Assembly: GCA_038064895.1 (NCBI GenBank)
Contig: JBBTSA010000014.1
Location: forward strand, 9,962-61,969
Direction of reading: 5' to 3'
DNA length: 52,008 nt
Origin: Patescibacteria group bacterium
GTDB lineage: Bacteria; Patescibacteriota; Microgenomatia; Daviesbacterales; UBA10151
Below, piece by piece: positions 1 through 52,008 of this stretch. A model generated the notes under the pieces. That model saw only the letters and a program-made list of their open reading frames with translations, did not search any database and was not told the origin of the DNA. Each line of letters begins with the position of its first letter. The stretch's first letter is position 1. Both the position numbers and the translations under genes were made by a program.

Positions 1-151
1 TCCACCTTTAGATTCCTACCATAGTTTTTTCTTCTTTTATTAGAAGTTTTTAAGGATACTTCTCGCTAATCGCTCGAAGAATAATTAGTAATCTTACTAT
101 TCTCCACCCTTAAAATTCTGGCTGAATTTTTTTGTTATAATCAAAGCTAAA

Positions 152-463
152 GTGAAATACAAATCTGTTTTAGGTAAAATGGTTGAGCTTACATCCGAAA
201 GAAGAAAGCATATCATTTCCAAGCATCCAGAAGTTAAAAGCCATATCAAGAGAATCTCTCAAGTGCTGGCTTCACCAAATGATATCAGAATAAGTAAAAT
301 TGATGAAAAAGCATTGTTATTTTACAAATATTTTGCTACAATCAAAGGTGGAAAATATATAAATGTTACAGTTAAAATAAATCAGAGGAATTTTATCTTA
401 ACTGCCTATATTACTGATAGAATAAGAGCAGGAGAAAAATATGAAAGCACAAAAGAAACTTAA
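152..463 (+). CDS. hypothetical protein, toxin-like member of a two-gene pair (possibly DUF4258/BrnT-like fold)
   Basis: 103-aa ORF with GTG start that overlaps the next ORF by 23 nt. Small basic protein ending ..FILTAYITDR. Family call is from memory and weak. Confidence 0.4.
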   Translation: MKYKSVLGKMVELTSERRKHIISKHPEVKSHIKRISQVLASPNDIRISKIDEKALLFYKYFATIKGGKYINVTVKINQRNFILTAYITDRIRAGEKYESTKET

Positions 464-671
464 TATTTATTACGACAAAGGGGCGGATGTTTTATATGTT
501 TCTCATGGTAAACCATCTGCTAGAGATGAAACATTCGAAACAGAAGATGAAATTGTAGTGAGAAAGAATCCAAAAACAGGGGAGATTAGAGGTTTTACTA
601 TTTTACATTTCTTAAAGCGAGGAGTTAAAGACCCATCTATTGCACTTCCTTTTCAGTTCTCTTTCCAATAA
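441..671 (+). CDS. DUF2283-family protein (putative antitoxin-like partner)
   Basis: 76 aa. LNIYYDKGADVLYV near the N-terminus and GEIRGFTILHF near the C-terminus fit the DUF2283 pattern as I remember it. Overlaps the upstream ORF. Confidence 0.55.
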   Translation: MKAQKKLNIYYDKGADVLYVSHGKPSARDETFETEDEIVVRKNPKTGEIRGFTILHFLKRGVKDPSIALPFQFSFQ

Positions 672-1261
672 TGAAACAGGCAGGCCAGACAGGAATTTTA
701 ATCTTGGTAGGGATTTTAATTATTGCTGGATTAGTTGGTGGAGTATATTATCTGGGAACAAGAAAACCAATAACTGTTGTTCCATCCCCTTCTCCTACCC
801 CATCTAACACTAGCCCTATACCGAATGATACTGGAGAAACTGATAATTGGAAAACATATACAAATAATTATTACAGCATTATTTTTAAATATCCTCCAGA
901 ATGGAAAATTGGAACTCAGATTGGTACTGATAACAGTTCTTTTTTCATTACACTCTCAGCACCTGTACAACGAAGTCAATTGGGTGACAATATTAATATT
1001 GACATACATGATAACAAGGCAAATCTGTCGATGGAACAATATATTTTCAAAATAGCTGGTAATGGTCCTTATCATTATAAAGAAGTTGAAATTAATGGGA
1101 TACAAGCCAGAGAATATTCAGATCTTCCTGAAGCCTCATATGTAAGACGTCTCTATATCAAACATGGATCATACATTCATGAAATATCTATACAGAGTGA
1201 TAGCGAGGACCACCTTGAACCATTTGAAAAATTACTTTCCACCTTTAAATTTACTAAATAG
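671..1261 (+). CDS. membrane-anchored secreted hypothetical protein
   Basis: 196 aa. N-terminal TM helix (GILILVGILIIAGLVGGVYYLG) followed by a Pro/Ser/Thr-rich linker. Its ATG overlaps the upstream stop by 1 nt. Confidence 0.7.
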   Translation: MKQAGQTGILILVGILIIAGLVGGVYYLGTRKPITVVPSPSPTPSNTSPIPNDTGETDNWKTYTNNYYSIIFKYPPEWKIGTQIGTDNSSFFITLSAPVQRSQLGDNINIDIHDNKANLSMEQYIFKIAGNGPYHYKEVEINGIQAREYSDLPEASYVRRLYIKHGSYIHEISIQSDSEDHLEPFEKLLSTFKFTK

Positions 1262-1327
1262 CTATCAGCTTTCAGTCTTCAGCTTTCAGAAAAAACAGTC
1301 TGACGACTGATGTCTGATGACTGATGA

Positions 1328-2380
1328 CTATTCTTTAATTTCTCCATCCTCTATTCTTAAAATCCTGGCTTGGGCCAAAAATTCTTTGGGGATGTTTTCC
1401 AGTTCTACTGTGGCAATGATAGTTTGCTGTTTAGAAACCACTTCTACAACATGAGCCCTATGATTTGTATCAAGCTCTGAAAATATATCATCCAATAAAA
1501 GTATTGGCCTTTTACCTAAAGTTTTGGCCATATATTCAAGCTGGGCTAATTTAAAAGCCAAAGTGGCAGTTCTTTGTTCACCTCTTGAGCCATAGTGGGA
1601 CAAGTGTCTTCCATCCAGCATCACCACAAAGTCATCTCTATGGGGTCCAATTAAAGTAGCTGCAGCAGCCACTTCTTTGTCATTGGCTTCACTTAACCTT
1701 TCCACTGTAACTTGGCTTTGTTTATACTCAAAATTAAATTCTCCCAGAGATTTCTCCAGCCCATTTATGAATTCAAAAAAACTCCCTCTCTTATCACTTA
1801 TCACTTTTCCCTTGTTCACTAGTTCGTCAGTCCAGTATGTGAGCTCATCCACCCTTCCTTTCCCTTCCCTAATCCTTTTTAAAATCCTGTTTCTTGCAGT
1901 TAAAAACTGTTCATATTGAGTCAAACTTCTTTTATAATCAACATCCACCTGAGCCAGAGCCAAATCAAGATGCCAACGTCTCAAAGCTGGTGGACCGGTT
2001 ACCATATTTATATCCGAAGGATAAAAAATTACTGCAGGAAGATTTCCTATAAAATCAACAACCCTTCTTGAAATACCATTCACCATAACTTTTTTCTTGA
2101 ATGGAACTTCATTTGTTGGCCTGTTAATCAAAACCATTAATTCTGTTTCCGGATCAGATAAAAAACCTTCAATTCTTGTAAATTCCTCTTTTTCCTTAAT
2201 AAGTTCATCTTCTCTCTCTACTCTTAAGGATTTGCTTGTGGACAGAAGATAAATTGCCTCCAGTAAATTAGATTTCCCTGCAGCATTATTACCCACTAAT
2301 ACTGTCGGGCGACCATCAAAGTTTAAATGGAGAATAGAGTAATTCCTAAAATTAGTTAAATTTAATTGCTTAAGAAACAT
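1328..2380 (-). CDS. recF: DNA replication and repair protein RecF
   Basis: 350 aa. N-terminus MFLKQLNLTNFRNY, Walker A GNNAAGKSN, C-terminal LLLDDIFSELD signature/Walker B region. Confidence 0.9.
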   Translation of the reverse strand: MFLKQLNLTNFRNYSILHLNFDGRPTVLVGNNAAGKSNLLEAIYLLSTSKSLRVEREDELIKEKEEFTRIEGFLSDPETELMVLINRPTNEVPFKKKVMVNGISRRVVDFIGNLPAVIFYPSDINMVTGPPALRRWHLDLALAQVDVDYKRSLTQYEQFLTARNRILKRIREGKGRVDELTYWTDELVNKGKVISDKRGSFFEFINGLEKSLGEFNFEYKQSQVTVERLSEANDKEVAAAATLIGPHRDDFVVMLDGRHLSHYGSRGEQRTATLAFKLAQLEYMAKTLGKRPILLLDDIFSELDTNHRAHVVEVVSKQQTIIATVELENIPKEFLAQARILRIEDGEIKE

Positions 2381-2480
2381 TTCTTCCGACAGTAAATTCC
2401 AAATAATAAATTACAAGTATTCCAAACAATAATCAATGATCAAATGTTTAAAATTTAAAAATTGAAATTTTGAATTTTGT

Positions 2481-2509
2481 TTGGTACTTGGATACTTGGT
2501 ACTTGGTAC
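2481..2509. repeat. short tandem repeat, about 4 units of TTGGTAC (one unit TTGGATAC)
   Basis: ttggtac ttggatac ttggtac ttggtac lies directly next to the MFS gene stop codon (2510-2512). Confidence 0.8.
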
Positions 2510-3811
2510 TTATCTCCTCCAATGACCCAATCCCAAGAATTCTCTAATATTATATGGCAGGGCACTTTCTTTAAAAAATAGGCTTGGATTCAATCCAAAT
2601 ATCCCTATAGCTGAAGTTACTATTCCAAAACCAATAAATATAGGAATTACCCCAAAAATATCTGCCAAGGCTCCTGCCAAAAGTACAGGGATTAAAGATA
2701 CTAAAGACATAGCAACTCCAAGTACCGCAAAAACCTTTCCCCTATCCTGATCCGGCGTATTCTCCTGAAGAACAGTTTGAGTTGGTACAAGTATTGCTAC
2801 CAAACACAAACCTAATAAAAATGCTCCTATAAATAAAACCCTTGAGAGGGGTATGATTCCCATTAAAATAAAAAGTAGTCCTGATAACAAGATTGCTTTT
2901 GAAACTAAAACCCGTCTTACAAATCTATAACCAATCTTACCTATTATAAGCCCTCCTATAACTATCCCAAGACCTAAAGGCATAATCAAAATAAAGGATG
3001 CATCTGTAGCTTTTGTATGAAGTACTCTTTCCAAAAATGCGGACATTAAAACTGCCAAAATCCCAACTACCATCTGTACTCCTGCCAAAATTAAGATTGC
3101 ACTTAAAACTGTAAGTTTCCCTTTTATAAGTCTTAAAGTTTTTAAAATCTCAAAAAATCCTATATTTTTTATAGCAAGATAGTCTTTTTTTAATATTGAC
3201 AAAATGAGTTCTTTACCCATCTTATCAGGCTTTACAACAATTTGTGGAAACATAAAAGATAAAAGGTATGCTAAAAAAAGTAATACACCCCCTGTTTTGA
3301 AGATAAAATCAACACCAAAGGAGGCAATAAGTAGTCCTGATAAACCAAAACCCAAAAGAAAGGTTGTATATAAAGTGGCAGAAAAAATAGAGTTTGCAGA
3401 AAGTAACTCCTTTCTTTTACTAATTAAAGGAATGGCAGATGCTTCAGTTGGAGCATAAAATTGGCCCAAGGAATTAACAAAAAATGCAACTAAAAGTACT
3501 GCTATGTAATAATCTTTTAAAAATATTAGGCTAAAAAATGATAAGGCTAAAAAAATATCTATTATCATAATTATTTTTTTCTTATCCATAAGATCTACTA
3601 ATATTCCTGTAAATAAGCCCAATATTACAGCCGGAAGATAGATTGAAAACATTAATGCTGAAACAGCAGTTATAGAGTTAGTTAATTTAAAAACCCAAAA
3701 AATAAGGGTAAAATTTAAGGCATTAAATGAAAGTTGAACTAAAATTTGGTTTATCCAAAGATTTAAAAATCCCCTATTTTTAAGAATTTGGCTGAAGGTC
3801 GCACTCTCCAT
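2510..3811 (-). CDS. MFS transporter
   Basis: 433 aa, about 12 predicted hydrophobic helices, MFS-like N-terminus (FLNLWINQILVQLSFNALNF). Confidence 0.75.
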   Translation of the reverse strand: MESATFSQILKNRGFLNLWINQILVQLSFNALNFTLIFWVFKLTNSITAVSALMFSIYLPAVILGLFTGILVDLMDKKKIIMIIDIFLALSFFSLIFLKDYYIAVLLVAFFVNSLGQFYAPTEASAIPLISKRKELLSANSIFSATLYTTFLLGFGLSGLLIASFGVDFIFKTGGVLLFLAYLLSFMFPQIVVKPDKMGKELILSILKKDYLAIKNIGFFEILKTLRLIKGKLTVLSAILILAGVQMVVGILAVLMSAFLERVLHTKATDASFILIMPLGLGIVIGGLIIGKIGYRFVRRVLVSKAILLSGLLFILMGIIPLSRVLFIGAFLLGLCLVAILVPTQTVLQENTPDQDRGKVFAVLGVAMSLVSLIPVLLAGALADIFGVIPIFIGFGIVTSAIGIFGLNPSLFFKESALPYNIREFLGLGHWRR

Positions 3812-3841
3812 ATTTTGAAGGTCGACCCTTATAATACAAGA

Positions 3842-5137
3842 TTAGAAGTCTTTTTTAAACTGTCTTTCTTCCCAAAATAGAAGTGGATGATTTTCCAGAT
3901 CACCTTTGAACTTAAATGAACTTCTAAGTTTTGCTCCAATAGGAATTAGAGCTAGTGCAGTCCAGGCTAAAGCTGGCAAGCCTGTTTTAGGCAATTCTTT
4001 AATCCCTAAAACCTGGCCGGTGGTTGATGTAGCCACCCCAACATTACCGGCAGCCCTGGCCATAAGTATTGTTATTGCGGGTGGTTGAGAAACAGTAACT
4101 GAACCACCTTGAGCTGTAACTGAACCTGTGGTTTGGGTTTGATTGCCCTGAGTATTAGTCTGATTACCGATACAAACTATAGCTCCATTTTGTCCAATGC
4201 TTTGGGTAGTACCCGGACCACAACTATTGGATACCTGTTGGGTTGGCTGTTGAAATCCACATTGACCCTGTATGCTTTGGCAGTTATATGGAGGACTTTG
4301 TGAAGAAGGAGCGCCACAAAGCATTACCACATCGATCGTACAAAGTTGTGTCCCTACACAAGTATTTTGTGTAGCAATTGTACGCGTACATTGTGGCTGC
4401 TGTGGAACTACAAGTGCTGCCGGAGCTGCAAATCCACACTCGCCCGGAACATTCTGGCAGGTGCCCGGTGCAATGCTTCGGCTGGTTGTACAATCAGCAT
4501 TGGTAGTGTTAATAGCAATACATCGCTGGTTGCCCTCGCAGACAGTCTGTTGGGTTTGGCTTGCAGTACACTGTTGGGCTGGTGCAGGAGGGTTAGGATT
4601 ACATGCTTGTGTACCGTTACAGACTAAATCTCCACAACTATCAAGGATTTTTTGAAAACTACATATCTGGGCCTGTCTGTTGGCATCACAGGTGCATTGG
4701 GCTACAGGAGCTGGAGCTGGAGGCTGGGGAGCTTCTTGTGGACACCATGATGCACAAGCACTATCTTCTTGATTAGGACCAGTGGAGAATGCTCCTGTAC
4801 AGCTACTCACATAAACAGGCCTTGAGGTATTACAAGCTACACACTCATTGTATCTGAAATCATTTGTACAAACAGGTGCTGGAGCTGGAGGCTGGGGAGC
4901 AGGAACAGGTTCAGCCGGCAAAGGTTCTTCTCCTATAACTTCAGCGGGATTAGGACAACCCAGTGAATCCGGATTAGTAGCACAATCATTTTCATCAGCG
5001 AAAACAGAGTCTGGTCCTCTTTGATAATCTCCCAAAATCATCTTCTGGCTTCCTGCCAAAAGCACCATTGCAGATAAACCTATTAAAAGGTATTTTGAGA
5101 ATCTATTTAAAAATGATCTATCTTGTAATATTTTCAT
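3842..5137 (-). CDS. cysteine-rich LPXTG-anchored surface protein
   Basis: 431 aa with an N-terminal signal/TM. C-terminus is LPKTG + hydrophobic stretch + basic tail (sortase sorting signal). Many Cys, two PQPPAPAPV linkers and two about 55-aa Cys modules ending G(E/Q)CGF. Visibly more GC-rich than its neighbours. Confidence 0.8.
   Translation of the reverse strand: MKILQDRSFLNRFSKYLLIGLSAMVLLAGSQKMILGDYQRGPDSVFADENDCATNPDSLGCPNPAEVIGEEPLPAEPVPAPQPPAPAPVCTNDFRYNECVACNTSRPVYVSSCTGAFSTGPNQEDSACASWCPQEAPQPPAPAPVAQCTCDANRQAQICSFQKILDSCGDLVCNGTQACNPNPPAPAQQCTASQTQQTVCEGNQRCIAINTTNADCTTSRSIAPGTCQNVPGECGFAAPAALVVPQQPQCTRTIATQNTCVGTQLCTIDVVMLCGAPSSQSPPYNCQSIQGQCGFQQPTQQVSNSCGPGTTQSIGQNGAIVCIGNQTNTQGNQTQTTGSVTAQGGSVTVSQPPAITILMARAAGNVGVATSTTGQVLGIKELPKTGLPALAWTALALIPIGAKLRSSFKFKGDLENHPLLFWEERQFKKDF
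4705..4732. repeat. intragenic 28-nt repeat (copy 1) encoding the APQPPAPAP linker
   Basis: caggAgctggagctggaggctggggagc matches 4873-4900 caggTgctggagctggaggctggggagc with 1 mismatch. Confidence 0.85.
4873..4900. repeat. intragenic 28-nt repeat (copy 2) encoding the APQPPAPAP linker
   Basis: See copy 1 at 4705-4732. Confidence 0.85.
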
Positions 5138-5140
5138 ATA

Positions 5141-6181
5141 TTAAATAATTCGTCTTCCTCTAACCGTAACATGTCTTGGTATATTCCTACCTCTTATAGC
5201 ATACGTACCTGCTGGTACAAACCTGCGATAAGCCAATAAACCAGCAGCTCCAGCGGCTAAAGGAAGAATAAATCCTGCATTTTCAGTCATTCCTTGCCTA
5301 GTTGCATTAGCTACACTACCTATATTACTGGCTCTCTCACCAAGAAAATCACCTACTCCATCAAGCAGACCTGGTATTCTTGGTCTATCTGGAACTGGAG
5401 CTGGAACGCTAGTAGGTGTAGCAGCAACTGTAAGGCTCGTTGCAGTAGGCTGGACTGTTTGTTTTTGAGCTTGAGCGATTAACTCTTTCTTTTTCTCATC
5501 TAAATCCTGAACCGAAGTACCAGAATCCACAATTTTTAAGAAATCTTCTGGCTTTTTAATTTCGCTGCCAAAGGCCACCACTGATCTTCTACCATCAGGT
5601 GTAACAACTTCAAACTGATCATTATCAGGATCTAGACTAGACACTACCTTAAATCTTAATGCTGGAGCTTTTTTACCTTCGCTTGTAACAGCTTCAGTGT
5701 TACAAGGAGTACTAAACTGTAACTGCCCTCTCCCAACATTTCCATCTCTTACAATATTGGCAGAAGCTAGAGGGCGATAATCAGGTTTACTTCTATCTCC
5801 CTTTTTATAAGTTATTGGAACTGCATCTACTGTAAATCCAGCAACAGCTCCTGCCCTTGGATCAATACCCATATCCAGTATATGTCGCCTGCCCCACTCC
5901 GGTACCACTTGAGCCATATCAAAAAAGGTATAGGACTCAATTCTGGCGCCTACTTGACAATTAGGATCTGCAGCTTCTGCTGTTGGGGTATTGCCGGAAA
6001 GTGCTTGGAAAACTTCCATAATTGAAGGTACTCCTGCTGAACCTACTAGAGTTGCAAGAAGTAGTCTAGAACTTAATGTGGATACTCTTACTTCGTGTGG
6101 AAGCAATTGCAATATTCCGCTCCTAGTAGCTTGAGCGGGTTTAACATCTGGTCTGATATCTGCTCTATCAGGTGTATTCAT
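5141..6181 (-). CDS. hypothetical membrane-associated protein
   Basis: 346 aa. Hydrophobic segments near the N-terminus (LLLATLVGSAGVPSIM) and C-terminus (FILPLAAGAAGLLAY), with an Arg-rich tail. Its stop is 3 nt before the start of the LPXTG gene. Confidence 0.65.
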   Translation of the reverse strand: MNTPDRADIRPDVKPAQATRSGILQLLPHEVRVSTLSSRLLLATLVGSAGVPSIMEVFQALSGNTPTAEAADPNCQVGARIESYTFFDMAQVVPEWGRRHILDMGIDPRAGAVAGFTVDAVPITYKKGDRSKPDYRPLASANIVRDGNVGRGQLQFSTPCNTEAVTSEGKKAPALRFKVVSSLDPDNDQFEVVTPDGRRSVVAFGSEIKKPEDFLKIVDSGTSVQDLDEKKKELIAQAQKQTVQPTATSLTVAATPTSVPAPVPDRPRIPGLLDGVGDFLGERASNIGSVANATRQGMTENAGFILPLAAGAAGLLAYRRFVPAGTYAIRGRNIPRHVTVRGRRII

Positions 6182-6202
6182 AATTAGTTTTGTAGTAGTA
6201 TA

Positions 6203-7381
6203 CTATGGGTTCGAGAATTTGTCAAGTTCCCTTTTAACAAGCTCCAAAATTTCTTTCTTAAATCTCATCTTTGAAAATTTTTCAGCCTGCTTCCTTAAGT
6301 CTTCCGCCTTAAATTTATCTGGATTAAAATCTTTGAGCACTTCTGCCAAACTGTCCACTGTAATCTGTCCCCTGTCCACTCCATACAATATTCCAGTTTT
6401 TTGGTCAACTGTTTCTAAAAATCCACCCTCTTTTGGAGCTATAACAGGAGTGCCACAAGCCTGTGATTCAACTGCAACAATTCCAAAATCCTCATCTTCT
6501 GAAGCTAAAACTGTAGCTTTTGCCCCTGCGTATAATCCAGGAAGTTCCTCGTCACTAACCTGGCCTAAAAATTGTACGTCATTGTGAGGACCCCGAGCCC
6601 CTCGGTCCTGAGGACCTCGGGATCGAAGGACTTGTAGAGGGGGACGAAGCAATCTTTTCAAATTTTCTAGTTCAGGTCCTGATCCAACAACTTTTAGTGG
6701 TAAACCCAGTTTGACACATGCTTCAACAACTGTATCCATTCCCTTACCTCTTACCAATCTTCCAACAGAAAGAAAATATTCTTTTTCCCCTTTACGCTTT
6801 ACCCTTTTCCCTAGTTCCACTGGTGGATATATCACTACACTGTCTCTTCTGTAAAACTTTTTAATCCTATCAGCTACATTTTTTGAATTGGCTACCAAAA
6901 TATCCGGCCGCTGCGAAGTCTCAAAATCATAAATTCTAAGAAAATGATTTGCTATCTCTCCCAAAATTTTAGTTACTGGATTTTTTTTATAATTAAAAGA
7001 GGTTGTATAACCATATAAATACCTTGGAGGAGTATGTATATAGCTTATGTGTAAGCTTCCAGGCTTTGTAATAACAGCCTTCGAAAAATATATTGCACAA
7101 GAAGAGATAACCAAATCATATTCACTCATATCGAAACTTTCAAATATCATTGGTGCAAAAATCCTGAATGGAGAAATTAATCTATTGGCAAATGGAACTC
7201 TTTGTAGCCATGAAGTTCTGATATCCCAATCAGAAAACCGTTTTGCATGGGGTCCTAAACCAGATGGAGTAAAATATGCAATATATACAGGAGCTTTAGG
7301 AAAAATCTCATGCAAAGCTTCTAAAACGCGTTCTGCTCCACCATACTCCTTCAAGTAGTCATGTACCAGGGCGACTTTCAT
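6203..7381 (-). CDS. glycosyltransferase family 4 (GT-B fold)
   Basis: 392 aa. N-terminus MKVALVHDYL..YGGAERV and C-terminal EDFGIVAVESQACGTPVIA (E-x7-E-type motif). Carries a 26-codon repeat-element insertion. Confidence 0.85.
   Translation of the reverse strand: MKVALVHDYLKEYGGAERVLEALHEIFPKAPVYIAYFTPSGLGPHAKRFSDWDIRTSWLQRVPFANRLISPFRIFAPMIFESFDMSEYDLVISSCAIYFSKAVITKPGSLHISYIHTPPRYLYGYTTSFNYKKNPVTKILGEIANHFLRIYDFETSQRPDILVANSKNVADRIKKFYRRDSVVIYPPVELGKRVKRKGEKEYFLSVGRLVRGKGMDTVVEACVKLGLPLKVVGSGPELENLKRLLRPPLQVLRSRGPQDRGARGPHNDVQFLGQVSDEELPGLYAGAKATVLASEDEDFGIVAVESQACGTPVIAPKEGGFLETVDQKTGILYGVDRGQITVDSLAEVLKDFNPDKFKAEDLRKQAEKFSKMRFKKEILELVKRELDKFSNP
6578..6655. repeat. GC-rich mini-element, family A (termini AGATTGCTTCG ... 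CCTCACAATGAC), in frame in the GT4 gene
   Basis: 78 nt = 26 codons, translated RLLRPPLQVLRSRGPQDRGARGPHND. Termini match the copies in polA. Confidence 0.8.
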
Positions 7382-7417
7382 GGTAGCCTAATTTTAGCAG
7401 AAAGTAAGAAGAATTTA

Positions 7418-7609
7418 TTAGGTTTGTTCTCCCAGCTGTCTTTTTAGCATTTCTAAAACTTCTTTTTTGGCTTGTTCTACTGTTTGTCCAGATGCTTTAG
7501 CAGCCTCTTCAAAGGTTTTATTAGTGATATTTTTTTCATCACCCATATTATCATCAGGCATCCCACACCCACAGTTATAACACATAAAATACTTTATACA
7601 AGAATCCAT
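7418..7609 (-). CDS. small Cys-rich hypothetical protein
   Basis: 63 aa. CxxCxC cluster (MCYNCGCGMPDD) followed by a helical acidic/basic tail. Overlaps the 3' end of the upstream hydrolase gene by 35 nt, so the real start may be an internal Met. Confidence 0.45.
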   Translation of the reverse strand: MDSCIKYFMCYNCGCGMPDDNMGDEKNITNKTFEEAAKASGQTVEQAKKEVLEMLKRQLGEQT

Positions 7610-8552
7610 AAAGTTTTACAAGCTCCATTATATTTATTGGCCTGTTTGGCTGAACATGCTCAAAAAGATCAGAAATATGGTAAGCAGCCACTTGATCTTT
7701 AGGCATAGCCTCATAAAGTTTAATAGACTGCGTATATGGAACATATGTATCTGATTTATCATGAAGAATAAATATTTTTGCCTTAAAATCCGAAACAAAT
7801 TCTTTTGGAGAATACCCTTTAAGCCTATTGGCATCTTTAGAATCACTGGTCACAGCAGAATCTGTTGCTACTCCTTTTGCTGCAAGAAGTGTCATAGCAT
7901 GATTTATAGCATCTTGGTGCGGCTTCCATGAAGTTTGGTTACCACGAAGTGGCAAGCTTTGCTTATACAATGCTAAAATATAATCAAAAATATCATAATA
8001 TCCTCCGAAAAAGACTAAAGAGTGTACCTTATCTGCAATTTGAGGATTAGATGAGACAACAAAAGCTGTAGATGAACCAACTGAAAAACCCACAAACGAG
8101 ATTCTTTCAGGATCCGTTTGTGGCAAGCCTTCAAGATATTTAAAGCCTTCAATAAAAGTTCCCGGCTCCTCTGGTAAACTTTCTCCCTTATCCAAAACCT
8201 CAAGCCTTGGCCAAAAAGTTATATACCCAAGTCTTGCCATAGTTTGAGCAAAATGCAAAAGGATGAGTTTATCTTTTTCCGAAGTCTTAACACCCATAGC
8301 TAAAATTACTCCGGAGTCGGGTCCTGGGGATACTGGTATAAATAAATCTGCAACAACTTTTCCGTTTTTAGTTTCAAACCCCTTCTTATCATGAAAAGGA
8401 GCCAAAGTTACAAGGTTTAGTGGTTTTATAGGTATTTGGGGGAATTCCTCTGTAATAAAAAGGATAATTTTTAGATGGGTTATAAGTTGTTTTTGAAGGA
8501 TAATTCCCAGCAAAAGTGCTGTAACTATTAAAACAATTATTAGTCTTTTCAT
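7575..8552 (-). CDS. alpha/beta hydrolase (dienelactone-hydrolase-like), secreted
   Basis: 325 aa. N-terminal signal/TM, nucleophile elbow GFSVGSS, C-terminal His region (LFEHV). Confidence 0.6.
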   Translation of the reverse strand: MKRLIIVLIVTALLLGIILQKQLITHLKIILFITEEFPQIPIKPLNLVTLAPFHDKKGFETKNGKVVADLFIPVSPGPDSGVILAMGVKTSEKDKLILLHFAQTMARLGYITFWPRLEVLDKGESLPEEPGTFIEGFKYLEGLPQTDPERISFVGFSVGSSTAFVVSSNPQIADKVHSLVFFGGYYDIFDYILALYKQSLPLRGNQTSWKPHQDAINHAMTLLAAKGVATDSAVTSDSKDANRLKGYSPKEFVSDFKAKIFILHDKSDTYVPYTQSIKLYEAMPKDQVAAYHISDLFEHVQPNRPINIMELVKLYGFLYKVFYVL

Positions 8553-9139
8553 TTCTTACGTTTTACAAAAGTAATATATATCAATCCATATAAAAGTGTA
8601 CCTAAAACTCCTACTAATAGATCGTTTACAACATCAAAGGTGCCTCTTACATTATGAGTTCCTAAAAATACATCTGTATAATATTCTTGAGCTTCAAGCA
8701 GCATGTGTACAATATTTGCAAACCCTACCCCACTCCAAAATGAAAATCCGAAAGCTCCTAAAAGTACTGCTGATAGGGCTGCAGTGGAATGGAAATGAGG
8801 GATTAGATCAAAATAAAAATAAGTGTCATACAAATTAAATGAGTTTCCTGCCATATCAAGCCAAAAAATAGAAAGATAAAGGTTATCCCACCAAAAAGGG
8901 TACTTGTGGTGAGCGGACTTGTACTGAGCATAGTCGAAGTAGTCGAACCACTTTTTCCACTTCTTTTTCCAAAAGTAAAGTATTGGGAAAAGTAAGCTTA
9001 AAGAGATAACAATAATTAAATTCCTAATAGGAATAGCTTTCCCAGCAAATCTAGGATCATCCGGATTAAACAAAACTTCTCCTAGAAAATAAAAGATGGA
9101 AAGCCTGATAAGTATATTTACTACAAGACCCAGCCGCAT
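8549..9139 (-). CDS. integral membrane hypothetical protein
   Basis: 196 aa with several hydrophobic helices. 4-nt overlap with the downstream gene. Confidence 0.6.
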   Translation of the reverse strand: MRLGLVVNILIRLSIFYFLGEVLFNPDDPRFAGKAIPIRNLIIVISLSLLFPILYFWKKKWKKWFDYFDYAQYKSAHHKYPFWWDNLYLSIFWLDMAGNSFNLYDTYFYFDLIPHFHSTAALSAVLLGAFGFSFWSGVGFANIVHMLLEAQEYYTDVFLGTHNVRGTFDVVNDLLVGVLGTLLYGLIYITFVKRKK

Positions 9140-9176
9140 AAATTTAGTATATCACCATTAAAAACACCGAGGTGAT

Positions 9177-9977
9177 TTAGATACTCTTAGCTACCTCTAT
9201 CAGCTCATCCAATGAAAGTTTGGTTTTTTTAGCATCAGGTGCCGCACCCGAGCCGCAAATTACCATATGGTGGGACTGGTGCAGAAACCAGGAAGCATCT
9301 GAGTCTAAACTTTTAACCTTTTCATAGATTTCAGAGATATCTTTTTGGGGAGCAAAATACTGGACTGAAGAATGCTTTGGATCGACCATTAAATACAAAT
9401 CTCCGTCCTGCTCCCTACAAAATTCCCTATTTATAGTTTCTGAAGAAACTGCATATCCTTTGCCAAATTTAGATTCAAATTCAACTGCCTTTTCCCAGTC
9501 CAAAATAGATTGCTCTTTTCTTTTTAAAACTTCCAAAACCCTGTCCAGGATTTCTGCTCCTAACTCAACAGCTTTTTTAGAACTTTCATCTTTCCCATCC
9601 AAAGGCCTGATAAAAGACTGTATAGAAAACTCATCAAATTCGGCACTGGGTGCTTTCCCTGTATCCACAAGCTGATTCCATTCAACAAGTTTTTCCAGGG
9701 CTTTAACAGTTATTTCATCAGATGGAATTTTCCTATTTACTTTTAGCTCTTGATAAACTAAAGTTCCGGCACAAGTTTCCAGCCCTTCTTTATGCTCATC
9801 AAATTTGCCTCCCCCAGTACCTATATAAATCCTATCCTCAGTCTCATCAGCCACATTATGGGAAGCTGAGATAAATGCTAAAGAAGCATCAAAAAAATCA
9901 TGATTAAATTTTTTCAAAAGCCAGATTCCAAAAATATCATCCAAATGTGGGTTAATATGAGTTACCAGGGTTTTCAT
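9177..9977 (-). CDS. hypothetical protein (possibly MYG1/UPF0160-like metal-dependent hydrolase)
   Basis: 266 aa. THINPHLDD near the N-terminus and GTGGGKFDEHKE resemble the His/Asp motifs of that family. Weak, from memory. Confidence 0.35.
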   Translation of the reverse strand: MKTLVTHINPHLDDIFGIWLLKKFNHDFFDASLAFISASHNVADETEDRIYIGTGGGKFDEHKEGLETCAGTLVYQELKVNRKIPSDEITVKALEKLVEWNQLVDTGKAPSAEFDEFSIQSFIRPLDGKDESSKKAVELGAEILDRVLEVLKRKEQSILDWEKAVEFESKFGKGYAVSSETINREFCREQDGDLYLMVDPKHSSVQYFAPQKDISEIYEKVKSLDSDASWFLHQSHHMVICGSGAAPDAKKTKLSLDELIEVAKSI

Positions 9978-9994
9978 GATAAGATGAGTATATC

Positions 9995-10930
9995 ATGGCT
10001 ACCTTTAAAAAACTTCTATTTGGGCCTTTATTTCTACTTACCTTTACCTTCTTAATTTACCAGCTTAAGACTAACTTGGGTTCATATGAGGTAATTTTTT
10101 CTTTTTCCGCCGCCATTTTAGTCCGACTCCTTGTTTTATCGGGGCTAGTCTGTCTTTCCTCATTTTTATTTGTGCTTTTTGTAAGCTTTTCTTCTGATTG
10201 GAAAATAGTTTTGCCAGTTGCTGCTTTAGCCTCAATTTTACCCATAATTTTTATGAAAGATGCTTCCGGGCTTATTCTTGGAATAGGTCTTTTATTAATC
10301 TTACTTTTAACTTTCTTAACTTTGGAAAATACACTAAAAACTTACCTTAACTTTGAACCAGCTTCTATTTTTGGGCCATCAATTAGACATACGACAACGC
10401 TACTGCTGCTGGTTTTCTCCTTTACTTACTTTTTATCTATGAATAAAATCATTCAAACTCAAGGGTTTGCAATTCCTGATTCTTTAATTGATACTGCTTT
10501 GAAATTTACCCCGACTCAGTCGGGGTTTACAGACACTCCACAAATTGGGCAGGAAGAACAAACACAGACTACTCTTCCACAGATTAGCCAGGAACAGATT
10601 GATCTTTTGAAGCAAAATCCGGATCTTCTAAAACAATCCTGCCTGGATCCTGCTATTTTAGATACCTTAAATAAACCAACAACTAAAACAAATTCTCAAG
10701 ACTTAGTTAAAGAAGCTGTTAAAAGCCAATTGCAAAATTTTATTAAACCATATTTAGGTTTTATCCCAGCAATTATGGCCATACTTTTATTTATTACTCT
10801 TCAATCTTTAACGTCTTTTATAAATTTACTAATCTATCCTTTTCTTTGGATTATATTTTATATTCTGGAGAAATCTAAATTTGTTACTTTTACTACTGAA
10901 ATGAGGCCAGTTAAGAAAATGGTAATTTAA
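9995..10930 (+). CDS. integral membrane hypothetical protein
   Basis: 311 aa. Multiple TM helices separated by a polar Q/T-rich segment. Confidence 0.6.
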   Translation: MATFKKLLFGPLFLLTFTFLIYQLKTNLGSYEVIFSFSAAILVRLLVLSGLVCLSSFLFVLFVSFSSDWKIVLPVAALASILPIIFMKDASGLILGIGLLLILLLTFLTLENTLKTYLNFEPASIFGPSIRHTTTLLLLVFSFTYFLSMNKIIQTQGFAIPDSLIDTALKFTPTQSGFTDTPQIGQEEQTQTTLPQISQEQIDLLKQNPDLLKQSCLDPAILDTLNKPTTKTNSQDLVKEAVKSQLQNFIKPYLGFIPAIMAILLFITLQSLTSFINLLIYPFLWIIFYILEKSKFVTFTTEMRPVKKMVI

Positions 10931-13149
10931 ACTTTTAAAGGTTTCATTTCTCCCCAGTTTGGACCGATTTTAAGATCTACCACCACAGGCACAGAAAGTT
11001 TTAGTGCATTTTCCATTTTATCTTTAACCATCTTAGCTACTTCGCGAACGCTTCGTGGGGTGCATTCAAAGAGTAGTTCATCATGCACTTGAAGAATCAT
11101 GGAACAAGATTGCTTCGTCGCTGACGCTCCTCGCAATGACGAATCGATATCAACCATTGCCCGCTTTATCATGTCAGCAGCTGTTCCCTGCACCGGATGA
11201 TTTATAGCTGCTCTTTCTCCTGCAGCTTTTATCATCCTATTATCAGCTTTAAACTCCGGAATATATCTTCTTCTGCCCCACAAAGTTTCAACATACCCAT
11301 TTTCATATCCAAACTCCAAAGTTTTCTCCACCCATTCCCTGACTTTGGGAAATCCTTCAAAATATTCTGCAATATATTGGCGGGCTATCTCATATTCCAC
11401 ACCTAGCTGACGAGACAGCGCATGTGGACCTTGACCATAAAGTGTTGCAAAATTCATGGTTTTAGCTACATTTCTTTGTTCCTTTGTAACCTTATCTAAG
11501 GGAACTTTAAAAATCTTGGATGCAGTTGCAGCGTGAATATCTAAACCCTCTTCAAAAGCTTTTTGCAGATTCCTGTCCTTACAAAGATGAGCCATCACGC
11601 GAAGCTCAATTTGAGAATAATCTGCTGCCAAAAGCACTTTACCTTTTGGAGCCACAAAAGCTTTGCGAATTTCACCACCCATTTCCCCTTTAATGGGAAT
11701 ATTTTGCAAATTAGGGTTTTGGGAAGAGATTCTACCCGTGGCTGACCCTTCCACATTAAAAGTGGAGTGAATTCTGCCGTCCTCTCCCACAGATTTAGGC
11801 AAAGCATCAATGTAGGTAGAAACAAGCTTAAAAAGAGTCCTGTATTCCAAAAGTAAAGCAATCACAGGATGGGCAGAAGATAGCTCATGTAAAGTTTCCT
11901 CATCAGTTGATCTTCCTGTTTTGGTTTTTTTAAAAACAGGGAGTCTAAGCTCATCAAAAAGAACAACTTGTAGTTGTTTTGGGCTATTCAGATTAAACTG
12001 ATGGCCCACTTTTGAGTAAATTTCTTTTTCAAGTTTTTTTAGTCTACCTTTCAAATCTTTCCCAAGTTTGTTTAAAAATTTAAGATCTATAAGGACTCCT
12101 GTGGCGGACATTTTCTCAAGGATTGGCTGGACACTTTCGTCTAAACTAGCAGTTACGTCATTGCGAGGAGCCGAAGGCGACGTGGCAATCTCTTTTTTAG
12201 ATTGCTTCGCGGAGTTTACACTGAGCGAAGTCGAAGTGCTCGCAATGACATGGGAAGGAGTAACTCCTGGAACCCTAGGAATCAGACTCTTAAACTCCAG
12301 CTCCTCAAACAGTTTCCTCACCTTACCAATATCGAAATCATGAACCACACATTTTTTAAGATCTAATTTAATTGGAGCTTTTAAATCTAAAGTAGCCAAT
12401 TTTTTACTCATCACAGCATCCTCAGCTCCCTCAGCCAGAAGTTTTTGCATCCGCTCAGGCAAAGTTTTTAAATTTTTAGGCAAATAAATTTTTTCAATTG
12501 TGCCAAATTGATGAATTAATTTGGTGGCTGAAACATCTCCTATTCCGGCTACCCCCGGAATATTATCTGAAGCATCCCCTGCCAGGGCTTTATAATCCAC
12601 CAGCAAAACTGGAGAAAATCCATATTTGGCTGCAAATTCCTCTTCTCCATAAAGACCAACATCGGATAAAGTTTTCTTAGGCATTAAAACTTTCACTTTG
12701 CCATTGATAAGCTGCATAATATCTCTATCCCCTGTTACTGCAATAACCTCCAAATCCTTTTGTTCTTGAGCTTGATGAGCCAAAGTTGCTATCAGATCAT
12801 CTGCTTCATATCCTGCAACACTAAATTCAGGGATATTAAATGCTTTTGCTACCTCATGTACCCTTTTGTATTGCTGGCCCAGAGCCTGATCCATCTCTGC
12901 TCTTGTTGCTTTATACTGGGTGTAAGCTTGATGCCTAAAAGTGGGGCCTTTCTCATCCCAACAAACAGCCCAAAACATAGGCTTAAGCTCATTTAAAACC
13001 TTTAAGATCATTGAGGAAAAGCCGTAAACAGCATTCACAAGTTCACCTTTTGAGGTTGTAAAAGGAGGAGTGGCATGATAAGCCCTGTGCAAAAGTGCAT
13101 TTCCATCAACCAAAACCAGTCTTCTTGTCCTTGGCGGCGAAGGATTCAT
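10927..13149 (-). CDS. polA: DNA polymerase I (5'-nuclease + polymerase domains, no 3'-5' exonuclease domain)
   Basis: N-terminal 5'-nuclease motifs (LVDGNALLHRAYHA, GDASDNIPGV). Polymerase motifs (DYSQIELR, RNVAKTMNFATLYG, QVHDE). I prefer the ATG at 13149 over the TTG at 13155. Contains three repeat-element units. Confidence 0.9.
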   Translation of the reverse strand: MNPSPPRTRRLVLVDGNALLHRAYHATPPFTTSKGELVNAVYGFSSMILKVLNELKPMFWAVCWDEKGPTFRHQAYTQYKATRAEMDQALGQQYKRVHEVAKAFNIPEFSVAGYEADDLIATLAHQAQEQKDLEVIAVTGDRDIMQLINGKVKVLMPKKTLSDVGLYGEEEFAAKYGFSPVLLVDYKALAGDASDNIPGVAGIGDVSATKLIHQFGTIEKIYLPKNLKTLPERMQKLLAEGAEDAVMSKKLATLDLKAPIKLDLKKCVVHDFDIGKVRKLFEELEFKSLIPRVPGVTPSHVIASTSTSLSVNSAKQSKKEIATSPSAPRNDVTASLDESVQPILEKMSATGVLIDLKFLNKLGKDLKGRLKKLEKEIYSKVGHQFNLNSPKQLQVVLFDELRLPVFKKTKTGRSTDEETLHELSSAHPVIALLLEYRTLFKLVSTYIDALPKSVGEDGRIHSTFNVEGSATGRISSQNPNLQNIPIKGEMGGEIRKAFVAPKGKVLLAADYSQIELRVMAHLCKDRNLQKAFEEGLDIHAATASKIFKVPLDKVTKEQRNVAKTMNFATLYGQGPHALSRQLGVEYEIARQYIAEYFEGFPKVREWVEKTLEFGYENGYVETLWGRRRYIPEFKADNRMIKAAGERAAINHPVQGTAADMIKRAMVDIDSSLRGASATKQSCSMILQVHDELLFECTPRSVREVAKMVKDKMENALKLSVPVVVDLKIGPNWGEMKPLKV
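11107..11140. repeat. GC-rich mini-element, family A, in frame in polA (palm region)
   Basis: agattgcttcgtcgctgacgctcctcgcaatgac, read on the coding strand as SLRGASATKQS just upstream of QVHDE. Confidence 0.75.
12157..12249. repeat. two family-A mini-elements in inverted orientation, in frame in polA (inter-domain linker)
   Basis: gtcattgcgaggagccgaaggcgacgtggcaatct ... agattgcttcgcgg..gtgctcgcaatgac. 93 nt = 31 codons (VIASTSTSLSVNSAKQSKKEIATSPSAPRND). Confidence 0.85.
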
Positions 13150-13164
13150 GGGCAAATTGTAGCA

Positions 13165-14166
13165 TTAAAATAGGGTTTTAGCATATTCTAAATACTCTGG
13201 GTGGCCATTTTGGGCCATAAAATACCACCACTCTACCCCCCAAAGATAAACTTCATCAAAACCTGTTTTTTTAGCATAATTTATATAACCTTTTAATTTA
13301 CTGACAGGGAAATGCTTTTCCTGCTTCTTTGGATTTTTATCCAAATCAGAAGTTCCTATCCAAGGTTCTGCCTGAAGTTCAACTATAATTGTTCTTTGAT
13401 TTTTTGGGGCAAAAATATTTTTTATAACCTGAGACTTTACATTATAAAGATATGGCAAAATTGGATAGGTTAAATAACCCATTATGGAATTGTAAACATC
13501 TCTGTATATAGTTGTCCCAAATACATCTGAAAACTGCATTGGTATAATCCAATTCCCAAGCTCTCCTGAATCTGAAATTATAATATATTTATCAGATAAG
13601 CCTCTTACTAAATCTACTTCCTGCTTTAAAGATTCTTCATCTCCCTTATCACAATCCTCTCCAAAAAATGGCAGGAATAGCTCATTCTCAACCTGATATG
13701 CCCAAATGGAATCCCTATTTTCATACCTTTCAATTGTAGCTTTGATAAAATTTAGAATTTTTGCCCTTTTTTCTTCCAAACTTAACCCCCTGGTCCAAGA
13801 AGGAAGATAACACTCCGGCCACCTGGGCTGCCTAAAACCAACCACCAAAATTACCTTACCTTGTCTCTTTTCTATTTCATCAAGCATAAAATCAACATCA
13901 TCAAAATTAAACTCGCCTTCTTCCTTTTCCAACTCACTCCAATAAGTAGGTATCCTAAAATTTCTAACCTTGAGCTCATTCAGACTCTTTATAAATGTCT
14001 GTCTCCAATCTAAATCAAGATACTTAGCATATTGAGGAGAAAAGGTAACTCCATAGTTCAAATTCTTAGGAAACTGATAAACAGTATCAAAAATAACCTG
14101 ACCAAAAAAAACCAAAACAATTACCGCTATAAAAGTTAAGCCTATTTTTATTACAAGCCTTACCAT
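13165..14166 (-). CDS. membrane-anchored putative glycoside hydrolase (TIM-barrel, GH5/GH42-like)
   Basis: N-terminal TM. WAYQVENELF (NE acid/base-type motif). I prefer the start at Met15 (14166), because the longer ORF overlaps the divergent GT4 gene. Confidence 0.45.
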   Translation of the reverse strand: MVRLVIKIGLTFIAVIVLVFFGQVIFDTVYQFPKNLNYGVTFSPQYAKYLDLDWRQTFIKSLNELKVRNFRIPTYWSELEKEEGEFNFDDVDFMLDEIEKRQGKVILVVGFRQPRWPECYLPSWTRGLSLEEKRAKILNFIKATIERYENRDSIWAYQVENELFLPFFGEDCDKGDEESLKQEVDLVRGLSDKYIIISDSGELGNWIIPMQFSDVFGTTIYRDVYNSIMGYLTYPILPYLYNVKSQVIKNIFAPKNQRTIIVELQAEPWIGTSDLDKNPKKQEKHFPVSKLKGYINYAKKTGFDEVYLWGVEWWYFMAQNGHPEYLEYAKTLF

Positions 14167-14195
14167 ATAATCAATGTACCATATATAATACCCGT

Positions 14196-15401
14196 ATGAG
14201 GATCGCATATTTTACAGACACTTTCCTGCCACAGGTTAATGGAATTGCCACTTCCCTTGCAAATCAGGCCAAATATTTGGGAGATCATGGTCATAAAGTT
14301 TTAATTTTTACCCCTAAGCTTGACGATATACCAAGGAAAAAATTTCAAGCCAAAAATGTTAAAGTTGTAAACTTACCTGCAGTTCCTTCTTTAATTTATA
14401 CAGAATTTAAATTTGGGGTGTTTGGCTTGCCTCAAGTTATAAAACACTTAACCGAATTTAAACCTGATATTATTCATCTTCACTCAAATTTTACTGTAGC
14501 CATGGATGCTTTAATGGCAAAAAAAATCTTTAAAAAACCCCTGGTTGGAACCATACATGTTTATTTTGCTGAAAATGATTATCTTAAATTTATAAAATTC
14601 AGGCTGGCAGTTAAGATTTTGGGTAAATTTGCAAAGCGCTATCTGGACTTTTTATACAACCAGTGCGATCTCCTTTTAACCCCTTCCAAAATACTGATTG
14701 AGGAGCTAAGAAATAAAGGGTATAAAAAAGAAGTTTATTATCAGCCTAATGGGATAGATTTAAACCATCCAAAATTCTTATCTGCAAAACAAAAAGATGA
14801 TCTTAAGAAAAGGTATGGACTTAAAGAAAAAGTCATTTTGCATTTTGGCAGACTCTCTTATGAAAAAAGTATTGATGTTTTAATAAAAGCTTTTGATCCT
14901 TTAATTCACCATCAAAATGTCAGCCTTCTGATAATTGGCCATGGGCCTGCTACTAAAAGTCTTATCAGGCTTACAAAAAAATTAGGTCTTGAGAAATCTG
15001 TGGTGTTTACAGGATTTATTGATCATCAGGCACTTATCTCTTCAGGGCTTTTATCGATAGGTGACTTGTTTGCAACAGCCTCACCAATGGAGGTTAGCCC
15101 CATGGTTGTACTTGAGGCAATGGCTTTTGGACTGCCAATTGTGGGAGTTGAGGCAGCAGGAATGGTTGAGCTTGTATCTGATAATGGCTACCTTGTTAAA
15201 AAAGGCAGTATTCGGGAGTTAACAGAAAAAATGGAGAAGATTTTATTTGATAAAGCAATTGCCTCACAAATGAGCAAAAATTCCCTTAATGCTGTGAAGG
15301 AATATTCTATTGCCAAAACTACTTCCCATCTGCTTAAGTTATATCAAAGTCTTTTAAAACACTCTTCGGCCCTTTCGGATAATATAACTCTTTCCGTCTG
15401 A
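14196..15401 (+). CDS. glycosyltransferase family 4
   Basis: 401 aa. MRIAYFTDTFLPQVNGIATS N-terminus and EVSPMVVLEAMAFGLPIVG C-terminal motif. Confidence 0.85.
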   Translation: MRIAYFTDTFLPQVNGIATSLANQAKYLGDHGHKVLIFTPKLDDIPRKKFQAKNVKVVNLPAVPSLIYTEFKFGVFGLPQVIKHLTEFKPDIIHLHSNFTVAMDALMAKKIFKKPLVGTIHVYFAENDYLKFIKFRLAVKILGKFAKRYLDFLYNQCDLLLTPSKILIEELRNKGYKKEVYYQPNGIDLNHPKFLSAKQKDDLKKRYGLKEKVILHFGRLSYEKSIDVLIKAFDPLIHHQNVSLLIIGHGPATKSLIRLTKKLGLEKSVVFTGFIDHQALISSGLLSIGDLFATASPMEVSPMVVLEAMAFGLPIVGVEAAGMVELVSDNGYLVKKGSIRELTEKMEKILFDKAIASQMSKNSLNAVKEYSIAKTTSHLLKLYQSLLKHSSALSDNITLSV

Positions 15402-15943
15402 TTTAAATCTGAAGATGAAGTAGCTTCTTTGGCTAAGAAATCACACCCTTTTAGTCTCGGAGCTTCTATTATATCAGAGTACTTTAAAATTCTATGCACA
15501 GTCGTTCTAACTGACATTTTTGCACGTTTTTCATTCATCCTTCCATATATATTTTCCAAAACATTAAGGTGTGTAGAAATTGTATAGTTTAAAAGTAGTG
15601 TTAACCACTCTTCTCTTGGTCTGTACTTTAAAACAGTATTCATATGGAACCAGTACCTCTCCATTGTAGGTTCTACTAAATCCCAATCTTTTATTTGAAG
15701 TAAAGTTTTCACTTCTCGCAGCCTTCTTGTTGCAAATTCTAATTGTCGCACCATCTTAACTCTTGGTGTTTGGGCAAAATGCATTTCCAAATTTTCCCTA
15801 ACAGTCTTTAAAAAGTATAAGGGGTGTGAAGGATGTATTTGAGACTGACCAATATCAGAAGTTTGAGCTAAAGCTATATTACATGCACTAAAAAAAATTC
15901 CAGCATAAACAGCTGAAATAGCTAAGATAATTGTAATTCGCAT
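15344..15943 (-). CDS. DUF5667-like secreted protein
   Basis: 199 aa. Signal peptide, then HPSHPLYFLKTVRENLEM..FA..RL.E helical pattern typical of DUF5667 as I remember it. Confidence 0.5.
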   Translation of the reverse strand: MRITIILAISAVYAGIFFSACNIALAQTSDIGQSQIHPSHPLYFLKTVRENLEMHFAQTPRVKMVRQLEFATRRLREVKTLLQIKDWDLVEPTMERYWFHMNTVLKYRPREEWLTLLLNYTISTHLNVLENIYGRMNEKRAKMSVRTTVHRILKYSDIIEAPRLKGCDFLAKEATSSSDLNQTERVILSERAEECFKRL

Positions 15944-16026
15944 AGGTATTAGTTTGATCTTATAATGGCCGTATATAGTTTGGCAAGATCTAAGGATCTC
16001 TGAACTTGTTGAAGAAATAATTTCAA

Positions 16027-16057
16027 CTTTTCTTTTTCCCTACAATTTTTCAAACTC
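16027..16057. repeat. direct repeat, distal copy of the ftsH 3' end
   Basis: cttttctttttccctacaatttttcaaactc. 15-nt exact core ttccctacaattttt (16036-16050) is identical to 18105-18119. Coding sense is EFEKL*GKRK versus the ftsH tail [10 protein letters not shown]. Confidence 0.6.
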
Positions 16058-16426
16058 TCTATTTAACTTAGCATCAAAGGTTTTAAATTCTTTTATTCCT
16101 CTTATTTTGGCAAATACCAGATTATAACAATCTTCAAAACTTAAAGCGGTCTTTTGAAAAATATTTAAACTTTCTATAAGCAGCTTGCGCTCTGCTAATT
16201 CAAAATCCAATTTCAATATCTTGTATAAAGAATCAGCTAAGGCCTGTCTGTCTTTTCCATAGCTTGAACGCAAAACCCACACAATTTCAAAAAATACCAC
16301 TAGTGATGTTGTTAATCTAATTTTTTTCTGAGCGGCTTCCTCAAAAAGTTTTTTGGCAATAAGATATTGTTGATCGTTATCTTTCAGTAGGAATCGTACA
16401 AAAAAATTGGTGTCTACAAAAATCAT
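16040..16426 (-). CDS. vapC: PIN-domain toxin (VapC-like)
   Basis: 128 aa. MIFVDTNFFVRFL N-terminus with the acidic PIN residue. 4-nt overlap with the upstream antitoxin gene. Confidence 0.8.
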   Translation of the reverse strand: MIFVDTNFFVRFLLKDNDQQYLIAKKLFEEAAQKKIRLTTSLVVFFEIVWVLRSSYGKDRQALADSLYKILKLDFELAERKLLIESLNIFQKTALSFEDCYNLVFAKIRGIKEFKTFDAKLNREFEKL

Positions 16427-16683
16427 TTTGACTGATATTTTTTGGAGAAATACTCATTCCTGGCCTCTTCAATAATCTCATCTATGTCTTTCCCTCTCCA
16501 CTTTTTAGGCATGGGGACAGAACCGGCCAATTCTTCCACTAATCTTTCAGCCGAGGTAATCTTCAAAGACCCATTTTCCTCGGAAACTATCACCCTCTCT
16601 CCTATTCTAAAGCCTGCTTTTCTAAAAAGCTCGGCAGGTAAAGTCAGCTGTTTCTTACTGGTAATTGTTGCCATTTGTGACAT
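16423..16683 (-). CDS. vapB: AbrB/SpoVT-type antitoxin (VapB-like)
   Basis: MSQMATITSKKQLTLPAELFRKAGFRIGERVIV is an AbrB-like looped-hinge-helix motif. I chose the start at internal Met16; the track ORF extends to 16728. Confidence 0.75.
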   Translation of the reverse strand: MSQMATITSKKQLTLPAELFRKAGFRIGERVIVSEENGSLKITSAERLVEELAGSVPMPKKWRGKDIDEIIEEARNEYFSKKYQSK

Positions 16684-16749
16684 AGTAAGGATACTATACC
16701 ATTTGCAAGGATAATTTGTCAAATACAAGGAATTTCACCGCAAAATCCG

Positions 16750-18093
16750 CTAAACAGTGAGTTTTGGAAAGAACGTTTTTAGGTTTCCTGTTGATTGTAA
16801 AACTAACAAACCTTTCATTTGGAGCTCACGAGTAACTTTACTAATTGATGTATTGCTCAAACGTCGCCCATAATTTTGTTCCAGCCATATTCTTATTTCC
16901 TTATTTGTAATACCTTGAGGGTGGGAAGTAATAATTGAGAGGATCTGATCATCAGCTTCTGATCTGGATAATTTGTTCGCGCCGCTTGAAGCTTCTTCCG
17001 CTCTTGCCATAAGCTGTGAAACAGCATTAGGATCTGAAAGTATTTGGTACAGATACCTTCTCCCCTGCTCAAGTATCTCTGGATCCTGATTTTGAAATCT
17101 ATCTATTATTTCAACCAGTTCAGCCAGTATTACCCACTGCTCATCAGAAAGATTAATTTCCGATTGTGAATCCCACTTAAATTGCTTAACATCCGCATAA
17201 CCTGTTTTGACAAGGTGAGAAAGGATGTTCGAAATATTGCTTAAGAAACCCACTCCAGCTACTCTTTCTTTCTGCTCATCGGGTAGAAATTTAAAAACAT
17301 CCTCTCTTGTCAAATATTCATTTGGGTATTCTCTTAGAATAGAAAAAACGGCTCGAGTTAGACCTGGGTAGTATTGATATTTTGGAGGCTCTTCTTCCGG
17401 GGGCTTATTAGAAAGCTTATGGTAAACGAAGGGTTGATTTACCTCTCGAGCTTGATATTGGATCATACCATGTCTGGAAAGCATGCTAAGGTGCGGCTCT
17501 AGCAAACTACCACCCTGTGTAAGTGCTTCTGCAAGATCTCCCAATCTCATGGGAAGTTTTGGAGCTGTTACAAGTTCATAAAATATTTTAAGCCTGGTCA
17601 TAGGGGATCGTTTCTTAAATACTGCTTCCTCGCCTTCTACTGTTCGTATTACTTGTCCTTGAGAGTAAGAAGAAACTGTGTGGCCAAAATACTCCACCAG
17701 AGCTGAAGCATGGCTTTGGGAGAAATTAAGAAGAAGACCTACCAGAGACAGTACCCTCCTGCCATAATTGGAAATTTGATAGCCGTAAACTGATAAATCA
17801 GGATTGACTATCTCCCTTGTGACCAAGCCAATGGTTGAAAGTGACTGTTCGCAATACGTAAACGGACCATTCCTATTTATCCTCCAGCTTGGTTTTTCTC
17901 CTTGGGCGCCAATGACACTTCTATGAAGATCACCTCTGGTATAGATTCTGCCGTCTCCCATTAGACCAAGAGTTATGGCTTTGGCCTCGCTATTACCAAA
18001 AGCGGACAAAAGATTTCCCATTTCCTCATCTGATAATCTTTCCGATCTAGGTTGAGGCTCTTTGTGGTTTTGAATTTCAACTACTTCCGGCAT
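16750..18093 (-). CDS. hypothetical protein with several winged-helix-like segments
   Basis: 447 aa. Its start overlaps the ftsH 3' end by 17 nt. C-terminal ITNKEIRIWLEQNYGRRLSNTSISKVTRELQMKGLLV looks like a MarR/ArsR-type wHTH, and 2-3 similar segments lie upstream. No catalytic motif recognised. Confidence 0.6.
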   Translation of the reverse strand: MPEVVEIQNHKEPQPRSERLSDEEMGNLLSAFGNSEAKAITLGLMGDGRIYTRGDLHRSVIGAQGEKPSWRINRNGPFTYCEQSLSTIGLVTREIVNPDLSVYGYQISNYGRRVLSLVGLLLNFSQSHASALVEYFGHTVSSYSQGQVIRTVEGEEAVFKKRSPMTRLKIFYELVTAPKLPMRLGDLAEALTQGGSLLEPHLSMLSRHGMIQYQAREVNQPFVYHKLSNKPPEEEPPKYQYYPGLTRAVFSILREYPNEYLTREDVFKFLPDEQKERVAGVGFLSNISNILSHLVKTGYADVKQFKWDSQSEINLSDEQWVILAELVEIIDRFQNQDPEILEQGRRYLYQILSDPNAVSQLMARAEEASSGANKLSRSEADDQILSIITSHPQGITNKEIRIWLEQNYGRRLSNTSISKVTRELQMKGLLVLQSTGNLKTFFPKLTV

Positions 18094-19936
18094 TTATTTC
18101 TTTCTTCCCTACAATTTTTTCAAATTCTTCAGTATCCAAAGTCTCTTTTTCCAAAAGTGCTTTGGCCACTTTATCAAGCTTTAATTTTTGTTCTTTAAGA
18201 ATTTTTTGTGCTTTTGCATAACAGGAATCTATTGTCTTTTTGATTTCTTTATCAATCTTTGATTGTAAAGACTGCGAAACCTGTCCGCCTTCTTCAGGCA
18301 TTCTTGACCAAAGTCCAAACATAGGATGGGGCTTAATATTAAGAGGACCAAGATCAGACATACCATATTCAGTTACCATGTCTCTTGCAATAGATGTTGC
18401 AATTTCGAAATCATTTGCAGCTCCTGTTGAAATATCCTTAAGCACCATTTCTTCCGCTGCTCTTCCTCCTAAAGCCGTAATTATTTGTTCCAAAAGACGA
18501 GATTTAGTCTCATTAGACCTATCTTCTGTCGGTGGAAACATTGTGTGTCCTCCGGACATCCCCCGTGCAACAATTGAAATTCTGTGAACCGGATCAACAT
18601 TTGGCAGGCTGTGTCCGACAACTGCATGTCCTGCTTCATGGTAAGCTGCAATTTTTCTATCTTTTTCAGTTTGCATTCTTTTTCGCTGAGGCCCGAGTTT
18701 AACTTTGGTTGCTGCTTCTTCCAAAGCTTGAGGGTCTATGGCGGTTTTGGCTTCTCTTGCTGCCAAAATAGCTGCCTCATTTAACATATTTGCCAAATCC
18801 GCACCGGAAAATCCTACAGTCCTCCTTGCAAACCTTTCCACATTAACCTCCTTTGTAAAAGGTTTACCCTTCATATGAAGCTCAATAATTGCTTTTCTCT
18901 CTTCCAAGTCAGGCATGCTCATCACAACCCTTCTGTCAAATCTGCCGGGACGCACCAGGGCCGGATCCAAAAGATCCGGCCGATTCGAAGCCCCAAGCAC
19001 TACTACTTGCTCATTAGGGTTAAAACCATCCATCTCAACCAGTATTTGATTTAGGGTCTGCTCTCTTTCATCATGGCCTCCTGTAAAACCAAATCCTCTC
19101 ATCCTGCCAATTGATTCAATCTCATCAATAAATATTATTGATGGAGCAGACTTCTTTGCTTGGGCAAACATATCTCTCACGCGACTAGCACCCACACCTA
19201 CGAGCATTTCCATGAATTCAGAACCTGCTATAGAGTAAAATGGTACTTTGGCTTCTCCTGCTATGGCTCTTGAAATAAGCGTTTTTCCACACCCGGGTGG
19301 ACCCACAAGTAGAACTCCTTTTGGTGTTCTTGCTCCAATTTCTTTATATTTTTGTGGGCTTTTTAGAAAATCTACAATTTCCTCAAGTTCCTTTTTAGCC
19401 TCATCAGCTCCTGCTACATCTGAAAATTTAATTTGTGGCTGATCTTTAGTAAAAAGTCTAGCTTTAGACTGGGCAAAAGAAAAAATTCCCTGCCCTGCTT
19501 CCCTTGCATTTCTAAAAAGTAGGAACATTAAACCCACCAAAAGAAGAATTGGTAGAATAGCTGATAAAACTCCCAGCCAAGCTTGTTGCAGGGAGAGATC
19601 TTTAACCTCAATTGTGACATTTTTTGGATCTACGCCTGAGGATTCTAAAATCTTATATATTGATTCGCCTGATTCTTTCCTTGACGCAAGTTTTTCATCA
19701 GAATCTTTTATTTCTGCCACTAACTTATCACCCTCCAAGGTAATCTTGCCTACCCTCCCATCCTTAATCCCGCTTATAACTTGAGATATGGGAACCTCAT
19801 TACCTGAAGTTGGAGAACCGGATACTTGATAGAAAAATATGAGGGCTGTGAAAGCAATCAAAGCATATATCAAAAGCCCTTTTAAAAAGCCAAAAACAGG
19901 TTTGCTTAATTTAAATCTTTTCCTTCCGTTTGCCAT
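18077..19936 (-). CDS. ftsH: ATP-dependent zinc metalloprotease FtsH
   Basis: 619 aa. Two N-terminal TM segments, Walker A GPPGCGKT, Walker [12 protein letters not shown] region, zinc motif HEAGHA. Confidence 0.95.
18095..18128. repeat. direct repeat, proximal copy (authentic ftsH 3' coding end)
   Basis: tatttctttcttccctacaattttttcaaattc pairs with 16027-16057. Confidence 0.6.
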
Positions 19937-19959
19937 ACATTCGACTCCTTTCTAGTTTA

Positions 19960-20034
19960 CCCTGAGCCAGTCGTACTTCGATTCCACTCAGTACGATCCT
20001 GAGTGTTAATCGAATGGGTCGAAGGGCTCAGTAC
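19960..20034. repeat. nested GC-rich palindromic elements (family B outer, second palindrome inside) in the ftsH leader
   Basis: ccctgagccagtcg[tacTTCGATTCCACTCAGtacgatCCTGAGTGTTAATCGAAtg]ggtcgaagggctcagtac, located 24 nt upstream of the ftsH ATG. Confidence 0.75.
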
Positions 20035-20114
20035 TAGTTGGAGGAATTTTAACACATTTAGCGGATCTTTGTCCCGGGAGGAACTTTGGAGGAAGGTTTT
20101 ATGGGATAAGGTTT

Positions 20115-20387
20115 TTAAGTATCTGTTGCAAGAAGCATTCCGTTTGACTCAAATCCCATCATCATCCTGGGTTCAAGATTGGTCACATAAACAAACTGTT
20201 TACCCACAAGCTGGGATGGCTTATACCATTTTCTGATTCCGGATAAGATTTGTCTCCTCCCTAATTCCCCAAAATCAACAATCTGTTTTATCAGCTTTTC
20301 TGATCCAGGAACCTCTTCTGCCTCTAAAACAGTTCCTACAACCAACTCAACCTTGGAGAATTCGTCAAAATTAATCATAGTAATCAA
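20115..20387 (-). CDS. tRNA-binding domain protein (Trbp111/CsaA-like), ends at an in-frame TAA
   Basis: 90 aa. FSKVELVVGTVLEAEEVPGSEKLIKQIVDFG...GMLLATDT. The frame continues after the TAA for 18 codons (KPYPIKPSSKVPPGTKIR), which look like the missing C-terminus. Confidence 0.75.
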   Translation of the reverse strand: MITMINFDEFSKVELVVGTVLEAEEVPGSEKLIKQIVDFGELGRRQILSGIRKWYKPSQLVGKQFVYVTNLEPRMMMGFESNGMLLATDT

Positions 20388-21435
20388 TCTTCATTGCTTT
20401 TTTAACAGCATCCAGGGTTTTTTGAGCTTCTTTTCTGGCTTTTTCAGTACCTTCCTTCAAAATCCTATCCACAAGTTCTGGCTGTTTTTCAAATTCTGCC
20501 CTTCTTTTCCTGATGGGATCCAAAAAATTATTTAAAACTTTAACCAGGTACTTTTTTACCTCAATATCACCTACTTGACCTTTCCTATATCGCTCTTTCA
20601 GACTTTGCACTTCACCCTTATCACTTTGCACTGAAAATGCATCCAAATAGATAAACACCGGATTACCTTCTACAGTTCCAGGATCAGTTGGATGAATCCT
20701 TTTGGGGTCTGTATACATACTCATGACCTTTTTCTCTACAACTTCTGCAGAATCTGTTAGGAAAATTGCATTATTTAAGGATTTTCCCATTTTAGCCTGC
20801 CCATCAGTCCCAGAAAGAGTTGGCACATCTCCTATTAAAGGCTCCGGCAAAGGAAAGACTTCGCCATACAGTTTATTAAATTTTTCAGCCAAATCTCTGG
20901 CCAGTTCTACATGAGCCTTCTGGTCTTTACCAACAGGTACTAAATTGGCTTTAGGAAGCAGAATATCTGCTGCCATCAAAACCGGATATTCATATAGCGC
21001 AAGGGTGTCCTGCTCACCCTGATCAAGTTTCTCTTTAAGAGCTGGTTGTCGCTCCAGTACTGGTCTGAAGGTTAGAGTGGCCAGGATATATGCCAGCTCC
21101 ATTTTTTCCAGCTCTTTTGATTGTAAAATAAAAGTTACCTTATTAGGATCAAGTCCTACAGACAAATATCCCAGCATAAGGCCTCTTATATTCTTTTCCA
21201 AATCCGCAGTCTTCTCATAATGGGTAGTTAAGGCATGCAAATCAGCCACCAAAATATATGTTTCATATTCATCCTGCAATTTGACACGATTGGCCAAAGA
21301 ACCCACATAGTTCCCTAAATGAAAACTATCATATGTCGGCCTGTCCCCTGTGAGAATGCGTTTTTTAGCATTCTCACCCTGAGCTTGCTTGCGGTGAGCC
21401 TGTCGAATCCGTTGAAGGGTTAATATGCTTTTCAT
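20371..21435 (-). CDS. trpS: tryptophan--tRNA ligase
   Basis: 354 aa. HLGNY (HIGH-type) and KMGKS (KMSKS) motifs. The first about 20 codons are repeat-element sequence. Confidence 0.9.
   Translation of the reverse strand: MKSILTLQRIRQAHRKQAQGENAKKRILTGDRPTYDSFHLGNYVGSLANRVKLQDEYETYILVADLHALTTHYEKTADLEKNIRGLMLGYLSVGLDPNKVTFILQSKELEKMELAYILATLTFRPVLERQPALKEKLDQGEQDTLALYEYPVLMAADILLPKANLVPVGKDQKAHVELARDLAEKFNKLYGEVFPLPEPLIGDVPTLSGTDGQAKMGKSLNNAIFLTDSAEVVEKKVMSMYTDPKRIHPTDPGTVEGNPVFIYLDAFSVQSDKGEVQSLKERYRKGQVGDIEVKKYLVKVLNNFLDPIRKRRAEFEKQPELVDRILKEGTEKARKEAQKTLDAVKKAMKIDYYD
21375..21420. repeat. GC-rich element (family-B-like) inside the 5' end of trpS
   Basis: caccctgagcttgcttgcggtgagcctgtcgaatccgttgaagggt, translated LTLQRIRQAHRKQAQGE. 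Confidence 0.7.
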
Positions 21436-21512
21436 AGTTTTAATTATACCCTAAACTTCAGCTCCAGAATAATAAAAAGGGTGCGAAACCAGTTTTACAT
21501 TTAAAAAAGATT

Positions 21513-21854
21513 TTAGTGAGGGAACATCCAGGCATTTGGAGGCATAGACCGTCCTGTTGGCAAATTTCTGTCTGGTCTGTACCTCATTTCTGCTTCCTCC
21601 TGCATACCTAGAAAATGTAATCCTTTATCTACTCCTCCCCTTAAAAGAACACTCCATCTTACTATATAATGTTCTCCTCTAGGAAATCTTCTAATAATTG
21701 ATACTGGCTCCCTATTTTTTGCCAGTGCCATTGGTTCCTCTATGACCACCACAAATATTTCTTCCGGCTTATCTACAGGAGCAACAGCTAAAGTAGTTCC
21801 GCGAAAATCTTCTGGATCTATCTCTGCTCGTGCTATTGTTAATGCTTCATGCAT
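21513..21854 (-). CDS. hypothetical protein
   Basis: 113-aa ORF with no motif recognised. Confidence 0.5.
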   Translation of the reverse strand: MHEALTIARAEIDPEDFRGTTLAVAPVDKPEEIFVVVIEEPMALAKNREPVSIIRRFPRGEHYIVRWSVLLRGGVDKGLHFLGMQEEAEMRYRPDRNLPTGRSMPPNAWMFPH

Positions 21855-21932
21855 ATTTCCCTTTTAAAAAATCAAAAACAACCCTTTTCGGGCTGCTCAT
21901 ACTTAAAATATTCTAATAGACAATAGTTTTTG

Positions 21933-22685
21933 TCAAGAGGGCAGTTTTCGAGGTTGGGTACCATCATATTCTATTTCCTCCTCAGCAATTCTTCTGAATG
22001 GTTTTTCCCTGACCCATTCTTCAAAAATATGAGCAACCAATCCTGCTACCCTACCTATTAAAAAGAATCCTTTTCCTAACCTGTAATCAAATCCCATATC
22101 AGACACAACAGCTGCTATTGCCCCGTCAACATTAATCACTATTTTTTTACCTTTTAATTCTTCTAACTTAGCTTCCACAGCTTTTGCCAGATCACAAGCC
22201 TCCCCATAAAAACCAAGTTCCTTTGCTTTATTAAAAATTTGGGTTGCTCTGGGATCTTCCGTCTTATAAACTTTGTGACCAAAACCCGGGATTCTGTCCC
22301 CTGAAGAAATAACTTTATCAACCAATTTTTCTGCAGAAAGACCCATCTGAAGAAGCCTGGCACATTCCTCAATGGCCCCACCATGAGCTTCCCCTACTCC
22401 TAAAACTCCTGCAGCCACAGCAGCCTGCATAGGATTGCCGGCTGATGCTGAATTTCTGGCATTTGTCACAGATGGAGGACCTAAACCATTATCTATAGTG
22501 GAAATTAAAATCCCATCCAGCATGGCTCTTTCTTTTTCCGTAGGTAATTCACCCTTTAACTCAAGCCATATAGCTTCTGTGAAGCCCTTTTTATCAATTA
22601 AATCCGTGATTTTATACCCATGTATCACAGTTTCCCCATCAACAATGCCTGCAATAGCTGTCTTCCACTTTTTATCCATGCTCAT
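21933..22685 (-). CDS. citrate-synthase-family short protein, citryl-CoA lyase-like
   Basis: 250 aa. Citrate synthase catalytic motifs PGFGHKVYKTEDPR and RVAGLVAHIFEE, but the N-terminal about 120 aa of true citrate synthases are missing. Size matches Ccl of Hydrogenobacter. Confidence 0.7.
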   Translation of the reverse strand: MSMDKKWKTAIAGIVDGETVIHGYKITDLIDKKGFTEAIWLELKGELPTEKERAMLDGILISTIDNGLGPPSVTNARNSASAGNPMQAAVAAGVLGVGEAHGGAIEECARLLQMGLSAEKLVDKVISSGDRIPGFGHKVYKTEDPRATQIFNKAKELGFYGEACDLAKAVEAKLEELKGKKIVINVDGAIAAVVSDMGFDYRLGKGFFLIGRVAGLVAHIFEEWVREKPFRRIAEEEIEYDGTQPRKLPS

Positions 22686-22737
22686 ATTCTAATATGTATC
22701 CCTTGAATTAGCAAAACCTAAAAGTTAAACTGATGAC

Positions 22738-23385
22738 ATGGAAACTCTAACTCAACCAGAAGATCCACAAGTATCTTGGGAGACACAAAAAGATCATTTA
22801 ATTAAACTTAAATTCCATGAATATCTTAATATGACAGAGGAGGAATACCGAGCCTCACTCCCAGATTACCAACCGCAACCAGAACAATTTAAAGGAAGAT
22901 TCAATAAACCTATCCTAGTAGATCCTCGCTTGCGTTTACTAATTCAGTTCATCAGATACCAAGTTGGGGGATATGCTACAGCAATTCGAAAAGATACGGC
23001 TAAGACAAAACGCCTTGAGGAGCTTAATCCAATCCAGCATCAGCCATATCAAATTTGGGTAGATGAAGGCCTAAAATTACAAGGTTTGAGTGAAGATGAT
23101 GCCATTAAAAATTTCGCAGATGATGAGCGAGGGTTAAATATAATCGAGGGATTGGCACTAATAAGAGAAGATCACTCTCTCCTAAATGAACATACAGTTG
23201 ATCTATCGGGCTCTCGTGAAGTTATTAGACTTCCAAGCGGTGGGACTATAGAGAATGCTCCCCGTTTTCATAAGAAACCCACCTTGCACCACTCGAATTA
23301 TCAGCTAACTCTACATATGGTTAGCCCCCGTTTTGCTGCGGCAAAATCTATCTTCCCTACTTGTGGGGTTCCAAAAGTTACTTAA
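22738..23385 (+). CDS. hypothetical protein
   Basis: 215-aa ORF on the opposite strand between the lyase-like and CoA-ligase-like genes. No motif recognised. Confidence 0.5.
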   Translation: METLTQPEDPQVSWETQKDHLIKLKFHEYLNMTEEEYRASLPDYQPQPEQFKGRFNKPILVDPRLRLLIQFIRYQVGGYATAIRKDTAKTKRLEELNPIQHQPYQIWVDEGLKLQGLSEDDAIKNFADDERGLNIIEGLALIREDHSLLNEHTVDLSGSREVIRLPSGGTIENAPRFHKKPTLHHSNYQLTLHMVSPRFAAAKSIFPTCGVPKVT

Positions 23386-24350
23386 CTAAGTAGATTAGGG
23401 ATCTCATCAGGAGTTTTGGCAATAGTTACTCCGGCAGACTTCAAAGACTCTATTTTTGATTTATATGAGCCTTTGTCACCATAAACTATGGCTCCTGCGT
23501 GGCCCAACTTAGTTCCTTGTGGTAAGGACTCTGCAAATAAACCAGATATAAAAGCCACAACCTTCTTGGTAAACTTTAGTCCTGAGCGATCCGGCGATAG
23601 CCGGAGAGTCGAAGGATTTCCATTCCTAATCATCTCTGCTGCTTCTTCCTCATATGTCCCTCCTATTTCTCCAAAGATTACCACAGCAGTAGTCTGAGGA
23701 TCTTTTTCAAAGTCCTCCAGTAAATCTGCAAAGGTTGTTCCTTCCAGAATATCTCCACCTATCCCAATCACAGTAGACTGCCCTATTCCATTTTTAGTTA
23801 AAATCCAGGAAACTTCAGATGCCATTCCTCCTGATTTGGAAATTACCCCAACAGATCCTTTGGAAAATACTCCTCTTGGATCATCTCCTCCTATTTGTCC
23901 TACCTTCCCAATTCCCGGAGAAATAATACCCATTGAAGATGGTCCTACAACCCTGATCCTCACCTCGGAGGTGTGATTAGTTGCTCCTTGTTTCACCTCC
24001 GAGGTGTGACGAGCTAAAGCTATAGCCTTAGCAGTATCTGCAATTGGTACATGTTCAGTAAAAACATTTATAAGGGGAATTTGAGCCTTTATAGTCTCTT
24101 CCATGGCACCAAAAACTGCAAAGTTAGGAACAGAAATTAAAGAAGTATTAATTCCTGGATGATTCTCCAAAGCCTCAGCAATGGTGTTATAAACAGGAAC
24201 CCCATGAACCTCTTGTCCACCTTTTCCGGGAGTTACTCCAGCCAAGACTTTAGTGCCATAATTTTTCATCTGCAAAGTAACCTTCTGGCCTTCTTTACCA
24301 GTTATTCCCTGAACTAGTACTTTGGTGGTGTTGGTAACCAATATAGCCAC
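23382..24350 (-). CDS. succinyl/citryl-CoA synthetase alpha-type subunit (CoA-binding, phosphohistidine)
   Basis: 322 aa, GTG start with AGGAG 7 nt upstream. QGITGKEG, GVTPGKGG, GIGGD and GHAGAIV (catalytic His) motifs. Two in-frame repeat insertions. Confidence 0.85.
   Translation of the reverse strand: MAILVTNTTKVLVQGITGKEGQKVTLQMKNYGTKVLAGVTPGKGGQEVHGVPVYNTIAEALENHPGINTSLISVPNFAVFGAMEETIKAQIPLINVFTEHVPIADTAKAIALARHTSEVKQGATNHTSEVRIRVVGPSSMGIISPGIGKVGQIGGDDPRGVFSKGSVGVISKSGGMASEVSWILTKNGIGQSTVIGIGGDILEGTTFADLLEDFEKDPQTTAVVIFGEIGGTYEEEAAEMIRNGNPSTLRLSPDRSGLKFTKKVVAFISGLFAESLPQGTKLGHAGAIVYGDKGSYKSKIESLKSAGVTIAKTPDEIPNLLS
23581..23616. repeat. GC-rich mini-element family B (CCTGAGC...GTCGAAGG), in frame
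   Basis: cctgagcgatccggcgatagccggagagtcgaagga. 36 nt = 12 codons (PSTLRLSPDRSG). 33/36 identical to 25144-25179. Confidence 0.85.
23960..24009. repeat. inverted pair of 13-nt GC-rich palindromes, in frame
   Basis: tCACCTCGGAGGTGtga ... tCACCTCCGAGGTGtga, translated HTSEVKQGATNHTSEV. Confidence 0.8.
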
Positions 24351-24499
24351 TATATTTCTCCTTTCAAAGCAGCGAAGTCATGAGCATAAAAGCAATTAGA
24401 AAATTTTTGTGCAGATCTAATACAAAAATTTTCCCATAATGAGGCTAGAGAATTACTAAATGATTCAATATTTACTAGCCGAGTGGTGCTTTTTGCCAT
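24350..24499 (-). CDS. possible 49-aa ORF carried inside the intergenic MITE-like element
   Basis: ATG at 24499. Its stop TAG overlaps the GTG start of the downstream subunit gene (TAGTG). No homology recognised, so it may be fortuitous. Confidence 0.2.
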   Translation of the reverse strand: MAKSTTRLVNIESFSNSLASLWENFCIRSAQKFSNCFYAHDFAALKGEI

Positions 24500-24512
24500 G
24501 ACGAGCTGCTTT
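24366..24512. mobile_element. MITE-like element with about 27-nt imperfect terminal inverted repeats
   Basis: Left arm aaagcagcgaagtcatgagcataaaagca, right arm tgctttttgccatgacgagctgcttt (24 matching positions). Fills the gap between the two synthetase subunit genes. Confidence 0.6.
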
Positions 24513-24515
24513 CTA

Positions 24516-25721
24516 TTATTTTCCATATGCTAAATCTACCATGACCTTAGCTGTAGAGGTCATTGGTGTCTCCCTTCCAAAAATATGAAAATCAAATCCT
24601 TCTTTTTTTCCTATTACTTTTAACTCCTCAAAAGCTTTTTTATCATTTGGCCCACCCCTTCTTATCACAATTGGGTATTTTGGTTTAATTTCTCTTAAGG
24701 CCTCTACAAATCCCATTAAAGTTTCATAAATATCAGTAAAATTAGCTGTCCCCCCCACAAACCAACATCCTTTTAAACCGGGTTTACTTAAAACAATCTT
24801 GGTTAACTTTTCTAGTTTTTCCCTTGGAGGGTTACCAGAATGTTCTGTATAATTTGCAGGTTTTCCTCCATAAGCTATCAGAGCATCCATATTAACAATA
24901 GATCCCCCGCCTCCAGCAGCAATTACAGCTATATCTCCATCTAGATCCCAATAAACTGATCCAGCAGTTCCCCTGTGATCTCCTTGATCTATTTTTCTTG
25001 CCTCAATTTCAGCTTCAGTTGGAGGCCTGCCAAAAAGATTTCTTTCAGGAAACTCTACCCCGATTAAATCGGGGTTCTCTCTTCTTCTAAAAGTGGCATC
25101 ATCATCCAAAATTATCTTAGCGTCTAACGCAAGATAATTTTGCCCTGAGCGATCCGGCGAAAGCTGGAGAGTCGAAGGGCTACCTTTGCCCACAGCTAAG
25201 GGATTAATCTCAGCCAATTCACAATCATATTTTATAAATACTTCCCATAATTTTTTGACTGTTTCTACTAAATAACCTGGGAGGTTAATTAGGTTTGCAC
25301 CTAGGGGGTCCAACATATCAACAGGTTCAGTTTTTGTTTCCTTTTCCTCAGTTCCAGTTCCTCCCTCCCCAAAAGTCATTACTGGTCCTCTTGTTTCTGT
25401 AGAGTATGAGAATGAAAGATAGTATTCTTTATCTATATCAACAACTTCCTCAACAAGGATTTTTTCTACTTTTTCTCCATTTACAGTTTGCTTAAAAAGT
25501 TTTTCTACTTCCCCCTTAACGCTTCCCCCTTTACCCTTAACAACCACAATTCCCCCCCCTTCTGCTCTATTCCCAGATAAAACCTGAGCTTTTAGGACTA
25601 AAGGTGGCTTAATTATTACCCTTTGACTCTTTTGACTTTGTGACTCTAATAGCTGACTCTTGGGAACTAATATTCCACAGCTTTTAAAAAGCTTTTTCCC
25701 CTCAAATTCATAAAGAAGCAT
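24516..25721 (-). CDS. succinyl/citryl-CoA synthetase beta-type subunit (ATP-grasp)
   Basis: 401 aa. MLLYEFEGKKLF N-terminus (SucC-like), ATP-grasp region, C-terminal IAAGGGGSIVNMDAL..GGKPANY ligase-CoA motif. One in-frame repeat insertion. Confidence 0.8.
   Translation of the reverse strand: MLLYEFEGKKLFKSCGILVPKSQLLESQSQKSQRVIIKPPLVLKAQVLSGNRAEGGGIVVVKGKGGSVKGEVEKLFKQTVNGEKVEKILVEEVVDIDKEYYLSFSYSTETRGPVMTFGEGGTGTEEKETKTEPVDMLDPLGANLINLPGYLVETVKKLWEVFIKYDCELAEINPLAVGKGSPSTLQLSPDRSGQNYLALDAKIILDDDATFRRRENPDLIGVEFPERNLFGRPPTEAEIEARKIDQGDHRGTAGSVYWDLDGDIAVIAAGGGGSIVNMDALIAYGGKPANYTEHSGNPPREKLEKLTKIVLSKPGLKGCWFVGGTANFTDIYETLMGFVEALREIKPKYPIVIRRGGPNDKKAFEELKVIGKKEGFDFHIFGRETPMTSTAKVMVDLAYGK
25144..25179. 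repeat. GC-rich mini-element family B, in frame
   Basis: cctgagcgatccggcgaaagctggagagtcgaaggg. 36 nt (PSTLQLSPDRSG). The internal ccggc-gaaa-gctgg can form a GAAA-capped stem. Confidence 0.85.
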
Positions 25722-25746
25722 AATTCTATGTTATTATACTCTCCTA

Positions 25747-26754
25747 ATGCTTGCAGTTGTAAAAGAAAAAGCTGCTCCTGGCATCTCAATTAAACAAATA
25801 TCTATCCCTAAACCTAAAAAGGATGAGGTCCTGGTAAAAGTAATTTACGCCTCAATTTGCGGAACAGACATTGGAATTTATGACTGGATTCCCTGGGCAG
25901 CTTCACATATTAAACCGCCAAAAATTATTGGCCATGAAATGGTAGGCGAAGTATTGGAGGTTAATACTAAGCAAAAAACTAATATTAGAATTGGTGATCT
26001 GGTTTCTTCAGAAACTCATATCTTTTGTTTAAACTGTTTCCAATGCCAAATTAAAAACTATCATATTTGTGAGAATATGCAACTTTTCGGGATAGGCAGG
26101 GATGGCGCATTTGCCCAAGTTACCACCAGCCCGCTTAGAACTACCTGGAAAAATGACCCTGCCATTCCAGTTGAGTCAATGAGCGTTCAAGAACCTTTGG
26201 GCAATGCTGTCAATGCAGTAGGTAAGGCCAAAGTCAAAGGTAAAAAGGTGTTAATTATGGGGCTTGGCCCAACCGGACTTTGCGCTGGAGCTGTAGCTAA
26301 AGCTTATGGAGCAAAAGAAATTGTAGGGGTCAATGATGAACCCTACAGAAGAAACCTGGCTATGAAAAGCGGCTGGTTTAACCGAAGTCTTGATATTGTA
26401 AATATCAAAGAATATAACAGTTTTGATGTTGTTTTAGAGATGAGTGGCAATAGACTGGGTATTAAAGTAGCCTTTGACGCAGTCAGAATTGCAGGGACCA
26501 TTATTGCCTTTGGTATTCCTAAAGAAAACATCTCCATAGATTGGGGTAAGTACCTGATCAATAAAGAGCTGACTATTCTTTCGGTATTTGGCCGCCAACT
26601 TTGGAGAACCTGGCATCAAACCACAGATTTATTAAAATCAGGCAGGATTGATTTATCCAAAATAATTACCCATAAATTTAAGCTTAAAGACTTTGAAAAA
26701 GCCATGAAACTTATGAAAAGCAGAAAATGCGGCAAAATCCTTTTAGAACCATGA
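25747..26754 (+). CDS. tdh: L-threonine 3-dehydrogenase
   Basis: 335 aa. Zn-ADH motifs (ICGTDIGIYDW, GHEMVGEV). The C-terminal half is collinear with E. coli Tdh as I remember it (IDW..., ITHKF..DFEKA). Confidence 0.85.
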   Translation: MLAVVKEKAAPGISIKQISIPKPKKDEVLVKVIYASICGTDIGIYDWIPWAASHIKPPKIIGHEMVGEVLEVNTKQKTNIRIGDLVSSETHIFCLNCFQCQIKNYHICENMQLFGIGRDGAFAQVTTSPLRTTWKNDPAIPVESMSVQEPLGNAVNAVGKAKVKGKKVLIMGLGPTGLCAGAVAKAYGAKEIVGVNDEPYRRNLAMKSGWFNRSLDIVNIKEYNSFDVVLEMSGNRLGIKVAFDAVRIAGTIIAFGIPKENISIDWGKYLINKELTILSVFGRQLWRTWHQTTDLLKSGRIDLSKIITHKFKLKDFEKAMKLMKSRKCGKILLEP

Positions 26755-27917
26755 TTACAGATTTCTATAATAATCTTGCAGAATCTGCAAAGGGCGGCAA
26801 AACGCCTTATGTGATTACCTCTGGACAAGGTGCGTATCTAACAATTGATGGTAAAAAGAAGCTTAATTTTTGCTCAAGCCACTATTTAGGTCTTGCTGTA
26901 AATGAAAGAATTAGAAAGGCTGCAAAAAGGGCCATTGATCAGTATGGCATAGGTACTGGCTATAGAACCTTGGCTGGAACTCACAGCTTGCATGTACAGC
27001 TAGAAGAAGCAATAGCACGTTTTAAACACGCGGAAGCAGCAATAGTTTTGACAGGTGGTTATATGACCAACTGCGCTGCAATTCAAACTATCATCGGCAA
27101 AGAGGATATTGTTATTTCAGATGAGTTAAACCATGCCTCCATTATTGATGCAATACGACTGTCTCAGGTTAAAAATAAGTTTATTTATAAACATAAGGAT
27201 GTAAGAGAGCTGGAAGACAGACTTAAAGAAGCTGTTAAGTTACAAAAAACTATTTTAATTGTTACTGATGGTGTTTTTTCTATGGATGGAGATTTAGCTC
27301 CCCTGCCCCAAATTGTGACACTGGCTAAAAAATATCATGCTTTAACCATGGTAGATGATGCGCATGGAGAAGGAGTTTTAGGTAAAGGTGGCAGAGGTAT
27401 TGTTGATCACTTTAATTTACATGGCCAAATTGATATTGAGGTAGGTACTTTGTCCAAAGCCTTTGGTGTCATGGGAGGATTTATCACTGGGAAAAAAGTG
27501 TTAATTGATTTCTATAAACAAAAGAGTAGGCAGTTTCTATTTTCCAATGCCTTAACAATTCCTGACACAGCAGCAGCTTTAGAAGGTGTAAAGATTCTTG
27601 AAGAATCGGACGAACTAGTCAAAACTTTGTGGAATAATACCAACTATCTTAAAAAAGAGTTTAAGAAACTTGGGTTTGATACAGGCCAATCCCAAACCCC
27701 GATCACCCCCATAATGATGCCTGATGAAGGTTTAGCAAGGCTTTTCAGCGCTAAACTGTTTGCACTGGATGTTTTTGCAACGCCAATTGTTTTCCCCATG
27801 GTTGCCAAGGATAAAGCCCGTATCAGAGTTATCCCTTCTGCCTCTCATAAGAAAAAAGATTTGAATTTTGGAATTCAGATGTTTGAAAGAATTGGGAAAG
27901 AGCTTAAGGTAATTTAA
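26751..27917 (+). CDS. kbl: 2-amino-3-ketobutyrate CoA ligase (glycine C-acetyltransferase)
   Basis: ATGA overlap with the tdh stop. PLP-dependent alpha-oxoamine synthase motifs (DDAHGEGVLG, GTLSKAFG). Confidence 0.85.
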   Translation: MITDFYNNLAESAKGGKTPYVITSGQGAYLTIDGKKKLNFCSSHYLGLAVNERIRKAAKRAIDQYGIGTGYRTLAGTHSLHVQLEEAIARFKHAEAAIVLTGGYMTNCAAIQTIIGKEDIVISDELNHASIIDAIRLSQVKNKFIYKHKDVRELEDRLKEAVKLQKTILIVTDGVFSMDGDLAPLPQIVTLAKKYHALTMVDDAHGEGVLGKGGRGIVDHFNLHGQIDIEVGTLSKAFGVMGGFITGKKVLIDFYKQKSRQFLFSNALTIPDTAAALEGVKILEESDELVKTLWNNTNYLKKEFKKLGFDTGQSQTPITPIMMPDEGLARLFSAKLFALDVFATPIVFPMVAKDKARIRVIPSASHKKKDLNFGIQMFERIGKELKVI

Positions 27918-29203
27918 AGTTTTTCCCTAAATTGTTCATAGCTTGTTAAGCTTGGGGTGTGATCAGTTATTTCATATTCCTGTTTAACCAGGATTTTCTT
28001 ATTATCAGGAACATCATCATATAAAGTTACTCCTGGTCCAACCAATGAGTTTGAACCTACTTTTACCCCAGGCATTGTAGAAGCATTTACCCCCACTCTA
28101 GATCCCTTTCCTGCAATTAAACCTAGTTTATGTCTTCCAGAGTCCACAAGTTCCCCTTGCACTTTAACCCTAATTGTATGGTCATCAAGCCTTAAATTTG
28201 CCAAAACTGCCCCGGATCCCATCCCAAGATCCCCTTCAATTACACTATCTCCAACATAATTTGTATGAAACCAGGAATTTGCTCCAATATAAGAGCGGGT
28301 TATATCCGAATTAAAACCTGTTACACAACCCTCCTCCAAATCTGATTCCCTAACCATAGTATTGTTCCCCACAATTACATTTTTTCCAATATAAACTGGC
28401 CCTTTTATAACTGCTCCTTCAAACACTTTTACCCCATCACTTATCACCACTGGACCAGTTATTATTGCCTTTTCAGATACCTTAGCTTCTGAGGAAATAT
28501 TTTGTTCAATAGTAGATAGAAAGTAAGCTAGGATATCCAAAATCTGCCAGGGATATTTAAGAGGAATCCAAACTCCATCATGTTTAATAAATTTTACATC
28601 CATCCCATCAGAAATCATCTGATTTAAGACTTTTTCATAAACATCATCAGACTCTGAAGTAGTTTTTTCCAAATAAGAAATGACCCTTTTCCCATCTCTA
28701 AAGTAATCACAAACCAATTTAACCAAATCCGAAGGCTCATTCCCCTCTTCTGGCTTTTCAACTATTGCCTGTACACTGTTGCCTGTTGCCTTTATATACC
28801 CTCCTGGAAAGTATTTATCCACTTTATAGCCTGCACAAACAACCTCTGCTCCACCCTTTGAAATCTGTGTATAAATTTCTTCCTCAAGAATATCTTGAGC
28901 ATTAATAACTAAAATTTCACCCTCTATAAGTTCTTTTGCAGAAAGTATGGCATCTGCCATACCTTTAGGCTCATTTTGAAGGGAAATTGTGCCTGGAATT
29001 TTAAGCTCATTTAAGATTTTTTGGATTTCTTCTTTACTTTGTGAATTAGAAACTATTATTACCTCTTCAGGATTTATAGCTTCTTTAATTTTTTTAAGAT
29101 TATGATACAAAAGGGGCTTTCCTAAAAAAGGAATTAAACACTTATCTGTTGCAATTGGCCACATTCTTTTACCTATGCCTGCTGCTAAGATTATTACTTT
29201 CAT
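27914..29203 (-). CDS. sugar-phosphate nucleotidyltransferase with C-terminal left-handed beta-helix (GlmU-like architecture)
   Basis: MKVIILAAGIGKRM (NTP-transferase G-loop) and hexapeptide-like repeats in the C-terminal half. I moved the start to Met11, because the longer ORF runs into the tRNA gene. Confidence 0.75.
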   Translation of the reverse strand: MKVIILAAGIGKRMWPIATDKCLIPFLGKPLLYHNLKKIKEAINPEEVIIVSNSQSKEEIQKILNELKIPGTISLQNEPKGMADAILSAKELIEGEILVINAQDILEEEIYTQISKGGAEVVCAGYKVDKYFPGGYIKATGNSVQAIVEKPEEGNEPSDLVKLVCDYFRDGKRVISYLEKTTSESDDVYEKVLNQMISDGMDVKFIKHDGVWIPLKYPWQILDILAYFLSTIEQNISSEAKVSEKAIITGPVVISDGVKVFEGAVIKGPVYIGKNVIVGNNTMVRESDLEEGCVTGFNSDITRSYIGANSWFHTNYVGDSVIEGDLGMGSGAVLANLRLDDHTIRVKVQGELVDSGRHKLGLIAGKGSRVGVNASTMPGVKVGSNSLVGPGVTLYDDVPDNKKILVKQEYEITDHTPSLTSYEQFREKL

Positions 29204-29206
29204 AAG

Positions 29207-29278
29207 TACCAGGGGTGGGGATCGAACCCACAACCGCCACGTTATGAATGTGGTGCTCCGCCATTGAGCTACCCTGGC
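29207..29278 (-). tRNA. tRNA with anticodon CAU (Met or Ile2)
   Basis: 72-nt cloverleaf drawn by hand: GCCAGGG/CCCTGGT acceptor stem (G1-U72), D stem GCTC/GAGC, anticodon loop TTCATAA, T arm GTGGG-TTCGATC-CCCAC, discriminator A. No encoded CCA. Confidence 0.85.
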
Positions 29279-29317
29279 GCATAAAGTATTTTACCATTTT
29301 ATGGTATTATTTTGTTC

Positions 29318-29719
29318 ATGGACTGTATTTTTTGTAAAATCATTAAAGGAGACATTCCCTCTTATAAAATTCATGAAAATGATAAATTTTATTCCTTCCT
29401 ATCTATTGGCCCACACCACGAGGGCCACACCCTAGTTATTCCAAAAACCCATGTTGATGATTTTTTTGATATGGATGAGGCCCTTCTGAAGGAAATCCTC
29501 CTCTATTCTAAACCACTGGCAGATGCCCTTGAAAGGGCATTTAAACCTAAAACAGGAAGGGTTGGAGTAGTTGTGGCAGGACTTGAGATCCCCCATGCGC
29601 ATCTACACCTAATTCCAATGGACCAAGTATCTGATTTATACTTTTCATCTGCAAAATCAGCTTCTCCAGAAGAGCTCCAGCAAACTCTTGATAAAATCAA
29701 AACAGCTTTAAAATCCTGA
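29318..29719 (+). CDS. HIT-family nucleotide hydrolase
   Basis: MDCIFCKIIKGDIP N-terminus and histidine triad HAHLHLIP. Confidence 0.85.
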   Translation: MDCIFCKIIKGDIPSYKIHENDKFYSFLSIGPHHEGHTLVIPKTHVDDFFDMDEALLKEILLYSKPLADALERAFKPKTGRVGVVVAGLEIPHAHLHLIPMDQVSDLYFSSAKSASPEELQQTLDKIKTALKS

Positions 29720-29939
29720 TTTTCCTTGCTCTTTCCCAGCTTTTTATTTCTGCTTCTCTTCTTAGAGCTTCAGATTTTGTAGGTAACTTCTCAGAGTAGA
29801 CTATTTTAAGTACTTTATGAGATCTGGTATATCTTCCACCTTTACCTTCTTTATGATCCAAAAGCCTTTTTTTAAGATTATTTGATGATCCTGTATATAA
29901 ACTTCCATCAATACATTTAATAACATACACATGCCACAT
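29697..29939 (-). CDS. GIY-YIG nuclease family protein (small, catalytic domain only)
   Basis: 80 aa. YVYVIKC..GSLYTGSSNNLKKRLLDH..., conserved Arg and Glu (ALRREAEIK). Confidence 0.8.
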   Translation of the reverse strand: MWHVYVIKCIDGSLYTGSSNNLKKRLLDHKEGKGGRYTRSHKVLKIVYSEKLPTKSEALRREAEIKSWERARKIRILKLF

Positions 29940-29941
29940 AG

Positions 29942-30619
29942 CTATTTACTAGCAAGACCACTAATCCATCCCCTAGTTTTATTAAGTAGTTCACTACTCT
30001 TACGTACTCTGATTCTCAATACCCCGTAATACTTATCTCTGTTAGAGTAATTTCTTAGCCAGGTTGATCTATGGTAAAAAGGCTTTTCAAATTGATTTAG
30101 TGGTATATTTGTTATCCTAGACCAAAAATTTTTGATTTCTCCAGTCCTATCCCTATGAGATTCATTAAACTCGGTTCGTAAAATGAAATCTTCTGATTTA
30201 ATCCTAATAGCCTTTTTAAACCATTTAATCATAAATTTGATCATTTTTGGATCTGTGTTACAAAAACCCAAACGTTTCTCTTTCAAGCTCTTAAACCCCT
30301 CCGCCCAGTAAAGAGAAAGACCTACCAAGAAAAATTCTTTATCTGTTAGATTGCTAATCTCTGCCTTTGACTTCTTCATAATCTCTGCAACTTTTATGAG
30401 TGACTTTTGATGTTTAATCTTTGCAAGTCGACGCAAATGAGAAATTCTAGCCCTACTTTTTAAAAGATTTTCGATCTGTTTTGGAGATAATTTTATCGGT
30501 TTACACCACGAGCTGGCCGTGGCTGGACTTATGCTTAGAAGTTTTGCTATTGCACGGATACTTTTACCTTTTCTCCTTAAATCTAACGCTTTGTTATATT
30601 CTTCAATCTTTCGTATCAT
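29942..30619 (-). CDS. HTH-domain protein with a LAGLIDADG-like motif (possible free-standing homing-endonuclease-like protein)
   Basis: Resolvase-type HTH (GKSIRAIAKLLSISPATASSW), then FLVGLSLYWAEGFK, which resembles a single LAGLIDADG motif. I chose the start at Met26. The nuclease call is tentative. Confidence 0.4.
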   Translation of the reverse strand: MIRKIEEYNKALDLRRKGKSIRAIAKLLSISPATASSWCKPIKLSPKQIENLLKSRARISHLRRLAKIKHQKSLIKVAEIMKKSKAEISNLTDKEFFLVGLSLYWAEGFKSLKEKRLGFCNTDPKMIKFMIKWFKKAIRIKSEDFILRTEFNESHRDRTGEIKNFWSRITNIPLNQFEKPFYHRSTWLRNYSNRDKYYGVLRIRVRKSSELLNKTRGWISGLASK

Positions 30620-30711
30620 GGAATGATAGGATGTATTTCTATTATCCAATAGTTCCAATAATATTGTCAATAGGCATTGACATATAGTCCGCATGAGGCT
30701 AAAATAGACAA

Positions 30712-30976
30712 TGCGGGGAAGTGTAACGGTTGCACGGGAGGCTCAATTTGGGCCCATTTAAGAGTAATCTTTTATGAGAACTTGGCTATATCGGTGAAAC
30801 CCTGAGCAAGTCGAAGGGTAATACCGAGGGAAGGATGTACTATACAGTACGTCCCCTGTAGAGACTACACGCCGAGCCCCTGAGTTTATCGAAGGGTGAT
30901 GATATAGTCCTACCCTTGCAGGAATGCAAGAAGGTGCATAATCTCCAGGCAGTAGGCTCAATTCCTACCCCCGCAA
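30712..30976 (+). tRNA. tRNA(CAU) interrupted by a group I intron (exons 30712-30743 and 30937-30976)
   Basis: The spliced 72-nt product folds as follows: acceptor TGCGGGG/CCCCGCA (same as the E. coli initiator stem except U1-A72), D stem GTGT/GCAC with GG loop, anticodon stem GGAGG/TCTCC, loop CT|CATAA, T arm GTAGG-CTCAATT-CCTAC, discriminator A. Confidence 0.8.
30744..30936 (+). ncRNA. group I intron (compact, IC3-like), 193 nt, no internal ORF
   Basis: 5' splice site after U33, which forms a U-G pair in P1 (30740-43 with 30751-54). P2 30759-64/30769-74. P3 30781-85/30872-76. P4 30792-95/30823-26. P5 30800-03/30815-18. P6 30827-30/30854-57. Conserved GTAGAGACTACACG at 30858-71. P7 30862-67/30905-11 with one bulge. 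P8 30878-81/30893-96. P9 CTTGCA-GGAA-TGCAAG at 30915-30. Terminal G at 30936. Confidence 0.8.
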
Positions 30977-31111
30977 CAGCGCACCATACGGTGCACTGCT
31001 GTCGCCACTCTAAAAGAGATACTTTGGAATATGATGAAGGTCCGATAACAGTAGTGCGCGTTGAGATGCGCCGAATGGCGCGTCTCCACCCCTTCTTGGT
31101 AGAATTAAATA

Positions 31112-31375
31112 ATGAGCTTTTACTATGTCTACGTTCTTCAAAGCCTTAAGTTCGATTGGATTTATGTAGGATCTTCAGCTGATTTGAGAACAAGATTTAA
31201 AAATCATAATGATGGAGAAAATCTGTCAACAAAAGGATACAAACCCTTTAATTTAATTTTCTATGAAGCCTATCTTAGTAAAAAGGATGCTTTAAGAAGA
31301 GAGGAATATTTTAAAACTACTAAAGGTAAAACTACATTAAGGACCATGTTAAAAGAATATTTCAAAAACAAGTAA
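31112..31375 (+). CDS. GIY-YIG nuclease family protein (small)
   Basis: 87 aa. YYVYVLQS...WIYVGSSADLRTRFKNH..., ALRREEYFK. Confidence 0.8.
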   Translation: MSFYYVYVLQSLKFDWIYVGSSADLRTRFKNHNDGENLSTKGYKPFNLIFYEAYLSKKDALRREEYFKTTKGKTTLRTMLKEYFKNK

Positions 31376-31415
31376 TCCTGTACCGAATGGTACGGGAAAG
31401 TGTTAAACTAAAATT

Positions 31416-32666
31416 GTGAACCAAAAAGGATTTGCACCAATTTTTGTTTTGATTGGAATTTTAGTTTTAGCTCTTATAGCAGGAGGGGTATTTTATTTAG
31501 GAAAAATAAATAATACTTCACCAGGTACTCCTTCAAAAACAGAATGGAAGGGTGTAATTTGGAATGGTAAAGGGTTTATAACTGTAAATTCCAAGGGTGA
31601 GATAGTAAAGGACCAAAATAGAAACGTTAATTCAGTTTTACCTCCAGGAATGAAGTCAAATTATATAGTTAAAAATTTCACTAGTATAAGTAACAATGGT
31701 GAGGATATATTTAAAAATGCTGTTCAGCTTCTTGATGATGGAAGACTTATATTTATTGGTTCTTCTGATATAGGTACAGCAATAAGAGAAGATACACTTT
31801 ATAGCTGGAAGTTTAATGCTCAAGAGCTACCCAAGCCATTAATGAAGTTACCTCAAGAAAAGAAGATTCGAAGATTCACCTTTTCACCTGATAAGAAAAA
31901 AGTGGCAATAATTTCAATAAGTGCAGATGAAAAAGAATTGGATAAGGAATTAGACATAATCCATATATTTAATGTTGATACTCAACAACTAATTACAAAT
32001 TTAAAAATAGATAGAGAGAATGAAGATACGGGGTTAGATAATAGATTAGCTTGGAGGGGTAATTATCTTTATGTATTTACTACTTTTCAATTTAGAGTGT
32101 TTGATATGAATAATAATCAATTATTCTATACTTCTGATAAAAGTGAGTCAGGTCCAATGGGCGATAATGTAATAATTTCTCCAGATGGATCTAAATTTAT
32201 ATATATGCCTAAACAGAAAGTGGAAGTACTTCAAGCGCTCATAAATCCAATTGAGTTAAAAATGCCTGCGCTTATAAATTATAATGCTTTTTCATTTGAT
32301 TCCAAAAAAATGTTGATTCAAAAATCTAAAAAAACTGATGGTCCCCTAATAGGAGATGAAATTGGTGAATTAAATTTAGAAAATGGGGAAGTTGATATTA
32401 TTGGATCCATAGAATCATTGGCATCTGAACTACAGTTAGATTATTCTACAAAAGAACGTTATTTTTTACTACCATTTATTGTTTACAATCCCGCAGCAGA
32501 TTATATTATTTTTCCTATTGTAGCTGATGGCAATGCTCTAAGATTTGTAGATCTTTATAGCCTAAAGTTAGATGAACAACATGCTAAAACTAATTTACTT
32601 GAAGATGTAGAGATGATTACTACTCTAAGAGACTTTGCTTTTCTCGGTTGGTATAAAACAGACTAG
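31416..32666 (+). CDS. membrane-anchored protein with PD40/TolB-like beta-propeller repeats
   Basis: 416 aa, GTG start. N-terminal anchor FAPIFVLIGILVLALIAGGVFYLG. Repeated FSPDKKKVAI / ISPDGSKFIY / FSFDSKKMLI motifs. Confidence 0.6.
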   Translation: MNQKGFAPIFVLIGILVLALIAGGVFYLGKINNTSPGTPSKTEWKGVIWNGKGFITVNSKGEIVKDQNRNVNSVLPPGMKSNYIVKNFTSISNNGEDIFKNAVQLLDDGRLIFIGSSDIGTAIREDTLYSWKFNAQELPKPLMKLPQEKKIRRFTFSPDKKKVAIISISADEKELDKELDIIHIFNVDTQQLITNLKIDRENEDTGLDNRLAWRGNYLYVFTTFQFRVFDMNNNQLFYTSDKSESGPMGDNVIISPDGSKFIYMPKQKVEVLQALINPIELKMPALINYNAFSFDSKKMLIQKSKKTDGPLIGDEIGELNLENGEVDIIGSIESLASELQLDYSTKERYFLLPFIVYNPAADYIIFPIVADGNALRFVDLYSLKLDEQHAKTNLLEDVEMITTLRDFAFLGWYKTD

Positions 32667-32684
32667 GAGGTAATGTGGTTATAT

Positions 32685-32720
32685 ATAAAAAGTTCTAACA
32701 GCATCCTCCCCCCGCAACAC
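32685..32720. repeat. 36-nt direct repeat ending in a copy of the tRNA(CAU) 3' end
   Basis: ATAAAAAGTTCTAACAgcatcctccCCCCGCAACAC. Positions 32704-32719 match tRNA 30963-30978 at 15/16 nt. Confidence 0.75.
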
Positions 32721-32769
32721 AGTGGTTAATTAGGCTATGGTAATAACCTAATCATTTAATAAGATTGTT

Positions 32770-33495
32770 TCATGAACGAGCTATAACAAGCTCTCGTTCA
32801 GGTAAAATTGGTATTGTTGGTTCCTCGTAATCCCCATCAAAGAACTGATGAAATGTTAGCTCAATACCACGGAATTTCTTAGCATCCGCAGCCAACCAAA
32901 CAAACGTTATTCGGCCAAAATCGGCATTGCCTTCCGCATCACTTTCAATCTCTACCTCACCAATATCTTTTAGATTAAAAAGGTTCTTTTCTCTGACTAT
33001 AACTGGATTACCTTCTTCAAGTGATTGCATTCTTCTGGCAACTGCTGGAGCGCTTAAATTCCAGGCAGCCATATATTTTTCCTTATTAAGTTTTACATCC
33101 ACATAAGTATTTAAAAGTCTGGCATATTCAGAAGGGCTGCGAAGTGGGAATCCAAAGCGCAATATATACGGTATCTCATCATATTCCATATCCTGAAAAG
33201 TATTTCCTTCACGGAAGACTCCCTTGAATATGACATCACCAAATGGCTTTTCTACCTGGAAACGCCCATTATTTACAAGCATTTGAGCCATTGCCTCTGG
33301 ATTTTCACTAATAATATCAACGCGCCCCTCAATGCTATGAAGTGATATTCTTCTCCTGAGTAAAAGTGTATGACTATATCTTTCTGGGATATCCATAACA
33401 TTCTCTCCCTTTTTAGGCCAATATGCCCTGCGCATCCTTGCAAAAGGCTTAATCGGTACATCCATTGGGACTACTAGAAGATTTTCTGCTGACAT
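32770..33495 (-). CDS. hypothetical protein (single-gene cassette between two direct repeats)
   Basis: 241-aa ORF with no motif recognised. Confidence 0.55.
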   Translation of the reverse strand: MSAENLLVVPMDVPIKPFARMRRAYWPKKGENVMDIPERYSHTLLLRRRISLHSIEGRVDIISENPEAMAQMLVNNGRFQVEKPFGDVIFKGVFREGNTFQDMEYDEIPYILRFGFPLRSPSEYARLLNTYVDVKLNKEKYMAAWNLSAPAVARRMQSLEEGNPVIVREKNLFNLKDIGEVEIESDAEGNADFGRITFVWLAADAKKFRGIELTFHQFFDGDYEEPTIPILPERELVIARS

Positions 33496-33546
33496 AGCCT
33501 GATATTAAAACACATTCAGTTCGTTGAATCAAATAAACTAAGCTAA

Positions 33547-33582
33547 ATAAAAAGTTCTAACATCGTTCCATCCCCGCAACAC
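33547..33582. repeat. 36-nt direct repeat, second copy
   Basis: ATAAAAAGTTCTAACAtcgttccatCCCCGCAACAC. Shares both flanks (16 nt + 11 nt) with 32685-32720. Confidence 0.75.
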
Positions 33583-33637
33583 TTCGACTCACTCCGTTCG
33601 CTCAGTGCAGGCACAGATTCGCTCCGCTCAATGCAAG
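33583..33637. repeat. GC-rich element (TTCGACTCACTCCGTTCGCTCAGTGCAGG type)
   Basis: A GC-rich block immediately after the direct repeat. It overlaps the ftsB-like stop codon and seems to supply part of that ORF's odd C-terminal tail. Confidence 0.55.
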
Positions 33638-33978
33638 AATACCCTCAACCACCCTAACCAATTAGGTAATCTGGGCTCCGAGCTTGAGGTTACTCCTAAA
33701 ATCTCCTTTATCTTCTTATCAGGAATAATTACAAGCGTCTCCCCCTCCTTTCCTAAACCAAGCTTATTTCTGGCTATTTCCTCTACAAATTCAGGCGATT
33801 TTATTTCAGATAATCTTTTTTTAAGCTCTTTATTTTTAACCTCTGATATAAAAACCCTATCAGCTGCCTGGTTTAATCTTTCAGAAACATTTAAAGTATC
33901 CGTTATTTGTTTAATAAGATTAAAGCTGATAAAGCCTACAACTAAAATTATTAAACCTATTGTAAATTTTTTAATCAT
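33628..33978 (-). CDS. septum formation initiator family protein (FtsB/DivIC-like)
   Basis: 116 aa. N-terminal TM, coiled-coil, EFVEEIARNKLGLGKEGETLVI signature. The last about 20 aa look like read-through into repeat DNA. Confidence 0.75.
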   Translation of the reverse strand: MIKKFTIGLIILVVGFISFNLIKQITDTLNVSERLNQAADRVFISEVKNKELKKRLSEIKSPEFVEEIARNKLGLGKEGETLVIIPDKKIKEILGVTSSSEPRLPNWLGWLRVFLH

Positions 33979-33997
33979 ACTGTTTGTAAATATAGCC

Positions 33998-34026
33998 TTG
34001 ACAAATCTATCCTATAAATATATAAT
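33998..34026 (+). promoter_or_regulatory. consensus sigma70-type promoter (TTGACA-N17-TATAAT) for the recombinase gene
   Basis: ttgaca at 33998-34003, 17-nt spacer, tataat at 34021-34026. The ATG is at 34036, only 9 nt after the -10 box, which implies a leaderless or near-leaderless mRNA. Confidence 0.5.
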
Positions 34027-34035
34027 ATACGTCTA

Positions 34036-34899
34036 ATGACCGCTCTTAAAGATGCCCACAAACAATTTATTGACTATCTTAAGGGCAAAAATCGTGCCTC
34101 TGCTACTATCTTAGCCTATGGGAAAGACATTGATCAACTGGTAGTCTATTTGGAGAACTTAGGCAAAACCGATCCAGACACAGTTAACACTGAAGATCTC
34201 CAAGCTTTCATGGAAAAATTATCAAAAGAAGCTTATACCCCAAAATCAATCTCAAGAAAAACAAATTCAACTAAAACATTCTTTAAATTCCTAAAAACCC
34301 AAGGATTTGCTAATGAAGATGCGGCAGCAGGACTTTTACATCCCAAATTTGAGAATAAGCCTCCAAGAATATTAACAAAGCTTGAATATAGAGCCTTAAG
34401 GGATGCTGCCAGAACAGATGTTAGAATGCTTGGTGTTATTGAACTCTTACTCCAAACTGGTGTTAGGATTGGTGAACTTGCAAAACTTAGAGTTGAAGAT
34501 ATAGATTTACAAAATGGGACAATCCATGTTCCCCTATTTGAAGATACAAGAGAAAGAACTATCCCATTAAATACTCCTGCTGCAGAGGCAGTTAGAAAAT
34601 ATTTGGAAATAAGACCCAAAACTCAAAACCATGCACTTTTTATTACTAAAACAGGAAGACCCCTTTTAATTAGAAATATTAGGGCTGCAATTGATAGATA
34701 TTTTAGAATTGCAGGAATAAAGATGGCTAAAGTTAATGACTTAAGACACACCTGGGTTGCACATCAGCTTCAATCAGGAGTATCTTTGGTAACTGTTTCC
34801 AAGCTTGCAGGGCATAAAAGATTATCAACAACTGAAAGATATCTTCAATTCATCCAAAACCATAATGGAGATAGTAAGGTAAAACTGGAGGAATTATAA
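34036..34899 (+). CDS. tyrosine recombinase, XerC/XerD family
   Basis: 287 aa. N-terminal SAM-like core-binding domain. Catalytic region RIGEL.., LRHTWVAH, GHKRLSTTERY (R..HxxR..Y). Confidence 0.85.
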   Translation: MTALKDAHKQFIDYLKGKNRASATILAYGKDIDQLVVYLENLGKTDPDTVNTEDLQAFMEKLSKEAYTPKSISRKTNSTKTFFKFLKTQGFANEDAAAGLLHPKFENKPPRILTKLEYRALRDAARTDVRMLGVIELLLQTGVRIGELAKLRVEDIDLQNGTIHVPLFEDTRERTIPLNTPAAEAVRKYLEIRPKTQNHALFITKTGRPLLIRNIRAAIDRYFRIAGIKMAKVNDLRHTWVAHQLQSGVSLVTVSKLAGHKRLSTTERYLQFIQNHNGDSKVKLEEL

Positions 34900-35273
34900 T
34901 GTCTGAACAGCAAGAATTAAGACCTTCACTCAATGAAATCGTTGATCAAGCTAAAGCTAACTTTTGGTCAAAAGACCGTGTAGAACGAGAAGATAATCTT
35001 TTTGAATCTTATAACTATCTTATGGCAGCAGACGATGCTGTGGTTCAGTCTAATATAGACGCAGTAGCACAACTACCATTTGTAATACGACAAACTAAAA
35101 TAAGAGCTAATGATATTGAGTGGAGTGATTTTTGTGACAGTTTAGAAAACGATCTAAACTGGGAGAGTTTTTGTCGCCATATTATTGAAGAAATCACAGC
35201 ACAGGAGTTATTATCAGATCCCATGGTTGCAGTTGAGGAGCAACGAAGATATGATACAGAAAATGAAATATAA
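34899..35273 (+). CDS. acidic hypothetical protein
   Basis: 124 aa, rich in Asp/Glu. Its ATG overlaps the recombinase stop (TAATG). Confidence 0.55.
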   Translation: MSEQQELRPSLNEIVDQAKANFWSKDRVEREDNLFESYNYLMAADDAVVQSNIDAVAQLPFVIRQTKIRANDIEWSDFCDSLENDLNWESFCRHIIEEITAQELLSDPMVAVEEQRRYDTENEI

Positions 35274-35322
35274 ACTTCTTAATAAACTTATTCAAACCTC
35301 CTGAAGTTACAAAAATTTATGA

Positions 35323-35339
35323 TGTGGGCGGACCTGGAT
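35323..35339. repeat. 17-nt direct repeat (copy 1), part of a tRNA 3'-end-like fragment
   Basis: tgtgggcggacctggat. With the next 6 nt, the reverse complement reads CGAATCCAGGTCCGCCCA (T-loop/acceptor-like). Confidence 0.7.
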
Positions 35340-35355
35340 TCGGCAAAACGCGCTC

Positions 35356-35384
35356 TTGACAAATTCTTTTCTTTTTAGTATTCT
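35356..35384 (+). promoter_or_regulatory. putative promoter plus palindromic operator for the AbrB-PIN module
   Basis: ttgaca (35356-61), N17, tattct, followed by the near-palindrome ttctaaaatttagaattttagaa. Confidence 0.35.
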
Positions 35385-35416
35385 AAAATTTAGAATTTTA
35401 GAAAGTAGGAAAAATT

Positions 35417-35674
35417 ATGCAGCAAGTAGTTATTAAACCGCTAGCCAAAGGCCAAATCACCATTCCGATATCTTTCAGGAAAACCCTGGGAATAGATAAA
35501 TCTACCCTTTTTAAAGCACAGTTAAAAAAAGACGGAATACTTCTTACTCCTCTGCAATTTGACTGGCAGGAAAAATACATCAGGGAATTTACGGATGATG
35601 AAATCAAAGAGTGGCTTAGGGAAGACAGGCTTGATAAAAAAGAGCTCAAAAAAATCAAGCAATACCTTAAATGA
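35417..35674 (+). CDS. AbrB/MazE-type antitoxin
   Basis: 85 aa. KGQITIPISFRKTLGI SpoVT/AbrB motif. 4-nt overlap with the PIN gene. Confidence 0.75.
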   Translation: MQQVVIKPLAKGQITIPISFRKTLGIDKSTLFKAQLKKDGILLTPLQFDWQEKYIREFTDDEIKEWLREDRLDKKELKKIKQYLK

Positions 35675-36105
35675 AGGTTTTTCTGGATGCCTCTGTAATT
35701 ATTACCGGAATAAATTCCAAAAACTCTGCCTCTAATATTATTCTGAAGCTTTCTCAAAAAGGAAAAATTAAAACCTTTGTTTCCTCTATTACTCTGAATG
35801 AGGTAATAAGAAACTTAAATAAAAAGTTTCCAAAAGAGGTACTGCAGGATTTTCTAACCTATCTTTCTAAAAGCAATTTTAAAAAAATAGAATTTAAGGA
35901 TGAATCGGAAGTTTTAAAATTTCAAGGAGTAACTACTCAAAAAGATATTCATGTTATAGCAGCGGCAAGTAAAGCCAAGGTAGATTTTATAATTACTTTT
36001 GATAGAAAACACTTATTATCCATTAAAGAAGGCACTTTACCGTTTATAATTCTTTCACCAGCTGATTTGATTAAGAAAATATTCTCAAAAAACCAATCTA
36101 AATAG
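35671..36105 (+). CDS. PIN-domain toxin
   Basis: 144 aa. MKVFLDASVII N-terminus and TFDRKH near the C-terminus (PIN acidic residues). Confidence 0.75.
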   Translation: MKVFLDASVIITGINSKNSASNIILKLSQKGKIKTFVSSITLNEVIRNLNKKFPKEVLQDFLTYLSKSNFKKIEFKDESEVLKFQGVTTQKDIHVIAAASKAKVDFIITFDRKHLLSIKEGTLPFIILSPADLIKKIFSKNQSK

Positions 36106-36110
36106 ATGAG

Positions 36111-36127
36111 TGTGGGCGGACCTGGAT
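36111..36127. repeat. 17-nt direct repeat (copy 2)
   Basis: tgtgggcggacctggat is identical to 35323-35339. It lies 42 nt from the 3' end of tRNA-Ile. Confidence 0.7.
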
Positions 36128-36169
36128 AAGTAACCTGTCCTTCGGACAGAACGAACCAGGAACCAGTTG

Positions 36170-36241
36170 TAGGCCCGGAAGGAGTCGAACCCTCGTCATC
36201 ACTGTATAAGAATGAGGTATTAACCGTTATACGACGGGCCT
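36170..36241 (-). tRNA. tRNA-Ile (anticodon UAU)
   Basis: Hand-folded 72-nt cloverleaf: AGGCCCG/CGGGCCT acceptor stem, U8, D stem GTAT/ATAC with GG loop, anticodon stem TCATT/AGTGA, loop CTTATAC, T arm GAGGG-TTCGACT-CCTTC, discriminator A. Confidence 0.85.
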
Positions 36242-36275
36242 GTTAGGAATTATACCAAAGCTCACCTTAAGTGTC

Positions 36276-36342
36276 ATGCCGAATCCTGAAAGTGTTATCC
36301 CGAATTTATTTCGGGATCTTCAGGACAAGCTTGTTTCGGCAT
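36276..36342. repeat. 67-nt imperfect palindromic element
   Basis: ATGCCGAAtCCTGAAagtgttATCCCGAAtttatTTCGGGATcTTCAGGacaagcttgtTTCGGCAT. It overlaps the 3' end of the GIY-YIG ORF and supplies its C-terminal tail. Confidence 0.75.
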
Positions 36343-36619
36343 CTACTGATAAATCCCTAAGAGTTGGATTAGTATTTTTAATCAAATTTAGCTTCCATTC
36401 TCTGTGCCAATTCTTTAATTGTTTTTCTCTTACTAATGCATCGTTTACCTGACTACACTCTTCAAAATAAATTAATTTCTTCAGTTTGTACTTTTTAGTA
36501 AAACCATCTATAAGTTCATTTTTGTGTTCATATATTCTTCTCTCTAGATTATTGGTAACCCCTATATAAAGGGTTGTATTGTTTTTATTAGTTAGAATAT
36601 ACACATAGTAAGAATTCAT
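36320..36619 (-). CDS. GIY-YIG nuclease family protein (small)
   Basis: 99 aa. YYVYILTNKNNTTLYIGVTNNLERRIYEHK, ALVREKQLK. The last about 15 aa are encoded by the palindromic element. Confidence 0.8.
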   Translation of the reverse strand: MNSYYVYILTNKNNTTLYIGVTNNLERRIYEHKNELIDGFTKKYKLKKLIYFEECSQVNDALVREKQLKNWHREWKLNLIKNTNPTLRDLSVDAETSLS

Positions 36620-36657
36620 GAAAGAGACCCTTAAACAAGTTCAGGGTGACAATAAAA

Positions 36658-39003
36658 TTACAGCTTTGCTCTTTGGACAATTGATGCTTCAACTTGGGTA
36701 ACATCACGGCCATATTTAATCCTGGACAACTCCCTTATCGCCTGTCCTATTTGAGAATTAAGCATAGATTTCCACTTATTCATATCTTTTGTCGTATCCA
36801 AAGAAAACGGCACAACAGGTTCCCCGGAAACTATTGTTTTAATATATGCATGCGGAGATTCAATATTTACAAGATCCGCCTCTTGGAAGATAGGTGTAAA
36901 TTCATGCTGAAGATAATTTGCATCAGTTACTCCAACCCTAAATCCAATAACAGTACCCACATTCCCAAAAACAGCATTTTTCAAATCCTCTCCAATTTGC
37001 CCAATAAACTGATTTGCAACAATTAAATTTAATCTATATTTTCTAGCCTCGGATAAAATATCAGCAAAAGTATCAGTTGCAAAGTTTTGAAACTCATCAA
37101 CATAAAGATAGAAGTCTTTACGTTTCTCCTCTTGAGTTTCAGCCCTTGACATGGCTGCTGCCAAAATTTTTGGAACAAGGATTAATCCTAAAAAGTTTGA
37201 ATTTTCCTCACCTATTTTTCCTTTAGATAAATTGATTATTAAAACCTTGCCCTCATCCATAATCTTCCTAAGATCAAAAGAAGAATGGGATTGCCCAATA
37301 ATGTTTCTCATCATTTTATTTGTGACAAATCTTCCGAATTTGGAAACCGTATAATCCAAAACTTCAGATTTATGAAAATCCGTGGTTTGGGCAATTTGAT
37401 CTGTCCAATATCTTCTTACCACAGGATCCGCTACTTTTGGCAAAAGCTCTCTAACAAAATTTGCATCAGTCATGATACGCATAACCTCAACAAAAGTTGC
37501 CCCCTCTTGGCTCATTGCAGTAAGCATTGCATTCCTTACTCCGTGCTCAAATCTGGGACCAATAATTCCTGTTTTATTTGGATCAAAAAGCTTATACATA
37601 AGTCCTATGATTGAAGCAACAACAAAGTGTTTTTGCTGTTCAGTGTATGCCTCAAGCATATTAAGCCCAAAAGGACGAGAAACATCCGAAGGATCAAAAT
37701 AAATTACATCTTCTGCTCTATTCGGAGGAATAAGTTGAAGCATTTCTTCTGCCGCGTCACCATGAGGATCAATAAAACATAAGCCTTTTCCAGCCAAAAT
37801 ATCTTGAAGCATTAAACTTTTAAGAAGCTCGGTTTTACCTGTTCCTGTTCTGCCAATGACATACATGTGTCTTCTTCTATCGTCTTCCGCAAGATATACA
37901 GGCCTTACTACCCCTCTAAAAACAGACCTTCCTAAATATAGACCTGATGTTGGTATTTTCTCCGGTGCAGGTGCCCTTTTGGAAGAAAGCCAAGAAATAT
38001 AAGGGGTTTCTATGGATTTATTTGGAAAATGAAAGGCCGAGGCAAGTTCATCCGGTGTTAAGATTGGCATTTTTGAATATTTTGGCAAATATCTATAAAT
38101 AAAATCAGTCATAAATCCCTTTTCAGAATATATCTTTTGGGAAGTAAGAGAGTTATATGGTCCTGAAAATTGTTCAAAAGCAGCCTTTATATTAGCCAGG
38201 TGTGTTTTAGCAAATTCAGATGTTGAGGATGAAACTACAACCCTGATAGAAGTGTAAAATCCGGGCCTTGCAATTTTTCCTTCAACAGCTTCAAGCTGTT
38301 TGGCATCGGGAGGAGGCTTTGGATTTTTCTCATCTCCCGGTTCTTTTTGTTTTTTAACCCATTCTTTGCCTTTATCTTTCCATTTATCATCTGATGGCGA
38401 AATAATCAACTGTACAGATGCTCCCTCCCCCGGTTGCATTTTGGCTAAAGCAGAAGTTAAGGCAGAGAGAGGGTCTGTTGGTAAATCACGGAAGGTTTTT
38501 AATGGGAACCAGTCAGTATTTTTTAGCTTTAAAGAAGCATAAGCAGTTTGTCCTGTTTCTGAAAAAATATTGTATTCTGGGACTTCTTTAATTTCTGCAT
38601 CCGGATATGCTCCATTTATTTGTTTTTCCAAAAGATCCTTATGATCTTTATGGCAGGAAACGAAAAATCTTATAGATTCATGAATCGCAACTATTTCAAA
38701 GGAAAGTTGCGGTTGAGGATTAAAAGTTGAAAGAAGTCCTCCTGATTTTCTTAAAGCCGCAAAGGTCGCAAAAAGCTGTTCTGCAGCATCAATTTTTATT
38801 TCATTTCCTCTTGGGACTTTAATTTGTAAAACAACAAACTGCAAAGAAGATTTTTCTCTTTGTCTGTATTTAATCCATCCTACAAAAAATTTTTTAACAT
38901 AAAACCCAAGTCCAACAAAGATTAAAATTACAGCTAAGGCTGCAACAACTGTAGCTATTAAACCAAAAATATCAAAATTACCTGTAGTTTGTACAACTTC
39001 CAT
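36658..39003 (-). CDS. VirD4/TraG-type (type IV coupling-protein-like) P-loop ATPase with N-terminal TM
   Basis: 781 aa. TM near the N-terminus, Walker A GRTGTGKT, Walker B LYVDEFQNF, overall FtsK/HerA/TraG-like layout. The exact family was not verified. Confidence 0.6.
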   Translation of the reverse strand: MEVVQTTGNFDIFGLIATVVAALAVILIFVGLGFYVKKFFVGWIKYRQREKSSLQFVVLQIKVPRGNEIKIDAAEQLFATFAALRKSGGLLSTFNPQPQLSFEIVAIHESIRFFVSCHKDHKDLLEKQINGAYPDAEIKEVPEYNIFSETGQTAYASLKLKNTDWFPLKTFRDLPTDPLSALTSALAKMQPGEGASVQLIISPSDDKWKDKGKEWVKKQKEPGDEKNPKPPPDAKQLEAVEGKIARPGFYTSIRVVVSSSTSEFAKTHLANIKAAFEQFSGPYNSLTSQKIYSEKGFMTDFIYRYLPKYSKMPILTPDELASAFHFPNKSIETPYISWLSSKRAPAPEKIPTSGLYLGRSVFRGVVRPVYLAEDDRRRHMYVIGRTGTGKTELLKSLMLQDILAGKGLCFIDPHGDAAEEMLQLIPPNRAEDVIYFDPSDVSRPFGLNMLEAYTEQQKHFVVASIIGLMYKLFDPNKTGIIGPRFEHGVRNAMLTAMSQEGATFVEVMRIMTDANFVRELLPKVADPVVRRYWTDQIAQTTDFHKSEVLDYTVSKFGRFVTNKMMRNIIGQSHSSFDLRKIMDEGKVLIINLSKGKIGEENSNFLGLILVPKILAAAMSRAETQEEKRKDFYLYVDEFQNFATDTFADILSEARKYRLNLIVANQFIGQIGEDLKNAVFGNVGTVIGFRVGVTDANYLQHEFTPIFQEADLVNIESPHAYIKTIVSGEPVVPFSLDTTKDMNKWKSMLNSQIGQAIRELSRIKYGRDVTQVEASIVQRAKL

Positions 39004-39010
39004 ATTAGAT

Positions 39011-39271
39011 TTATGCTGCCTTCTTGCGAGAAATTCTTCTCATGAGTCTTCTATACCAAGGCCCGGATTCCTTAAATCCAATGTGACTTGCCTCCCCTCT
39101 TACCAGTTGATCCAAAGGAGCCCCTACAATACGTACCATATCGCCTATGCCTTCAAGTGCAGAATGATCATCAGGATTTACACTAGCTGGAGTTTCATTA
39201 TGTCCTAGTTGATTCATATTACCAGCAACACCCTTATGTAAATCCTGTTCCTTTTGAGCAGCATCCTCCAT
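39011..39271 (-). CDS. hypothetical protein
   Basis: 86-aa ORF immediately upstream of the ATPase gene. Basic C-terminus. Confidence 0.45.
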   Translation of the reverse strand: MEDAAQKEQDLHKGVAGNMNQLGHNETPASVNPDDHSALEGIGDMVRIVGAPLDQLVRGEASHIGFKESGPWYRRLMRRISRKKAA

Positions 39272-39316
39272 AAACCTATTATCTCACGTTTTTTATTATG
39301 TTAGTATACATCCTGT

Positions 39317-40036
39317 ATGCAACTTAAGGCTAAAAAAATCAAAAAAGAAACTAAAGGCATCTTTAGTTTAATTTTGGAAAAACCAGAAAATTTTATGTTT
39401 TATCCTGGACAATTTTTAGATATTGAACTACCAGTGAATGATCCAAAAGGTAACACCAGAATTTTATCTATTTCATCATCCCCCTCTGAAGATTTTATAA
39501 TGCTTACCTTTAAGCTAACTTCAAGTCCTTTTAATAAGAAGTTGCAGGATTTAAAGGTAGGTGATTTAATTTCTTCCTCTTATCCTGCTGGAACTGTAGT
39601 TATAGATGATTCATCTCCTATTATCTTTATGGCAGGAGGAATTGGAATTGCTCCACACAGATCTATGATTAAATGGGCAGTGGATCAATCCCGATTAAAT
39701 CGGGATCAAAAGCTTAATTTACCAATAACCTTAATTTATTCCAATTCAGATTCAGATTTTATATTCAAAAAAGAGCTGGATCAGTGGGTAAAAACTTATC
39801 CCAAACTTACTATCCACTACATAGTTACATCAAAAGATGGCCGTTTGGATTCAGAGAAATTAAAACTATACCCTATACCCTACCTCCGCGGAGCGGAGGC
39901 AAGCTCTGCTTATACCCTATATCCTATCTTCTACCTGGCTGGACCTCCAAGTATGGTTGATGATTTTGAAAATATTCTTTTAAATTTAGGAATTGATGAA
40001 ACTTCAATAAGAACTGATAGATTTGATGGGCTTTAG
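39317..40036 (+). CDS. FNR-type FAD/NAD(P)-binding oxidoreductase
   Basis: 239 aa. RILSISS (RxYS-type FAD motif), MAGGIGIAP (NAD-binding), C-terminal YLAGPPSMV. Contains an in-frame GC-rich insertion. Confidence 0.75.
   Translation: MQLKAKKIKKETKGIFSLILEKPENFMFYPGQFLDIELPVNDPKGNTRILSISSSPSEDFIMLTFKLTSSPFNKKLQDLKVGDLISSSYPAGTVVIDDSSPIIFMAGGIGIAPHRSMIKWAVDQSRLNRDQKLNLPITLIYSNSDSDFIFKKELDQWVKTYPKLTIHYIVTSKDGRLDSEKLKLYPIPYLRGAEASSAYTLYPIFYLAGPPSMVDDFENILLNLGIDETSIRTDRFDGL
39868..39925. repeat. GC-rich palindrome (CCTCCGCGGAGCGGAGG) flanked by TACCCTAT-type short repeats, in frame
   Basis: Translated YPIPYLRGAEASSAYTLYP, directly before the conserved YLAGPP motif. Confidence 0.7.
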
Positions 40037-40381
40037 GGTTCTCCCTTTCCTACCATAAATCCCTTGATAAATCACTTTACCCACAATTTGATCCATATTT
40101 ATTGGTCCAAAATCTCTACTATCAATACTTTCTTGTTTGTTGTCACCCTCAAGCCAAACCTGATCACCATCAATTTTCTGTATTCTTTTTATAATTTCCC
40201 TGTTCACTGTACCTCTTCGAGCCTGAGCCTCAGAGCCGAAGGCCTGTTTACTGTTAATTACTACAATATCTCCAACTTTTGGATTTACAAACCAATTAAC
40301 AGACAAAACATCCTGACCAGGATAAAGGGTTGGAGTCATGGAATTACCTGAAACTGTAAATCTTGAAATTGGACTTTTCAA
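40004..40381 (-). CDS. sodX: S26-family peptidase, Ni-SOD maturation protease-like
   Basis: 125 aa. VSGNSMTPTL catalytic Ser motif. Immediately downstream of sodN, overlapping it by 4 nt. Confidence 0.7.
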   Translation of the reverse strand: MKSPISRFTVSGNSMTPTLYPGQDVLSVNWFVNPKVGDIVVINSKQAFGSEAQARRGTVNREIIKRIQKIDGDQVWLEGDNKQESIDSRDFGPINMDQIVGKVIYQGIYGRKGRTLKPIKSISSY

Positions 40382-40821
40382 TGTGTGTGAGTTTTTTCAA
40401 AAATAACTGCTATTTTATCAACAGCTTCAATTAACTCCTTGGCTTTTACTTCATCCACTGCCCTTTTATTATCAGAACATAGTTTGGCTGTTTTCCAAAT
40501 TAGATCATGAAGATCCGGAAATTTTTCTAAATGTTCACTCTTAAAATAATCTGTCCAAAGAATAAGAATTTCTTTTTTACAAATTTCTGCATGTTCTTCT
40601 TTAACCTGAACCATCCTAACAAAACTATTTCTATCTTCCACAGAAGCATTTTCCTTCGGGAGTTCATTAATTTTTTGAACCATGGTTAAGACAGTCTTAG
40701 CAGCAAGCTGGGCACTTTTAGGATCATAAATTCCGCAAGGAATATCACAATGAGCATATACTGACCTTGTAGGAAGAAGTTTAATTAAAAAATCCAGAAT
40801 TCTCACAATTTTATTATACAC
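40378..40821 (-). CDS. sodN: nickel superoxide dismutase precursor
   Basis: 147 aa (GTG start). Ni-hook HCDIPCGIYDP preceded by a cleavable leader. Confidence 0.85.
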   Translation of the reverse strand: MYNKIVRILDFLIKLLPTRSVYAHCDIPCGIYDPKSAQLAAKTVLTMVQKINELPKENASVEDRNSFVRMVQVKEEHAEICKKEILILWTDYFKSEHLEKFPDLHDLIWKTAKLCSDNKRAVDEVKAKELIEAVDKIAVIFEKTHTH

Positions 40822-40823
40822 CT

Positions 40824-40910
40824 ATTTTAAATTTTCTAAATCCCGATCTAATCGGGATAAATATTCTTCTGCTTGCCCCGCGAAGCCTTGGCGAAGTGGG
40901 GCATCAAAGG
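40824..40910. repeat. direct repeat DR1: copy of the trxB 3' coding end, itself interrupted by a 30-nt GC-rich element (40873-40902)
   Basis: 40824-40869 is 46/46 identical to 43024-43069. It still reads EEYLSRLDRDLENLK-stop, and the sodN GTG start follows that pseudo-stop directly. Confidence 0.85.
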
Positions 40911-40915
40911 CTACT

Positions 40916-41185
40916 TTAATCATATAATTCTGGGTGTGTTCCTATTGCAACAAAATAGGCAACCGGTTCTCCTAATTCATTCATTTCTTCATAAATAGCT
41001 CTGTAGTCAGCGGTTACATCAATACTTCTATATCCTACATATTCATCTTTTAATGGATGATTATTAAGCTGAGGGTCAAATGGATTTTCTTGAAAAATTG
41101 CTATTTTTTCTTTAAGGCTTTTACGTATTCTAACATCGAGCTTTTTAAATCTCTCAATAAAGAGAGTGTCATATTTTACTATCAT
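40916..41185 (-). CDS. relE: RelE/ParE-family toxin
   Basis: 89 aa. Typical RelE/YafQ-like pattern (..LNNHPLKDEYVGYRSIDV..DYRAIY). 4-nt overlap with the antitoxin gene. Confidence 0.75.
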   Translation of the reverse strand: MIVKYDTLFIERFKKLDVRIRKSLKEKIAIFQENPFDPQLNNHPLKDEYVGYRSIDVTADYRAIYEEMNELGEPVAYFVAIGTHPELYD

Positions 41186-41463
41186 ATCTCATGATCTTCG
41201 AGATATTTTATTGCATCCTTAGCACTTTTGAAAGCCGGAGAGGTGTTTCCTTTTCTATAGTTTTCTTTTGCTTGCTTCATAATAGACCTAAGGTATGCAT
41301 TTGGTCTTTCTTCCAGACTAAAATGAACTTCTTTTGTCCTGATTAGATGTCTTAAATAGCCATCAATTAAACTACTTAAAGAAAATCCTAGATTTTTAGC
41401 TACTTTTTGAGCTTTTTTCTTAGTTTCAGGTTCAGTTTTAATATTAATTACGGCTGTTTGCAT
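41182..41463 (-). CDS. relB: RelB/DinJ-family antitoxin
   Basis: 93 aa. N-terminal RHH-like INIKTEPETKKKAQKVAKNLGFSLSSLI. Confidence 0.7.
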   Translation of the reverse strand: MQTAVINIKTEPETKKKAQKVAKNLGFSLSSLIDGYLRHLIRTKEVHFSLEERPNAYLRSIMKQAKENYRKGNTSPAFKSAKDAIKYLEDHEI

Positions 41464-41530
41464 AGTTTAACTCCAACTTACTATATATACTAAGTATATA
41501 CTTTATATATACCTAATGTCAAGTCTTAAT

Positions 41531-41583
41531 ATTTTCTAAATCCCGATCAAATCGGGATAAATATTCTTCTGCATCAAATGCTG
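41531..41583. repeat. direct repeat DR2: diverged copy of the trxB 3' coding end
   Basis: attttctaaatcccgatcAaatcgggataaatattcttcTGcatcaaatgcTgc. Still an open frame reading AAFDAEEYLSRFDRDLENIKT-stop. Confidence 0.8.
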
Positions 41584-41594
41584 CTTAATTTTTC

Positions 41595-41744
41595 CTAATC
41601 TTTTATTTTGTATTCTTTTGTACTAATAAGAATCACTAGCGGCTTACCTGACCTTGTAACTGTAATCTTCTTTCTACCAAAGTGGACTTCATTTAAAATC
41701 TCGGCAAAATTCTGCCTGGCATATTTAGCAGTAACAGTCTTCAT
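41595..41744 (-). CDS. Phd/YefM-type antitoxin, orphan (no toxin gene follows)
   Basis: 49-aa ORF not in the supplied track: MKTVTAKYARQNFAEILNEVHFGRKKITVTRSGKPLVILISTKEYKIKD. Classic Phd/YefM N-terminal domain. Confidence 0.65.
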   Translation of the reverse strand: MKTVTAKYARQNFAEILNEVHFGRKKITVTRSGKPLVILISTKEYKIKD

Positions 41745-42096
41745 TAAACTTATTTTATAAATTCAATCTGGAAAATGCAAATTGTGTACATTTGATACAC
41801 TTTGTATATATTGACAAAATTCAGCAATAGCTTTATTCTGTCAATATATGTTGAAAGTTAAGGTCAGTTGCGGGAATAGTCAATCTAGTGAAATGAATTT
41901 TATATCTGTTTGTTTCCTCAGATAAATTTCCCACTAAATTGTTGTGGGTGTCTCTTATCAGCTGAAGGAGATTAAATCCAGCAATGGTAAGCGTCGGTAA
42001 CACGAGGTTGCGTAAAACATTATGGTATGTACCGAGAAACACAGACCATATAACAACCAGCCCACACAGAAATTATAATATGGATGTAGGTTATTT

Positions 42097-42357
42097 ATGG
42101 GAATGTTTAATTCAATTATTTTAAAAGATCCAATTAAATGCCCTAAATGTGGGATGGAACTTAAAGATTGGCAATCAAAAGACGTATGGTACCTTAAGTA
42201 CCCAGTGGCTAACGTGCTAATGGACATCACTCTTAGTTCAAGGGTAGATTGTGAAGCTCATACATTTTGTGATAACTGTGGAGAGTGGGTAGATTTGGAG
42301 ATTAAAAAGGGCAAAATTGTTAAGCAGGAGCATCATCCCACACCACATTCGGAATGA
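42097..42357 (+). CDS. zinc-ribbon hypothetical protein
   Basis: 86 aa. CPKCG ... CDNCG pair. Confidence 0.5.
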   Translation: MGMFNSIILKDPIKCPKCGMELKDWQSKDVWYLKYPVANVLMDITLSSRVDCEAHTFCDNCGEWVDLEIKKGKIVKQEHHPTPHSE

Positions 42358-42361
42358 ATAA

Positions 42362-42405
42362 AAATCCCTAGGTGGCGTATCTGATCCACCTCCCAGGTGG
42401 GATTT
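42362..42405. terminator. hairpin between convergent genes (possible bidirectional terminator)
   Basis: aaatccc-t-AGGTGG-cgtatctgat-CCACCT-ccc-AGGTGG-gattt, with alternative stems. Confidence 0.35.
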
Positions 42406-42413
42406 AGAACTGG

Positions 42414-43025
42414 CTAAACTACTTCAGCTACTACCCTTGCTGGAGCACCATCAAGTTGAAGTTTTAAAGGAAGAGCATAAATCTTAAATTCCTTGCCTTC
42501 AAGCTGCTCTACATTTGTTAGATTTTCAATTATTAGAATACTATTTTTAAGCAGAATTTTATGGATGGGAAATGTTGTATCACCCTTATCTACACTGCAG
42601 TTATCCAAACCCACCATTTTTACTCTTTTAGCTACAAGATAATTTGCAACCTCCTCATCCATAACCGGGTAATTATCATAATATTCCTGCTTTCCCCACA
42701 AATTGGCCATTCCTGTATTAAATACAACAATATCCCCCTCCCTAATATCAGCCCTTTCAATTTCAGTAAAATCAAAATCTTTAGTATTTATATAAACTCC
42801 TCTTCCTATCAGTCTATCCAACAGGAATTCATCCAAGTTTTTTCCCCCGGATATCATATGTCTTGGGGCATCAACGTGGGTGCTAACATGGGTACAAAAG
42901 GAAACATAATGTTGTTCAAAACCATCTTTTTCCAAATCTCCGGCATTTTCAATTTTATTTGCTGGATCACCGGGGAAAATAGGCATTCTTTCGGTTATTG
43001 GATGTGATAAATCAATAAATTTCAT
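42414..43025 (-). CDS. cyclase-family protein / kynurenine formamidase-like
   Basis: 203 aa. IDLSHPI..PIFPGDP, HVSTHVDAPRH, GLDNCSVD, IENL..PLKL..GAPARV. Full putative-cyclase motif set. Its ATG overlaps the trxB stop (ATGA). Confidence 0.8.
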   Translation of the reverse strand: MKFIDLSHPITERMPIFPGDPANKIENAGDLEKDGFEQHYVSFCTHVSTHVDAPRHMISGGKNLDEFLLDRLIGRGVYINTKDFDFTEIERADIREGDIVVFNTGMANLWGKQEYYDNYPVMDEEVANYLVAKRVKMVGLDNCSVDKGDTTFPIHKILLKNSILIIENLTNVEQLEGKEFKIYALPLKLQLDGAPARVVAEVV

Positions 43026-43996
43026 TTTAAATTTTCTAAATCCCGATCTAATCGGGATAAATATTCTTCAACATCAAATGCAGCTTTGCATCCCATGCCT
43101 GCTGCTGTGACTGCTTGTCTGTAATGATAATCAGCAACATCACCTGCTACAAATACCCCTTTCACTTCCGTATGGGTTTCATTTAAAACCTTCACATATC
43201 CTTTTTCATCTAAAGGCAGTTGTCCTTTTAAAAATCCTGTATTTGGCTTGTGACCTATGGCAATAAATACTCCATCTATTCCTAATTGGCTAATCTTCCC
43301 ATTTTGAGTATTTTTTAATCTCACTCCTGTTACTTTATCCTGTCCTGAGCTTGTCGAAGGATCTTGTCCTAATATCTCCTCAACAACAGTATTCCAGATA
43401 AAATCTACATTTTTCTTGGATTTTACTAACTCTTGTAATGCTAATTGTGCTCTAAGTTTATCACGACGATGAACCACAATTACTTTTTTACAAAGTTTGG
43501 AAAGATAGGCTGCCTCCCTCATGGCAGTATCCCCTCCTCCAACAACAATTACATTTTTATCTTTAAAGAAAAATCCATCACAAACAGCACAGGATGAAAC
43601 ACCTTTGCCGATTAACCTTTGTTCAGAGGGAATTCCCAACCACATTGCAGAGGCACCAGTGGCTATAATCAAGGTTTCAGTTTTCAGGTTACAGGTTTCA
43701 GTTTTAATAACAAATGGTCTAGCTTGCAAATCAACTGATACAACATCCTCATCAACGAATCTGGTATCAAATCTCTCTGCCTGCTTTCTCATTTTTTCCA
43801 TCAGCTCCGGCCCTTGGATGCCAGTATCAAAGCCTGGGAAATCATCAACATCAGTTGTAAGCATAAGCTGTCCCCCAGCTTCCCTGCCAGACACCACCAC
43901 AGGAGCTAAGCTCCCACGAGCAGCATAAATTGCAGCTGTTAAACCAGCAGGGCCTGAACCAATGATGATCAGTTTCTCAATCGTGGATTTGTCCAT
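43022..43996 (-). CDS. trxB: thioredoxin-disulfide reductase
   Basis: 324 aa. GSGPAGLTAAIYAAR, redox CAVCDG, GGGDTAMREA, GVFVAGDV. Confidence 0.92.
   Translation of the reverse strand: MDKSTIEKLIIIGSGPAGLTAAIYAARGSLAPVVVSGREAGGQLMLTTDVDDFPGFDTGIQGPELMEKMRKQAERFDTRFVDEDVVSVDLQARPFVIKTETCNLKTETLIIATGASAMWLGIPSEQRLIGKGVSSCAVCDGFFFKDKNVIVVGGGDTAMREAAYLSKLCKKVIVVHRRDKLRAQLALQELVKSKKNVDFIWNTVVEEILGQDPSTSSGQDKVTGVRLKNTQNGKISQLGIDGVFIAIGHKPNTGFLKGQLPLDEKGYVKVLNETHTEVKGVFVAGDVADYHYRQAVTAAGMGCKAAFDVEEYLSRLDRDLENLK
43024..43084. repeat. direct repeat DR3 = authentic 3' end of trxB
   Basis: Template of DR1 and DR2. Contains the 8-bp inverted repeat atcccgat-cta-atcgggat. Confidence 0.85.
43338..43370. 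repeat. short family-B GC-rich element in frame in trxB
   Basis: The core cctgagcttgtcgaagga reads PSTSSG on the coding strand. These are the same termini and frame as the 36-nt copies in the synthetase genes. Confidence 0.7.
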
Positions 43997-44039
43997 GAAC
44001 GCAGACTATATCCTAACATGTATATAAGCACTCTAACAA

Positions 44040-44288
44040 TTACCTTGCAGTACCACCTGGTGTAGATGTTTTCTGTTTCACCGATCCTGTTGCCTCCTTT
44101 GCTCCCGGGGTAGCAAAAGGCGTGGCTGAAGGGCTAGGTGTAACCTCTGGGCTGGGACTTACAACTACCTCTTCTTCTGTAATTTGTGGTGAAACCGGCG
44201 GCTGAACTTTGCTTCGAAGCCATATCAGATATCCTGCGATTACAACAACCACTAAAATAATTATAACTATAGCTACATTCCTATTCAT
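44040..44288 (-). CDS. small membrane-anchored hypothetical protein
   Basis: 82 aa. N-terminal TM followed by a Pro/Ser/Thr-rich tail. Confidence 0.5.
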   Translation of the reverse strand: MNRNVAIVIIILVVVVIAGYLIWLRSKVQPPVSPQITEEEVVVSPSPEVTPSPSATPFATPGAKEATGSVKQKTSTPGGTAR

Positions 44289-44315
44289 TTAAACAAATCA
44301 CCTCCCCCGGGCATC

Positions 44316-44969
44316 TTAAGGAATATTAGTCTTTTTATTTTTAAAAATCAACCCTGAGGCAAAAAATCCCATCCCGGCTCCTAAAAAGCTTCCTCCTATT
44401 ACATCAGATGACCAGTGTTCTCCTAAATATACTCTAGTTATTCCCATAGCAAAGGTAAGTCCAATAAGCATAGCTAATGAAATAAATTTAATAAGTATAT
44501 TTCTTTGAGAGACAAATACCCAAATAATAAGGATGGTAATAATAAAAATTGTTCTTGTCATATGTCCAGATGGATAAGAAAAATCAGTATGAACATAAAA
44601 GGAGGGTAACCCTGTAGGTAAAAGTGTCCTATGTAAAAAAACAGGTGGTGCAGGATGGAATAAAACCAACTTTCCAAACAGTTCTCCTAAAGTTGCAGGA
44701 ATAATCATAAGCCACCCTAAAAATCCTAATAACTTGCCTCGGATTAAAAATATGATAGCAAGCAGAACACAAAAAGTAGCTGTTGCCTCCACACTTCCCA
44801 GAAGAGAAAAATATGAAAAAAATTCATCGAATGTTCTGGGAATACGGTCTTGCAATTTGACAGTTGTATCAAAATCAAACTTAGAATAAGTCTCTTTTGC
44901 AACTGTATAAGAAAAACTCGTAAAGATAAAAAGGGATAAAAAAGAAAGTAGAAATAATTTAAGTCTCAC
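44316..44969 (-). CDS. PAP2-family phosphatase (membrane)
   Basis: 217 aa. PSGH and TRVYLGEHWSSDV motifs. Confidence 0.8.
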   Translation of the reverse strand: MRLKLFLLSFLSLFIFTSFSYTVAKETYSKFDFDTTVKLQDRIPRTFDEFFSYFSLLGSVEATATFCVLLAIIFLIRGKLLGFLGWLMIIPATLGELFGKLVLFHPAPPVFLHRTLLPTGLPSFYVHTDFSYPSGHMTRTIFIITILIIWVFVSQRNILIKFISLAMLIGLTFAMGITRVYLGEHWSSDVIGGSFLGAGMGFFASGLIFKNKKTNIP

Positions 44970-44975
44970 AACCTA

Positions 44976-45413
44976 TCACTCTACAGTAACTGAGCCAGTA
45001 AGTGAAGGGTTAAGATGATCGTGGTATTTATAAGTACCTGCATCTGGAAAGCTTAAAGATTTTTTCTCACCTGATTTTAAAAGCCCTACTGTATTTAGAG
45101 GCGGATAAAGTTGGTGAGTTGGATGAACTGCAGATTGCACTTGATGGCTTTCAGAATCTTCATTCATCCAGCTAATTGTATCCCCTGCCTTTATAGTGAT
45201 ATTTTGTGGCATAAAACCGGATGATGATATGGTTACAACATTTTTCTCCATCTGGGCAGTTTCAGTTGCCTCGGAAGTTGATGGGCTTGCTTCTTCTGTA
45301 GTAACTTGGGGAGCAGGAGATGGAGCTTGTGCTTTTTGAGACTGAAGAAAATACCAACCAGCCAAAATTACCAAAACTACAATAACCCCTATTGTTAGAT
45401 TCCTGGATGACAT
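44976..45413 (-). CDS. membrane-anchored cupredoxin-fold protein (no Cys ligand)
   Basis: 145 aa. N-terminal TM. ITIKAGDTISWMNEDSESHQV ... GTYKYHDHLNP resembles plastocyanin-like domains, but the mature part has no cysteine. Confidence 0.55.
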   Translation of the reverse strand: MSSRNLTIGVIVVLVILAGWYFLQSQKAQAPSPAPQVTTEEASPSTSEATETAQMEKNVVTISSSGFMPQNITIKAGDTISWMNEDSESHQVQSAVHPTHQLYPPLNTVGLLKSGEKKSLSFPDAGTYKYHDHLNPSLTGSVTVE

Positions 45414-45414
45414 A

Positions 45415-46143
45415 TTAAATATTACTATATCTTGAAATTATCCTCTGTGTCAAGTTAGAGATCAGTAAGGATAAGATAAGTGGATCAAATTGGGAAAATC
45501 TACCCAGTATGAGATAGCCTGCTGCAACAACAGCTCCGTATACTAAACCCAGCTTAACAGTTGCAGGAGATGTCTTGGGTTCAATTAACATAACTGAAGT
45601 GAAAAAAAGTGAGGAGGAAGAAGTTAAAATACTGGGGCCACTAAACAGGACAACAGGTGCTAAAAATCCAACCATAGGTGTCCATCTCTTTAATTTATAT
45701 AAAAGGATCGGAATCCAGATTAGGTAGATCCAAAAATTTTCCCCTCCAACCCACCAGGAAGGATATGAGCCTAAAAACATACCTACAAATAGCCCCGCCC
45801 CGGCGGGGTTGAATATATGTCGTCCATCCCACTTAACCAAAAACTTAATAACCATGGCAACCAAACCAATAATTGCCAAAATAATGGAGCTTGCTCCAAA
45901 TTGGGCTACAAGACCAATAATAAGTCCTGTGATAAGAGGTGTAAGGGGCTTTGACCATCTTTTTAGTTCCAGATAATCAAAAAATAAACCTGCAGCAGTT
46001 GTTGTAAAAACTGCAGGAAGAGCCTGCATTAAAACTTTTTGCAGCCCAAAAGTAAAAGTTCCTAAAAAATATAAAGATAAAAGAAAAATAATAACCAGAT
46101 AATAAATACTGATTCTATCTAAAATTGGCATAACTATACGCAA
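45415..46143 (-). CDS. RnfD/NqrB-like integral membrane protein
   Basis: 242 aa, polytopic. GRHIFNPAGAGLF motif as in RnfD/NqrB. Confidence 0.5.
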   Translation of the reverse strand: MRIVMPILDRISIYYLVIIFLLSLYFLGTFTFGLQKVLMQALPAVFTTTAAGLFFDYLELKRWSKPLTPLITGLIIGLVAQFGASSIILAIIGLVAMVIKFLVKWDGRHIFNPAGAGLFVGMFLGSYPSWWVGGENFWIYLIWIPILLYKLKRWTPMVGFLAPVVLFSGPSILTSSSSLFFTSVMLIEPKTSPATVKLGLVYGAVVAAGYLILGRFSQFDPLILSLLISNLTQRIISRYSNI

Positions 46144-47327
46144 CTTTCAAGAATCCTTAAACCTTCTCCTGCTGTTTTTTTATCAATTGTGAGAGCAGGA
46201 AAAAATGTCAGAATATGTGATGCCTCATCTGTAATAAGCAAGCCTTTTTCTCTGCAGCGTTCAATTATCTGCCTCGTATAGCTTAAGTCTTTTTCTTCAA
46301 ACTCAACTGCTACTGCTAATCCTTTTATGCGTACCCATGCTTTATACCGGAACTGAATTTTCTTTAAATTATCTTCAAAAAATTTACCAAGTTCCTCTAT
46401 ATGTTTAAATAGTTTTTCTTCATTATTTAGCATATATTTGATGGTAGCAAGAGCTGCCTCAACACTTGTTGGATGCCAGCCATATGTTGAATAAAAACTA
46501 AATTCCCAATCCATACTCTTTGCAACTTCTTCTGTTGTAATAGTTGCCCCTAGCGCAGCATATCCTCCGGTTATTCCTTTTGCAAAAGTCATAATATCTG
46601 GCTTAAGATCAAAAAGTTCAGCGGCAAACATTTTGCCACATCTTCCAAAACCAGTTGCAACCTCATCAATAATAAAAACCGTACCATATCTTTTACATGC
46701 ATTAGTTATGATCTCAAAGAACTCCTGATTAGGAATTAGAACGCCTAAATTACAGACAATTGGTTCCATAATGAATCCGGCAATATCACCCTTTTGTAAA
46801 AGCTCCTCCGCCTCTCTTGCAGCTTTTGCATTAAGCGGTGGTTTAATCTTGTAACATCCAGGTAGAAGATTGACGTAATGTTTCCTAAATCCGGACGATC
46901 CAACACTCATAGCACCAATTGAATGGCCATGATAACTCCCTTCAATGGAGATAAATTTAGATCTCTTTGTATAGGACATTGCTGCTTGCAGGGCAATTTC
47001 AACAGCCTCTGTGCCACCTGTTGCAGGATAGCTTTTTGTAAGTTTCCCTGGAGTTATTTTAGCAAGAAGTTGGGCAAGTTCTACCCATGGTTTGTAAAGA
47101 TAAAATGGCCTTATGTATTCTGGTCCATCAAAGTTTTTTATGGCATTCCTTATTTCCTTAACACCCCAGCCAATGTTCCCAACACACCAACCCATTAGAA
47201 AATCAATGTATTTTTTGCCCTTTGTATCATATAAGAAGCTATCTTTTGCCTTAACAATCTCAATAGGAACTAGTGGGAAACCTCTTCCAAAATACCTTGA
47301 ATCTTTTTGCTGAAGAGCTTGATCCAT
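46134..47327 (-). CDS. class III (omega) aminotransferase
   Basis: 397 aa. GGTEAVE, IIDEVATGFGRCGKMFA, PLP-Lys context TFAKGITGG. Confidence 0.85.
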   Translation of the reverse strand: MDQALQQKDSRYFGRGFPLVPIEIVKAKDSFLYDTKGKKYIDFLMGWCVGNIGWGVKEIRNAIKNFDGPEYIRPFYLYKPWVELAQLLAKITPGKLTKSYPATGGTEAVEIALQAAMSYTKRSKFISIEGSYHGHSIGAMSVGSSGFRKHYVNLLPGCYKIKPPLNAKAAREAEELLQKGDIAGFIMEPIVCNLGVLIPNQEFFEIITNACKRYGTVFIIDEVATGFGRCGKMFAAELFDLKPDIMTFAKGITGGYAALGATITTEEVAKSMDWEFSFYSTYGWHPTSVEAALATIKYMLNNEEKLFKHIEELGKFFEDNLKKIQFRYKAWVRIKGLAVAVEFEEKDLSYTRQIIERCREKGLLITDEASHILTFFPALTIDKKTAGEGLRILESCV

Positions 47328-47331
47328 AAGT

Positions 47332-47556
47332 TTGATATACTATACTACATTTTACAGTATGGATCCTTACTGGTTTGTTATTATCTCAAACCTTTTTATT
47401 AATTTATCTGCTGGTTGGTTTGCAGCGGCACTCATTATTCCTGCAACCTCAAAAAGAACAGTTAAATTAAATTTCTGGTTATTTACTGTAGATATTTTGT
47501 TTGGTATACTGTGTTTAGTTGTTGCATTTTACTTGGGTAAGTTAGGAGGATTATGA
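47332..47556 (+). CDS. small membrane hypothetical protein
   Basis: 74 aa (TTG start; an ATG lies at 47359). Two hydrophobic helices. Confidence 0.45.
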   Translation: MIYYTTFYSMDPYWFVIISNLFINLSAGWFAAALIIPATSKRTVKLNFWLFTVDILFGILCLVVAFYLGKLGGL

Positions 47557-47663
47557 AAATAAGAAACAAAACTGATCTTTATGATATAAATGTCCGTGTT
47601 GCTCTTGCTTTTGGGCTGGCAGTTATTGCACTCCTGTTAGCATTCAGTATCCTTGGAAAGTAA
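47553..47663 (+). CDS. possible 36-aa membrane peptide
   Basis: ATGA overlap with the upstream ORF. MKIRNKTDLYDINVRVALAFGLAVIALLLAFSILGK. Not in the supplied track. Confidence 0.3.
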   Translation: MKIRNKTDLYDINVRVALAFGLAVIALLLAFSILGK

Positions 47664-48089
47664 TTACCTACTTAAAATCCTTGAAGTTGAGTGATTCCCT
47701 ATAATTTTGGTTACATATTTTATTTTAGCACCAACTTTTTTGGCTGATCTTTCATGATGGTGTGAATTCTCATATCCTTTAGCAGTTGCAATAATATCAG
47801 GTTTAATTTTTTTTATAATCTCATCATATTCTCTTTCAGTTTCTATAAATGGGAGCTTTATAACCTCATCAACAGATTTTAAAGCAAGCAGTACTTGAAC
47901 CCTCTCGTCTTGATTGTGAACGGGTCTTTTTACACCCTTTAATTTCTTAACTTTCTCATCAGATTCCAAAAGTACAACCAGTTTATCTCCTGCTTTTTTA
48001 GCTTTTTCCAAAAAAATCACATGTCCGGGATGCAGCACATCAAAACATCCCCCAACCAAAACAACTTTTTTACTTTTAGTAAAGTTCAT
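47664..48089 (-). CDS. cytidylyltransferase-like nucleotidyltransferase (RibL/FAD-synthase- or RfaE-II-like)
   Basis: GGCFDVLHPGHV (GxFDxxHxGH) motif. I prefer the ATG at 48089 over the TTG at 48092. Confidence 0.75.
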   Translation of the reverse strand: MNFTKSKKVVLVGGCFDVLHPGHVIFLEKAKKAGDKLVVLLESDEKVKKLKGVKRPVHNQDERVQVLLALKSVDEVIKLPFIETEREYDEIIKKIKPDIIATAKGYENSHHHERSAKKVGAKIKYVTKIIGNHSTSRILSR

Positions 48090-48111
48090 CAAAAAATTAT
48101 ATCATCTCTAA

Positions 48112-48180
48112 TTAAGTTCCTTTTAACACATAGTAAGTTGCTCTGCCTTTACCTTTTCTCTCAATTAAACCAAGATCAAT
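48112..48180 (-). pseudogene. remnant of the C-terminal wHTH of a larger regulator/ATPase gene
   Basis: The frame reads ..IDLGLIERKGKGRATYYVLKGT-stop with a stop codon just upstream. This resembles the C-terminal HTH of AlbA_2/ATP-binding 'putative transcriptional regulator' proteins (from memory). Confidence 0.35.
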
Positions 48181-48181
48181 T

Positions 48182-48214
48182 TTAGACGATTATTAGACGA
48201 TTATTAGACGATTG
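48182..48214. repeat. 3 x 11-bp tandem repeat (TTAGACGATTA)
   Basis: ttagacgatta ttagacgatta ttagacgattg, between the glutaredoxin-like stop and the nucleotidyltransferase start. Confidence 0.85.
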
Positions 48215-48234
48215 TCAACACGAAGCGGAAGGTT

Positions 48235-48483
48235 TCATGCAATCCCCAGGGCTTGATTAATTTTATCCTTATCAAATCCCAAAACAGTAACCTGGGATCC
48301 GTCATCTTTACTAATTACTGTAAACGGCACTCCCATTTGTCCTGAAATTTTTACCATGTCCTCTGCTGCTTTTGGATCCTGATCAACATAAATTTCTTCA
48401 AATTTTATACCTTTGGAATTTAAATATTCCCCCTCCATCTTGCAATAAGGACAGGTTGTAGTTTTATACATTTTTACATTCAT
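48235..48483 (-). CDS. glutaredoxin/NrdH-like thioredoxin-fold protein
   Basis: 82 aa. CPYC active site and GVPFTV motif. Confidence 0.8.
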   Translation of the reverse strand: MNVKMYKTTTCPYCKMEGEYLNSKGIKFEEIYVDQDPKAAEDMVKISGQMGVPFTVISKDDGSQVTVLGFDKDKINQALGIA

Positions 48484-48513
48484 TTAAAACACCTCCTTCT
48501 TAAAACAATGCTC

Positions 48514-48900
48514 TCATATAACAATTAGGTAAGCAAGTAGAGTATTTATTCCTATTGCAATCAGGCACCAAGAGCAAAATTTACGAAGAATTACAATTTG
48601 AACAAATAAAAGATAAAATGAAAATATTAAAGCCACAGAAACTCCAATTGTTATAAATATATTAGGATTTTGCCCAAAGAATTGGGAAAAGGCAAGCAAA
48701 AAATAATAAACCATACCTGTAATCTCATTTTTTATTCCAAATGTCCTGCCATATTTTGAGCCTACAACTGCACCACAATCCCCTCCTATTAAACAAAACA
48801 TCTTTCTCCCTGTTGCAACTTCTCTTTTGTATTGAAAGTATAGGTAAAAAGCATTCAAAAAACCTAAAATACAAAGAAGCAGTATAATCATAGTATCCAT
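48514..48900 (-). CDS. vitamin K epoxide reductase (VKOR) family protein
   Basis: 128 aa, 4 TM helices. Loop Cys pair (C..GGDC) and CSWC active-site motif. Confidence 0.75.
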   Translation of the reverse strand: MDTMIILLLCILGFLNAFYLYFQYKREVATGRKMFCLIGGDCGAVVGSKYGRTFGIKNEITGMVYYFLLAFSQFFGQNPNIFITIGVSVALIFSFYLLFVQIVILRKFCSWCLIAIGINTLLAYLIVI

Positions 48901-50350
48901 GTTTACTGGTGATTATTATATTACCAGATTAGTTTTTCAAAAAGCTTTAGCTTTTACATATCTTATTGGATTTTTGGTGGCCCTGCATCAATTCAGGCCT
49001 CTTTTGGGTGAAAAAGGTCTTCTTCCTGTTCCTCAATTTATAAAACTTGTTAAATTTAGTGATTTCCCCTCTTTATTTTTCCTTTTTCCAAAAGATTCGG
49101 CTTTCCTAATTTTTTCAATTTTAGGAATTGTTCTTTCTCTTTTTGCCTTATCTGGTTTTTCAGAAAAATTCGGTCTGCCTCTTTCAATGCTTACATGGTT
49201 TGGAATGTGGCTTATATACCTCTCTTTTGTTAATGTTGGACAAACTTTTTATTCGTTTGGATGGGAATCCATGCTTCTTGAGGCAGGATTTTTAGCCATA
49301 TTTTTAGGTGATGCTAAAACTGCGGTTCCTATTGCAATAATATTTTTACTTAAATTTGAACTTTTTAAAACAATGTTTGGGGCAGGCTTAATAAAGCTTA
49401 GAGGTGATCCTTGCTGGAGGGATTTAACTTGTCTTACATATCACTATGAAACTCAACCAATCCCTAATCCTTTAAGCTGGTTTTTCCATCAACAACCTCA
49501 TTGGTTCCATAAGCTTGGGGTCTTATATAACCATTTTGTGGAGCTAATTGTGCCTTTTGGATATTTTGCATTCCAGCCTATTGCGGCTATTGCAGGAGCC
49601 TTTACTTTATTTTTCCATGGAATACTTGCACTTTCAGGCAATTTTGCATTCCTTTCTTTTTTAACAGCAGTTTTAGCCATAACAACTTTTCCGGATTCAA
49701 TCCTTGCACGGTTTATCCCAATTACAGTACCCGCCACCTTATCTGCCAATCCAATTTTTTCAAATACAACAGTTGTTATTGCAACTATTTTGGCTCTTTT
49801 AAATATTAGGCCTGTTTTAAATTTAATCTCTCCAAATCAGATTATGAATACAAGTTATGATCCTTTTCATCTTGTGGGATCATACGGAGCATTTGGATCA
49901 ATCACCAGGCCAAGGTATGAAGTAATAATTGAAGGTACAGATGATACTACTTTAACTGATGCCACAAAATGGCAAGAATATGAATTTATTGGAAAACCAG
50001 GCAGGCTTGATAGAGTGCCGGCTCAAATTGCCCCATATCATTTAAGATTGGATTGGCTTATGTGGTTTGCAGCATTTTCCCCAACAGCTTCTGATCCCTG
50101 GTTTATTCATTTTATTCAAAAGCTTTTGCAAAATGATAAACTTATCCTGTCACTTCTTAAAACAAATCCTTTCCCCTCTTCCCCTCCCAAATATATAAGG
50201 GCAGAGAGGTATATTTACCATTTCACTAAACCGGAGGAAAAGAAAAAAACAGGAAACTGGTGGAAAAGAGAGCTGGAAGGCACTTATCTTCCCCCAGTAT
50301 CTTTAAAAGATCCCAACTTCCAAAATATATTAAAACAATTTGGCTGGTAG
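48899..50350 (+). CDS. lipase maturation factor (LMF)-family membrane protein
   Basis: 483 aa. YYITRLVFQKALAFTYLIGF..LLGEKGLLP and WESMLLEAGFLAIF motifs typical of LMF-like proteins. Confidence 0.7.
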   Translation: MFTGDYYITRLVFQKALAFTYLIGFLVALHQFRPLLGEKGLLPVPQFIKLVKFSDFPSLFFLFPKDSAFLIFSILGIVLSLFALSGFSEKFGLPLSMLTWFGMWLIYLSFVNVGQTFYSFGWESMLLEAGFLAIFLGDAKTAVPIAIIFLLKFELFKTMFGAGLIKLRGDPCWRDLTCLTYHYETQPIPNPLSWFFHQQPHWFHKLGVLYNHFVELIVPFGYFAFQPIAAIAGAFTLFFHGILALSGNFAFLSFLTAVLAITTFPDSILARFIPITVPATLSANPIFSNTTVVIATILALLNIRPVLNLISPNQIMNTSYDPFHLVGSYGAFGSITRPRYEVIIEGTDDTTLTDATKWQEYEFIGKPGRLDRVPAQIAPYHLRLDWLMWFAAFSPTASDPWFIHFIQKLLQNDKLILSLLKTNPFPSSPPKYIRAERYIYHFTKPEEKKKTGNWWKRELEGTYLPPVSLKDPNFQNILKQFGW

Positions 50351-50367
50351 AGTATAATCAGAGGGGT

Positions 50368-50520
50368 CTATTCTTGCTCTGATTTAAATTTATTGTGTGA
50401 TTTTGCCTCAAGCATTGCATCCGCAAACATTAAAATAAGCATTAATGATAAAACTATTGGTATACTTCCCTGTAAAAATTCAATACCACTACTGTTTTGA
50501 GTAATAAGTTCCGGAATCAT
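50368..50520 (-). CDS. possible 50-aa membrane peptide
   Basis: MIPELITQNSSGIEFLQGSIPIVLSLMLILMFADAMLEAKSHNKFKSEQE. Not in the supplied track; no homology recognised. Confidence 0.2.
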   Translation of the reverse strand: MIPELITQNSSGIEFLQGSIPIVLSLMLILMFADAMLEAKSHNKFKSEQE

Positions 50521-50586
50521 AAGTATAAAATTTTACATCTTATACTTAAGCTAATTGTAAGAATTATGCAGTAATTTGGATAACAA

Positions 50587-50817
50587 TTATTTTGTAATAT
50601 AGATTACTTTTTCTCTTTCCAGCTTAGCTTCCAATTTCTTTTGAGCCAGAAGATCGTTTTTTTCTTTCCTTTTGGCAATTGCCTGATCAACCAGTTTTTG
50701 ACAGGCAGGATCCGGACAAATAGTTTGGGTATATATGAGAACAGAGGTTCCAATTTTAGATTTCCAAGTTTTACCATCAATTCTTTGTTTACCGCATTCA
50801 ATACAAGGATTGCTCAT
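50587..50817 (-). CDS. small zinc-ribbon protein with coiled-coil tail
   Basis: 76 aa. CIECG ... CPDPAC. Confidence 0.5.
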   Translation of the reverse strand: MSNPCIECGKQRIDGKTWKSKIGTSVLIYTQTICPDPACQKLVDQAIAKRKEKNDLLAQKKLEAKLEREKVIYITK

Positions 50818-51028
50818 GAAGTTTCAAGTATACCAAGATCTGCTGTTTTAATCAACCGCTCAATTATATTAGTAGAATTAGCTGGCTTGGATATATAGAT
50901 CAATAAGTTGTAAAGCCTAAAGATTTAAGTTCTTCCTCTTTGAAGAAAAAGAGTGTGTTGCAAAGATTATAGAAGTGTTATTTAAAAATGTGAGAATAGA
51001 AAGTGGTAGAGCAAAGAGTTTTAATAAT

Positions 51029-51889
51029 CTAATAGAGGGCATTGATACCGGTGATATCACCTGTGTTTAAATCTCTCTTTTTGGTCTCAGCTGTAGCAGA
51101 GAAGCCATACATTGTCTCATCAACACAAGCATTATAAAGATCTCCCATACCCATACTATGTCCTAATTCGTGCGTGGCGATGTTGTCAAAATCCATTTTA
51201 CCAGTAACTCCCAGACTTTCTGCCGACCAATCAAAGCTTACATCATCATACACCTGATCCCACTCCACCAGCTCTCTTGCAAAGATTGGTCCACTAAAAA
51301 CTCCCCAGATTATGGTAACAGCAATAACACCAGGGTCAGAAATGTCAGCAAAGTAAACCTCGTTTTGACTGTCAGGTGATGAGGTATCAGCAACTAAAGT
51401 GGCTGATGTTGTTGCTCCCGATCCTATGACATTAACCCCCGTGCCATTTGACACATTACCATCAGTTGCGTCCTCCCATTTGGAAACCCCATTACCTAAG
51501 ATATTTAAAACGATGTTGGGAGAAGATGTGCCAATGCCCACATTATTGACAGGATTGACTACCCATGGTTCCACACTCTTCCACTTGGCACCCTTGGCCA
51601 AATAAGTATAGCAGGTAGTAGTACCTGGTTTGCCACTACCTGGCTTGGCCGCATTTTCTTTCCGGTGAATGATGGCCAGACCCTCAACCACCTTATTTGT
51701 GTCGGGGTCAACGGCGCTACCTAAAGATATAACTGGCGAATTGTCAGCTGCTGGTGGTAAAGTGAGAGTTCCTGTTGTACCAGGAGTATCAAGAGTGGCA
51801 ATCTGAAGAGGGGGCGCTGCCAAAACTAAACTTGCCAGGATGAATAATAAGGCTGCAAAAGCTCCTGCAGGAACAATCTTCTTAATCAT
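51029..51889 (-). CDS. secreted matrixin-like zinc metalloprotease
   Basis: 286 aa. Signal peptide and HELGHSMGMGDLY (HExxHxxGxxH/D-type) zinc motif. Confidence 0.75.
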   Translation of the reverse strand: MIKKIVPAGAFAALLFILASLVLAAPPLQIATLDTPGTTGTLTLPPAADNSPVISLGSAVDPDTNKVVEGLAIIHRKENAAKPGSGKPGTTTCYTYLAKGAKWKSVEPWVVNPVNNVGIGTSSPNIVLNILGNGVSKWEDATDGNVSNGTGVNVIGSGATTSATLVADTSSPDSQNEVYFADISDPGVIAVTIIWGVFSGPIFARELVEWDQVYDDVSFDWSAESLGVTGKMDFDNIATHELGHSMGMGDLYNACVDETMYGFSATAETKKRDLNTGDITGINALY

Positions 51890-52008
51890 AGAATAATAAT
51901 TTTATTATAAATGTCTAAAGTCCTCTTGTCAAGGACCAAGCAAGTAACATCTGGCTCGGCCGACAGGACGATTTCAGAACTGCTTATTAAATGGGATGGG
52001 TTTAGAAA

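Follow-up and report, generated by a model that had tools for sequence, protein, structure and literature searches.

In Dehalococcoides, tandem genomic islands have been described at the ssrA 3′ end, where the repeat is 20 bp long, the islands extend over many kb, most of them contain the serine-recombinase module DsiB, and some, without integration modules, were interpreted as cis-mobilizable (PMC3146451). For protein genes, CIMEs and site-specific accretion at the 3′ end are known from ICESt1/ICESt3 at fda of Streptococcus thermophilus, CIMEs being decayed ICEs or IMEs to which a related ICE supplies the integrase (PMC5704250, review). Integrase-less modules thought to be moved by host Xer include the Acinetobacter dif modules, which lie on plasmids between 28-bp XerC/XerD sites, and IMEX, which lie at the chromosomal dif (PMC6449649, PMC13141974). 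In Neisseria, minimal mobile elements are exchanged by transformation and homologous recombination, and they replace each other, do not stack and leave no duplicated flanking-gene ends (PMC3787668, citing Saunders and Snyder 2002).

The trxB array of a groundwater Daviesbacteria (CPR) genome is a miniature, integrase-less version of the known pattern of tandem islands at a gene 3′ end, represented by one fixed array, and the pattern has clear precedents in tandem islands bounded by gene-3′-end repeats, in CIMEs and in minimal mobile elements. Members of the CPR (Patescibacteria) have tiny genomes, and little is known on how accessory genes are gained and reshuffled in them. At this locus, the end of a housekeeping gene carries a stack of cassette-sized units without an integrase, and the tail copies double as promoter or coding sequence.

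Structure of the trxB-sodN locus

The locus was analysed within the whole 52-kb stretch of DNA (hereafter the window). Two units of 0.7 and 1.5 kb, each closed by a copy of the ~65-nt trxB tail, lie between trxB and sodN in the order trxB-[A]-cyclase/Zn-ribbon/nc-phd-[B]-relBE-[C]-sodN, with the following features.

43022..43996, minus strand: trxB (thioredoxin-disulfide reductase), full length, 324 aa (Pfam Pyr_redox_2, E 3.9e-49)
43022..43087, minus strand: tail A, the genuine trxB 3′ end, starting with the K codon in GCKAAFD and including the stop, KAAFDVEEYLSRLDRDLENLK-stop
42414..43025, minus strand: cyclase/arylformamidase-family gene (Pfam Cyclase, E 1.5e-31)
42097..42357, plus strand: zinc-ribbon-like ORF, 86 aa, CxxC...CxxC, convergent with the cyclase gene
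41938..42066, minus strand: conserved non-coding element (nc) of ~128 nt, upstream of phd
41595..41744, minus strand: short Phd/YefM-type antitoxin, 49 aa (Pfam PhdYeFM_antitox, E 1.9e-12)
41519..41586, minus strand: tail B, truncated 3′ end from another trxB allele, (K)AAFDAEEYLSRFDRDLENIKT-stop, with its own TGA stop
41493..41522, minus strand: relBE promoter, TTGACA-18-TATACT, 11/12 matches
41182-41463, minus strand: relB (Pfam RelB, PF04221, above cut-off; NCBIfam RelB_DinJ)
40916-41185, minus strand: relE/yafQ-type toxin gene (Pfam YafQ/ParE; RelE_StbE TIGR02385, 31.3 bits against a cut-off of 27.9)
40822..40917, minus strand: tail C, truncated 3′ end of trxB, (K)VAFDA-[30-nt insert]-EEYLSRLDRDLENLK-stop, TAG stop, abutting sodN
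40871..40900, no strand: GC-rich hairpin insert of 30 nt within tail C
40813..40840, minus strand: sodN promoter-like site, TTTAGA-16-TATAAT, 10/12 matches
40378..40821, minus strand: sodN (Ni superoxide dismutase; Pfam Sod_Ni, E 9.6e-45)

The tails derive from trxB. By direct comparison, the trxB 3′ end at 43024-43069 (43024 being the T of the TGA stop) was identical to 40824-40869 at 46/46 positions, the identity ending on both sides, and the middle copy at 41531-41583 differed from 43031-43083 at 4/53 positions; the perfect repeat and four-mismatch copy reported in the initial annotation were thus recovered. A repeat search of the window returned these sequences as a 61-nt family at 40826/41526/43026, spaced by exactly 700 and 1500 nt, which is the longest direct repeat of the window; across the tails the repeat comprises 46-66 nt of protein-coding gene. 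The TrxB frame is kept in every copy (EEYLSR[L/F]DRDLEN[L/I]K) and every tail contains ATCCCGAT-N3-ATCGGGAT, both in agreement with the initial annotation. Tails B and C begin at the same codon, and the sequence to the left of each is not from trxB. In line with the earlier view of the middle copy as an imported trxB tail, it is a different trxB allele with its own stop and the ending ENIKT-stop, as in homologue P0016; the loop base also differs. Deletion of the 30-nt insert from tail C restores GCCTTTGATGCAGAAGAA (AFDAEE), as expected from the claim that a GC-rich element had entered the distal copy, and the insert is one of several GC-rich hairpin mini-insertions that occur at scattered places in the window. 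When tails A and C were aligned, 5 differences were counted in the first 18 nt and 0 in the next 46 (chance of all five falling within the first 18 nt, ~0.001), a mosaic which points to recombination inside the tails; 20 nt, GAAGAATATTTATCCCGATT, are common to all three copies.

The gene content named earlier (TrxB, RelB-RelE, an orphan Phd, a zinc-ribbon gene and a cyclase gene overlapping the trxB stop) was found again, weakly in the case of the zinc-ribbon ORF, for which Pfam zinc-ribbon matches were sub-threshold only and which is called as a gene in contigs L097 and L098. The trxB product is 72-84% identical to Daviesbacteria TrxB, and the cyclase ATG overlaps the trxB stop (AAAATGA; ATGA). 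In relatives the cyclase gene is an ordinary neighbourhood gene and not obviously foreign cargo; its orthologue in L093 and L095 lies upstream of a glutaredoxin gene and has no trxB tail in its vicinity. Phd (PF02604, 47 bits; cut-off 29.8) has no toxin partner and is 88% identical in amino acids to the copy in the related contig L014. The non-coding element, which gave no match in Rfam, is 95% identical to L014 9364-9488, whereas the neighbouring core genes trxB and PAP2 are ~68-70% identical. The overlapping relB and relE form an adjacent type II antitoxin-toxin pair (span 40916..41463) whose products are 59% and 53% identical, respectively, to the L014 pair.

The relBE promoter is the best promoter-like site of the region; its −35 box overlaps the tail B stop codon, and in L014 the homologous promoter lies 3 nt past the stop of a full-length trxB. 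At the sodN site the −35 box lies within tail C and the −10 box directly past the tail C stop, and the same layout (TTGGAA-16-TATTAT) is present in L013, where trxB and sodN are adjacent. The true sodN start is probably the GTG at 40806, a later start supported by a 142-aa gene call in L097 and by the leader lengths of relatives. Each tail thus carries an overlapping signal (TrxB C-terminus, relBE promoter, sodN promoter), because of which the tails would persist: tail A completes TrxB and couples the cyclase gene to trxB, and tails B and C hold the −35 boxes of relBE and sodN, respectively.

Logan contigs break exactly at the tails, so the repeats do confuse assemblers, and a metagenome assembly chimera, joined at k-mers common to the trxB genes of co-existing strains, was considered. 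Such an origin is scarcely credible, since in other samples and with other assemblers tail B (L097-L101) and tail C (L001 and L097) were spanned at 100% identity, and the sister contig L096 (96.6% identity) spans a homologous tail A together with the trxB-cyclase junction; L098 merely begins within tail A. Moreover, the non-trxB left flanks of tails B and C could not come from a chimera of full-length genes.

Related loci and the origin of the array

Synteny was compared in eight related species. In four of them (seven contigs: L002, L013, L015 and L131-134) trxB is directly followed by sodN, and in the other four different inserts lie between the two genes, namely a SWEET gene (L004), a 128-aa ORF (L006), a 155-aa ORF with VapBC (L003), and relBE, nc-phd and two other ORFs (L014). 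The gap content therefore differs between the same flanking core genes without mobility genes, as in a minimal mobile element or hotspot. The tail C-sodN junction shows homology to the empty L013 site, and insertion at the trxB/sodN junction, as proposed initially, is borne out by this homology and by the four species with adjacent genes. The tail B-relBE junction occurs beside the full-length trxB of L014, and the tail A-cyclase junction recurs in L096. The relBE and phd modules of L014 are homologous to those of the array, in a different order and without extra tails; no repeated tails were found in the filled relatives (L003, L004, L006 and L014), so that only one such array was found. Every contig overlapping the array (L001 and L097-L101) was 100% identical to it, and neither excision nor empty variants were seen among them. 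Variation at the site was thus seen between species only, and current mobility was not seen, the array being identical in all samples where it was found.

The reading favoured here, though tentatively and at somewhat less than an even chance, is that the trxB-sodN junction of this Daviesbacteria lineage is a recombination hotspot filled by two successive insertion-duplication (Campbell-type) events. It is supported by the syntenic empty sites, the trxB origin of the tails, the junctions that recur in L013, L014 and L096, the mosaic of tails A and C, the lack of an integrase, the overlapping promoters, and further units of the window that are bounded by unrelated repeats. On each occasion the incoming DNA would have consisted of cargo and a ~65-70 nt copy of a trxB 3′ end, and this copy would have recombined with the resident trxB tail; each event would therefore have added its cargo and one tail copy. 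The crossovers would lie inside the tail, the 20 nt common to all copies being the candidate interval. As the cassettes encode no recombinase, host functions would have acted in trans, and homology-driven recombination of DNA taken up from relatives appears preferable to a dedicated site-specific system. The incoming DNA may have been a circle or a fragment, and its form is inferred, as are the enzyme and the order in which the two events took place. Against the Campbell-type reading stand the single array found, the shortness of the stretch available for a homologous crossover (20-46 nt) and the identity of the array in all samples. By rough estimate, independent fragments would begin at one and the same codon, as tails B and C do, only a few percent of the time, and this coincidence hints at a fixed att-like unit or at common ancestry of the boundary.

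The native nature of two junctions, tail B-relBE in L014 and tail C-sodN in L013, both beside full-length trxB, would also agree with alternative haplotypes stacked by homology-facilitated illegitimate recombination. A donor comprising trxB, its tail and downstream genes would have been anchored in trxB and joined illegitimately at its far end to an AAAG microhomology in the resident trxB, with the resident tail staying behind as a remnant; two such rounds would have taken place, and A and C would have become identical over 46 nt by later gene conversion. The sequence TTAA(A)G stands at both remnant junctions, adjacent to the K codon with its AAAG, and relatives exchange gap content without repeats, as do the minimal mobile elements of Neisseria (PMC3787668). 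Two independent illegitimate joins at the same codon would however be required, together with a separate conversion event for the 5/18 versus 0/46 split between A and C, and this origin is considered unlikely.

If the trxB-tail region had been duplicated locally in tandem and the duplicated content had then diverged or been replaced, this would account for repeats that are direct and close together. Such an origin is disfavoured as very improbable, since the two units have nothing in common in their content (their genes fall into different Pfam families and show no in-register similarity, in line with the initial claim that the cassettes lack homology), the allele of tail B is distinct in both its ending and its loop base, and the homology of the relBE and nc-phd modules to those of L014 indicates import.

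Recombinase, palindrome and integron-type features

The comparison with known mobile systems involved two further features.

34036..34899, plus strand: Xer-like tyrosine recombinase (Pfam Phage_integrase plus SAM_1; best NCBIfam models XerA/C/D)
43040..43058, no strand: palindrome of tail A, ATCCCGAT-CTA-ATCGGGAT

The former is the sole tyrosine recombinase of the window and lies 6 kb from the array. It scored 76.5 bits with the integron integrase model TIGR02249, against a cut-off of 265, and is 77-91% identical to proteins encoded at the same position in L002, L013 and L015; in L132-134 a 287-aa integrase gene is called at that position. In all relatives with a contig extending to this position the gene is syntenic, empty-site genomes included, and the recombinase named in the initial annotation is thus conserved and not cassette-associated. 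Scans with Pfam, NCBIfam and PADLOC found no integration or transfer genes in the cassette ORFs, and the earlier statement that no integrase lies inside or adjoining the cassettes stands. Downstream of trxB no integrase was found in the eight related species (L002-L004, L006, L013-L015 and L131-L134), nor was an ICE or IME with an integrase at the same att site, or remnants of one.

The motif ATCCCGAT-N3-ATCGGGAT had 5 matches in the window against 0 expected from shuffles. Compared with most TrxB, the palindrome and a 2-nt duplication (TT) together make up an in-frame insertion of 21 nt (SRLDRDL), which is missing in ~115/120 TrxB homologues. It forms the sole hairpin folded by the tails, of 8 bp, with DNA fold z-scores of −3.7 to −4.8. 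An FNR-like gene also contains the palindrome (39688) and a variant of it lies at 25057; the 21-nt hairpin insertion, present in these two other window genes, is not specific to trxB. Read by eye, the tail site may also be taken as 11-7-11, TATTTATCCCG-ATTAGAT-CGGGATTTAGA, with an arm symmetry of 8/11.

A dedicated site-specific cassette system of integron or IMEX type, in which the tail would be the att site with the palindrome as core and a tyrosine recombinase such as the Xer-like protein would move circles in trans, deserves consideration and is somewhat unlikely. The palindrome is present in all three tails and the inferred crossover interval includes its left arm, tails B and C have the same left boundary, the cassettes are small and TA-rich, a conserved Xer-like gene is near, and Xer is known to be exploited by elements without an integrase, among them the Acinetobacter dif modules (PMC6449649). 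As in TA-rich chromosomal superintegrons, small repeat-bounded units stand in tandem and include a type II TA pair with its own promoter, and judging from the sequence the first unit would be expressed from the promoter of the upstream gene. Unlike integrons, the array has no intI with attI and Pc beside it in the window, the repeats are the coding end of a housekeeping gene, one unit carries several genes on both strands, and the array varies only between species and not between close strains. A regex scan for the attC core (GTTRRRY/RYYYAAC) gave no match within or beside any tail, and the 4 matches in 40781-43110 correspond to background density. Behind the integron-like outcome proposed initially, nothing specific to integrons was therefore found, since the tails have no attC cores and only an 8-bp hairpin, and the recombinase falls far below the intI cut-off.

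GC skew stayed negative over the whole 52 kb without changing sign, so that the site is not the chromosomal dif. Nor, by eye, did the tails resemble the E. coli dif sequence. The array resembles Xer-dependent elements in its integrase-less modules, often TA, bounded by short partly palindromic sites; unlike IMEX and dif modules it does not lie at a skew switch and has direct repeats of 46-66 nt. Further evidence against a dedicated system is that the recombinase is syntenic in empty-site genomes, that the palindrome has no cassette at 39688 or 25057, that the L014 site is filled although its trxB is without the palindrome, that other repeat-bounded units of the window use unrelated sequences, and that no polymorphism was seen within the population. 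Three unrelated repeats cannot be explained by one sequence-specific recombinase, and a homology-based process, as in the Campbell-type reading, can explain them.

The array shares with the Dehalococcoides islands the arrangement of tandem units directly downstream of a conserved gene, bounded by its 3′-end repeat, and differs from them in its longer repeat from a protein gene, its units of 0.7 and 1.5 kb and the absence of a cognate integrase in the eight related species examined. As in CIMEs, the direct repeats include the target-gene 3′ end, the proximal copy completes trxB, and the units contain no integration or transfer genes; unlike CIMEs, the array has neither ICE or IME remnants nor an integrase supplied by such an element, and its units are cassette-sized. 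With the Neisseria minimal mobile elements it shares variable genes without mobility genes between the same conserved flanks in close relatives, and it differs in its stacked units and duplicated trxB ends.

Other repeat-bounded units in the window

A broader reading, speculative and quite unlikely, is that the CPR have an undescribed integrase-less cassette system in which small accessory modules, mostly TA, carry a short copy of local chromosomal sequence as a portable recombination site. The sites would be the trxB 3′ end here and repeats of 17 and 39 nt elsewhere in the window, and the units would be stacked and shuffled by the host, through its single Xer-like recombinase or through RecA after natural transformation. 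Functionally, such a system would be the counterpart of integrons in reduced genomes. If the process that made the array also made the other repeat-bounded TA units of the window, it would offer the CPR a general way to gain genes at low cost, and truncated gene ends beside TA cassettes would be the signature to search for.

A perfect 17-nt repeat (35323/36111) flanks a vapBC cassette on both sides, and a 39-nt repeat (32682/33544) does so for a 241-aa ORF. Among short exact direct repeats 200-4000 nt apart, 8 non-tail pairs were counted in the window, against ~0.85 in shuffles.

Layout of the trxB-tail array and its support in independent assemblies

The host genome belonged to Candidatus Daviesbacteria (Microgenomates, CPR) from Hainich groundwater; the TrxB proteins closest to that of the window were annotated as Daviesbacteria, and Hain_* contigs were identical to parts of the window. 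Three copies of the trxB 3′ end, designated tails A (43022-43087), B (41519-41586) and C (40822-40917; all on the minus strand), were arranged among the following features.

Features of the trxB-sodN interval (tails in gene-strand reading)
43996-43022, minus strand: trxB, ending in tail A, KAAFDVEEYLSRLDRDLENLK and stop
43025-42414, minus strand: cyclase-family gene, its ATG overlapping the trxB stop
42097-42357, plus strand (opposite to the array): zinc-ribbon-like ORF
Between the zinc-ribbon-like ORF and phd: non-coding DNA of about 350 nt
41744-41595, minus strand: short phd, then tail B, (K)AAFDAEEYLSRFDRDLENIKT with its own TGA stop
41463-40916, minus strand: relB-relE, then tail C, (K)VAFDA, a 30-nt GC-rich insert and EEYLSRLDRDLENLK, with TAG at the end
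Starting at 40821 or 40806, minus strand: sodN, then the sodX protease gene

The three-copy repeat was recovered as the initial annotation had described it, with 46/46 identity between 43024-43069 and 40824-40869 and 4 mismatches over 53 nt in the copy at 41531-41583, and was the longest direct repeat of the window. Similarity to trxB started at one codon, the K of GCKAAFD, in both tails B and C, each of which was immediately preceded by ATTAA. A circle of the relBE cassette would be expected to carry the junction order relE end, tail, relBE promoter (...TATGATTAAAGTAGCC...ATCGGGATTTAGAAAATATTAAGACTTGACA...).

In contigs from other samples and assemblers, tail B was spanned at 100% identity by L097-L101 and tail C by L001 and L097, and a sister contig (L096, 96.6%) ran across a homologous copy of tail A, including the trxB-cyclase junction seen here. 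The array is real and is not confined to one assembly. The start-to-start spacings of the tails (40826/41526/43026) were exactly 700 and 1500 nt, and were treated as coincidence because independent assemblies reproduced the sequence. The array was invariant within the population, and exact look-ups of the RelB and Phd proteins returned no other arrangement, every contig being identical to the window. A short tandem duplication (GGTTTCAGTTTT...), giving KTETCNLKTET, was also present within trxB at 43672-43706.

The trxB-sodN gap in related genomes

Relatives shared the gene order PAP2, small ORF, trxB, gap, sodN, sodX, (FNR-like gene), DUF8128 ATPase, tRNA-Ile and xer. The gap was empty in four species (L013, L015, L002 and the species of L131-L134) and otherwise filled in four.

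Gap contents in the four species with a filled gap
L004: SWEET gene, opposite strand
L006: 128-aa ORF
L003: 155-aa ORF and VapBC
L014: relBE, an ORF, non-coding element with phd (nc-phd), another ORF

The initial annotation had opposed its reading to an arrangement shared by all relatives, with homologous contents arising by local duplication; between species this did not hold, as the gap content differed, whereas polymorphism was lacking within the population. From the alignment of gaaaatttaaaataaGTGgtattatattgtg at the empty site of L013 with the copy C-sodN junction of the window (gaaaatttaaaatagGTGtataataaaattgtg), copy C followed by sodN is the ancestral junction. The L014 relBE pair shared 59% and 53% amino acid identity with that of the window, and its nc-phd module 80% nucleotide identity overall (phd, 88% amino acid identity); the two modules stood in reversed order relative to the window and lacked extra tails, and the relBE promoter started 3 nt past the stop of full-length trxB. 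Thus two of the three junctions of a tail with its downstream gene had a counterpart at a full-length trxB elsewhere, in L014 for B-relBE and in L013 for C-sodN, and the A-cyclase junction was seen again only in the sister contig L096. L014 (CAZFYQ010000015.1) is titled 'uncultured Gammaproteobacteria bacterium'; it showed Daviesbacteria synteny across 14.9 kb, most of the shared genes being 64-80% identical to their window counterparts at the protein level, and its bin is probably mislabelled or contaminated.

Extra tails outside the window were not found in any relative by tblastn and blastn. A metagenome scan with the tail pattern (TATTTATCCCGATNNNATCGGGATTT) returned 8 loci, among which the sole trxB tail was that of L006 and no array occurred; the remaining matches showed the hairpin in unrelated contexts, including intergenic ones. 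A TrxB scan of the genome collection yielded L013-L015 as the only close relatives, the other 77 loci being from distant phyla and uninformative. Alternative TrxB C-termini (e.g. ENAKIGV) were considered as element-supplied ends and rejected, as they reflect the compact trxB-sodN junction.

Of the promoter-like sites in the region, the best (11/12 matches) drives relBE, and its -35 box TTGACA overlaps the tail B stop codon. In the promoter-like site of sodN (40803-40840, 10/12 matches), the -35 box TTTAGA fell within tail C and the -10 box TATAAT followed closely on the tail C stop, 6 nt before the likely start; L013 had the same layout. For sodN, the GTG at 40806 is the probable start, with which the transcript would be nearly leaderless, and the listed start at 40821 is probably too early. 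In L002, L004 and L014, sodN had its own upstream promoter region. Since the trxB end overlaps the sodN promoter in this lineage, we infer that an insertion survives here only if this overlap is duplicated, which may be why repeats accompany the inserts here and not in L002, L004 and L014.

Mosaic tails, the palindrome and possible routes of insertion

Counted on the alignment, the 18 nt that follow AAAG contained 5 differences between tails A and C and the next 46 nt none; the chance of all five differences landing in those 18 nt was about 0.001. Tail B equalled A and C through GAAGAATATTTATCCCGATT, beyond which the hairpin loop and the end differed (ENIKT vs ENLK). This mosaic points to recombination or gene conversion having occurred inside the tails, most likely with the 20 nt common to all tails as the crossover interval. 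Stacking of haplotypes by illegitimate joining at the AAAG microhomology, followed by conversion, was considered quite unlikely.

An insert flanked by direct copies of a homologous segment is the characteristic product of single-crossover (Campbell-type, insertion-duplication) recombination, for which the incoming DNA must carry the segment. If the crossovers fell within the shared 20-46 nt, a pair of such events would reproduce both the structure and the mosaic. Homologous recombination by the host of DNA from relatives was tentatively favoured, because the cassettes come with no integrase of their own, the palindrome is a generic element, nearby units carry unrelated repeats and short exact repeats are in excess.

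Site-specific recombination at the palindrome by the Xer-like protein encoded at 34036 would account for the left boundary shared by tails B and C, which suggests a fixed unit, and was regarded as rather doubtful. The palindrome (19 nt with a 3-nt loop, 43040-43058 in tail A) together with a 2-nt duplication formed a 21-nt in-frame insertion. The usual Daviesbacteria TrxB ends in ...EEYLENLK, and SRLDRDL was absent from about 115 of the 120 best TrxB homologues. The palindrome was present in trxB of the window, L002, L003 and L006, with a one-base variant in L004; in L002 (5604) and L006 (2042) the hairpin loop gave a premature TAA, truncating TrxB at EEYLSR. The same 21-nt in-frame insertion was found in the FNR-like gene (39688-39706), the L006 orthologue of which lacked it, and in phage contigs the same hairpin resembled an A-tract/stem/T-tract terminator. 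The L014 gap was filled although the palindrome was absent, and filled gaps occurred in 4/5 species with the palindrome vs 1/4 without it (nine species, too few to mean anything). To judge from these sequences, the palindrome is a generic hairpin element of these genomes rather than an att site peculiar to trxB. The idea that it is a specific mobile or phage element was rejected, the 29 matches of a viral scan being about the number estimated by chance; most of the AT-rich matches came from one phage family and were terminator-like. GC skew was negative over the whole window, and the tail site is therefore not the chromosomal dif. A variant palindrome, a putative insertion, lay in an ATP-citrate-lyase-like gene (25057-25075).

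GC-rich hairpin mini-insertions, several of the CCTGAGC...CGAAGG type and several inside coding genes, were scattered through this 37% GC genome (40871-40900, 40218-40248, 39886-39910 and 43340-43372, with further sites at 23579-23613, 25142-25170, 12161-12191 and 6580-6627). That in trxB was in frame, adding DPSTSSGQ, and was shared by the TrxB homologue P0002.

Family searches and PADLOC on the cassette ORFs detected no recombinase gene. The initial annotation had suggested testing the recombinase encoded at 34036 on the repeat; the comparisons did not support an association of this gene with the cassettes. Its product is a 287-aa Xer-like tyrosine recombinase, for which the best models were XerA, XerC and XerD, each under its cut-off, and which scored 76 bits against the integron-integrase model (cut-off, 265). 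Counterparts with 77-91% identity occupied the corresponding syntenic position in L002, L013 and L015, each of which has an empty site, and a 287-aa integrase gene was called at that position in L132-L134; the gene at 34036 is a housekeeping gene.

The same 11-kb stretch contained further small units, flanked by repeats that were unrelated in sequence, and short exact repeats 200-4000 nt apart were about nine-fold over-represented. A vapBC cassette (35323-36127; vapB, 85 aa, 35417-35674; vapC-PIN, 35671-36105), with its own TTGACA promoter and no integrase inside, lay between perfect 17-nt direct repeats TGTGGGCGGACCTGGAT (35323/36111, spacing 788 nt), 42 nt downstream of tRNA-Ile(tat) (36169-36241). 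In relatives, the tRNA-Ile was followed by the xer 3′ end within about 6-360 nt without this cassette, one 67-aa ORF being located there in L002. A 241-aa ORF (32770-33495, minus strand) without a Pfam match lay between imperfect 39-nt direct repeats (32682/33544, region 32682-33582; 82% identity, spacing 862 nt). A GIY-YIG nuclease gene (36320-36619) was located between tRNA-Ile and DUF8128, and a 124-aa ORF (34899-35273) was fused to the xer end; the former was absent at the matching position from the gene maps of L131-L134, and tblastn against the relatives compared yielded no counterpart of the latter. This region marks a second insertion hotspot.

Known accretion patterns and cassette contents

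The outcome matches tandem accretion at a gene 3′ end. In Dehalococcoides, a repeat of 20 bp from the end of ssrA delimits tandem ssrA islands, and 15 of these islands without an integration module were interpreted as cis-mobilizable (PMC3146451); CIMEs by definition keep attL and attR and have lost the integrase (PMC5704250). The species-level variability between fixed flanking genes resembles that of minimal mobile elements (PMC3787668). The array departed from integrons in intI and attC, from IMEX in location and from dif modules in context, and from all compared systems in scale (0.7-1.5 kb), repeat length, the coding nature of the repeat, the lack of a cognate integrase among relatives and the CPR host. 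Of the initial reading as an integron-like cassette array, the real feature and its origin by insertion stood, and the integron traits fell away; the array is a variation on an already known 3′-end accretion pattern.

PADLOC gave no match to the cassette genes. The short phd was preceded by a non-coding element (41938-42066, minus strand; about 128 nt) that bears GTGGG/CCCAC ends and was 95% identical to L014 9364-9488; between these two species, the neighbouring core genes trxB and PAP2 were about 68-70% identical. The element had no Rfam, viral or phage match, no further copy was found and its predicted fold was insignificant (z about -1); an unknown RNA and a module transferred recently are both conceivable.

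The cyclase gene was rejected as mobile cargo, as its close homologues were chromosomal: those of L093 and L095 lay upstream of a glutaredoxin gene and that of L094 next to another relBE pair, none of them accompanied by a trxB tail. The cyclase-family genes of relatives (L093 980-1552, L095 577-1188) lay upstream of glutaredoxin/CTP-transferase genes, a position that is some 4 kb upstream of trxB in the common gene order and is taken by a VKOR gene in the window; the window gene after trxB (42414-43025) looks like one relocated within the neighbourhood.
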